Origin: Marsupella aquatica
Lineage: Eukaryota; Plantae; Marchantiophyta
Assembly (NCBI GenBank): GCA_973895155.1
Contig: OZ316898.1
Coordinates: 19,107,292 to 19,171,291, forward strand
Direction: 5' to 3'
Length of the DNA stretch: 64,000 nucleotides
Position numbers and translations under genes: made by a program. Shown here piece by piece: positions 1-64,000 of the stretch (the first letter of the stretch is position 1; every line of letters begins with the position of its first letter). The notes under the pieces were generated by a model, which was given only the letters and a program-made list of their open reading frames with translations, was not told the origin of the DNA and searched no databases.

Positions 1-3000
1 GCTCACCTTTAGCCTTCCAAAACTTGTGGGCACACTTCCAAATTAAGGATCTATAAACCTTTCAATCTCATCAAAATAATCCTGGCCATTCCATGTGACT
101 TACATTTTGGTCATTTTGGAATATCCTGACTGTAGGAAAAAGGAGGAGGTCCTTTACGAGGAGAAAATGACGATCCTTTTGTACCCCTCAAACTTGCAGT
201 TGACCTTGTTTCATTGAGTGGCCGGTTACCATTTTTCATGATTGAAGCCAATTACTGAAGTCATCCAATCTGAGGTTAATATTCAGTTAGTACAAACGAG
301 AGGACCAGGGAGAGGACACAAACATAAAGCAATCATTCCGGAGAATGTAGCCTGGGAGAGAAAAATTGTGATAGGAGCACAAGACCTTCCAGACAGTTCT
401 AATATCCCCAAACTTTCAATTGGAAGATTCTTTAGGGTTTAGGGTTTAGCCTCAATCCAAGCAAGGTCATATACCATATGCAAAGTTTTTGGGTAGTATA
501 CACCCTAAACCACAAGGAAAATTGGTTTTGGTTAGTATTTGTCTACCCCTAACTATATGGAGTGTATTACTAAATTTGGTAAATATATAAATAAAAACCC
601 CCATAATTTTCATAGTTTGCATAATTCTTGAAATTGTTTCAACACCCGTATTGTTCTTCAACAAAACTTTTAAAGTTTTTTTCCCGGCCCAATCAAATTT
701 AAAAACCATAACTTATTTGTGTGCATGATGCGTTGGTTATAGAACTGCAGACCCTGAGGTTGCGCTCAGAATAGAAGCAAAAACTTGCAATTCACATCAT
801 AGATTCCTTGGTTTCCAATACACTGTCCAATAGTAAAGGGCCGTCAAGTCATGGTGAGGATGTTATTCCTATGAAAGCAAAGAAGAGAAAAGGTCTCTCC
901 AGATAGTGCAAACAACATGGCTTCGGTAATTTGTGACTCTTTATCCTTCACAGCAGTTTCCAAAGCTAATAGGTTCACAATAGAAGTTTGATTACATTAG
1001 TATTGCTAAATTATGAACCATTATGTATCCAAATATGGTCGCGATGGTCGTGGATTCACAAATCCGGTGCAAGACAACTAGTATCTAAACAAGTTGCAAA
1101 GTCAATAAGATCCCAAATGGAGTGCGATGTATTTAGCTTTGCAACATCAAGTTGCAAGATTTAGAGCATGGGATATTGTGATGCGTGTTTCATCACAAAT
1201 TATCTGAAGGCGCTGACATTGCAAGATCTTCCTGACACCAAAAACCACCTTTGCAAAAGGGGCCAATAGGTAGTAGCACTGTTGTATTTGCCTTGGGCCT
1301 TGAGAGTAGGACCAATATCTTATCTTTATGAGAAAAAACTTGTTTCTTTCATTTGCTTTGACATACTTTCTAGCAACTTGAATTGAAAACCTGTTAAAGT
1401 TTTTTCCAATTCTAGAATTGTAGAGATACTTATGGTGACTTATGGAGTTCTATGCATTTGAGATCAAATATGCATCTTATTTCTACTTTGAATTAGAGTG
1501 AGTTTATATTATGTAACTTAACCAATTGAAGTGGTAGGTCATTGACTAAAAATTCAAAGATGTTCATGATTATAAGAAGGAAGAGACAACCAGACAGATA
1601 TTTTACTTTTACATGGATGACAAGGAGCAACACAATAAGTAGTTTGTGGACCCGTTGCTACATTTTTTAGGCCTTGTTTGAGTAAGAATAATGTATGTTG
1701 CAAGCCTAGAGAGGCATGACGTTGTAGTAGCTCACTCTATTTGTTCAACTGTTGTGGCTTACTTTTTCCAACTATTGTGCCTTACTCTTCCCTTTCTGGG
1801 GTTTCACAGATTTCCCTTAAAAAAAAGAAAAAGTGTGCAATATTAACTTTAACTCAAGTTGTGAGAGGCTATTATGGTCCAAAATGCTCTGGTATCACAG
1901 ATTATTATGATGAGATAGTTTTACAAATTTCAGTGAAAGGATAGGAGAAATTACCTCTATTTTGCAATCTTCTTCTTAATGACCAGGAAAATAAGGGCTT
2001 TTAGCTTGAGTTTTGAGAGGCTAATACGGTCCATCATGCTCTGCTAGCAGACATTAAAACACTTAAGATCTATGAGATATTTTCATTAATTTAGAACATT
2101 AATTAATAAACCCAAGGCACAGGTTTTTTAACGTTAGTTGATTAATTTGGGCATTGGATGCCCAATTGGATGGCACTATACTCGACCACTGAAGTGCCCT
2201 AGGCACTCAATTTGAGTTGAGAAGACTACTTTCTCAAGATCAATTGAGGAATCCACTTAATATTCTCCACAATGAACCCTAAGCTTTCTAGTAGCTGAGT
2301 CCTGTTTGTAGAATATTTGTTGCCCGATTTGTCAATGTGTTTTCAAATAATTGGTAATTTTGGAGATTTCACTAAAGTTTGACTTTGGCAAGTTTTGAAT
2401 TAGAGGTTAATAGTCCCCCAAGCGCGGTTATCACAAGCAATTGTCAAAATCAGGCCTTTTCACTACATGCAATCAAATTCTCATGCTAAGAGAGTCAATA
2501 GTCAGCTAAGAGGGTCAATAGTCAATCAGTGGCAAGTCCATTTGAAACTAGATCAATGTCTGATCCAATGAATTGTATCAATTCATTGAGTTCAAATTCC
2601 AACCACAGTTGGCAGTTTGCCTGAATTGCAAAAGGCTGGAAGTCTTACTCCATGTGCCAGCTACCCTTTATCAAAGAATTTAGCAAGTTAGTTATTAGTC
2701 ATTGTTTATTATATGACGGGTTATATGAAAATACTTTTTACATCTTTGAATTTAATTTTAAATTGGATATGTATTTAACTAAAATGGTTACATAGTGACA
2801 ATTTTACCTGTCTTGCTCTTTGCATTTCTAAATTTTTACATTTTTTTTATGCCATGGCATCCCAAAATTTACACCCAAATTGACGCAAACACGAATGAAA
2901 ATTGTAAGTTTTGATTCACGAAACTCACAGGTCTTGTTTGTTGCAATTGTTGTTGATGTGGCACTCGCTAGCCAGGAATTTTGGAAGAGACCTCTCATGG

Positions 3001-3336
3001 GGTCCGTAGCCATTTTCCCACATATTATTTTTGTTTACAAAACTTTTGAGATGGTATGCATATGTCTTGCGCATATCTTTGACTATGAAGTTCTTGGGGG
3101 TTTCACTTCTACAAATTGACACATCACGTACAACAAATTAAGAATATGGTCATTTTATTGGTTCTAAGTGAAGACTTGAGAATTTTCAGGGGATAACATC
3201 AAGGTCTTTTAAATCAACTTTGAGACTTATAAGAACATTTGAGTATTTTTAATGAAAATTTTGGAATATTTCATGAATATTGCAACTTAATAGGGGTTTA
3301 AAAGTAATTACTTAAATTCTCTATTCCAGCTAAGTA

Positions 3337-5244
3337 TGCTATCGGGCAACATGAAAAGTGTTTAGCAACCAGCAATAAGTAGGAAAACCAGCACCACCAG
3401 TATTGTACTACCACATAAGTAATGAATCCTCTTGGAGATATAAATGTTCAACTTGAGAGTTTTGTGTGGTTTCCCAAATATCTGTAAAACTTTGAAAGTC
3501 CTGAAAAGGCAAGAGTCTTCTATGCTGCAAGGTCATGCTAAAAAATTGTGAGTCCAAAAATTAAAGTTGCTTTCACAAATGGCTTGCATGAGAATAAATT
3601 GACCATGTGTTGCTTGCATGTTTGTAATCACAATAGTCAGTGGAATTTGTTCCGTGAAATAACTTCACTTGAAAACTCATGGCATAAATTACAACACAAC
3701 ATTTGGAAAATTTTGCAATTGGCGGAATTCCTTTTTCTTTGAGTGCCATGGCCTCTCCTTATGCAAACTCAAATGCATCATCCCCTGCCTACACATGTAA
3801 AGCAATAACAAACTGCCAAATCATATTTGAAATGCAGGCTAGGGACAAAAATTATACCCCCAAACATTTGGAATTGTCAACTTAGCAAACAACCAGTGGA
3901 AAATCTACCCAGTGCTAAGGCAACTTGCTGCAGCTCAACATAAATGCCTTGTTTGACAAATTGCATGGCTAGCTAGGTGGGGAATGTGTGGTTGGATCCA
4001 AGGTTAGATCTTCTTGAAAGGCCGGTTGTAAATGTACATGAATGTTGCAGGTGACATCTAAAATCACTTGAAGTGAATAGGATTATCTTTGAAGACTTGC
4101 ACACATAAGGTACCAGCCGGGGTACTGGCCACTTCACTCTCTTTGAGTCTTTGACCTTGGCCCGGACCTTGGCTCAATACAATTTCTAGAACAAAGCAAT
4201 AGTCCCAAGGTGGTTACCTTGGGTCATTTTCCACGGGTTCTACCAAAATTGGTGACTTTTATGCTCAAACTTTGGAATCTTTTCCAAACTCTTATTTGAT
4301 ATTGGAGTTCACATTGAATTATTGGTCATTTAGGTGTGGTGGGCCCACCCATAAAATTCACAGTCTGAGATCCAGTGCACATTTACCTTGAATGGGAACC
4401 GGATTATGTTCATTCACAATGCTATGGCTTCATTTTCTGCAAAAAATGGATTGGGAGAAACATGTTGGGTTTTAGCATCTTGTACAATAAAGATGTTAAG
4501 CATTTACTCTCAGGTCTAGGGTTATGATTGTAACCATAGTTAAAGCTAACCTTAGTTGCGTGTTTGGTTAGGTTAATCATGTTGCACACTATATTCAAAG
4601 TGATGTTTGCTTGGATAGGAGTAACTAAGGTTCATTGTTATGGAGCCAGTTTAGGGTTAGGGAGAACTTGTATTGCGGAGGCCTGTATGGTTGATGGGCC
4701 TAGAGTGCAGTAAAGTTCTCATGTGTTCTCATGGATGTAGTCTCACCTGAGGTGAACTGCATATGGGCCTAGAGTGCAGTAAAGTTCTCATGTGTTCTCA
4801 TGGATGTAGTCTCACCTGAGGTGAACTGCATATCTCTGGGTGTTGGGTTGGATGATCATGAGCTTACGGTGGTGAATGTGGTCTTTGCTCAACAAAAATC
4901 ACCCCCAAAAGAGATGCTTGTGTTGTAAGGAAGGAGAGTGGACCCAATCATTTTTTTCTTGTTTTAAATTAGCCAAGGTAAGTGGCTATTATTTTACACT
5001 TTACACAAGTAGAAACCTCACCTATTGTAGATCACACGTCTGGTTATTGAGTATTTTATTTCAATTATATAGTATTTTATGACTTTTGTAGAGTATTTCA
5101 CTGCTAACTCTCCACTAGGTGGTGGAGAATGAGACATTTCTATTGTATTTTTAGTCTGAATATCATTAGCCTACCTGGTTTTTAGGTAAGTGATTGACTA
5201 AGTTTCGCACACAAAAACTGACTGAGTGGACCCTGTGCCTAACA
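3337..5244. mobile_element. Possible solo LTR (~1.9 kb) of an unidentified retrotransposon
   Basis: Begins TG (TGCTA) and ends CA (CCTAACA). Flanked by identical AAGTA at 3332-3336 and 5245-5249 (candidate 5-bp TSD). Non-coding, and the terminal inverted repeat is weak. Confidence 0.35.
4694..4833. repeat. Tandem duplication, ~69-bp unit x2
   Basis: ATGGGCCTAGAGTGCAGTAAAG...GAGGTGAACTGCAT is directly repeated. Confidence 0.9.
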
Positions 5245-6712
5245 AAGTAACAAGAGATGCTGTTGAGGTAGGGACAGAAAGTGGTCCATAGGTGCGCCGA
5301 CTGTCAGTTCGTCCTTCCAGAACAATTCTGATACAGAATGCTGACCTTGTGAGGTCTCCGAGTCTTCTCCTACGTTAGACTGCAGGATCGCTACTTTGTG
5401 GATCAGGGTCGTCTCTGAGTCTTCTCCTCATCTCCTGACTCTCATCATGCAGTCGGCGGTCAGCAACGGGGGGCGGTGCTTTTCGGAGCCTTTTTGGAGC
5501 TGTCCTGTTTGTAGCCGGATGTCCTGGGCGAAGCGTCCAAACTCTGGGCCCGGTATTTCAGGTAAGGACCTGGTCAGCTAATGTAGATCCAAGAGGGCCA
5601 TGGGGTTCTGCAGAAGTCCTGCTGAAGGGTTTTTGTTCTTTTTTGGTCTTTCTCACGAGGTCTACTGCGGTGATGGACAGCTATCCTCAGTAGGCCCATC
5701 TTCCAGTCGGGACAGCCCTCACTCCGTGAAGTGTAAGACGCGCATTCCCGCTTCATCGCTGCTCCAATCGAGAGGTGTGAAGTGATGTGTCTTCACGTAT
5801 TGTTTCGTTTTTCTCTAGAAAATTAGAGAACTGCAATCGATGAAGTCAGACGGTACTGTTTTGGACTGTTTCTGAGTAATCTCAGACATTTCATTCTTCG
5901 ATCTCGATCATAGTAAGAATGACTGGTTTCACAATCAAATTATATAATAAGTACACCAACTTTATAGAATCATCATTCATTGGAACAATCGCCCTCGCAT
6001 TTACCCGAAAATATAAAATCTTCGCCCATAGCACAACCTGAATATGGTGCCACGAATTGGTCTTTCACAACCCACAACAAAGCTTCGCAGATGGTTTGGT
6101 AAGCCTTAGGCTAAAACCACTACCGCGACGGTGAACGCTCTGCATGGGCACAAGCAGACGGGGCTGAGCACATAGGTTTTAGCACTTTTGAATTAATTAA
6201 GAATATATAGGCACATACATGCTACGCGAAATCCGATTCAAAAGCCCTGTTGCTACTACGGTTTGCAAGTTAGTGTGCTTGCTCTCTCTTGACAAAGGTC
6301 CCCCTTTGGTACTGTAATTGTCTTCAAGATTGTTGCAATCATGTCCCACCTTAACTTTACTGTGGTCTCGTGCTGGGGAAATGGTGTGAGTAGCTGCTGT
6401 GTGAATCCATCTGCTTGCCACTGGTCTTTGAGTGCTTTTCGCTCCGTCACTGAACAGGAAGATTGTGTACGCAGCCATTGCAACAAAAGAAGACTGGTCT
6501 TTGAGGGTTGTTCCCTTTTCCACGGAACAGAAGACTGTGTACGTTCCTCTTTGCCGTACATGAAGATGATATTTACAATCTTTCCTTTCTTGCTTTAAGT
6601 CCCTGTTCGTGTACTGTCTCGTCGCTTTTCACTCAGCGGTCAGTAGAGAGAAAGCATTTCTCGCTCACAAGTCACATCCAGTGGCCTAGTACGGTCAAAT
6701 GATACCTCCTGC

Positions 6713-6909
6713 TGCATAATAATCGTTGCGTGAAGTCCACATTATTATGGGAGGTACAAGGTCATTGAAATCCAGTACCAAGATTTTGTTTACATTCGCC
6801 GAAGTTGGCAATGCATAATAATCGTTGCGTGAAGTCCACATTATTATGGGAGGTACAAGGTCATTGAAATCCAGTACCAAGATTTGTTTACATTCGCCGA
6901 AGTTGGCAA
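6713..6909. repeat. Tandem duplication, ~99-bp unit x2
   Basis: TGCATAATAATCGTTGCG...CGAAGTTGGCAA is repeated almost perfectly. Confidence 0.9.
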
Positions 6910-7610
6910 ATTAGCCGAAGTTATCTCGAGACTTGATTTGCGAACTTGTCCTTAAGGGCATTAACCTGAGATGATCAGAACAATTTCAGAGTTAATAATA
7001 ATTTAGGCGATGGCTGCTCGGGTGGTTGCTTAGAATCATGATCGATGTTCACTCAAGTGTACTTGTCTCTCACACCGTCATTCTGCCTTCGTTGGAACGA
7101 AGCCGTCAAATTGTCACAGAGAGCTTCAATCCTGCTGCCCTATATATCCTTCCAGTTTAAATTCAGTGTATTACAATTTGGACGAAGTCCAAGGAGATGC
7201 AAGAAGTCCATGATCAGATGAACAGTTTCCCTAATCTGTTCTCTTACCGCCATCCAGACACTCTTATCGGCTTTCACTATGATCCCGGTCAGAAACACTG
7301 CTGATTCTAACGAGATTCTATCCTTGCACGGTTGCAATACTTCTGATCTTATACCAATCTTTGTAAATGTAGTGATCGTCTTCGATCCTCCTTCGCCATT
7401 GCAGTCGTCGTCGTCGTCGTCGTTGGGTGAACTAGTTTCCGCATCGAAGCCTGATTGTCCGGCTTGAGCACATACGCAAAACTGTACCGCTCACATTCGG
7501 CCTGTTGGCCTGTACATCACTCTGTGCAGACAAAGTGGAGGTCCATCCGGGCTTTTTAGTTTCCATTTACTCGAAAACCGCACATCATATAAGATTAACA
7601 AAATTACATG

Positions 7611-7955
7611 CCAGGTTTGACTTTGCCCATCAAATTGGGGTATTTTTGCTCTAAAATTGCAAACCCGCACACCCGGTCTCCCAGACTTGGGGTCGGTCCG
7701 GGTGTGAGGGTCAACCCGGGCTAGCCCGGGCCGGGATCGGGCCGGGTGTTTAGGGGGTTCAGGATGGGTTGGGAGGCCAGGGAGGGGTTTGGGAGGCCGG
7801 GTGTGGGCCGGGTTTGGGTGGGCTTGGGCGGGATCCGGGCGGGTCTCGACTCCGGGGATTGGGGGAGTCCAGGGGAATATTGGGGACTATACGTGAAACT
7901 GGCCATTTTGGGACCATCATTTGACTGTTTTATGTGCCTGTCAGGTTAAACCTGG
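7611..7955. mobile_element. G-rich non-autonomous TIR element (MITE-like, possibly hAT), copy 1
   Basis: TIRs CCAGGTTTGAC / GTTAAACCTGG. Flanks ATTACATG (7603-7610) and CTTACATG (7956-7963) form an 8-bp TSD with one mismatch. Homologous to 17.8-18.4 kb. Confidence 0.65.
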
Positions 7956-9408
7956 CTTACATGTTCATAGCCTTTCACAATGTGGCCTTAAATGTCTCAT
8001 TGACATGCGATACCTTTCAAAGGAGACATACCCGGCTAAACCTCTGTCTCGCATAACAGGATATCACTGAAGGACACAGACCCCACTGAAGACATACCCT
8101 AATGAACCTCCTGATGCACTGGGCCTGACTGCACCATCCATGTATTTCCAAAGGCAAGGGTGGGAAGCTTTCCAGCCCTTGGACAACCCTACACTAAACC
8201 TCTAATTGCCTTATGAAATAAAATAAAATGTACACTTGTTGCAAACTCTGTAGTTGGAGTGAAATAAGGATTGAACGAGATCTGTGTCAAATTATGTTAT
8301 CAAAGAAATGTTAGTTTCCCTGAAAATATCCAAAGTGCAAAGGGCTGCATGCTTGAGGGTTCTCAAAGGCAAGTTGGCTCTAAAGAAAACCTTGAATGAT
8401 TTGGTGTAAGAACATTAGAGTACTAGCCTGATGATTTATTGTTACTTGAAGGTAAATAGAGATAACACCAACAACAAAAATTCCTTAAATTATGTACAGT
8501 GCATCTTTGCCCTGTCTGTGTTTCCTGTATGCACTTCGTTTTCCCCTAGTCATATATAGTCTAGAGGCTTCACTCTAGACAAGACAATAGCCCACTTACT
8601 CTAGAAACTCACCCTGAACTGTAGGTTTTAATCTCGCTTTATTAGTAAGATTGATACAATTCAATTAACACAATTGAATTAAAAATCTTAAATAAAGCCA
8701 CCTCTGATCTAACTTTATGGAACATTGTTAGAGTTATATTATCAAATTTGGTATAAAATGGGGAGAAAAATTGGCTACTGGTGGGATCCAAGCAGTTTTG
8801 CCCATTTGTCCTTTAGTTTGCCTGTATTTTTTGCTTTATGGAACACCCAAGGCAAAGACTGGTGGCAAGTATTGGCAAGTCCCCTAACCAGTTAGCTGCC
8901 TCTAGGTGGCCACTACTAAAAGCTCAACTGAGCATAATTGGCTGGTACTAGGATCCCATTGGGCACTACAGTTTTGAGTGTTTGCCCTGTGACTATTTTT
9001 TCCGATAATTTTCTTTGGATGGAACAGCCAAGCCAAATTGAGTGTGTGATGGTTTTTGGCAGATAGATAATAAAAAATCAAGGCTGCTATATGGCCGGAC
9101 ACTCTTTGGCTATCTTGTCTCATTCAAATTGATTGCAATATATTTTTATGTTAATCTGGCCTACTCCATGCTTTAGCCATGTACAATTTAGAATTTAGTC
9201 ATTTTTGGCAGCCCCTTAAAATGAATTTTTCATTTCCTTATTTATCATCAGGTTCCCTAATTAAAAGTTACTTATTATTTTGAGGGGCATATTTCCTTAC
9301 TTGCACAAAAAGTTTGACCATTCAACTAGTACTCTGATAATTGATGAGTGCATCTTATATATATGCCATTGGTTACGAAGCTTACATTGTTCATGGTTTA
9401 TTGATCAA

Positions 9409-9827
9409 CAGGTGTCACCTAAAATAGAGAGCCCTGCCAAATAGAGCAGAAAATTTAAAAAGAACTTACATTGTTCATGGTTTATTGATCAACAGTTGCA
9501 AAACTTCTGTTTTGGCAATTTAATATGAAGCTATATAGCATGTTCGTTCTAAGACACAGCTATTTTAACTTATTGACAATAATGTCAATTGTATCCTATC
9601 AAATAGCAATTATAGCATAATATTCAAATGCATTAAAATAAGGAATCAAATAAATAAATAGAAACTACCGTACTTTTTAGGTGAAAAACAAGTACATAAC
9701 TTATAAGTCAATGTACCTTAGAGGTATAGTATTTTTTGGTTGACAGAAAAGTATGTTAGCTTTATACTCTAGCTTTGTACTCTATTTTTAGGCCCTATTG
9801 AAAGATTCACTATTTAGGTGACACCTG
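9409..9827. mobile_element. Small AT-rich inverted-repeat-bounded element (MITE-like)
   Basis: CAGGTGTCACCTAAAATAG at the left end and CTATTTAGGTGACACCTG at the right end; no clear TSD. Confidence 0.45.
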
Positions 9828-11084
9828 TTAGCCTCTAAACCATAAGGGTTGGAAAGTTTTTCACCAATGGACATATAAACTACAGGGCATCTCTGGTTTT
9901 CGTACTGGGTGCATCCTGGTGAGTCTGACCATCTAGTGCAATAGAGAATGAATGGCAGAAAAAAAATCTCATCAAATACATGATAAGCTATCACAATAAA
10001 ACATATCAAATCATAAACTTGAAATAATTAAAGGGGTTAAATAATTTGTCAAATTCAAACCAATACAAAGTGAAATGATACACTAGGCCAGATTTAAAAG
10101 AAAATTCAGAACTCATATGTCTAATAAGACAAAATAAGGTAGAAGGTGTTGGCCATATAGCAATGTTGGAAGTTTGGCAATTTAATATGAAGCTATACAA
10201 CTATCAGATTCTGGATTTGGCTTGAGTTATGAGGACTGAGCTATAAATTCCAATAATGCTAATTTTGAGCTGTTATTGTTGCCTTTAATGCTTTAGTGAC
10301 CTTACTACATTTAAAAGCCAGAACATGCTTAGTTTTTTAGGTACTATTCTACTAAGTAGAGAATTTTAGTAAAAGAGTTGATCCAAGCGTTGACTGGGCG
10401 TTGTCTCCATGTATCCCTGAAAATTTCAAAGAAAAAATCAGGAAGGGCACTAAGACTCTTGCAGGCATTCTTTAGTGTCCAGTGCCATGCAGTCCCAGAA
10501 ATGACAAGGACAAGGCCGAGGTGCCAACTGGTTGTACAGTCTACTGTGCATAAGTGCACCATGTATAAGTGCATTTAATGTGTAATTGCAGGTTGGTCAT
10601 GTACTCTCAAATAATATAATATTTTTCTTTGTAAATGCACCAAAAAATGTACATTGTATAAGTGCAGGTTGATGTCAGTAAAAACAAAATGGAATATATA
10701 AGTGCATTTTTATATATATATGCATTAATCAATTACTATAACACATATATTAGACAAGCTTATTGATAAGTGCAGGATCGGACAACTACAGTACACATGA
10801 TACCTCACGTATGACATAGCACATAACCTGTATAAGTGCATAAATGATACCTCAGCACTTATGACATAGTCTGTAACATATAACATGGATAAGTGCAAGT
10901 TTTGGGGTGTCTTCATGGGTAGATTCCATATTCACTTGTTCAGTTGCACTTTCAATTCAGCAGACAGAAACGTCGTTCCGCAGTCGATCCTGGTCATTCC
11001 CAGACGTCAAGCTCCGATCATGAACTAATGGAAAGTACCAGTTGTTGTACACATTGCGGGGTAAATTTCCAATGAAGGTCGAGT

Positions 11085-11190
11085 TTGTCTTTCAAATCCG
11101 GTAGTCCACCGAGACGACCGATGTGCGCTGCCAACCTGTCTTTCAAATCCGGTAGTCAACCGAGACGACCGATGTGCGCTGCCAACCTGC
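11085..11190. repeat. Tandem duplication, ~51-bp unit x2
   Basis: TGTCTTTCAAATCCGGTAGTC...GCGCTGCCAACC is repeated. Confidence 0.85.
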
Positions 11191-11612
11191 CGGCCCCCCC
11201 CCCCTTCAAACACTAACCGGTATAAAAAGAATTTATAGCTACAGAAACAGCTATTTCAGGAATGCCCAAATCTACCGTGAGCTAGACGATCGGACCCAGC
11301 AAATATTCAGGGCCGATCATCAACAAATGCAACATATATACAGCCTGTTAGTCTTTCACTTCTCACTCTATTCTGGTGACACATATAATGAACACTCTCA
11401 TCGTATATTTCTTTGCGTGAAAGAGCCGGACTACAGGATGATGATTCACTGGGTGCCTCATGATCGATCATACACAAATCTGTCAAAAGTACAGCAGATA
11501 ATGCCGGACCAGATCGCTGCAAGGAGCAGCTGGATTGGTTGATTCGGATCGAACGGATCCAGAGTTGAAGTATTATTCGTTTGAATGTCGCGATGAAACG
11601 GGTTCAAAGTCA

Positions 11613-13239
11613 TTACACCATCACCGGCCTTCCCATGTACTGCTGGGGGGGAGCTTGCGGTGGCTGGTTATACACCTGTCTCACACCTGCGTAACCTGTT
11701 TGTCCAAACAAACCACAACAACAGATGTATGTAAGAAGCCGCCCAGGGAGCACTGACCTCGTGCTGAATGGCGGGCTGAATGGTGGATGGATACAAGCCA
11801 GCTTTAGGGTCCCATCGAAGCCCCAGGGCAGACCTCATGTAAGTCATTCAACAGCAAGAAGAGTCAAGCAAAATCGGAGGACGAGGAGTGATGAGCGGCA
11901 GGGCGCACGCACCGAGTGCGGGGTTTATGCCACGATTATTGAGCTCGCGATAAACTTGACATACGGAGCACATCAGGCAACAATAGTCAGTCAAGCAATC
12001 TCCGCAAGGCTTGGCAGGGAGACCGAACTTTCGACGCAGGAGCCCTCGGTACAAACATGTGTAAGCGAAACCGCATCCGGTATGGTACTGGAGGCAACAG
12101 TAGAAACAACAACCCGTGCCGAATGCTGCTCGCCCAAAACCACATTTCCCACACGAGTTCATGTTAGCAGACTTCCACATGGTTATACTCCTGAAACCAT
12201 CCAACAAAGCAGTACACAAATGTTGGTGCTACTGCCTAGCTAGGATGTCACCCGCCTCCCAGGATCTCGAGGGCATACACAAGCTGTTGCACTTGAATCG
12301 TCCCTCTCAGCTAATTGGATCGAGTAAGGGATTCCTCGGGATGACGAGATGAAGCGTCACACCATATAAAGGAGACCCTCACGATTTAAGTCCAGTACTA
12401 CAGGTAATCTACCCGGTAAAACAGATATGGATTTCTCTATCCTAGCTGAGACAGTGGGAAGGGGTCAATTTTTGGGAGACACAGGAGATTAGGAGACAAC
12501 TTACATGTGGTGCCTTCAGAGAGTATCTCAACATACCGTCCGATCAAGATACAAGTACACCAGTGTCCCAAGAAACCTGTAACGATTGAAAGGCCATATC
12601 AGAAATAAACCATATACTAAGATGAACATCATATTTTGAGTCTTAAATCGAGGACCGACCATCTCGCAACTCCAAATCCTCTCTCTGGAACTCAAATTGT
12701 GTGAACACTGGTGATTATGATGCTGGTGGTGCGAATTGTGAGATGTAGAAGCTGAACGCTTTTCTAACCTCGGCACTTCAAATTTTTCCAACCTTATCTC
12801 GCAAAGATCAGACCAAATTAAGGATTGAAGCGAGATATTAGAAGTCGGAATTAGTTGAATCTAGCTTAAGACAATGAAATAGCGTGAACTTCCGATCCAT
12901 TGGTTTCAACTGCACCTGGCCTGATCCACTGTTTAGGACGAAAATTGAACACTTCGGCTTTATATACGACTGTGAGTTCTGGAAGTTTTTCGTATATTAA
13001 TATATAGTATTATCCACATTCATAATGCTGTAAACAGCTTCGAAAGCAAGAGGAAGAAGAATTCAATGAAGTATCTCTGATTTTCTTCGTGTCCATAATA
13101 CATGTCGCAAGCAGACGGGTGAAAGCGACTATCGAAAGATGGAAGGCTTACATATTTTGAGGTCCTCAAAGCATCCACACAACCCTGTGGACCACTGGCC
13201 ACTGTTTGGAGGAGGGAATGTTTGAATGGGATATGCCAT
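11613..13239 (-). CDS. PLAC8-family Cys-rich protein (PCR/CNR/FW2.2-like), copy A, 151 aa; exons 13239-13152, 12576-12505, 12125-11913, 11695-11613
   Basis: Manual splicing at GT-AG sites gives MAYPIQTFPPPNSGQWSTGLCGCFEDLKICFLGHWCTCILIGRYVEILSEGTTS...YTCLYRGLLRRKFGLPAKPCGDCLTDYCCLMCSVCQVYRELNNRGINPALGYAGVRQVYNQPPQAPPQQYMGRPVMV*. PLAC8 motifs WSTGLCxC, CxDC and CQxYREL are present. Exons 1-3 have the same sizes as in copy B. Confidence 0.92.
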
Positions 13240-14962
13240 CTCTACTGGCTGCTCGCCTGCTTGCTTGCTTGGTCTGTCCCTAACCTACCAAATTGCTACT
13301 CCCCCTGCCTTCCGAGTCCAGACGACCTGTCGACCGATCTCTAGTACCGCAGTGATAAGTTGTGATCCGAAGCAGCTTGGACAGAGAGATCGATACAGAT
13401 AGTGAGGAGTTGTGACAAAGCACCTTAGATATGTACCAGCCCCGAGCTGGCACTGCCGCTACACAGTTCCCGCTCATCATTGATTTACTCGTGTGATTGC
13501 GGATCTCTGGGCGACGTTTCCCGGGTATCTACGCACGCACCCCAAAAGTAAAATGTCGAGCAACTTGTCCGTTCTCGCAAAAAATTGAGCATCGTATCTA
13601 TCTGGTAGGAATTTGCGGTCATGCCATGTCCGTATCGATAGAGCATGAGCGGTAGGCGCCGGATCATAGTGCGATAGAGAATTATAGGTCGATACAATTA
13701 AGTAATTCTGTTGACCTGGTTCTTCCGATACCTTCGTGCCAAATCCCTCCACTGGTGGCCGAGATTCCACACTTCAATCCGACAGTTGAGTACAGTCGAA
13801 AACAAAATTCAGATCATACGATACGTGAGCCGGAGAAGGAAAGGAAAAATGACCACCAGGGTGGACAACGATCCTTCCACGATGAGTGCTGTACTGTAAG
13901 TTCTCAGACTCCCCGAGCTCAGACGGTCGCTTGGCACGCACGATGCGATGTCCCTTTCGTCAATTGGACAACTTTACAGTCATGTGAGATTGGACGAGAC
14001 TGGACTACTACTGGAGAGAAGCAAGGGAGCTGGCTCGGATCAAGAGTCTCAGACAGTCAAGGCAGGAGCAAACTTCAATGAGGAATGTAGCAAGAGTGAA
14101 ACTGACCCCACGAGGATACTGTTGGACCCAAGGAGCTAAGACCGGCTCTGGTTGTGGACCTGCAAATAATGGGAATGCCAAGTTGACAGTTCTGGCCCCA
14201 TGGGGTGTAGCAGTACAATCGTGGCATTATCTAGTCTGAATGAATGATGCTGGCCACTGGTGATGTCATAGCTAGGGCCGTTATATTAGTTTTCTATAAG
14301 ACTTAGATTTAAAAGAAGTTGGTGGCAGTTTTCACTGTTTTGGGGTCACCAATTAGATATGATTCGGGCCATCCATCACGGAGAATCTCCAAGAAGTGAT
14401 CAGGGCCATCTATTGGGGAGAAACATCCATATTTTGGGTAGAAATTGGGGAGACACTGCTCTTGTTCACTTTTAAAATGTTGGGGACACTTTTCAACGTT
14501 ATCTTGTACTGATCCTATGTGGAAAGGATTTTGCCCAATTTTTCCTTATTCAGAGTACATTCTTGTCCCACATTATAGGTTCCCTGTCTTGGAGTTCTCT
14601 TCTTGTGGTACCTTGGAACATTCTTATTTTGAGTCATTTGCATTAAACCTGAATCCACAAGTTCTTCATATTAAGATATATTTTTGTCAGAGCTAGAAAG
14701 ACACTAGCCCAAGAATACCTTGACATTCAAATGGAGTGGGTCCTCAACCTGTCCTAGTTTTAGCAATTCACGCCAACATGGGTTGCTCGGCTTAGATTTA
14801 CAAGACCTACTGGGCCATAAAAGGATTTCAAAATCATAAAAGGGTTTCAAAATCACTTTAACCCCTTACACTATTTAGGGTGACTGTAAAATGGCCCTCC
14901 AATTTGCTTTGCTGAAAAAAGCTAACAAGTGCCCGCAATGTCTTGTAAAGTCACCCTTATTA

Positions 14963-16965
14963 TCAAACTACTATAATACTTGATCCCGCATTTTTGTAGT
15001 ATCATTCCTTTACAAAAGTGAGTTTGGGCAGAATGATCAGAGGCCATTCGATCAACTGGTGTTTATTCCCAATTGTTTGATTAAAAAATAGACCCCCTCC
15101 ATTCACTCTCCTGCTTTGTTAGCCACAGAAAGGTGAGGATACCTATCCTCAGTCCTTGAGAGTATTGTACACTCTGGCATGGTGAGCTCGCTTTCCCATG
15201 ACCTTGACGGGGACCTTGATCATCGTGTTGCCGCAAGTGTTGTGCAAGAAGTGCACTCCTCATTTATTTATTCCTTTGCACACTATTTGATTTCACTCTT
15301 TTTCTTCTTAAGATTAGTAACAAGTACAGTACTCTTTTGGAGTGTTTGGTTTCACTCTATTTTTTTCTAAGGATTGATTTTATTCTTTGAAGGAAAGACA
15401 CACGGTGAAACTCTCCAACAACACAAGGCAACTTACCGATGTTCTTTTTCTAGATACTCTTTCTTTCTAGCATTCCTAGGTAACAACTTCAATTTTTTTG
15501 TAACAAAGGACACATGGCCAAGTTACTCCAACAAAAGTTGCAACCCAGCTGTTTTTTTTAGGAGGGGTGAAGGGTTTCTGTTTTCTTGGGGAAAGTAACC
15601 TTTTTTTTTCTAATGGTCTAAATTTGTTTTTAGCCTATGATAATAAGTTGTTTAGGGTTGGTTATTGCAGAGGCAAAGATAGGGACATGAGGGCAAGATG
15701 TCCAGGAGAGGGCAAGATGTTCAAGCGAGGGAAAGATGTTGAGGTGAGGGGAAGATCTGGAGGTGAGGGCAAGATGTCAAGGAGAGGCAAATATGTCGAG
15801 CAAAGGGAAAGTTGTCAAGCAAAGGGCAATTAAGATGTCGAGCTGAGGGCAAGTGTCAAGGTGAGGCAAAGATGTTGAGGAAAGTGTAGATGTTAAGTGA
15901 TACAAAGATGTCGAGACAAGGCCAAAATGCAAAAGGCGAGTTTAGATGTAGAGATGATGCAAAGATGTGGGGGTGAGGCAACATTGTCAAGGTGAGGGCT
16001 CAATACTGCCAACTTACAACCATTAGGTGAGGCTCAATCTCACCTGTGTGATGCACTGAAGTGTTTTCATTTGAAAATAAAATGGGTCAATGTCGCTGAG
16101 AGGAAGTGTTGTTGAGAGTAATTGTTTTCAACAGAATTGAAAGTGTTGTGGTTGCGAGATGATTGTATTTGAATAGTAGATCTTAAAAGTACCCTCAAAC
16201 AAAAAAATTGCTGAGAAATATAGTTGAGTGGAAATCTTTTTCAAAAGCAAAAGTGATGATGCACGGAGGTGTTTTCATTTGAAAACGTTGTTGTAGTCTT
16301 GAAAATCTTGCTTAATTTTGGTACCACATTGTTGGTAAAAAAACAGCACATATATATAGACCATGGCAACTAAGGGCAGAAGTTTGATTCTTTTCATTTT
16401 TTCTTTTCAAAAAGGCGGGGCTGGAGCCCAGAACACAACCGAAGGATGAAAGGCCGCCCACCGGGGGGGGGGGGGGAGCCCAGAGGTCCAACCCAACCAG
16501 GCACAAAAGGGCAGAAGTTTGACTAAAGGGGAAGCAAAATAAGCCATTATAGGGGGCAGAGGAGGGAGACATAGAATGAATGACCTATATATAAATGTCT
16601 AAACAATGGGAGAACCAATTTAATGGTGGGCCAACCCAATGCAAAGAGAGAGGGTGGGGGATGATTTTCCATGAAATTCAATCCCCACCTTTCCAAAATA
16701 AATGCAATGTGGGAGGGGCCGGCCCAGGGCTAGTAAGGGTGAATAGACGTACAATTCTCCTTGACATCTAGCTTTCCCTCACCTCTACATCTTTGCCTCT
16801 CATCTTGCCCTTGTCTCAACATCTTGCCCTTGCCTCAACATCTTGCCTTCACCTTAACATCTTCCCCCTCACGTTTTTCCCTCTCCTCGACATCTAAGTA
16901 GCCCTCTCCTCGATATCTAGCCCTCACCTCAGAATCTTTCGTGCAACGCAGGGGCATTGGGCTAG
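14963..16965 (+). mobile_element. Non-autonomous Helitron (~2.0 kb)
   Basis: 5' TC follows an A. The 3' end CGTGCAACGCAGGGGCATTGGGCTAG is followed by T (degenerate hairpin plus CTAG). Removing the element rebuilds AAGTCACCCTTATTA|TCATATATATAA, matching the uninterrupted neighbouring repeat at ~17055-17080. Confidence 0.85.
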
Positions 16966-17170
16966 TCATATATATAACCTACCTTCTTGACAGAATTTAA
17001 GTATGGACAACGGCCAATGCCTTCCATTATAGTGCCCCAAGGTCTGACTGGTAAAGTCACTCTTATTATCATATATATAATGGACCTGCCTTCCTGACAG
17101 AATCTAAGAATGGACAATGGGCGAGTGCCTTCCATTATTTATCACAATGCCTTCCATTATTTATCACAAT
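16966..17170. repeat. ~100-bp tandem repeat hosting the Helitron
   Basis: TCATATATATAA...CCTTCTTGACAGAAT...TGCCTTCCATTAT occurs twice; the left part of the interrupted unit is at ~14928-14962. Confidence 0.75.
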
Positions 17171-17798
17171 TTGACTGTACAAGAATTCTTATTGGACCCA
17201 TGACTGTGTATCAGGATAATTTTCACAGCCATTGGCCCAATTTCTCCTAAACAACACGAGGTGAAAGCGCGCCCATCCATCTGTCCATTAAAATAAAACG
17301 GGGAGGCAGGAGGTGTTGACTATGGAGATGGTATCTGTCACGATTGACACTTTAATAGAAATGAACTTGGGTCCTTGGAATGGTGTACAGTGAATCAGCT
17401 ATCATTCAATGATATCAGCCTCACAGTTACCTGCATCTTGACAACCTCATTGACATTTGGCTGGGAGATTTTGGCTACCTCACCGACCAATGCGCACATT
17501 CGGATGGTACTCTGGGTTGTGGATCGAGTCTTGCAAAATGCTGTTGGTGAGGGTCACCGAGTTGAGCAAGTCAAATTAAACAAGAACTTGTCGGGTTGAA
17601 ACAAATGTAAGCTGCCCACTGAAATGTACAAACTTTATTTCATATGATTTGGATTACACACTCCCAATGAAACAAAACACAGACTCCCACTATAGCCGTA
17701 CTTCACTACTCTATGTCAATGAAATAGACCAGCATGGGAAATAGCTTTTGCCTTTTCCCATATTTGTTGTGAGGTAGCACACGTTGGACACATCATAC

Positions 17799-18421
17799 CC
17801 TCAACCCTCGGCCCGGTTTGACCTTGCCCGTCAAACTGGCCGAAAACTCCGGCAAAACGACAACCCGGCACCCGAGTTTGGGAGCGGTCGAGGCCGGGTT
17901 CGGGCGAGGGTTCGGGAGAGGTCCGGGCCGGGGTAGGGGGGGGGAGCCAGTCTGGGGGGAGGGAGCTGGTCCAGGGGGGTCGGGGGAGCCGGTCCAGGGG
18001 GGGGGGCTGGTCCGTGGGGGGTTTGGGGGAGCCGGTCTGGGTGTGGGGGGAGCGGGTTCGGGAGAGGTCTGAGAAGTGTCCGGGGGAGTTCGGGAATTGT
18101 TCCGGGGGGTCCAGGGGGAGGTGGGGAAGGGTCCGGTCTGAGTTCGGGAGAGGTCTGGGCCGGGATCGGGGGGAGGGGGGGGGGTGAGGGGGGTGAGCCC
18201 GGGGAGCCGGTCCGGGTGTGGGGGGGGGGGGGGAGCCAGTTCGGGAGAGGTTTGGGAAGTGTCCAGGGCTATCCGGGAATTGTCCAGGGGGGGTCTGGGG
18301 GGGTCCTGGGGGAGTCGGGAGAATCTCAATGAATATGCGTCAAACTTCCAGTTTTAGGGCCGTCATTTGACGGTTACGTGCCCGGCAAGGCCTCAAGTTG
18401 CCAGTCAGGTTAAACCGAGGG
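17799..18421. mobile_element. G-rich non-autonomous TIR element, copy 2 (longer)
   Basis: Ends CGGTTTGACCTTGCCCGTCAAA and CAGGTTAAACCGAGG match copy 1. The flanks share TCATAC. The interior has many GGG(G) runs on the + strand. Boundaries are approximate. Confidence 0.6.
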
Positions 18422-19286
18422 GCTCATACTGGTGACTGAATTCAATTGATAAGTCAAACTACTTTATGGAGTTGTCAGCCCAACTTATCAATAAATGTTC
18501 CTGATGTATTTCTTGCAACAACTGATGAATGCATACATACAAAACAAACAAAAATGCCCTACTTATGTGTGGTCTAGCTACAATGTTTTACAGTTTAGTT
18601 AGGGTGCATCTGCGCATATGAATATTGCATTTTTGCACATTTACAACCAAAATCCTCGTTATAGTAAGGGACTATATTATGGCAGACGCTTCTCACTCCC
18701 CATTCCCTAATTTTTTATCTAGACCGAATCGCCATTCAGCATTCGATCATTGTCAATCTCAGACTTCGAACTCCAATCATGAAATTAATGTGAAACTGCT
18801 GTCCACATTGGAATAGGGACGACGATCAACACAGGGGGTAGAGCAACCGGAGCAGAAACTCTCGGCATTCCCGGCGAAATTTTCAATAACTTAGGAGGAG
18901 TCTAGGTCTACAAATACTCGACGACTGAGACGACGATCTAGCGATCCAACTGAAAAGACGATCGAAACGACCTAGACTATCGAACCACAGCGAATTTTCA
19001 AGGACTGGTCGATCATCAACAAATCCAATTATAGGTTTTGCAGTGTCATACTGCTCCTTCTATTCTGGGGACACTTATAACATTCGCCGTCAGTTTTCGG
19101 TGAGGGAGCGGGACTAGAATGATGTTACAGCAGGTGCTTCAAGGCCGATCACACACATTTCTGAAAGTGAAGCAGATCATGCGGCGAGCAGCTGCGTTGA
19201 GTTCGGAGTACACGGTGAGTTGAAGTATATTCATTTGTCTCGATCGTCCTTGAAAACAATGAAACAGGTTCAAAGTCATTACACCA

Positions 19287-20999
19287 TCACCTTCCCATGT
19301 ACTGCTGCGGGGGAGCTTGCGGTGGCTGCTCATACACATGTTTCACACCTGCGTACCCTGCTTGTCAACACAAACCACAGCAGATGTACGTTAGAAGCCG
19401 CCCAGGGAGCACTGAAGACGCATTGAATAGTGGATACATACTGCAGGCCCGCTCTGGGATCCCATCGAAGCCCCATGGCAAACCTTATGTACGTCAACAG
19501 CAAGAAAGCAATCTCGGAGGAAGAGGAAATGTGAGGCAGGGCACACGCACCGAGTGCAGGGTTTACGCCGCGGTTTTCGAGCTCGCGGTAAACTTGGCAG
19601 ACGGAGCAAGTGAGGCAACAATAATCAGTCAAGCAATCTCCGCAAGGGCTGGCAGGGAGACCGAACTTTTGACGCAGGCGCCCTCGGTAGCCACATGTGT
19701 AAATGAAGCCGCATCCGGTACAGGACTGGAGGCAACAGAAGAGACAACAACTCGAGCCGCATGCTGCATCCAACACCAAAATTCATATTAGCAGACGTAC
19801 ACAATATCATACTTCTGAAACCATTCAACAAAGCAGTCCAAAAAAATGTTTGATACTATAACCTTGGAAGGGCATATAGATGTAGACTGCGGCTGCTGCA
19901 ATTGAATCATCCCGAGCTAATTGGATCGAGTAGGGAATTTCTCTGGCTGACGAAAGGAAGCGCATATCAAGGGAGACCCTTACCGGTTTTTCTATTTCTC
20001 AACAGAACTTTCTTCCAACTGTACCATTTTGGCTCGTTTTCCCAAACTTGATAGTTATGTTCTTGCACTCGTAGAGACGCTTTGATTACATTTTAGACAG
20101 AATGATCTAAACGATATTACAAGCAAAACCCTGGTATTTGTCGAAGATATGGATTTAACTCTACTAAGAGGTCTCAAACACTAGGAAGCGTGGGTTCGGG
20201 TGAGACCCGGGAGAGTAGGACACAACTTACATGTGGCGCCTTGATCGATGATCTCAACATAACGTCCGATCAAGACACAAGGACACCAGAATCCCAAGCA
20301 ACCTGCACGTATTGAAAGGCTAATATGTCAGTAATAGACCAAATAATAAGATGCAATTACTTCATATTGTTTATCATAAATCCAGGGCCGACAAATATTC
20401 CAACTCCGATCCAATCCTCGGAATGTACTCACATTGTGTGAAAACTGGTGATCATGATGCTGGTAATGCGAAGTGTGATCTATAGCAGTTAGCTTCGTTT
20501 CAACCGATTCCAGCTAACAGAAATTCTGATCTAATGGCAGCCTCTTTCAATATTTCCAACCGTCCTCTTCGTCTCGCCAGGTTTCTGCTAAATTCTTGGT
20601 AGACGTTGCATGCAGTTCTCATTTCGAAGACTAATCTCTATTCATACATGAGCTATGATCTAAGCGAGAAACAAGAGCATCACAAATGTGCTAACTATCA
20701 CAATGCGCCTCTATCTGCTGGGTAGGACGAAAATCTGACACTTAGGTTCTATATGTATGCTACAGTCGTGGTTGGTCTTCTTCACATTCCTAATGTCGTA
20801 AACAGCTTAGAAACTAAGAGGAAGACGAACGCAATCTCGGACTTTCTCCGTCTCCATAAGAAATGTCGCAAGCACACCGGTAAAGCGATTTTTGAAAGGT
20901 GGAAGGCTTACATGATCCAACGTTCTCGAAGCATCCACACAACCCTGTGGACCATTGGCTACTGTTCGGAGGAGGGAATGTCTGTACGGGGTATGCCAT
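19287..20999 (-). CDS. PLAC8-family Cys-rich protein (PCR/CNR/FW2.2-like), copy B, 147 aa; exons 20999-20912, 20302-20231, 19763-19551, 19357-19287
   Basis: Spliced product MAYPVQTFPPPNSSQWSTGLCGCFENVGSCCLGFWCPCVLIGRYVEIIDQGATSCGSSCC...CQVYRELENRGVNPALGYAGVKHVYEQPPQAPPQQYMGR*. It has the canonical CCxxxxCPC motif, and all introns are GT-AG. Confidence 0.94.
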
Positions 21000-23521
21000 C
21001 TCGGCGTGCCTGCTTGCTTGCTTACTTCCTTCTCGTCTGTCTGTATCCTGATAGCTACTCGCCCTGCCTTCGAGTCAAGGGTAGCTGGTCGACTGATCCC
21101 TAGTACTGCAGTAATATGTACTGATCTGAAGCAACTTGGACAGATAAGTAGTGATCTGAAGCAACTTGGAAAGACAGATAGATCGAGAGGATTCGAGCTG
21201 GAGCACCTCAAATATCTACCAATCCCGAATTTGCATTGGCCCACTACAAGGATTCCCGCTGATCGATAAACTTCATAAATGCCTGCTGCGATTGGCAAAG
21301 CTCTGCAGGGCCGGGCTGACCGTTTCCCGGAAATTCTACGCGCTCGATCAAGCTCTAAAGTCAAATGTCGAGCCACTTGTCCGTTCTCGCCGGCACAAGT
21401 TGGTGAGAGTCATATACTCATATCTATCCGGTTGGACCGACTCTACAACCCACCATGGCGGGATCCTTCCCCCAGGAGCGAGAAAGTCGTCGACTGTGCC
21501 AGTGCCAAAAATTCACACAACTCATCTCCAGCCGGCAAAAACAACATCCTCATACCCTTACTGCTCCAACAGTTCAATCTGGAATCTACGGTCATGCCAT
21601 GTCCCTATGAATAGAGCACGAGCGGTAGCGCTGGATCAGAGTCCGAGCGAGAATCGGGGGTCGATACAGTAGTAAGTAATTCTTGTAACCTGCTTCTTCC
21701 GAATTCTACGTGCCAAATGCCCTCACGTACTGGTAGCCGACGTTGCAGACATCATTTCTGCAGCTGCGTACTGTCGAAAACAAAATGCAGATACGTTACA
21801 CGAGCCTGACAAGGGGAAAGTCCACAGGATGAGCAGGATTGACGATGTTCGTTGCACGATGTAAAGTCATTTCTCAGAGTCCCCGAGCTTCCAATGCTGG
21901 CTAGTGACCCGGTCTCAGACATTCTCAGACGCCCACATTAACGCGTCCCAATGACACTTTTGTCGATGTCACAAGAGACTTGAGAGTGTCCTTCGCATTC
22001 ATTGACTACATCCTAGGATTAATTTCCTAGGAGCCAACTCGCTGTGATTGACCCGTTGTTATGGCCCTCAAAATCATAATAACTGAGGTCATAACTCGCA
22101 TGTGATTCACCCGTTTTATGCCCCTGCACGTAATCATTGGTGATTGGTGATAATATACAGTTTGCACATTTAAAGAAAATAACCAAAAATTTATCATGGT
22201 ACGGAAGGATAGTATGCACTATTTAAAGAAAATAGCCAAATTTAGCATGGTATGGAAGGGTATTGAAGGTATTTGTTTGGTTGACCCCCAAAATGAAACG
22301 TGTTACGTGATCGACCCCCTGAGGTTTATGAATGGTCCCGATCAGATATCGAAAGGTCCATCAACAATCCAGATTGGGAAAAGTATGGAGGGGTAGATTA
22401 AGCAAACTTAATTTTTCCAAAAGAGGGTTTACCAAGCATATCTCTCAGGGATATTGTACACTTTATATCTCAGATTTTGATGTGGAGTTACTGGGCCATT
22501 TTATGCTGCCCTTAAAAATCATTGATGTCATGATATCATAGGGGGTCTCAAATAAAGAACTCTTTATCTTGTGGGCTGCAACCCGTAAAGTGACCCAGAG
22601 GTAAGTTTCACTGATACGCAGACCTTTAGAGGTTCATTTTGTTGGGTTCAGGGAGTGGTGGGGATGTGACAGTTAAATTCTGTGACAAAGTGTGCGAGCA
22701 GACTCAGTGAGTGCCCCAAGTTTTTATATAGGCAGCGGGTTTGGAACCTAAACTCGGACTTCTGTGAGACTGCCCACGGGTTAGATTAATTTGAAACCCC
22801 CTATTAATTCAGTGAGACTTTTATGTGATTTGTTATGCGGCTCTCAAAATAACTTAACTGATTTGATGATATCATTAATGAGTCTACTTTCATGTCTTGA
22901 AGCCTCAGTGTTAGTAAAACAAGTCAGTAATATTAGCAAGAAAAAAAGTTGTTCAGTTTTGTCCTTCCCAAAGATGAATTGCAATGGCTATTTAAGTCCT
23001 TCCTCAGGCAGGCCTCATTGCGTCTCATGTGGAGAGCTAAGAGCAAATGTTGTCTGAATAGTATCCTTGGGAATAAAACAACTATGTATTGGGTGAATAG
23101 ACAAAAGAGGCACAAACACATTTGCACACATCACATATAGCAGATTATTTTTTCATGATATATGATCTTGAACCAGGTTACTACCCGCAAAGGAAGGGCT
23201 AACCTTACATCAGAGTATCAGACACTCACACTGTTCTGCATTCCTATAAACCAGTTTGACTGCCCATCATTCTTTGGGCCGTGCATTATGTGGGTGAGTT
23301 TATTCAAGCCCATTGCCAATTCACTGCTTTGTGATCAATTGTTTTCCAGTTACTCCTCACAACCTGTGTCATTTTCAGAGACTTGCCCTACCTCAAATCA
23401 GAGCCCAAATCCCGGTATTGCATGCACACAACTTCAGTTCGTGCCTTCCCAATCATTGGGGATTTAGACCATAATTAAGTTAGGAATTAAATAGGCTCAC
23501 ATTGCTGTTATATAGTTAAAT

Positions 23522-23784
23522 TATTGCTAATGAGTGTTGCTAAGGATTGAAATAAATTGAAGTCAACTTACACCCCCTATGGAATCTCAAAATAGCTGAC
23601 TTGAAAGTTGGAAAAGATGCTTGGCACAAAAGATGTGAAAATGAGGAAAAGATCTCCAAGTGAAAGTGTATTATAGTATTAAGATTATTACTAATGAGTG
23701 ATGCTGTGATTGGAATACATTGAAGTCAACTTACACCCCCTATGGAATCTCAAAATAGCTGACTGGAAGGTTTGAAAAGATGCT
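23522..23784. repeat. Imperfect direct duplication, ~165-bp period
   Basis: ATTGAAGTCAACTTACACCCCC...GGAATCTCAAAATAGCTGACT occurs at ~23556 and ~23719. Confidence 0.8.
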
Positions 23785-24924
23785 CAGATAGATGGTAGCA
23801 ATCCACAATCAGGGACCATTTTGAAACATCATTCTACTCAGATAGCACCATTCCTTTGTGCAGGTGTTCAGCTTTTAGGTGCAAAAAATCTTCGGTCCAA
23901 GAAGCACGTGCTGGGGCAACACATTGTTGTCCAACTACTCCAGGGCTATTGGATTCCATTATCATGAGGTGAATGACTCTACTACCGTTCTCATTGGGCC
24001 AATGGCACTAAAAACTCTAATTATAGGCAAATTTCACCCAAATAGCTCTGGGTGAGAGTATGTCCCAGTCTATCCATCTATTATGATCCATTAATATAAA
24101 ACAGGGAAGTTTGGGTGGGGACTGGGGGAGATGGTATTCTCTGATGAACAGTAACCACTGAAAGTTTGGTGGAAATGAGTGATGCAGATTATTTTGAAGA
24201 AAGTCAACTAGAGAGACAGTGTTATGGAGGGGTCTGGAGATCGAATCAAGGATACCATTCAATGTATTTTTTAGGTGCAAATGTTTGCCAAATTCCACCT
24301 CCCCAAAAAGTGTTCTCCACTTTTGGCTAACATTTGCTAGATTTTTGTATGCCATTAATTAGCCACTTTCCCACCAAATCAAGCCCCAAAAGCTAACAAA
24401 GAATTTTCTTAGCATCTCCTCCATTAGAGCTGCTGACATTAGCCACACTGGCTAATCACTAGAAGAAAACAGGGCCCTTTATGACCAATCACCCAATGAC
24501 GGAGATGAATAAATGACCAAAATTTTTAATGACACAAAAAGAATGACAGGGGAATGACTGTCCACAATGACCAATGGACTAAAATGACAAAATGTTAACT
24601 TTTGCGTCATTTTGTATAATGTCTGTAATGACTGATGTGACCAAAATGACCCAATTTCCCTAAATGGTCAATTTAGACACATGTCTTAAATGATGCAATT
24701 AATAACAACAATGATAAATCAGTGTTTAACAACATTATAGTCACTCTGGACAATGATTGAAATGACCAAAAATCTATTTGAGTCATTTTGGACAACGGTG
24801 ATAAATGACAAAAAATGTATTACCGTCATTTTAACCAACGGTGTTAAATGACAAAATATAGGGTTTACAACATTATAAATGTTTACAACAACATATATCA
24901 TTGTTTACAACAATGATATATCAA

Positions 24925-25305
24925 TGTTTACAACAACATATTGTCATTATGGATTTCTCCCATAAATGACTAACTCTAGAGTCAATCTTGAAATTAGGAC
25001 ATATCAGTGTTTACAAGAACATACCGTCATTATGGACTTCTCTCATAAATGACTAACTCTAGGGTCAATCTTGAAATTAGGACATATCAGTGTTTACAAG
25101 AACATACCGTCATTATGGACTTCTCTCATAAATGACTAACTCTAGAGTCAAACTTGAAATTAGGATATATCGGTGTTTACAATAATATACTGTCATTATG
25201 GACTTGTTGCATAAATGACTAAATATAGGGTCAATCTAAAAATCATGATATATCAATATTTACAATAACATACAGTCATTATGGACTTATTGCATAAATG
25301 ACTAC
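24925..25305. repeat. Subterminal tandem repeat, ~82-bp unit x ~4.5
   Basis: GTTTACAAGAACATACCGTCATTATGGACTTCTCTCATAAATGACTAACTCTAG... is repeated. Confidence 0.85.
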
Positions 25306-25399
25306 TTATAGAGTCATTAAAGAACCCAAGAGATATGAAGATTAAAATACTCAATAGTCATTCCAGACACCGGTCATAATTGTAGAGTCATTGATATAG

Positions 25400-28300
25400 T
25401 TGATAACCCTTTCACTAAGTGTGGGACACAATACTCATCATTGTCCTCCCACTGGTTGGGGCATTAGCAATTTGAACACATGTCTTGCATTTACTTTAGG
25501 CATGATACACCTAGCTTTGGGGAAATCACTCCCAAGTCATACACCTTTGGAGTGATTTTCCATAAGTGTCACCATATATAGATGCACGCATACTACCGTA
25601 TCCAAAGGCAAATGAAACCTTTTTGTCTCTCCAAGAAGTAGGGCAATACCAATGGAAGGTTGTCATCCTTTGTTGTAATTGTGTCATGTTTGTGCCGGTG
25701 TTTGGATGGGGAATATCTTAATTTGCAAATAAATAGTGATGGGGCATTCAAGGAGCTAGTGTAATCTTTATTGGGTCATTTCTAAAAACATTTGCATCAC
25801 AAATACCAATGACTACAAGTAGGGTCATTAAATTTGTCATATGGACTGTCATATAAGTCAAGTGACTGGACTTGTGGTTATTTGTGTGGTCCCTCATGCA
25901 GTCATTAAACACAAGCACAAATGACCAGTTTGGGGCTGGGGGCTTGAGGTGGGCCCTAGAGTGCCATGGGGCCCCACATAGAGGTGAGAACCCCTCCACT
26001 AGGTGCGAGACACTATACTCATCATTGTCCAACCACTAGTTGCGACATAAACACTTTGGACACATGTTTTTGCGCTTACTTGAGGCATGATGCACCTTTG
26101 GGGAAATCACTCCCAAGTCGTATGACTTTGGAGTGATTTGCCAAAAGTGTCACCATGTATGCATACCATCACATCCAAAGGCAAATAAAAGTTGTTTTTT
26201 GGTTCTCCAAGAGGTAGTGCTGCACCAATGGAATGGGCCAGGGAGTCGTGCTTCTCAGTATGGTGTGGGTGCGGGATTAGGGTATAGGAATATTCCAATC
26301 TTGCAAGGAATCTAAAGCTGGCTCTAGTTGGAGGTACTAGGGCCTCTATTGGATCATATGTGAGCAATGGCCCGTCATAAATGCCAATGACTAAAAGTAG
26401 GGTCATTAAAACTGTCATATGGAGAGTCATATCAGTCTAATGACTGGATTTGTGGTCATTTGAGGGGTCCCTTATGCAGTCATTGAAAGGAAAAGCACAA
26501 ATGACCAGTTTGGGGCTAGGGGCTTGAGGTGGGCCCTAGAGTGCCATGGGGCCCCACATAGAGGTGAGAACCCCTCCACTAGGTGCGGGACACTATACTC
26601 ATCATTGTCCAACCACTAGTTGCGACATAAACACTTTGGACACGTGTTTTTGCGTTTACGTGAGGCATGATGCACCTTTGGGGAAATCACTCCCAAGTCG
26701 TACGACTTTGGAGTGATTTGCCAAAAGTTCAACCATGGATGTATACCATCACATCCAAAGGCAAATAAAACATATTTTTGGTTCTCCAAGAGGTAGTGCT
26801 GCACCAATGGAATGGGCAGGGGAGTCTTGCTTCTCTGCATGGAGTGGGTGCGGGATTAGGGTATAGGAATATTCCAACCTTGCAAGGAATCTAAAACTGG
26901 CTCTCTTTGGAGGTACTAGGGCCTTTATTGGGTCATATGTGAGCAATGGCCCATCATAAATGCCAATGACTAAAAGTAGGGTCATTAAAACTGTCATATG
27001 GAGAGTCATATCAATCAAATGACTGGATATGTGGTCATTTTAGGGGTCCCTCATGCAGTCATTAAGGAAAAGCACAAATGACCAGTTTGGGGCTAGGGGC
27101 TTGAGGTGGGCCCTAGAGTGCCATGGGGCCCCACATAGAGGTGAGAACCCCTCCACTGGGTGCGGGACACTATATTCATCATTGTCCAACCACTAGTTGC
27201 GACATAAACACTTTGGACACATGTTTTTGTGTTTACTTGAGGCATGATGCACCTTTGGGGAAATCACTCCCAAGTCGTACGACTTTGGAGTGATTTGCCA
27301 AAAGTGTCACCATGGATGCATACCATCACATCCAAAGGCAAATAAAAGTTTTTTTGGGGTTCTCCAAGAGGTAGTGCTGCACCAATGGAATGGGCAGGGG
27401 AGTCGTGCTTCTCTGTATGGTGTGGGTGCGGGTTTAGGGAAGAGGAATATTCCAACCTTGCAAGGAATCTAAAACTGGCTCTCTTTGGAGGTACTAGGGC
27501 CTTCATTGGGTCATATGTGACCAACGGACCGTCATAAATGCCAGTGACTACAAGTAGGGTCATTAAAACTGTCATATGGGCAGTCATATAAGTCTAATGA
27601 CTGCAGTTGTGGTCATTTGAGGGGTCCCTTGTGCAGTCATTAAGGAAAAGCACAAATGACCAGTTTGGGGCTAGGGGCTGGAGGTGGGCCCTAGAGTGCC
27701 ATGTGGCCCCACATAGAGGTGAGAACCCCTCCACTAGGTGCGGGATATTATATTTACTATTCTTCAACCATTAGTTGCACCATAATTAATGTTGAATCAT
27801 ATTTTTGCATTTACCTAAGGCATGATGAAACTTTGGGGAAATCACTCCCAAGTCATACGGCTTTGGAGTGATTTGCCAAAGTCTCACCATGTGAAATAAT
27901 AGTTGTTTTCTTGTTCTCCAAGAGGTAGGGCAAAACTAGGGGAAGGTTGCTGTCCTTCTATTTAACTGTGTCATATCTATGCCAGTGTTTGGGTGGGGAA
28001 TATTCTATTCCATTGCAAAGGAAATGCGAGGGGGCACTCCAACTAGGGTCTTTATTGGGTCATATGTGAGCAATGGCCAGTCATAAATGCCAATGACTAC
28101 AAGTATGGTCATTAAATTTGTCATATGGACTGTCATATAAGTCAAGTGACTGGACTTGTGGTCATTTGTGTGGTCCCTCATGCAGTCATTAAACACAAGC
28201 ACTAATGACCAGTTTGGGGCTAGGGGCTGGAGGTGGGCCCTAGAGTGCCATGGGGCCCCACATAGAGGTGAGAACCCCTCCACTGGGTGCGGGACACTAT

Positions 28301-29880
28301 ACTCATCATTGTCCAACCACTAGTTGCAACATAAGCACTTTGGACACATGTTTTTGCGTTTACTTAAGGCATGATGCACCTTTGGGGAAATCACTCCCAA
28401 GTCATATGACTTTGGAGTGATTTGCCAAAAGTGTGTCCATGCATGCACACCATCACATCCAAAGGCAAATAAAACTTGTTTTTTGGTTCTCCAAGAGGTG
28501 GTGCTGCACCAATGGAATGGGCAGGGGAATCGTGCTTCTCAGTATGGTGTGGGTGCGGGTTTAGGGAAGAGGAATATTCCAACCTTGCAAGGAATCTATT
28601 GCAGGCTCTCTTTGGAGGTACTAGGGCCTTTATTGGGTCATATGTGACCAATGACTTGTCATAAATGCCAATGACCAAAAGTCAAGTCATTAAAACTGTC
28701 ATATGGGAAGTCATATAAGTCAAGTGACTAGACTTGTGGTCATTTGTGTGGCCCTTCATGCAGTCATTAAACAGAAGCACAAATGACAAGTTTGGGGCTA
28801 GGGGCTGAAGGTGGGCCCTAGAGTGCCATGTGGCCCCACATAGAGCTTGCAACCCCTCCACTATGTGCAAAATACTATATTTACTATTCTCCAACCACTA
28901 GTTGCACCATTAGCACCGTACCTCATGTGAGTTTTTGCGTTTACTTAAGGGATGATGCAACATTGGGGAAATCACTCCCAAGTCATACAACTTTGGAGTG
29001 ATTTGCCAAAAGCACCAACATGGATCATGAATATCTTATGTTCCTAAGGCAAATGGAGCCATTTGTTTTGTTCCTCAACGAGATAGTGCAACACCAATGG
29101 GATGGGCGTGGTAGTGGTGCTTCCCTCTATGGTGGACATGTGTGTTGGTTAAAGGAATAGGAATATTCCTATTTTACAAGAAATCTAAAGCGGCCTCTTT
29201 CTTGACGTACTAGGACCTTCATTGGGTCATTTTTTAACAAAGTCGTGTCATAATTGCCAATGACTACAAGCAGGGTCATTGAATTGGTCATATGGGATGT
29301 CATATAAGGCAAATGACTGGACTTTGAGTCATTTGAGATGTCCCTAGTGCAGTCATTGGAGACAAGCATGAATGACCAATTTGAGGCTAAGGGTTGGAGG
29401 CGGGCCCTAGAGTGCCATGTGGCCCCACATAGAGCTTGCAACCCCTCCACTAGGTGCAAAATACTATATTTACCATTCTCCAACCACTAGTTGCACCATT
29501 AGCACTTTGGAGCTGTGTTTTTGCGTTTACTTTAGGCGGTATGTAACTTTGGGGAAATCACTCCCAAGTCATACAACTTTGGAGTGATTTGCCAAAAGTG
29601 TCACGTACCCTGCATGCATACCGTCCTATCCAAACGGCAAACAAAAATTGTTTTTGTCTCTCCAAGAGATATATAATGCAATACTAGTGGAAGACTATGT
29701 CCTTCTATATAACTATGTCATGTATGTGCCGATATTTGGATTTGGATATATTCTATTAAATTCCAAATGAATTGTAAGGGGGCATTCCGAGAGGTAATCT
29801 ACTCTTCATTGGGTCATTTTCACATAATGGTGTGTCATTAATGCCAATGACTACATATAGTGTCATTTTTATAGTCATAT
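25400..29880. repeat. Tandem array of ~580-bp units (about 8) inside CACTA-1
   Basis: The core GGGGAAATCACTCCCAAGTC..GACTTTGGAGTGATTTGCCAAA recurs near 25520, 26100, 26680, 27257, 27835, 28384, 28965 and 29551. Confidence 0.92.
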
Positions 29881-30540
29881 TTGTGGTCATTAGACAGGTC
29901 CCTCATGGTGTGTCATTAATGAAAACACCTCAAATTAGGGTCATTTTGGTTGTCATACTACAAGTAAGAAGTTCCAAATGATTGGAAATGTGGTCCTTAC
30001 AAAGGCTATTGGGGGAGGTTCTCTTTGGAGGTACAAGGGAGTTCATTGGGTCATTTGTGAATTAAATAGCGCTTCAATATGAATGACTAAAAGTGGGGTC
30101 ACTCACGCTGTCATCTTGGAAGCCATTAATGTTGGCATATTGGAGGTCATATAGTCTGGTGAGACTAATAAGGTAGTCCAAAATTGTGTTCATGCATATG
30201 GTCCTTTTTGCAGACATAACCTATCACCCAAAAAACATGGCCGGTACATAGTTAATTACACTAATGTAATCCACAACACCCTCACCTCCCATTAAGGAGG
30301 TTTAAATGAGGGGCGGGTTATGGGCACCTACACAAACAGCCATGACCTTATGGGGGTGTCGCGACATTATGAGCTATTTACCTTCAGTGCCTTCCCTAGG
30401 GCCTTATGGGGGCGTCCCGACCTTGTTATTAACCTATTTAGTTGGTATTATCTATGGGCCTTATGGGGGGTTTTGTTACATTGTTATTAACTAGTCTCAA
30501 AAAATACCCCTAATTAATGACCCACAATATCCACCATCCC

Positions 30541-33468
30541 TGTGGTGCGTCCCATGGCTCCCTAAACCCAAGAAACCCCCCAGCTCAAGCCGATTCCCGC
30601 AGGTTTCGCGCTTGGCGAGGCCGTTTCCGCGGCTTAGCGGCATGGGACGCTGCTAACCTTCTACTACTACTGTTAACATTTTACACACATATACTGGACA
30701 GATCCTTCATTGGGTCATGAGATACGTAGCCGGCCTAATCTAGGCCTTCCCCTGTCTTCCCCTCCGTGACACTTAAATACTGCGGCTTGTTTCTTCAGCC
30801 GCTCCGTTTGGTTGTCGGCCCGCCGCTGGAGGTTCTCCATCTTCCTCGTGATTTCCTCCAACTCCTCCTGGGTCTCATCCAGGTCCTTGCGTGCCTCCTC
30901 TAGTTCCTTCTGGGCTTCCTCCCGTTCTTGTTTCAAGGTAGTCCTCTCCTCCCGGGTTGCTCTTAGCTCTTTGTCGAGCTCTGCAATGATGACAGACTCC
31001 ATCTGGTTCATCTTGGCATAAGTCTGATCGAGCATCTCATCCTTCTCCCTTAGGTCGGCCTTGAAGCTGGCCGTCAGGGATGCAAGCTCCTGCTGCAGCG
31101 CCATAATCCCTTGATAGGATTTCCCTAACTCGGCCTCCTTCTGCTCAAGGGCTCCGCAGATTTTCTCGAGCTCCCCCTTCAACGCCCATTCCTTTCTTTG
31201 GGTCTCCGCCATGGCCCGGCTGTTGGCTGTTATGTGGGCCTCCTTTGTATTCTTCAGCTCTTGCTTCCACTTCTCCCTCTCTTTGATCGTGTTGGCCAAC
31301 TCTCCCTGCGTCTGAGTCAGTTTATCCTTGATATTCTGATTATCAGCCTGCGCGGTGTCCAACTGCCCCTGCATGATGTTCAGCTCATGCCGTTTAATCC
31401 GCAGTTCATCTTGGGCTTTCTTGGCCGCCCTTAGATCTTCAATCTCGGCTTCCATCCTCCTAAGCCGCCGAATGACCTCGTCCTTCTTGCTTCTCTCTAA
31501 AGCCACCGCTTCTTCTAATTGGTGCTTCTCCAACTGCTCCCTATGGAAAAAGGGTCCTACCTCCAACTCCTCTCCAAAGATGTCGAGCGCAAGTTCCTCA
31601 CCATACTCCATGGCTCTATTCTTAGCGTAGGTGGAGTAAGTAGAAGTGACCGGCATCGCCCATTGCGGCCTCTGCTCCCAAGCCGACTTGCAGATCTCTT
31701 CAATCGTGGCTAGAGGTTTGCTTCCTTTTTTGGCTAGCTGCCTGATGTCCTCCGGCCAATCTCCTCCTGGTAAATCCTTTTCCCTAGCCAGGGCTGCCTC
31801 CTCTTCCTGCCTGATTCGCTCCTGAAATTCTTGCACCGTCTGTTTTATGCCGTCAAAGCTCGGGGGAGCAACATCTGGTGGGGGAGACTCAGGGCTACTC
31901 TGCTGGTTGGGGTCCCCTCGCACTACCCTTGGAAGTGTGGGGACAAACCGGCCACAGGTCCTTACTCCTAGAACATGATGGTCCGACCCATACCCGGAAT
32001 TATCATGGCTGCAGTCCTCCACTGCCTCCTCTACTTCTTGGACGTCCGGCTTCTCCCTCTCCTCTTCGTCGGTAGGAGCTTCAAGCAATTCTGCCTCAGA
32101 TTCGGAGCTTGAGATTCCCACATACATTCGAACACCTGGCTTGGATTCCGGCCTGATTCTCTCCTTGTCTCCAGCAAAGGGGTTTTCTCTTGTGAGCCGG
32201 TGTAGGCCTACCTCTGTAGTAGTGTCCTGCATTGTTGCCGTTGCCGTTGTTGTTGCCGATGCCGATTTCTTTTCTTTCTCCAGTAGTTTCAGCAGACTCT
32301 GCATGCCTGGTTGCTGCATCGGCAAGTCCTCCTTCCTGGGCCTAAACACCTGCTTGATTGTAGGGCTAACAGGTGGTTGAGGCTTCTCAGCCAACGGCCT
32401 TGGCGTTGGAGCTTCCTCGGGTGCCCTTACCTGCAGGGGAAGTACCGGGGCAAAAGTCTGACCTCTGGCATACCGGCACAACAGCGGCATGTGATAGCCA
32501 AGCCGCGACATGCTCCCCATGCCGATTACCTATTGCTCCTCCTTTAAGATCTTCTTCAATTGGTTGAGGAGGTACCCGTTGTAGTCCCGGCTTGGGTCTG
32601 GCCTTTCTGCCAGATAGACCTGTGCCTTGCCGATCTCTGCCCTCGGCAAGTTACAATGCATGGTCACCCGCAAGAAGTCGATCATCTCTCCTATGTGCGG
32701 GTTGGTGCAGGTGTTCCGGAAGAAGCCATTCTTCGTTGATGGCCCGGGGAACGACCGGAACTCCTTGTCAGGCAAGGTCTTCCTGGTATCAACTTTGGTC
32801 TTATTGCCTATCGGCAAGCCAAACACTTCGGCAATTACCTTGGGAGTAAGATAGAAATCCTTCCCATATATCCTCGTGCAATTGGTCTCGGGTTCCCATG
32901 ACCCCACGAATTCTAATAGGTCTGACTCCGGTACCTCCGGCTTCAGCCATGGTAATCTTACAAAGGCCTCTAAGCCGGATCCGGCCATGAAGCCTGGGTA
33001 CTTCTTGGTCTGCATGGCCGTGAAGCATGCATCCTCCTCCCGTGCAAAATGTAGTTGCACCTCCACCGGTAGGGTTGCCGCCCAGCCCTTCCAGGTGTCA
33101 TCCCTGGTTGGAATGGCCTTGATGGGATCGACCTCCTCCTCTTCGGCTTCTCCCTGCCTCCTACTCTGCTGCTCGGCTGGCTTCTTTGGTGCCGCCGACC
33201 TCGTTCTTTTTGCCGGGGTGGCTTCATCGTTGATGGCTCCCTTCCTCTTCATCTCTGCTGCCGTGGAGGTTTCTCCTAGCACCGTTGCCTGGGTCCACCT
33301 TTCCGTGCTACCCTTTAATTCCCAGTGTATGTCGTTGCAGTTCTTGATGGCCTCTCGGATGCCAATGACGCTGTCCTTGCAAAACAAAAGATCGTCGAGT
33401 TGATTGGAAGTAGGCGTCCACATGAACTCGTCCTTGATGAGTTCGCCTCCTAAGAAAGCCGTCTTCTG
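30541..33468 (-). repeat. 3' LTR with two deletions
   Basis: Nearly identical to 38084-38310 joined to 39525-42223. It lacks the first ~514 bp of the LTR and a ~1.2-kb internal segment. Confidence 0.9.
30715..33423 (-). pseudogene. 3'-LTR copy of the LTR-encoded accessory ORF (truncated at both ends, one CAG>TAG stop at 32530-32532)
   Basis: ORFs 33423-32530 and 32520-30715 are colinear and near-identical to 42361-38996. Confidence 0.85.
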
Positions 33469-36004
33469 GTGGAGTAGTTCCGTTCGGCATCGGCAAGCTG
33501 ACGGCTTGCGAAGTATATGGGATGGTCCCTTCCTTTCTCATCCAACTGACTTAGTACTGAGCCGATACAGAAGCCCGAGACATCTACAAAAACATGAAAA
33601 TCTTTGTTCCAGTCCAATGCTATCATGACTGGGGCCTCTACTAACATCTGCTTCAATTCTACCACCGCTGTGACTCGTTCGGGTGTGGGTTCAAAGTCTG
33701 CTCCTGCCTTGAGCATGTTGGTTAATGGTAAAGCTAGCTTGGCAAAATCCTTGATGAACCGGCGATAGTAACCAATGCATCCCAAGAAGGATCTTACATC
33801 CTTTATGTTCTTAGGTTGCATGATATCTAGCCATACTGCTAGCTTACCTTTGTCAATCTCAATGCCCTTCCTTGATACCTTGTGACCTAGTAGCACCCCC
33901 TCGGTTACTGCAAAGAAACATTTATCTGGGTGTAACTTGAGACCCACCTCTCTACATCTCATGAAGGTTTTCCTGAGGTATTTAGCATGTTTCGATGCCT
34001 TCCCGAATACTGCAAAGTCATCAATGAAGATTTCCATGAACTTTCTCAAGTAATCATGAAAAATGTTCACCATTAATCGTTGAAACATAGCTGGTGCGTT
34101 GCAGAGTCCAAACGGCATACGATTGAAGACATAGATCCCCCATTCCGTGATGAAGGCCGTCTTGATTTGATCTTCCTGCCGAATCCTGATTTGGTTATAA
34201 CCAGAGTATCCATCCATGAATGAATATAGTTCATGACTGGCTACCATGTCTAGTACCATATCAGTAAACGGTAAAGGAAAATGGTCTTTTAATGTTGCTT
34301 CATTCAGCTTCCTGTAATCCTGACAAACCCGGATCTTGGGTTTACCATCGGGTCCAGCTTTCTTGGGAACTATCACAATTGGAGACACCCAGTCTGAATG
34401 CAGGACTGGAGTGATGAATCCAGCTTCCACTAGTTTGTCGATTTCTGTTTTGACCAGCAGGGAATACTTCGGGTTCATCCTTTGAATTGGTTGTCGAAAT
34501 GATTTGGCTCCTAACATGAGATTAATTCGATGTTCCCCTAGTGTTGGATCTACTCCCTTTAGATCTTGGTGACTCCATGCAAACACATCCTGAAATTCAA
34601 TCAATAAGTCACTGATCTCTTTCTCGAGCTCAGGTGCTAGGTTTCTCCCTAAGTTCAGTTCTCTTCCCTCTCCTAAGTCGAGCTTCCGATATTGCCGTGC
34701 TTGGATCATATTAATCTGCTTCTTCAAATTCGGGTCCAGTTCGGCTTCCAGTCTCTCCAATCTCATACCTCCATAAACTGGAATCTCGGCTGGACTAGCC
34801 GAGTCGGTCCCTTCCTTGGTGTCCATAGATTGTCCCCTTGCCGGTCTATTCGGTTTTGAATTGGTGGTCGGCTCCCCTTCCTGCCTTGGCTCTGGATTGT
34901 GTCTGTCCATCTCATCCACCTCTTGCTCCTGAGAGTCAGGCCGCTGTGCTCTCTCGGCTTCTAATAGGGCCTCAATTTGTTCTGCCCTCGTAATCGGCTT
35001 GTATGCCGATCCCTTGGTATTTAATTCCTTGCCGATGATCGATGGCGTTGTGAACCCTGCCGGCTCTGCCACAACGCCTGCAGAAAATCCACTATCCCTG
35101 CTATTGCTCCCCACTTAGCCGTTTCATCCAATTGGTCTACATCCTTTACTTCCTCCGGAATTGCAGCTAAAAAGGTGGATTCTATTGTAAAGCAGTCCTC
35201 AACCTCTTCGTCTTCTTCTTCCAAGTCACCTTCCATTGGTTCTTGCCATAATCCGCTGGGGGGTACCTCTGGTCCAAAGACACTTTCTTCGGTTAGGTCA
35301 GTGAGGCATTCTAACCAACGTACTTCATCGGCTGACTCCAGTCCACTGTCGTACCCATCTACTTCCCTTATGCTTTTCCTACGGTCATCCTTAGTGTCCC
35401 AGGATACCGTGATAGAGGGGGTCCCGAAAGTGAACTGCTTTTTACCCCAATCTTCTATTACCTCGGCTAGGTACAGCCATGGCCTACCAATCAATAGCCG
35501 GAATGACGTAGGATTTACCGGCTTCATTACTACATAGTTAATGCTAAAGAAGATACCTCCTATCTCTGTCTTGATGCCGGTTAACACTCCCGTGGGAATG
35601 ACCTGATATCCATTGGCCATGTTCAACACTCTTCCAGTCATCTCCGGTGTTAGACCCCACCCTTTTGCTGTTGAATCAATCATAATACATACCCCTGATC
35701 CTCCATCGATGGGTACCCGTAGTAATAATTCTCCTTGAATCATTAATGGTAATGCTGGGGCTCCTTGATCTTCTTCTATCATTAGTACGTCGGATCTGGT
35801 TGCTACCTTGGGTAATCTCGGCTTGCCGAGAATAGCCTTCCTTAATTGCTTCCGGAAGTACGGGCTATTTTTCAATAGTTGACCTACTGTTGCCGAGACT
35901 CTAGATTCTAGTACATCTTTAGCCAGGTCATAGGGAACAATCGGCTTCTCCTCTGGTGGTGTCTCCGTCTTGGATTCGGCCAGTTTTGCCACGCTAGTCT
36001 CCAT
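33450..36004 (-). pseudogene. pol: pol: aspartic protease, reverse transcriptase and N-terminal RNase H region; frameshift near 35.1 kb; truncated
   Basis: Protease motif VPIDGGSGV and LLIGRPWL. RT motifs CQDYRKLNEATLKDHFPLPF, MPFGLCNAPAMFQR and EIFIDD. RNase H start FHVFVDVSGFCIGSVLSQ...IYFASRQL...ERNYST, then an abrupt junction to LTR sequence. Confidence 0.93.
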
Positions 36005-38014
36005 AGCTGTTGGGTCTTACGAAGCAAACAATGCTTTTGCTCGTTTTACATCCTTGGCAATGGCTTCGGTATTCTCCAGGGTTTCTAATTCTCTTAGTTG
36101 TTCCTTAACACTAGCCGTAACAGAGGGGTAGAACAACTTAGGATGATCTCGATTGAAGTCGCTATCTTGTGAAGGATTGGTTTCACTGGTGGGCTCATGG
36201 CTTACCTGTATTGCCGGAGCCCTCCCTTCTCCTTCTGTTGATGTTGACGAAGAGTCGATCTTTTCCTCCGTAACCTTCCCTTTATTTTTGGCCAGCCCAT
36301 CCCACCTTTCCTTCCTTCTGGTAGATCGAGTAGAGACCCGGTAGCAATCATGATCTAAATCCTCCTCTGAGAAGGTTGATAGGGCTTCGGCCTCATCATC
36401 AGATGGTACGAACTCTGCCTCGGCATCCTCTTGCCATCCTAGTTCGATGTGGTTGATTTAAACTCCTCCGGGGGTAGTGCCTGGCGGTAGGATCTTGACC
36501 GGCAAAAGTTTATGATTTGCGGCCAGGCCTGCCAACCAAGTAGGACATTGCCCTAGCATATGACCTTCCTGTCGGCATCCCATACATAGCTGAGCTGGTT
36601 GTCCATCACCCTGTTTGCGTGCATTCGGTCATTCTCTAGCAAAATGGCCAGGTTGACCACAATTATAGCACGCCGCAAATCTTTGCACATTCGGCCTAGG
36701 AGGTACTGACGGGTTCTGAATAATCCGAGGATACATCTCTCCTGGATTGTTCCTTAACCCTGACCATAGAGATGCAGGTCTGTTGGATAGGTCTCGTGCT
36801 CCAGTCTCACTGATGCCGAAAACACTATCAGCGGCATCTCCTAAAAAGTACTCTACTTCTCCCTGACATGGTCTGATCTCGGCCACATGCCGAACATGAT
36901 TAGTATTAAGCTTAGGACACGCATCTTTATGGTGTCCGGTTTTATAACATAAGGCACACCATACAGAGCTATCCTCCTGTACTACCTTCTTCTTCGGTTT
37001 TACCTCTGCAATGATAGCCTTAAGTTGCTCGGTAAGGGCTATGATGTTATCTAGTGGCTTAGCCTCCAGCTTGACTTTCGTCTTCCCTCTCCTTCTGCCC
37101 TTCCTTTTGGTAGTTTTTTCTTCTTCAGAACTAGAAGATGACTCACTCTTGCTACTCCCACTATCCGAGCTTGACTTATCACTTCTAGACTTCTTAGAAT
37201 GTTTCTTCTTCTTATCTTTTTTCTTATGGGGTGATCCCTCTTCTGATGAGGAACTCTCAGACTTAAGCTGTTTCTTCCGGCTTGTGATATCTGCATTAAT
37301 GTATAATTGAATATCCTTAATTGCTTCGGCTAAAGTCTCCGGGTTCTCCTTCCTAATTGCAAAACTCATCTTCTGTGGCAAAGCATTCACCAACCATTGA
37401 AGTTGCATACCTTCAGATGCATTGGTCTTTGTACGTCTTACCAGTTTCTGAAAGCGTTGCAAGAACTTCCTGAAGGATTTGTTCTCCTTGAACCGAAGTC
37501 GTCCCAACTTCAGCACTCCTAGTTCTGAAGTTCCAATTGGTCGAAACTCCTTAACAAAGAGTGTTTTGAAGATATCCCAGATGGCTTGATCTTCCACATC
37601 TAATGCTCTGTACCAAGGCCTAGCCTCACCCTTGAACAGGCCGGGAAGAATCTGCATCTTGATGGCCGATTCTCCATTTGCTGCAGCGGTTCCCTCGAAA
37701 TCATCCAACCATTCGTCCGGATCCTCATCTCCTCTCCCATGAAATGCCTTGTAATGTATGCGCGACCGCTGGCTCAATCTGGTCCCTGGCCTCTCGTCTG
37801 GCCGTGCCTCTGGTTCCCCCATGTCGGTTGGAGACTCACTTCTCCTTACCGACTCTTCTTCTGGTATGTCTTCTTCGACGCCACTTCCAGTTTTGGAGCT
37901 ACCAGCTCTTTCTGCCCCTCTCAGTCGCTGTGTATCATGCCACCCGGCGAGCTGCTGCAGTCGAGCTCTCTCCCGTTGAATCACTCTTTCTTCCCTCGGC
38001 GTAAGGTCAGTCAT
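36005..38014 (-). pseudogene. gag: gag with three CCHC zinc knuckles, premature stops, in frame with the protease
   Basis: Capsid-like FHGRGDEDPDEWLDDFE and GEARPWY. Knuckles CALCYKTGHHKDAC, CYNCGQPGHFARE* and, after the stop at 36629, CMGCRQEGHMLGQC. 38014 and 36004 are in the same frame. Confidence 0.88.
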
Positions 38015-38061
38015 TACCTACGCTTCCGTTCTAACTTCATATCTCATGGCTTAAGAAATGC

Positions 38062-38079
38062 CCCCTCCATCTAGCGCCA
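38062..38079 (-). promoter_or_regulatory. Primer-binding site, probably tRNA-Asn(GTT)
   Basis: TGGCGCTAGATGGAGGGG lies 4 nt after the LTR end. It is complementary (1 mismatch) to the plant tRNA-Asn 3' end CCCCTCCTTCTAGCGCCA as I recall it. Confidence 0.8.
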
Positions 38080-38083
38080 AAAA

Positions 38084-41000
38084 TGTAGTGCGTCCCATGG
38101 CTCCCTAAACCCAAGAAACCCCCCAGCTCAAGCCGATTCCCGCAGGTTTCACGCTTGGCGAGGCTATTTCCGCGGCTTAGCGGCATGGGACGCTGCTAAC
38201 CTTCTACTACTACTGTTAACATTTTACACACATATACTGGACAGATCCTTCATCGGGTCATGAGATACGTAGCCGGCCTAATCTAGGCCTTTCCCTGTCT
38301 TCCCCTCCGTCTTGTTAGGTATGTTTGGATTCCGCCGCCGGAATGATCCCCAATAGGCTTGGTTAAGCCGCTAAGACCTCTCTCAGCTCGACACATCCAA
38401 CTCTCACTCCCCTGCTTACTTTCCTTCCTTTTGGTTGATGTGGGCACTCTTCACACAAGTTAATGCGACACACAAATAGCAAAATGACTCATTCTGACTG
38501 AGTCATACCATGCACTTGCCATACAAACAGTACATCTCATACACAAGCTCTGCGAACTAAGCCGTGAGGCCAACTCTATTCAGCTCTTAGGCATGAGGAA
38601 ACATGAATATACACAAGGGTCACTGTATGACTAACCGAGAGCTTCTCGTACTACTTGATCCCAGCCCGGCTGGTGCAAACTAAAAACTTGCTAAAGAAGA
38701 GGCTCTGAGCTCCCTGCTGCCCAGGTACTTATCCTGATAGTGGATCCGCCATTCTTTGCATCGTAAGCCTAATCTACCTAACAGTAATCTACTTGCCCGA
38801 ATCTACCTATGTACAGCAAGGCATGAGCACAAGTGTTGCTCCTACCAGTGGAACCGCAATCCCACTAAGCTAAGTGTCAGGGCCGCTCCTGGTCCTGATC
38901 CTAATCCTAAACTTGGAGATCAGTGCCCGCCCTGCCCACTCACGCCTCCTCCCTCCACGTCCGCCCTCCCTAAAAGGAACGGCGCCCTTGCACCGTCATG
39001 ACACCGGTGGAGGATCCTTAATGGACGCCCCCAACGCTTCCTCCTTAGCCACTGCCGTAGGTTCATTCTCTGACAGATTACCTGCCCTTGACTGAGTCAA
39101 CTCTCCATCGGCCTGACTGGGTCCACCATCGGCGTCGGCATCGGCTCGGGAATCGGTTACGGCCTCAGCCTCGGCTACAGTCTCCCCGGCCTGCTCAAGA
39201 GGCGGATCTGGAATACCGGCCTCATTACTGAGTAGTTCGGCTTGGGCCGCACCACCCCCACCTGTGATGATAGCGGGATCTATTGCCGTATTCATGCCGG
39301 AGGATGGTGCTGGTTCTACCTCCTTGGTCACCACGGCTTGTGGAGTCGGATTACTCCTTGACCCTGAAGGTTTCCGCTTTTTCTTCTTTTCTGGTTTGGC
39401 AGTTGGTCCCTTCCCCTTCCCACTTACTTCCGGCACTGGTGCAGGTGGCGCGGCTTTTTCTTCGGCCAGTACCACTCCTGGTAACTTGGTTGCCCCAATT
39501 GGAGTTGGGCCTGATGAAGACAAGCACTTAAATACTGGGGCTTGTTTCTTCAGCCGCTCCGTTTGGTTGTCGGCCCGCCGCTGGAGGTTCTCCATCTTCC
39601 TCATGATTTCCTCCAACTCCTCATGGGTCTCATCCAGGTCCTTGCGTGCCTCCTCTAGTTCCTTCTGGGCTTCCTCCCGTTCTTGTTTCAAGGTAGTCCT
39701 CTCCTCCTGGGTTGCTCTTAGCTCCTTGTCGAGCTCTGCAATGATGACAGACTCCATCTGGTTCATCTTGGCGTAAGTCTGTTCGAGCATCTCGTCCTTC
39801 TCCCTTAGGTCGGCCTTGAAGCTGGCCGTCAGGGACGCAAGCTCCTGCTGCAGCGCCATAATCCCTTGATAGGATTTCCCTAACTCGGCCTCCTTCTGCT
39901 CAAGGGCTCCGCGGATTTTCTCGAGCTCCCCCTTCAACGCCCATTCCTTTCTTTGGGTCTCCGCCATGGCCCGGCTGTTGGCTGTTATGTGGGCCTCCTC
40001 TGTTTTCTTCAGCTCTTGCTTCCACTTCTCCCTCTCTTTGATCGTGTCGGCCAACTCTCCCTGCGTCTGAGTCAGTTTATCCTTGATATTCTGATTATCA
40101 GCCTGCGCGGTGTCCAACTGCCCCTGCATGATGTTCAGCTCATGCCGTTTAATCCGCAGTTCATCTTGGGCTTTCTTGGCCGCCCTTAGATCTTCAATCT
40201 CGGCTTCCATCCTCCTAAGCCGCCGAATGACCTCGTCCTTCTTGCTTCTCTCTAAAGCCACCGCTTCTTCTAATTGGTGCTTCTCCAACTGCTCCCTATG
40301 GAAAAAGGGTCCTACCTCCAACTCCTCTCCAAAGATGCCGAGCGCAAGTTCCTCACCATACTCCATGGCTCTATTCTTAGCGTAGGTGGAGTAAGTAGAA
40401 GTGATCGGCATCGCCCATTGCGGCCTCTACTCCCAAGCCGACTTGCGGATCTCTTCAATCGTGGCTAGAGGTTTGCTTCCTTTTTTGGCTAGCCGCCTGA
40501 TGTCCTCCGGCCAATCTCCTCCTGGTAAATCCTTTTCCCTAGCCAGGGCTGCCTCCTCTTCCTGCCTGATTCGCTCCTGAAATTCTTGCACCGTCTGTTT
40601 TATGCCGTCAAAGCTCGGGGGAGCAACATCTGGTGGGGGAGACTCAGGGCTACTCTGCTGGTTGGGGTCCCCTCGCACTACCCTTGGAAGTGTGGGGACA
40701 AACCGGCCACAGGTCCTTACTCCTGGAACGTGATGGTCCGACCCATAGCCGGAATTATCATGGCTGCAGTCCTCCACTGCCTCCTCTACTTCTTGGACAT
40801 CCGGCTTCTCCCTCTCCTCTTCGTCGGTAGGAGCTTCAGGCAATTCTGCCTCAGATTCGGAGCTTGAGATTCCCACATACATTCGAACACCTGGCTTGGA
40901 TTCCGGCCTGATTCTCTCCTTGTCTCCAGCAAAGGGGTTTTCTCTTGTGAGCCGGTGTAGGCCTACCTCTGTAGTAGTGTCCTGCATTGTTGCCGTTGCC

Positions 41001-42737
41001 GTTGTTGTTGCCGATGCCGATTTCTTTTCTTTCTCCAGTAGTTTCAGCAGACTCTGCATGCCTGGTTGCTGCATCGGCAAGTCCTCCTTCCTGGGCCTAA
41101 ACACCTGCTCGATCGTAGGGCTAACAGGTGGTTGAGGCTTCTCAGCCAACGGCCTCGGCGTTGGAGCTTCCTCGGGTGCCCTTACCTGCAAGGGAAGTAC
41201 TGGGGCAAAAGTCTGACCTCTGGCATACCGGCATAACAGCGGCATGTGATAGCCAAGCCGCGACACGCTCCCCATGCCGATTACCTGCTGCTCCTCCTTT
41301 AAGATCTTCTTCAATTGGTTGAGGAGGTACCCGTTGTAGTCCCAGCTTGGGTCTGGCCTTTCTGCCAGATAGACCTGTGCCTTGCCAATCTCTGCCCTCG
41401 GCAAGTTACAATGCATGGTCACCCGCAAGAAGTCGATCATCTCTCCTATGTGCGGGTTGGTGCAGGTGTTCTGGAAGAAGCCATTCTTCGTTGATGGCCC
41501 GGGGAACGACCGGAACTCCTTGTCAGGCAAGGTCTTCCTGGTATCAACTTTGGTCTTATTGCCTATCGGCAAGCCAAACACTTCGGCAATTACCTTGGGA
41601 GTAAGATAGAAATCCTTCCCATATATCCTCGTGCAATTGGTCTCGGGTTCCCATGACCCCACGAATTCTAATAGGTCTGACTCCGGTACCTCCGGCTTCA
41701 GCCATGGTAATCTTACAAAGGCCTCTAAGCCGGATCCGGCCATGAAGCCTTGATACTTCTTGGTCTGCATTGCCGTAAAGCATGCATCCTCCTCCCGTGC
41801 AAAATGTAGTTGCACTTCCACCGGTAGGGTTGCCGCCCAGCCCTTCCAGGTGTCATCCCTGGTTGGAATGGCCTTGATGGGATCGACCTCCTCCTCTTCG
41901 GCTTCTCCCTGCCTCCTGCTCTGTTGCTCGGCTGGCTTCTTTGGTGCCGCCGACCTCGTTCTTTTTGCCGGGGTGGCTTCATCGTTGACGGCTCCCTTCC
42001 TCTTCATCTCTGCTGCCGTGGAGGTTTCTCCTAGCACCGTTGCCTGGGTCCACCTTTCCGTGCTACCCTTTAATTCCCAGTGTATGTCGTTGCAGTTCTT
42101 GATGGCCTCTCGGATGCCGACGACGTTGTCTTTGCAAAACAGAAGATCGTCGAGTTGATTGGAGGTAGGCGTCCACAGGAACTCGTCCTTGATGAGTTCG
42201 CCTCCTAAGAAAGCCGTCTTCTGTAGCTCCCACAATCGAGCGAGCTCCTGCCGTTCTCGAGCTGCCCTTTCTAATTCCTTGTCCTCGTAAGTCTTGATGT
42301 ACTCAGTTGCCCGTTCGATCAGGCATCCCCAGAAATGTGCCGCTTGATTGACGTTGCTCATACCCTCCTTAGGTCGATCGTCGGTATCTACTCTCCCCCC
42401 GAGTGCTTGCCTAAGCAGCTGACAGTAGTTGGCCTCCTGTAGTCGTCTGCCTAGTTCGTGCTCGCAAATGAGCCACCATCTCCTGCAAGCGCTCCTTACC
42501 CCTCTCCTCTGCCGGTCCTTCTTCCCGTTGATCCTTCCTAGCCGCCGACTCTTAACGCGCCCTAACCCTAATCAAGTTTTCACCCTCAGCGTCCTTACCT
42601 CCGGCCTCGGCCCGGGTTCCATGGTTGCCCATAATTGTTTATATTTTCCTTGTTTTGTCCCTATACTAAGGTGTTCCTAGGGTGCCTTCCTGCTTTACCC
42701 ACTTAACTGGCCGAGTGATTCCTGTCTAGGCATCACA
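38084..42737 (-). repeat. 5' LTR, 4654 bp
   Basis: Starts TGTGATGC, ends GCACTACA, followed by the PBS. Both ends match the TSD-flanked solo LTR at 44361-45816. Confidence 0.9.
38996..42361 (-). pseudogene. LTR-encoded accessory protein (~1121 codons with one internal stop; may start at 42622): plant-transposon-protein-like domain plus long coiled coil
   Basis: ORFs 42361-40427 and 40411-38996 are in one frame, split by a TAG that reads CAG in the other LTR. Motif LLEFVGSW...IYGKDFYLTPKVIAEVFGLP resembles the Athila ORF2/Transposase_32-type domain. Followed by ~250 aa of E/K/Q-rich heptads and a KKKKRK basic patch. Confidence 0.85.
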
Positions 42738-42849
42738 GGTAGGCCTAAGCAGTGAATAGGTTTTAGGTGTGTGAAGTCCATAGATGGACTACATGTATGG
42801 ACTATATATGAAATCAGACTAATGTTTTGCCCATTTGTGCAGTTGGTGA

Positions 42850-45800
42850 ATGCAGCCTGTGAAAGGAAGATTGCAGGGGTTGTCACATCCTGTGAATGCT
42901 TATGAGGAGGCCCGAAAGCGGAACATAGAGCATAATGTCAGCATTATGCGTGATCTAGGACTGGGGCCAGACTGCATGCTGATGTGTGTGTTAAAATGTC
43001 TATTGCAAATTTGATTTAGTAGATATATGGAGTTGTCAGGTTCATGTTCTGTTTTCATATTCCAGATTGGTCTCATACTAGTATGGAACCTGTACATAAG
43101 TACCATTATTACTGTGTTGTAGATTCTGCTTGCATGTATGTTTGATCTGCATTGGTGTATGTTGATGATTGCTTTGTTCCTTAGAGGCCCAACCACACAT
43201 GTACAACGACAGAGAGAAAAGCCTGCATTGGTGAAAGGTACTTCAACTGGAACATTGCCAAAGAGGAGGAGCTCTAGACTATCACAAGTTACCAAGGTGA
43301 ACATGGCAGAGTCTGGTGATGATGGCTATGCCAGTGCTGGGTATGACACTAAGGATTCTGACATTGGAGGGTCAGAACCTGAGAGTGAACAACAGGTAAT
43401 GCTTGAACTTCATCATCCTAAACCCTAAATCCTTGTCCTTGTTTCAAAGTATTTGTTAATATGCCTACGTTGTCCATGATGTAGGTACAGAAACAAAATC
43501 GTGGTCCTAAGAAGACTGGGCCTAGTGGAGGTGGGCTGGTGAGATGTTGGAAAGACCCAGACACTGGACTGTTATATGAAAGTGAGTGGATTGTACTGAT
43601 ATACCTTTTCAGTGTGTTTGGAAATTGATATTTTACATTTTCCTCAAATTCACTGAAGTGCTTGGTGGTGTGTGTTTGTTTAGTGGTTCCATCAGCATCT
43701 GAAGGCAGATCAGGTCAATCTGACGTACTACATTCCAAAGGATCTTCAGGTAATACAAATCTGCTCGTCATGCATATGCAAGTGCATTTGCTCAACTTTT
43801 CAATGTACATATTTTCTGAGTGAAAGCATGTGTGTGCATTGCAGGCGGGGCCTCTGAGATGCGCAGGGAACGAAGGCATGCTAAGAAGATGTTTGATAAT
43901 GCTGCCAAAGTACGAAGGAATCAGGGAGATTTGCCCAAACACATTAAAGTGAGTATTGTACTTTTTTTGAATGTAGATTTAGACATAGATCCTCTCTGTT
44001 ATTGTGTGTATAAAACCTAGACTATGCATAAATTCCAGAGTTATGAATTGACATTGCATGTGAAATGCAGATTTATGACAATGATATTGATGATTCTGAT
44101 CCCAACAAACAGTACTGGTTGGAGGAACTTCGTGGCAATGTACTCAGAATCTTTGATGTATCAAAGCCAAAATGGACTGATCATCCACGAGTTCATATAA
44201 CCAGTGTGTGGAAGAACATGGCAGCTGAGTGGGAGTATGTGGGTGGGGAATTTATTGACAACAAATTCCGGAGTCATTGTCGTGGCATATTGAAGAGAGA
44301 GCGCCATAAAATGCATGTTTACTGGAAGAAAGTTTGCAATGAGGATCCAACCAAACCTGGTGTGATGCCTAGACAGGAATCACTCGGCCAGTTAAGTGGG
44401 TAAAGCAGGAAGGCACCCTAGGAACACCTTAGTATAGGGACAAAACAAGGAAAATATAAACCATTGGGGCAACCAAGTTACCAGGAGTGGTACTGGCCGA
44501 AGAAAAAGCCGCGCCACCTGCACCAGTGCCGGAAGTAAGTGGGAAGGGGAAGGGACCAGCTGCCGAACCAGAAAAGAAGAAAAAGCGGAAACCTTCAGGG
44601 TCAAGGAGTAATCCGACTCCACAAGCCGTGGTGACCAAGGAGGTAGAACCAGCACCATCCTCCGGCATGAATACGGCAATAGATCCCGCTATCATCACAG
44701 GTGGGGGTGGTGCGGCCCAAGCCGAACTACTCAGTAATGAGGCCGGTATTCCAGATCCGCCTCTTGAGCAGGCCGGGGAGACCATAGCCGAGGCTGAGGC
44801 CGTAACCAATTCTCGAGCCGATGCCGACGCCGATGGTGGACCCAGTCAGGCCGATGGAGAGTTGACTCAGTCAAGGGCAGGTAATCTGTCAGAGAATGAA
44901 CCTACGGTAGTGGCTGAGGAGGAAGCGTTGGGGGCGTCCATTAAGGATCCTCCACCGGTGTCGTGACGGTGCAAGGGCGCCGTTCCTTTTAGGGAGGGCG
45001 GACGTGGAGGGAGGAGGCATGAGTGGGCAGGGCGGGCGCTGATCTCCAAGTTTAGGATCAGGACCAGGCTCCTGCCTTGCTGTACATAGGTAGATTCGGG
45101 CAAGTAGATTACTGTTAGGTAGATTAGGCTTACGATGCAAAGAATGGCGGATCCACTACCAGGATAAGTACCTGGGCAGCGGGGAGCTCAGGGCCTGGCT
45201 CTTCTTTAGCAAGTTTTTAGTTTGCACCAGCCGGGCTGGGATCAAGTAGTACGAGAAGCTCTCGGTTAGTCATACAGTGACCCTTGTGTATATTCATGTT
45301 TCCTCATGCCTAAGAGCTGAATAGAGTTGGCCTCACGGCTTAGTTCGCAGAGCTTGTGTATGAGATGTACTGTTTGTATGGCAAGTGCATGGTATGACTC
45401 AGTCAGAATGAGTCATTTTGCTATTTGTGTGTCGCATTAACTTGTGTGAAGAGTGCCCACATCAACCAAAAGGAAGGAAAGTAAGCAGGGGAGTGAGAGT
45501 TGGATGTGTCGAGCTGAGAGAGGTCTTAGCGGCTTAACCAAGCCTATTGGGGATCATTCCGACGGCGGAATCCAAACATACCTAACAAGACGGAGGGGAA
45601 GACAAGGGAAGGCCTAGATTAGGCCGGCTACGTATCTCATGACCCAATGAAGGATCTGTCCAGTATATGTGTGTAAAATGTTAACAATAGTAGTAGAAGG
45701 TTAGCAGCGTCCCATGCCGCTAAGCCGCGGAAACGGCCTCGCCAAGCGTGAAACTTGCGGGAATCGGCTTGAGCTGGGGGGTTTCTTGGGTTTAGGGAGC

Positions 45801-47470
45801 CATGGGACGCACCACACCTGGGCCATCTGGTGTTGATCCAAAGAAATGGGCAGCTTTGGTATCTCATTTCACCAGTCCAGCATTGATATCTTTGAGTAAA
45901 CAGATGACTGATAAAAGAGCACGAGTGCAAGATACCAGTCACTTTGGTAGAGGAGGGCATGCTGCAGCAGCAAAGAGAATGGTAAACTGTCTATATCATT
46001 TTCACTATCAATTATGTCTTGTTTGTGAATCTTGATGAAAATAGACTCTGAGTTTCTCATTCATTGTGTGTTTGAACAGAAGCAGAAGAGAGGATCAAGC
46101 CCAGGTATATCTGACCTGAAAGAAAACCTTGGTAGTCAGGGCTCATTGCCAAAGGTGACAATGAGCCCATCATTGGCAAGTGCAGAAGGTCAGACTGGTA
46201 GTTTTTTGGGAGCAAAGGTGAGCCCGTCATTGGCAAGTGGGGAGGGTAAAAGCGCTAGCTTACTGGGGCAAGGATACAGACATGGATCAGCTGTGAGTAT
46301 TGCCATTCCAATCTGATTTGTACATCATTTTCCATTTGATAGAGTGTTGTGTCGTTTGTTAGTTTGACAATGAGAATGTTGTGTTGGTTTGTGGTTCATT
46401 TACAGACCCCACATTCAAAAGAAGAGATCACTGCCATTGGGGCTGTCAAATTGGATGTCGATGAGTTGAAAGGCACTGTGAAGGAGTTGACAAACATGAT
46501 GACTATATGGATGGCACATCACTCCAGTAATGCACAAGTTCCAACATTTGTTCCTAGTCACAGTAAGTTGACTACAGCTACCAAAGAAGGTAGTAGAAAA
46601 CGATCTCTTACTTTTTCAGGTGATAATGGAGGTAAAATTCTCTATCATCTATTCATTGTCAATTCAATGTAATTATTGTGGTGTATATATGTCATTGTAT
46701 GTTTATAATGTTCTTGCATGTTCTAGTGTGATTATATGTTGCTGGTGTATACATGTTTGTTTATGCATTTCTCTTGTATGTGTTTTATGACAGCATCTTT
46801 AGGGGAGCCTCCTGTGTCGCAGGGAAGACCAACTGACACAGCTAACAGTGCTCTGAAGCAAACTGAATTGGAAGTGAACCTTTTGCCATCTAAGTTGCCC
46901 AAAGAAGCCATTTCAGATGCCTTTCAGTTACCAGAGGATAAGTCAACTCAGTTGACACCAGATGTAACCCCATAATCATCTGAGTTGCCAAAAGAAACTC
47001 CTGTTCCAAGTGAGCATGATGACACTCCATCAACTAGAAAGGGAAAGAAGAAAAGGAAGAAAGGATCTTCAGCAAATGCATCACCTGCACAGAAGAAACC
47101 AATGCAGTCTCCTAACCCCATTGCAAAGGTAAATGTGTGTTTGATTTGAGTGTTCTTCTATCTTTCAATTTCTGTTTATTGCATTTTTAACAAAATGTGT
47201 TGTTCACAGTTTGCAAGAGGAGATTTGGTGAAGATGAAGAGCGTTGTGGACAATTCCATGATAGTGGCAGAAGGTGAGGTGACAGGGCTGCCAGGAGAAG
47301 ATAAGTTTCATTGTGCAGATTTTGAAAGCCCTTTCTTGCGAGTGCGTGTGATTGAAGTGTTTGTAGATGTGGCATTGCCATTTGCCAATGCAGGGGAGAA
47401 ACAGTCTAAATTATCTGATGTGAAAGGGATGAATGCCCTATGGAACTCTAGATTGCTTAAGAAGCAATAG
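42850..47470 (+). pseudogene. CACTA-1 TnpA-like multi-exon gene, disrupted by a solo LTR
   Basis: Coding pieces NAYEEARKRNIEHN, RRSSRLS, KRERHKMHVYWKK...PGPSGVDPKKWAALVSHF...SHFGRGGH (Ptta/En/Spm-type) and terminal VAEGEVTGLPGEDKFHC...RVRVIEVFVDVALPF (Tnp1/En/Spm-type). Removing the LTR restores KPGPSG. The start is approximate. Confidence 0.78.
44361..45816 (+). mobile_element. Solo LTR (1456 bp, internally deleted) of the same gypsy family
   Basis: TGTGATGC...GCACCACA with perfect TSD CCTGG (44356-44360 and 45817-45821). Reverse complement of 42737-~42630 joined to ~39495-38084. Confidence 0.96.
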
Positions 47471-49429
47471 AAATAGCACTCTGTCAAGAAACACTAGACA
47501 TGATAGAATCAGCTCTATTTTTCTATAAAACATGCAGAGTGATTGGTATGTCAGGTTGTAACAATTGACAATCTAATATTATTGATGCCAATGTAATTTT
47601 GTTTCATAAATTTGCATTGAGTTCAATAGTTACTGTGAGACTTATGAAGGTATCTTGTATGAATGTCAATTGGATTTGTGATATATATGGAATATTTCTT
47701 TAAGTTTTCATTCAGCAAATCCATTGAATGGCTTTGTAATGTATGATTTTTGAATGACATGAAGTTTTATTTATCATGATCACTTAAATTTGAATTTCTC
47801 CAAATCATTGAATATTTCACCTAAATGACTGGCTAGAATGACTGATGTAATGGTCATTATCCACTACTATCTTTGTGACCAATATGATTCAACTCTGGTC
47901 ATTAAAGACATAGACTAAATGATTCAAAGAATGACATATACAATGACCGCTCTCATGGTCATTATAAACAAGTCCACTATGACTCATTTTATGTCATTCA
48001 AGACATGTCATTAATGACTAATGTGTATCTTTATGTGTCTCCTCCTAATTGAACCACGTGTCTTAATATGACTTGTTTATATCGTAGTCATTTTGGACAC
48101 GTCCAAAATGACCCAAATATATTGCCAAATGGTGAATCCTCTTTGAACCATGTGTCACTATTTGATTTGTTATATAATGTACGTCATTTTGGACAAGTCC
48201 AAAATGACCAATGTTATTTGCTTTTTGATGGCCATGTGTCATTGTGTGATTGGGTACGGGGACCGTCGACGGTCAATGGCAATTGACCGTTGATGGTGAT
48301 TTGTGTCGTCATTTTGGACCGTTCAGCATTTATGACCATATCATAAAAACTGTCATTTAGGATAGTATGAAATGACCACATGTTTTTAGCGTCATTTGTC
48401 CAAAAGGACCGTGACCAAAATGTCCGTTGTGACGCGTCTGGAAAGACAAGAACGATTGCATCATTGTTTTGTTAAAAAGACCTGATTAATAGTCATTGTT
48501 TCCGTCATAAAATACATTGTTTTCTACTAGTGCACTAGTAGAAAATGGGGCCTTTTATGACTATGACACATATGACTTATGTGCTCAAATGACAAAATAT
48601 GTAAATGACATAACATAAATGACATTGAAATGACTGTCCAAAATGACGGGGTGCAAAAAATGACTAATACTTGCAATAGTGTCATTTAAACCAATGAGCC
48701 AAATGACTTTGACTGCTATAATGACAACAATCATGAGTTGTAGTCATTTTGGACAGTCTTTGTGAATGACACAATTAACAAAAACTCTGTCATATCAGTG
48801 TTTCACATATGGGAAGTCATTTCAGACGACGGTGACTAATGACTAATAAATCAAATATGCAAATATCAGTGTTTAAAAACGTTAGGAGTCATTTAAACCA
48901 AAAGTGATAAATGACATGATAAATAACATATGACTATTTTGAGGTTTATGGTTTAGTATATGTTTTAGGGTTTAGGGTATGATTAGTCATCCAAAATGTA
49001 TGGTAGTATATATAAAGACTAGTGGCACTCACATATTAGATTTGAAATACATTTAGAGACATAACAAGCCTTCTTTTGTTGTGAGTCTCATCATTAAATT
49101 GATGTACAACTTAAAGGCTTGATAATCTCTAATAAGTATGTACATTTAAAGATATACTTGCACCCATTCATTACATCTTTCCTATATATGCCAAGGACTC
49201 CTGAAGTGTTTACATTCCTTAAGTTGTATTCACATTTCACATGTTTGAGTATATATGGGGGCATGCAAGGTTGCCAAATAACACTCTCGGGCATAGGTCT
49301 AGGGTTTAAGGTTTAGAATTTAGGTACTACATGCCTACATTTGCTCATGTTATTTTTTTCAATATATTATTCATGTTATTTGCAAAGGATTCCCAATCAT
49401 TTTTGCTCTCACTCAACTTTCTAGTCATT

Positions 49430-52175
49430 TGACAAGTGCCGCTAGATGTCATTTATGCAAATGTCATTTAGGATGTCAATGTTGTGGTCATGTATGCCAT
49501 GCAGAATATGACTCTTAAGAGCCTTTGGTGGCTGATTGACCCCATTGGTGATAGGGGCCGGCCATTAAGGATGATACCCACTTCACATGGTGCGGGATAG
49601 GGTACTTGACAACCCTGGGCCACTAGTTATGCCACTTGGCCTCCACAACACTTTCTAAAACACACATTTTGCATCATGGAAGGGCATCACCCAACTTTGG
49701 GCAAAACACTCCCAAGTTGTATGACTTTGGAGTCATTTGCCCAAAGGGATGCAAATCATTCTAATTTGGTCATTTGCAAGGGATCTTGAGTCATTCATGC
49801 GTGTGACTAAAGGTTTTTGTCATTTGTGGAGTGTTGAGGGGTGTCATTTAAGCAAATGACACAAAAATAAATCATTGATGATGTCAATGCGGCAGTCAAG
49901 CATGCCATGACAATATGACTCATTGGGGCCTTTTGGGGCTTATTCGCAATATACGCGATCGTAGCCGGCCATTAGGGATGCTACCCACTCCACATGGTGC
50001 GGGATGGAGTACTTGTACACCCTGAGCCACTAGTTATGCCACTTCGCCTCCACAACACTTTTTAAAACACACATTTTGCATCATGGAAGGGCATCACCCA
50101 ACTTTGGGCAAAACACTCCCAAGTTGTATGACTTTGGAGTCATTTGCCCAAAGGGGTGCAAATCATTCTAATTTGGTCATTTGCAAGGGATCTTGAGTCA
50201 TTTGTGCGTGTGACTAAAGGTTTTTGTCATTTGTGGAGTGCCGAGGGGTGTCATTTAAGCAAATGACACAAAAATAAGTCATTGATGATGTCAATGCGGC
50301 AGTCAAGCATGCCATGGACAATATGACTCCTTGGGGCCTTTGGGGGCTTATTCGCAATATACGCAATTGTAGCCGGCCATTAGGGATGCTACCCACTCCA
50401 CATGGTGCGGGATGGAGTACTTGTACACCCTGAGCCACTAGTTATGCCACTTCGCCTCCACAACACTTTTTAAAACACACATTTTGCATCATGGAAGGGC
50501 ATCACCCAACTTTGGGCAAAACACTCCCAAGTTGTATGACTTTGGAGTCATTTGCCCAAAGGGGTGCAAATCATTCTAATTTGGTCATTTGCAAGGGATC
50601 TTGAGTCATTTGTGTGTGTGACTAAAGGTTTTTGTCATTTGTGGAGTGCCGAGGGGTGTCATTTAAGCAAATGACACAAAAATAAGTCATTGATGATGTC
50701 AATGCGGCAGTCAAGCATGCCATGGACAATATGACTCCTTGGGGCCTTTGGGGGCTTATTTGCAATATACACGATCGTAGCCGGCCATTAGGGATGCTAC
50801 CCACTCCACATGGTGCGGGATGGAGTACTTGTACACCCTTAGCCACTAGTTATGCCACTTGGCCTCCACAACACTTTTTAAAACACACATTTTGCATCAT
50901 GGAAGGGCATGGCCCAACTTTGGGCAAAACACTCCCAAGTTGTATGACTTTGGAGTCATTTGCCCAAAGGGGTGAAAACCACTTGCATTTTGTCATTTGC
51001 AAGGGATATAGAGTCATTTGTGCGCTTGACTAAAAGTTTTTGTCATTTATGTAGTGCCAGGGGATGTCATATGAGCAAATGACACAAATAGGGGTCATTC
51101 ATGATGTCAATAGTGCAGTCCTACATACCATGGACAATATGACTCTTTGGGGCCTCCGGGGGTCGACTGGCCATATCCATGATTGTAGCCCACCATTAGG
51201 GATGCTACCCACTCCACATGGTGTGCGACAGGGTACTCACCAACCCTGGGCCACTAGTTATGCCACTTGGCCTCCACAACACTTTTTAACACACACATTT
51301 TGCATCATGGAAGGGCATGGCCCAACTTTGGGAAAAACACTCCCAAGTTGTATGACTTTGGAGTCATTTGCCCAAAGGGGTGCAAACCACTCCCATATAG
51401 CCATTCCCAAGCCATTTTCAGTCAATTGTGCCTGTGAGTCATTGTGTTGGTCATTTTATGAGTGCTAGGATATGTCATTTATTCAAATGACACGGAAACG
51501 AGTCATTGTTCATGTCAATGTAGCAGTCATGCATGCCATGGACAATATGACTCTTCTGGAACTCAGGCCGCTGATTGGCCATTGTTGGTGATAGGGGCCC
51601 CCCATTGAGCATGCTACCCACTCCACATGGTGTGGGATAGGGTGCCCCCCAATCCTGGGCCACTAGTTATCACTAATTGGCAAAGCAATAGTTTTATGAC
51701 CAAACTTTTGCACAATGGTAGGGCATCACCCAACTTTGGGCAAAACACTCCCAAGTTGTACGACTTTCAAGTCATTTGCCCAAAAAGGTGCAAACCACTC
51801 ATATTTTGTCATTTGCAAGGGATTTTGCGTCATTTATGCAAGTGACTGAATATTTTTGTCATTTATAGAGTCATAGGATACGTCATTCCTGCGTATGACA
51901 CAAAAACAAGTCATTGATGATGTCAATGCGACAGTCAAGCATGCCATGGACAATATGACCCGTTGGGAGTTTCGGGGGCTAATTTGCAATATCCGTGATT
52001 GTAGCCGGCCATTAGGGATGCTACCCACTCCACATTGTGCGGGATGGGGTATTTGACAACCCTCGGCCACTAGTTATGCCAGTTGGCTTCCACAACACTT
52101 TTTAACACGCACATTCTGCATCATGGAAGGGCATCACTCAACTTTGGGCAAAACACTCCCAAGTTGTACGACTTA
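49430..52175. repeat. Tandem array of 408-bp units (~6.7 copies) inside CACTA-2
   Basis: The core CTTTGGGCAAAACACTCCCAAGTTGTATGACTTTGGAGTCATTTGCCCAAAG recurs at 49694, 50102, 50510, 50918, 51326, 51734 and (half) 52142. Confidence 0.95.
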
Positions 52176-55100
52176 CAAAAAATGGTCATTGATGTGAATG
52201 CAACAATCATGTAAGCCACACACAATATGACTCATTACACCCCTTGATGACATATTCCGCCATATTGATGGTAGGAGCCGACCATGAGTTACATACACAA
52301 AACAATGATATATATAGGGTGTACGACGGAACATGCATAATTATGTTCATAAAAGGGCAGGGTTTAGGGTGAAGTGTTAAAATTAGACTAAGTTAGTCCA
52401 CAATTATGTTTGAATGGGAACCTTCTAAACATACCCCCAAGCTCGCCCCCAAGACCTCATCAATCATTAAGCTCCCCCTTGTATGTATTTATATGTTTTC
52501 GGGGTCATAATGAGTAATGGTTTAGGGTGCACATGCCCCCCCTTTCCTAAGGGTCTCCCAAGTCTTTTGATGGGGGATAGGATCACAGCATCTGGACCGT
52601 CTATGTAGCATCTATAATCATCCCCTCATGCAATCGTGGCCCTTTGCACAGGAATGTTATTTTACACTACCTCGCATTGGATGCCTTCCTTAGTCCGGTC
52701 AAACATCGAGAACAGCATATCGAATGTTGCGTTTTGTGTCCCAATCGGTGTAGGTTTACGTGTAGGGTTTACCGTTGCAAGGCAGTGCGTGCTCAGGCAG
52801 AGTGCTCTCACATTATCACCCGACAACATTAGGGCTATGAGTTTCCTTGTAGCGATAAGCGGGGAGTCGAGGTGCGACCTTCAGTTGGTGCTGTGGGGAG
52901 TGAGTGCGCAACCTTGGTGCTACGGGGAGTCAATGTGCAACCTTGGTGCTACGGGGAGTCGACGGACTAAACTGCGGGGAGTTGATCAACCTTGGTGCTG
53001 CATTCGTGGGTAGACATTGAAGGAGGGCCGCTGCGCTTGGCTGCCATTGTCGAGGCCCCGGGTCGAGGCAGGTAGGAGGACAGCTGCTACCATCGTCGAG
53101 GGCAACCTGCTTGCAAAATGGGAGAGTGATGAGTTGTTGTGTGGGAGGTGCGGGTTTCACCGTGGGGAGGTTTGCGCTTGGAGGTTGAGACCAAGCTCTT
53201 CCTTGGAGGATTGCCTTATTTTGATTGCAAAGGTTTTTGAGAACCAGCTCAGTGGAACTCAGCTTGCTCAGTGGAAACTTGCAGCTTCTTGTCACTAAGG
53301 TTGGCTGCTTACAGAGCGAGCTTGGTGGAGAAAGGACTCCGCAACACCGTTGCTCCCTTGGACTATCTACCGAGTGCAAGCTCCTGTATGTGCAAGTTGA
53401 GACCCGGGACCTTCAATGTTGTAGCTGCCTCCAACCTGCAACGCCATTGCTCGCAAGCTGCTACAGAGCGCAACCTCTTGCGACTTCCACCTCAAAGGTA
53501 TGACCTGGATGGTTGGAGTCAGTGGATAGTTGTGCATTCTCTGTCCAATTTATGTGGCACTACGTCCCCCAAGTAAGTATCTGGCCGTGCTGCAATGTTG
53601 TGCTTCGATGTTGTGCTTCGAGCTGTGATGAAGGTGGACATGCATTAGAGATACCCTGTGTGTCCCAAGCACTAGAATAGACTGTGGCCTACTTTGCTTT
53701 GTCTGTCCTTGAAGTTGCTTGATGCCACACACAGCGGCTTCATCACATCAAGTGTTCCGCAGACTCTCGTCTCTTATTTCAAGCTTCTTATTTCTACCAA
53801 CATTGCTCTGAGTCTTAAAAAACTTTAATGATCGATTCCTCTCCAATGCTCTCTGTTGCTCTCCAGAAGTTTGCGTTCTTGACTATATTCCTGTTCATTT
53901 TCTATTCATTTTTGTTCAGTTTCTGTCCTTGTCTGGCCATACCTCAATTTTTGTCTTTTCTCATACTCTGCTTACTGTGCTCTGTCATGCAGTATACTCA
54001 TTTACTACAGATTGAATGTGGAGCCGATTGGAGGTGGACATTGGAGTTGCGACGACCAGCAAGGTGAGTCCAAGAGGATTGCATCCTCAAGCTTAGGGAA
54101 AGAAAAGCTGTTTTTTCCTTGTATCCCCCGTTCTATCCTACTCCTCCTGCATGCAATAATTTCTGACTGTATTCTCATTTCTTACCTGTGTTGGACCCTC
54201 ATTGGACATACGTGCATATCTAAAGAGACTAGTCGCTGCTGAGGTGCGATTGGATCTGCATTGGAGCTGCATTCCTGCCTACATCATCCAAAGATTCTAA
54301 GGAGGATTGGAGCTCTGTTTTACAATTTGCGCCATCTGTAAGTATCTTGTGCTCAAATACTAGAGAGCAGTCTTACAAATTTTTTGCGATGCTGTCAAAG
54401 GTGTCTAGATTGTTGGACTATTGAATTGGTTGCCCATTCTTTGTGTTCTTCCTATTGCTGGTACTTATTTTTTGTGGAACATCCTAGTGAATTTAAGCTA
54501 CGCAAATTGCCATAAGTCACAAAGGCATCTTTCATGCCATCTGGATATTGTGCCATCAAATTTTACGTTCCATTTCTTACATGATTGTGTTGGACTGACA
54601 TTGGACCTGCATATCTGAAGAGACTTGTTGCTGCACCGGTGTGGTTAGTATTGGATAACCCTAAAGCTGCATTCCCACAGGCTGCAGCATCCAGGGATTC
54701 TAAGGAAGATTGGACCCTTGTTTGGTGGTGCTGCTACACAAGAAGGCTCCAGTGGAGGTGGGCTTGCTTGCATCCATGTCGTGTGTTTGTTGTTGTGATC
54801 GATTGGGTTGTTGTTGAGATTTATTTTTCTTGAATTTAGAAAATGCTTAATTGAGTCGTCTTGACTGTTTTTTCTTCACTAAGTAACAAGGCGGCCCCAA
54901 GAGACTCTAAATAAAATCCCTAAATCCTTGAAAGAACATCATTTTAAGAGTTGTGGTGACTTTCTACAGTGGTGACTTGATGTGGAGGTGAGCTTGTTTC
55001 TCAGTGAAGGGGGGCCCAGTCCACTATACTCAGATAATGACTTGTGTGCAGTGGCCAGTATACCAGTTCCTTTCTTTGTGCAAGTAAGACCTGTGAATGT

Positions 55101-55572
55101 TTAAATGAGTTTTTAAAAGGATAGAGCTTTTAATCCGATGTAGTTAGCCCCCCCCCCAAGAAGAGCTATAGCCCTGTCTATACTATCCCTAGTCGCTACT
55201 GAATTCTACCTGCTCCAACAAGTATTGAATGAGTACAATTTCAGTGAACAATATTTAATTTGTGTGCTCTATGGTCTTCACAGTGGTTGCCTTTTTGAAT
55301 AAACTTCTCTTTGACTCTTCTGAACATTTTTTCCAAGTCTGCCTGACACTAAACCCTGAACTGCTTGCTCTCTGTGCAGAGCACCCTTAAGCCAAAGCCA
55401 AGTTATTTTTGACATTGCTTGTACTCCGTGAGATCGAGGTGGGCAGGACATCTCCTGATTTGTACTAAGACCTCTTACAGTAAGTACACTATGTCCACAT
55501 ACCATCTTTGTACTTGTCTGTTGCCCTTCTCCATACACTTGTAATATTCAAGGTAATTGTGCAGATCCACGC

Positions 55573-56286
55573 ATGACATCGGGCATGGCACGAGCTGCTG
55601 CTCCCTGGCTGGATCCAAAGTTTGCCCATAAAGAACACCTTCGCTTGGATCCCCCTTGTTGTTTTGAATGTGATGAGGGAGGTACTGTTTTGTTCTGCGA
55701 TGGGCCTTGCAGTCGTCATTTCCATTACTTAGTTCATGGCCAGCAAGCTCCTCAAGAGCCTGATGGCCATGGGCCTGAGTGCACACCCGTTGCCATTTCT
55801 AGAGGGCATGATTGGGCCAAGGAGTGGCTCTGTGACCTCTGTCAGCAGAACCAAGGTCGTTGCTTTGCTTGTGGACTACTTGGCCAAACCCTAAAACCCA
55901 CTGCAGATGAGCCCCTTGTGGTCCAGTGTGCACAAGATGACTGCTCTTCTTTTTATCACGTGGGTTGTCTGCGGACCATACTGAGGGCAAGGGAGTTGCC
56001 TCTCCTGGGGTACGCACAAAACTCAGATGCACATCCCGCTGCTCTGATATGCCCAAGGCATTATTGTGATGTTTGCAAGGAGTATCGGGATGGCATCTGG
56101 GAATTCATCCAGTTTTGTAGGTGCCCTTGTGCGTGGTGTAGGGATGAGGGACCAGAGGCAGACAAACACCTCAAGAGAGGGGTGAAGGGTAGAGAAACGT
56201 GGGATATTGGTCCATGGCGTATGGTGTACTGCAATCGCCATGTCATTCCAGAGAGTTCTGATGTGCCACCTCATGATTTTAAATAG
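55573..56286 (+). CDS. Stand-alone EDM2/NSD-type composite PHD-finger protein, 237 aa, inside CACTA-2
   Basis: CFECDEGGTVLFCDGPCSRHFH...WLCDLC...RCFACGLLG...VQCAQDDCSSFYHVGC...ICPRHYCDVC...RCP...VYCNRHVI follows the recalled EDM2 pattern CAICDNGG..CEGSCLRSFH..CPNC..CFICK.LG..FQC...CGYFYHPHC..CPLHKC..C..CRRCP..IYC.EHEI. The frame is uninterrupted, and a splice acceptor TTGTGCAG ends at 55564. Confidence 0.85.
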   Translation: MTSGMARAAAPWLDPKFAHKEHLRLDPPCCFECDEGGTVLFCDGPCSRHFHYLVHGQQAPQEPDGHGPECTPVAISRGHDWAKEWLCDLCQQNQGRCFACGLLGQTLKPTADEPLVVQCAQDDCSSFYHVGCLRTILRARELPLLGYAQNSDAHPAALICPRHYCDVCKEYRDGIWEFIQFCRCPCAWCRDEGPEADKHLKRGVKGRETWDIGPWRMVYCNRHVIPESSDVPPHDFK

Positions 56287-57673
56287 ATGATAAGCCTTAG
56301 TTCAGTTGTGTAGAAAACACTGCCTAGTACAAAGTATATTGAACTTGTCATGGGTTAAGGACTTCTGGAGGATACTGGACACAAAATGGACTAAAGGGGT
56401 ACAGTGGAGCACCAGAGTTTTTTGTTGGATGAAAATGGAGTGAAGTGTCAAGTTGGATTCAATGGACTAAACTGAAATGGACTAAAGCAGGATGATTGTA
56501 TGAAATGGACTAAACTGCCTGATTGTATGAAGTGGACTAAATTGTCTCACTGTATGAAGTGGACTACACGTGTGGTTGAGATTGTTTGCCCTAGAGTAGA
56601 GCAACACTTAGTGGAGAAAGACCAGTATCAATTCTGATTGTATGATGACTGTTACAGCTGTACTCAGCAATATATGAACAGCCTGAATAGAGATACATAA
56701 CAAAAGAACTAAAACACTAAAAAACATCACACTGACCTTAGAGGCAAGACCTAAAATCCACCCAAGGTCTTAAAAATGTTGTTGTCCCTTTGAGGGATCT
56801 GGCCATAAGAAGGCAAACTTTACATAATGTCTCTCAAGTTTTGTAGTACTGCCTTTCTAAACCTACAGCCTTAAGAACTCCTTCAACCCTTCAACCTGGG
56901 TCGATCTCTGAACTTCGTCATTTTTGATAATTTTGAAGACTGAGTGACTGTATTTTATTCTGACTATTGCACAAAAACACAGTATGTGACATTATGTAGA
57001 TTACATGAAATCCTTTGAGGCCCTTGCCCATATGTATCCTGGTTTGTGTGGGGATGATGAAATGTTGTGATCTGAATCTATTCTAGTACCTGCCCAAAAC
57101 AAACTGCCTTGATGAAGATGATCATTTCAACAAATGAATTCAAAAGTCACAGAATGAAGGAGGGGATTGTTGGACATTGTGATTAATGTTTGTTATTGTA
57201 TTCACTGTTTTGAAGGGTCTGAGATTGCTGACTACTGTGAACACCCTTGCCCTAAATCTGGTTGAGGTAGGCCTCTATTTGGTCTTGTAAACTTTTGTCA
57301 TTTTCATTTGTACAATTCAGGTCTCCTTCAAATACCCATTGTCACTTACAGTATGAGTTGAGATTAGGTAACGTGTACCCAAGTAAATAATTTCTGATCA
57401 AGTTGCTAATATGTAATCTGTTTACCTTTTGTTGGCATGCATGTACTATTCTATTGGCAATGAAGGCTAAAGTGGGAGCTGCCTTTACCTCAGTTGGAGT
57501 ACTGTACCTCAAATGTATGTCTATTCTTCACTTGTGCACACATTTGCTTCACATGACGGTTAGAAGATGGTATGGAAGGGTTTTGGAGTTGTCTAGAACA
57601 AATTCATATGCTCTGCAAGATGTCACAGAAGAAAGACGTGCAACTGTGTTTTTGATTAGGTAGTGCTGCAATC

Positions 57674-60600
57674 ATGGCTTCTTCTAGCCAGGTTGGGTCA
57701 CATAACACTGCACATACAATAGAGGCAAACAACCTGAGAAGATTACCTCTTTCTCATCCACGTCGAATACAACGTCGTGATGATAACTTATGGGCTCGGG
57801 AACAGACAGCTTGCTCTGGTAGTGTTGATCATAGAATGTATTGCTCTTGCATGGAATGCAAAGGGATTGTTAAGACTACTCGAAAGACCAGTCGACAACA
57901 TCTTCTTAAATATGGCCGCTACCCTGCCTGTTGAGTGTGGGTAGGAGAGGGTGAAGACTCTTCTAATGAGGAGTGGAGATCCAATTACATTCGTAACTCT
58001 GGTCCAGAGGCACTAAGGGCAGGAATGTCTCGAGAGGCATTCCACTTAGGCCAGCCATCAATAGATGTTGAAGAGCAGGTCAGAGTTTTACTTCAAGAGA
58101 CATTGGCAAGAGCTTCTGAAGAGTCTGATGAATATGTGGATAATGATCCTCCTTTTGATATAGATTCAATGTTTCAAAATGATGAGAATGAGGCAGGTCC
58201 ACCCTCTGCTGAGACCAGGGCTGAGGACACACCTGCAGTAGGGCATCCTATAAATCATGTTCCTTTGCAAGGGTCTTTAGAAGAAGCCATGAGACCCTTA
58301 TTTCCAGGCAGTAAGACAGATGTAGTTTCCTTCATGTTGTTGTTTTTAAACATCTGTCATAACAATAGGTTCTCAAACACGGGAGTGAATGCCATACTGT
58401 CTTTGTTGACTGAGCATGGAATGCCAACAGAGCACACTCTCCCTAAAAACCTATATGCTGCAAAACAATTACTAAGAAAATTGGGTTTAGACTATGTGAG
58501 AATCCCAGTCTGTGAGAATGGATGTATGTTGTTTAGAAATGAGACTGCAAAGTTGAACAATTGTTCCAAGTGTAATCAACCAAAGATGAAGTTAGTGGGG
58601 AATTCTTTACAGCCTGTGAAGGTCTTGAGATATTTCCCTATAATCCCTCGATTGAAGAGATTGTATGCCACTAAGGGTACATCTAAGCTAATGACTTGGC
58701 ATCATGAGAACAAGAGCAAGGACAACATGGTGCGACATCCAGCAGATTCAAAGGCATGGAAACATGTGGACACAGAGATCGACCCTGCTTTTGCTGCTGA
58801 GCCAAGGAATGTGCGAATGGGATTGGCACTTGATGGGGTAAATCCATTTGGGAATAATTCTACTGCCTGGTCTACATGGCCAATCCTACTATTGAATTAT
58901 AATATCCCTTCTTGGCTTTCCACAAAGAAGTTCTTTGTCATGCTGGCTCTTCTAATTCCAGGTCCTGTGTTTGTAAGCGAGGAACAATTTGATGTATACA
59001 TGGCTCCACTTGTGGATGATCTTGAGACATTATGGTCAGAAGGAGTAGATTGTTTTGATGTTCTACCAAGGCTAGGATTGCAGCAACAGTTCAAGCTAAG
59101 GGCTTCAATATTGTGGACAATCAATGATTATCCTGCATGTGGATTAGTCTCTGGCCAACAACATGCAGGGTACAAAGGATGTGTGGTTTGTGGGCCAAAT
59201 TGTATGGCACAAGGTTCAAAACAGTTGGGCAAGTTACTGTTTGGTGGCCATCGTCGCTGGTTACCACATAGGCACTATTTTCGCAGAGAGGAAGTGGCAA
59301 AATACTTTAATGGTGAGGTAGAGGCACGATCTGCACCATATAGAGTGTCCAGCTCTGATAGGAAATGTTGGGGAGAAAAGGCCGCTAAATATGTGGAGAA
59401 GAAACCAGGGAATGCGCTGGATAATGAAAACTCTCCAGTAAAGAAGAATGGAGTGAAGAGGGTTACTGGATTATACAAGTTGCCGTACTGGAGTGTAAGT
59501 ATCTGGTTCCCCATACTGAATCCCTTAGTGTGTAATGTTAAGTACCAAAGAGTAACATTTCTAACTCTAACTTAGTTTGTATTGAACTGTGCGTCCAATG
59601 CAGAAACTTCTCATCAACCATTGTTTGGATCCCATGCACTGTGAGAAGAATCTTGCACACAACATTGTGCACACTATTTTGGGGACAAAGGATACTCCTT
59701 CTATTCAAGAAGACATGAAAGTCATGGACGTGCGGGAACACCTGTGGCTGGTTCCAAATCCAGATCCAAAAAAAGATTCAAAGATCATGCCGCCAGCCCC
59801 ATATTGCCTCAGTAAGACAGAGAAGACTAAGTTCTTAGAGGTATTGCTGACCTTTAAAGGGCCCACTGGTTTCAGCAGTTCTCTGGCTAAATGTGTCACA
59901 GTTAAGAAGAAGTTATTAGGGCTAAAATCTCACGATTTCCATCACCTCATGCAACAAATCCTTCCATTGGCAACAATGGGATTACTTGATGAAGGTGTTC
60001 GGTTGGCCATAGCCAAAGTGAGCAATGTGTGGCGTACCATCTGTGCCAAGGTTTGGGATCCCTCACAGTACGACTCTATGATGTTGGATGTTGCATTCAC
60101 ACTCTGCCTTATGGAAATTCATTTCCCACCAAGCTTCTTTGATGTCATGACCCATCTGTTGATTCATCTGGTTCAAGAACTAGACATCTGTGGTCCAGTG
60201 AACATTAGATGGATGTACCCAATAGAAAGATATCTAAAGACCTTGAAGGGTTATGTTCGAAACAAGGCACGTCCAGAGGCTTCTATGGCTGAAGGCTACC
60301 TTCTGGATGAATCTTTAGGATTCCTTTCTGAATACATGATCGATGTTAAGGGGACAGGAATGAGAACATGGGACTTGGAGGAGAATCCTGGTGTTGCAGG
60401 CATTGTCTCGGAAGGAGCTGGAAAACAAATCACCTTGGAGTGGAATGATATGATAGCTATGCATCATTACATACTGGAGAATGAAGAGCTAATGGAACCA
60501 TGGTATAGGTATGAGCATGGTTTATATTGTTAAGTTCTCTGTTGTTTATTATTAAACAAAATTGAGTTTTGAGCAGAAATTGTGTGGGCCTAGGAGCTGA

Positions 60601-61464
60601 CTGTCATTCTTGCCATGCAGGGTTTATGATGATCAAAAGGAGGCAGTTACCAAGCACAGAGCAGATTTCCGGAAAGAATGGATCATGAAGAATCCAGGAA
60701 ATCGGAGGAATCCTGTGCCTTATCCCTCTAATTTGGATGAGTTGCCTCCTTTTAGAGAATGGTTTGAAGTGACAATTAGAAGGCATAATTTTGAGAATGA
60801 GTTTGAACGAATGGGGTTGGCAGCGTATAGTGTACCACCTAGTTTGAAGGCACTGCGGTACAGGGCCTGCAGAGCCTATGGGCACCATTGGAGGACCATT
60901 CCATCACTAGGTTCCTTGATTGATTGTGACTCATCTGGGTTCAAGACTTTTGATTCTGGGATGGCTTGTACATTCACTGAGAAGCGGGTCATTAGGTCAG
61001 GGGCAACAGTAGATGAATCTGTACAATATGTGGGGGTGTTGACAGACATCTTAGTGTTGAACTATGGGCCTCTGATAAAGGAAGTGGTCCTTTTCAAAGG
61101 AAGGTGGGCAAACCCATCTTGGACTCCCAAAGCCACTGCAAGTATGAGATATGATGCGTCTGGATTGTGGCAAGTAAATTTTCAGAAGGAGCTGGGTGCT
61201 TCCAAGAAAATGGACTATGTATTGCCACGACAGATAAAACTGGTGTTTTTTTACCCAAATGATAAGGGGATTGCATGGAGGACAATCCTCCACAAGGAAT
61301 CCAGGTCTACAAGGGTACTGGGTGATTACATGGAAGTTGATTTCCATGATACTATGGATGACAATGCTAAGTTTCACATAGAGTTGGCAGAAGCCTGTAC
61401 AACTAGACAGGAGCCTGGACCAAGTACTACAGACAAAGGAAAAAGAAAGTATAAAAGGAAATGA
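57674..61464 (+). pseudogene. tnpD: CACTA TnpD-type transposase, 3 exons (57674-59494, 59604-60508, 60621-61464), ~1189 codons, one in-frame TGA at 57932-57934
   Basis: Motifs CSCMEC, CENGCMLF, KVLRYFPIIPRLKRL, HPADSKAWK, LALDGVNPF, LPYWS|KLLINHCLDPMHCEKN, LKSHDFH, FFDVMTHLLIHL and RWMYPIERYL (Transposase_21/DUF4218/DUF4216-type). GT-AG introns are in compatible phases. Confidence 0.93.
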
Positions 61465-61548
61465 ATGGTTTGAAGATATTGTACAGTCCGGTTTCATTTG
61501 GTTGGGAGTGGGATCATACTAACATGGCATGCCATGGTCTAGCAGTGA

Positions 61549-63033
61549 ATGCAGCGAATACCTCCATATGAGGAGGAACGAAATAAGAAGGTAGCAGACA
61601 ACAATAGAAAATTCAGGGAGATATTTGGAGAAAATTTCAATTTTATGTGAGTATAATCTTGCATGTTGTTTTGAATGTGCAAAGATGTGTTAATATTGCT
61701 CATAAGCAATATGAGTTGGTTTTTGGTACTTGTCATTCATTCATTGATATTCTCTGATGTAGACTGGGTGCAACACAGACCGTAGGGCGCAAGAAGGAAA
61801 CAAGTGCAGGTCGAACTCCTACAAGTGAGGTTACCACACAGAGGAGACAGAGCTCCAGACTATCAAGAATTGCCTCAGTGAGTATGGCAGAGTCTGGTGA
61901 TGAGGGCTCTGAAATCAGATTATGAAATCAGAAAGTTCATATGTAATCAGTTATCCATAATGTTCAAATTATCATTGATGATTGACATTGTATGGTGTCT
62001 TTGTGTATATAGACTCCATTGTCCAGGGAAACTACAATTGAGGAACCAGCTCGATTACTCAAGCTTGAACAGTCTGTGGAGAATTTAACCAAGCTTGAGT
62101 TCAAAGTGGACAATTTGACATCTATGATGACCTCTTTCATTGCACAAAATTAACAGAATCAGTTTCATATGCAATTATCAAATGCAATTGCTACTCAGGT
62201 GGTGGTTGAGCCTAAAGGTAGTAGCAGGAAACGTTCTCTTACTTTCTCAGGTGATGGTGATGGTAAGAACATACAAATTTATACTCTAAACATATTACAT
62301 ATGCAATAGTTTATTTTTAAATTTAGAATGAAGTTTTCTAAGCATTCATTGTTTGGTTTTGTGGTAGCTTCTTCAGGGGAGAATCCTGTATCACAGCAAG
62401 AGAAATCAGATACTTTAACAAGGCAGAAGCCAAAGCCAAGTATGGGAGAAGAAAATTTGGGAGCACTGTAGGAACCTTGCGTTGTACAAAGCAGCATTGG
62501 TAATGGTGAAAGTGATGAGATTGCTGTCATAGATGAACAGATAGTGTCAAATGCAATTTAGGAACAAGAGGCTACGCCACCTAGGCCTTCAAAGAGATTC
62601 AAGAAATCAACCCCTATTACTATCTCACCTAGTGAACGAGGACCAGTTCTCTCCCCAAATCCAGCAGCAAAGGTGAATTTGTTTTCAGTTGGCTTATGTT
62701 CTTAAATTGATGATATGCCCAAATCAGTACTACAAAACAGTATTTTATCCTAACAATTTTGTGTGGCAGTTTTCAAAAGGAGATGCTGTAGAAGTACGAA
62801 GCATTGTGGATCGCTCTACAGTTGTTGCTAGAGGTGAAGTGACAGGGTTACCAGGAGAGGACAAATTTCATTGTGTCATGATTGAGAGTGCTTGGGTGCG
62901 AGTATCAATTAAGGCAGTGTATTGTGGTGATGCAGCATTGCCAATGCCCAACAAAGAAGAGAAACAACTCTGCTTACGGAATGTGTTAGGAATGAATACA
63001 TTGTGGAATGCTAGGTTTCTTCGGAAGTGTTGA
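61549..63033 (+). pseudogene. CACTA-2 TnpA-like gene, shortened and with premature stops
   Basis: PPYEEERNKKVADNN, RRQSSRLS, SRKRSLTFSGD and terminal VARGEVTGLPGEDKFHC...NTLWN are homologous to the CACTA-1 gene. The central exons are not seen. Confidence 0.75.
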
Positions 63034-63375
63034 ACATTTTCTCTGATCATGTAGAATAGAGAATTTTTGAATATTTTGGTTACCATTGTTTCACTCATGC
63101 GAGTGAAAAATGTGTACTTTCTATCCCTTTATCATAAAGACTTATGTTTTTTCAATTGTTCTATACTAGAGCTTGTGAATGTTGGAATGTGAATTTCTGA
63201 ATACAATGATGACTTCTGTTTTTTCAATTATTCTATATTAGAGCTTGTGAATGTTGGAGTGTGAATTTTTGAATACAATGATGATGCGCAAAGTGATGTC
63301 TTTGTTTAGAGTTTAAGTGGATTCATTGTATGTGATTTTGAATATAGCTATGAGCTCTTCTTAGATACATCCCAA

Positions 63376-63690
63376 ATGACATTACTTAAAAGCACCTTGT
63401 ATGACACCCTCAATGACATCCTCAATGACACCATGTATGACATCCTTAATGACACCCTGTATGACACCCTCAATGACACCATGTATGACATCCTCAATGA
63501 CACCATGTATGACACCCTCAATGACACCCTCAATGACACCTTGTATGACACCCTCAATGACACCCTCAATGACACCCTATATGACACCCTATATGACACC
63601 CTCAATGACACCTTGTATGACACCTTGTATGATATTTTTAATGACACCATGTACGACACCTTCAATGACACACTAAATGACACCTTAAAT
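63376..63690. repeat. 12-bp minisatellite (ATGACACCCTCA / ATGACACCTTGT) in the right subterminal region
   Basis: More than 20 consecutive ATGAC-containing 12-mers. Confidence 0.95.
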
Positions 63691-64000
63691 GATTTATTAT
63701 TGTATCATTTATGACATGTCTGAAATGACATATAATGACAACCGTGCGTAGTTGTCACATGTTGTAATATGATTTGTTTAAATATGTGTCATTAAAGACA
63801 TGCCTAAATTTCAGTCATTCAGGACAACATGTCATTTCAGAAATATTGTGTCATTTAGGACTACCATAAATGACTGGTGAGAGTTTTAGTTATTTGTCTT
63901 AATTGACTGTCCTAAAAGACGAGGCAGGTATGACAGAAAAGCTCTAGTCATATATTGGTACATATGACTCGTTTGTCAGTCCTCGTTCTAGTCATTAAGG

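Follow-up and report, generated by a model that had tools for sequence, protein, structure and literature searches.

An accessory gene located within the long terminal repeat of a Ty3/gypsy retrotransposon of Marsupella aquatica

Analysis of a 64,000-nucleotide stretch of the Marsupella aquatica genome (contig OZ316898.1; hereafter the window, to which all coordinates refer) revealed a frame of 1,208 codons contained entirely within the 4,654-bp long terminal repeat (LTR) of a high-copy plant Ty3/gypsy retrotransposon. Comparison with other runs supports the presence of this accessory gene within the LTR of intact family members, and very probably the containment of the whole gene in the LTR is a property of the family. 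The window copy itself is dead and rearranged, and our analysis leans slightly towards an anti-silencing factor as the product of the gene.

The 5' LTR (42737-38084, minus strand) has the termini TGTGATG...CACTACA and an imperfect terminal inverted repeat (TGTGATGC / GCACTACA), and contig depth steps at both of its ends. It is followed by TTTT, an 18-mer resembling a primer binding site (PBS; 38062..38079, minus strand, 4 nt behind the LTR), which we take to be of the tRNA-Asn type, and then by gag (36629..38017, minus strand), in which Pfam detected Retrotrans_gag and a zinc knuckle and which has a premature stop at its end. The pol region (33469..36016, minus strand; Pfam) encodes protease, reverse transcriptase (RT) and a partial RNase H in two frames, while the remaining RNase H, the integrase and the polypurine tract have been deleted; in the relative P0002 the integrase follows RNase H. 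Gag, the protease-RT-RNase H order, the TG...CA LTR, the PBS and a target site duplication (TSD) place it among Ty3/gypsy elements. Neither an additional RNase H nor a chromodomain was found in the element, and the 5-bp TSD of a neighbouring solo LTR has the length expected of Athila (OTA without aRH), in which the PBS would be for tRNA-Asp, Asn or Ala. At its other end pol stops short inside RNase H, and a short segment common to both partners joins it to a 3' LTR remnant (30541..33468, minus strand) at LTR position 42223. The two pieces of the remnant match 42223-39525 (98.1%) and 38310-38084 (97.4%), the first 514 nt being gone and a second deletion having removed 1.2 kb.

The limits of the LTR had been set in an earlier note on this DNA by two independent means, the PBS and a TSD-flanked solo LTR, and the ends so fixed give a length of 4,654 bp. 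The solo LTR (44361..45816, plus strand, 1,456 bp), flanked by CCTGG at 44356-44360 and 45817-45821, has both termini in common with the long LTR; its first 116 nt are as in the LTR, after which it jumps 3.1 kb to 39499 and continues to the common end. The deletion lies between imperfect 19-nt direct repeats, and the solo LTR is thus a deletion product; an intron as the cause of the gap was rejected, GT-AG ends being absent. The window does not bear out the earlier idea that the gene survives in solo LTRs, as its only solo LTR retains no more of the frame than the final 168 codons.

A TSD flanks just one copy in the window, of 1,456 bp, and the large element is rearranged and without TSD, which could be read to mean that the 4.65-kb LTR arose by local rearrangement and that the true LTR measures about 1.5 kb, with the ORF normally between pol and the 3' LTR. 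We regard this as very improbable. The short form retains ORF codons, and deletion between the imperfect repeats accounts for it; no contig bridges its junction among the 22 of 451 pieces listed from four runs, in which the loose ends on both sides of the junction run into ORF sequence; in a self-comparison of the window, copies of the LTR start were found only upstream of the ORF; and relatives carry a purine tract before the ORF.

The LTR stretch or part of it was present in 13 runs from 10 studies, with at least half of its words in four; one run may derive from the source of the window itself. The comparison of depth and contigs covered five of the 15 runs listed. In runs X1 and X2 each of the 20 bins spanning 38038-42717 was deeper than every one of the seven gag bins, about threefold on average, depth not being equal to copy number, and depth fell at 42737. 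Over the first 216 nt of the solo LTR, depth began exactly at 44361. A 376-nt contig of run X6, from another organism, has 106 nt with a purine tract at their end, followed by the LTR start and the start of the ORF, in agreement with the earlier expectation of a polypurine tract directly upstream of the LTR, and other contigs at the LTR start have unrelated flanks, as expected of separate insertions. Intact members with LTRs of about 1.5 kb, which the earlier note had named as the observation that would overturn its proposal, were sought in the run contigs and not found among the pieces listed.

The frame (38996..42622, minus strand) runs from an ATG at 42622 in the context ACCATGG, 115 nt inside the LTR, to a stop at 38996-38998, 912 nt short of the LTR end, and therefore lies wholly between the LTR ends, as had been claimed. 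The other five frames contain 25-63 stops over the same stretch, and no tandem array accounts for the open frame. From this ATG the 5' copy has two internal stops (codons 17 and 732, at 42572-42574 and 40427-40429) rather than the one reported earlier. Both are minority states in four of four runs: a letter other than that of the stop makes up at least 94% of depth at 40429, or 88% in one of the runs, and at least 97% at 42574, which supports the proposed extension of the frame to 42622. The 3' LTR was likewise said to carry the frame with one stop, and does have a single stop (32530-32532), but only 2,699 nt of frame are left in this doubly deleted copy.

Constraint on the 1,208-codon frame is supported by the placement and type of changes, as the earlier note had anticipated. 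Among the indels listed for the LTR, six of 1-2 nt fall in the 912-nt tail (38084..38995, minus strand), where such indels are tolerated across copies, and the sole ORF indel is one of 3 nt, none in the frame being frameshifting; under uniform placement p is about 7e-5 for the indels listed, with 12 rows beyond these. The frame copies of the 5' and 3' LTRs differ at 50 of 2,699 sites, 25 of them third positions (pN/pS 0.29), and 24 of 48 changes are synonymous against 16.4 expected under a methylation-aware null (p=0.017). Counting against constraint, the top variants relative to the window copy are synonymous in only 7 of 20 cases, and in 3 of 9 in the disordered tail of the solo; these variants likely include private mutations acquired after insertion. 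Sibling LTRs should drift neutrally, and the synonymous excess between the two frame copies, together with the lack of a TSD around the large element (flanks CTACC vs GGGAT), suggests that its two LTR ends come from different insertions, so that the 3' LTR is not the sibling of the 5' LTR and the natural pair assumed earlier falls away.

Regarding relatives, a metagenome scan with generic RT patterns, covering 15 of 64 parts, returned 80 loci, three of which (L001, L002 and L068) are close relatives and were studied in detail; none of the 80 loci was matched when the ORF and the LTR were compared with them by tblastn and blastn. All three have a sense ORF 430-510 nt behind a purine tract. L001, with an RT 56% identical to that of the window, has a 5' LTR end GCTCCCACA followed by a PBS; the inverse of this LTR end occurs once in the contig, where it abuts a purine tract 87 nt past the pol stop, and the sense ORF starts about 500 nt beyond it. 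In L002 and L068 a purine tract and TG lie directly behind pol and an ORF follows after 430-500 nt, the far LTR ends being beyond the contigs; the L002 ORF is cut at 62 codons. A profile of the core domain of the protein, run over 2,382 frames, matched L068 (E 3e-4), with L001 below the threshold (E 0.055); the ORFs of these two relatives are detectably homologous to that of the window. In the RT tree, built without REXdb references and without L068, which had a short alignment, L001, L002 and the window element fall together in a starred clade made up of metagenomic elements; Riccia sequences lie next to it, and the angiosperm set is separate.

Near its N terminus the encoded protein has a conserved block that belongs to no known family (41882..42349, minus strand; three separate homologues, P0125, P0126 and P0131). 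This is followed by a core globular domain (GL..F..LPW, beta-hairpin, helices; 41198..41809, minus strand) with weak resemblance to VANC, DUF1985 and PMD, a coiled coil predicted by a heptad scan at about residues 780-1030 (39533..40285, minus strand), with zero prolines in residues 801-1000, and a basic cluster KKKKRK (39371..39388, minus strand) that may be a nuclear localisation signal. Two Calypogeia 'unnamed protein products' are homologues. Pfam gave no match to the protein or its core domain, coiled-coil matches all being sub-threshold, and neither Pfam nor profiles detected the named domains of OTA extra ORFs (ATHILA, PMD, Transposase_28, Transposase_32); a Transposase_32 identity was not supported, the profile matching neither of two Transposase_32 proteins. 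Word-index protein searches with the ORF, whose candidates were long proteins only, returned no match; the ESM Atlas held no usable match to the window's own core domain; Foldseek against PDB and viral structures, VIA with the first structural model and a profile search of PDB sequences gave nothing significant; and the 14 pattern matches in viral contigs included no relatives. An env-like membrane or movement protein has some appeal, since the available text on Athila-type elements calls their sense 3' extra ORFs env-like (PMC7264820) and the coiled coil here is long, but the hydropathy profile lacks a hydrophobic segment (19-residue maximum 0.83, no window above 1.6), and we consider this identity most improbable.

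The word WGCCG is dispersed through the element in 96 copies on both strands (33469..42737) and is a candidate binding site; within these 9.3 kb it occurs in all phases and takes up 95 of 370 CG sites. GCCGA alone was observed 61 times against 23 expected, 12-fold denser than in the rest of the window, and the excess persists under synonymous-codon shuffling. Other words are enriched in the relatives, CCGGA in L001 and L002 and AAACCG in L068, and 4 of 62 other loci have an equal or higher word score, the signal being strong and not unique. CCGGA occurs 189 times in 7.5 kb of L001 (1-7517) and 98 times in 3.3 kb of L002 (1-3314), in coding and non-coding DNA. In other retroelement loci, L054, L016, L027, L058 and L049, the strongly enriched CG-containing 5-mers CTCGC, ACTCG, CGTAG and GGCGA are candidate family-specific target words.

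Similar features are known from VANC of the Mutator-like VANDAL elements (VANC21, PDB 9LNK), likewise an accessory protein with a coiled coil encoded by a transposon, whose own element is dense in a family-specific short word and whose fold the core domain weakly resembles; according to the accessible part of the report, VANC21 binds such a word (PMC5735166). VANDALs, in contrast, are class II elements of eudicots with a 9-bp word in non-coding tandem repeats, whereas the window element is a retrotransposon with a 5-bp word running through coding DNA and no tandem array, for which binding and demethylation are predictions. These likenesses weakly suggest a VANC- or PMD-like role in DNA binding.

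On balance we favour, by a modest degree, the view that the window holds a dead rearranged copy of a family whose LTR gene is kept by selection and encodes a VANC-like anti-silencing factor binding WGCCG. The gene would lie in U3, so that reverse transcription would place a copy at both ends and every undeleted solo LTR would retain it. Expression would start from a promoter at the left end of the LTR or proceed via a subgenomic RNA; the protein would enter the nucleus and oligomerise via its coiled coil, and its core domain would bind clusters of the family word, so that family members, in cis and in trans, would carry less DNA methylation or fewer repressive histone marks.

The protein might instead be a nuclear accessory factor with another job from the same layout, such as integration targeting, chromatin tethering, RNA export or transcriptional activation, with the WGCCG excess arising from a host factor site or mutation context. 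The extra proteins of Tat/Ogre/Retand elements usually combine a domain with a coiled coil, as described in the accessible text of two reviews (PMC4408406, PMC11963269), the VANC fold evidence is weak, and strong CG words occur at other retroelement loci too. A conserved host factor, however, would not predict words that differ among related families, and the lack of excess in the rest of the window counts against a genome-wide mutation bias; we judge this reading somewhat unlikely.

Regarding the position of the gene relative to the promoter, the earlier proposal of an accessory gene taken into U3 stands as far as its location inside the LTR goes, and the U3 assignment is presumptive. The main promoter, together with R and U5, probably lies in the 912-bp tail, although a motif scan of the tail found no canonical TATA or AATAAA. 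TATA-like words do occur 21 and 43 nt ahead of the ATG, and L002 has TATATAA 160 nt ahead of its ORF, as would fit a gene lying downstream of the main transcription start in R/U5 and heading the genomic RNA like the 5' extra ORF of Ogre, U3 then being very short. Under the standard LTR cycle such an arrangement would require a minus-strand strong-stop DNA of more than 4.5 kb, and gag would have to be translated from behind an ORF of 3.6 kb. MMTV, with its P2, is a precedent for a second promoter within U3 (PMC9412291, available text). We hold the R/U5 arrangement to be improbable.

A tentative extension, to which we give less than even credence, is that a bryophyte Ty3/gypsy lineage moved a VANC-like gene for sequence-specific anti-silencing into its LTR, the LTR, solo LTRs included, becoming a self-contained trans-shielding cassette, with the protein and its CCG-containing word co-diversifying between families. 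The same caution holds for the composition of such a cassette, which could bring together promoter, gene, poly(A) site and binding words. If true, this would give VANC its first counterpart in a retrotransposon, and solo-LTR formation, the usual way in which the host removes elements, would preserve a counter-defence gene.

The element shares with the OTA non-chromoviruses (Athila; Tat/Ogre with PMD-coiled-coil; Retand with TRP28-Smc) the protease-RT-RNase H order, the 5-bp TSD, an LTR of great length (about 5 kb being the known maximum) and an extra protein composed of a globular domain and a coiled coil. Their extra ORFs differ in being internal, either 5' of gag or in the interval from pol to the 3' LTR, while the gene here lies between the LTR ends. 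The sag gene of MMTV belongs to a vertebrate retrovirus and encodes an unrelated membrane superantigen of about 320 aa, the ORF here being several times longer. Like the present gene, sag/naf in U3 is a complete ORF in an LTR, with its own promoter in U3 (PMC9412291, accessible text). As far as the available text of the sources goes, the extra ORFs of OTA elements lie in the internal region (PMC6317226, PMC4408406, PMC7264820, PMC11963269), none are reported in Tat-like elements of mosses (PMC4408406), and plant extra ORFs in general are placed internally, only the CRM polyprotein tail entering the LTR (sources taken together: PMC7264820, PMC6317226, PMC4408406, PMC3485330, PMC13468544, PMC12885004, PMC11728184, PMC13547354, PMC9412291, PMC3059260, PMC11963269 and bioRxiv 2024.09.27.615353). 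The centromeric CRM group A elements thus also have coding sequence within a plant LTR (PMC3059260, text available in part), but they are chromoviruses in which the polyprotein tail alone reaches the 3' LTR and there is no free-standing gene. Similarly, ORF0 of Retrosat2/RIRE3 accompanies an LTR of more than 3 kb and is an extra ORF under selection, but the accessible text places it ahead of gag-pol rather than within the LTR, and in grasses only (PMC3485330).

A literature search for an ORF in or within the LTR of a retrotransposon, subscription journals being outside its scope, found none except in an MMTV review, and the layout of an LTR-contained gene is apparently undescribed. It contradicts the usual working assumption of non-coding LTRs in plants, accounts for the 4.65-kb length of the LTR, and leads one to expect solo LTRs that encode protein and would be taken for host genes by annotation pipelines; surveys restricted to extra ORFs of the internal region would miss such genes. 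The function of plant Ty3/gypsy extra ORFs is given as an open question in the available text of reviews (PMC4408406, PMC11963269), and this family supplies a protein domain, a candidate word and relatives with other words, making an anti-silencing role directly testable.

Elsewhere in the window, an old duplicated segment (11279-13919 and 18969-21889) is 72-78% identical and CG-rich, its frames having no Pfam match, and two tandem arrays, at 25394-29880 and 49374-52178, repeat every 580 bp or so and every 400 bp or so, respectively, their copies being 75-85% alike. The 5' LTR and the solo LTR stand back to back with 1.6 kb between them, and at 42738-47500 the solo LTR splits an exon-like frame that is readable on either side of the TSD and presumably resembles a CACTA TnpA-type gene. 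A CACTA-type element with Transposase_21, DUF4218 and a weak DUF4216 lies at 55400-61500, with an upstream PHD-finger frame at 55459-56286.
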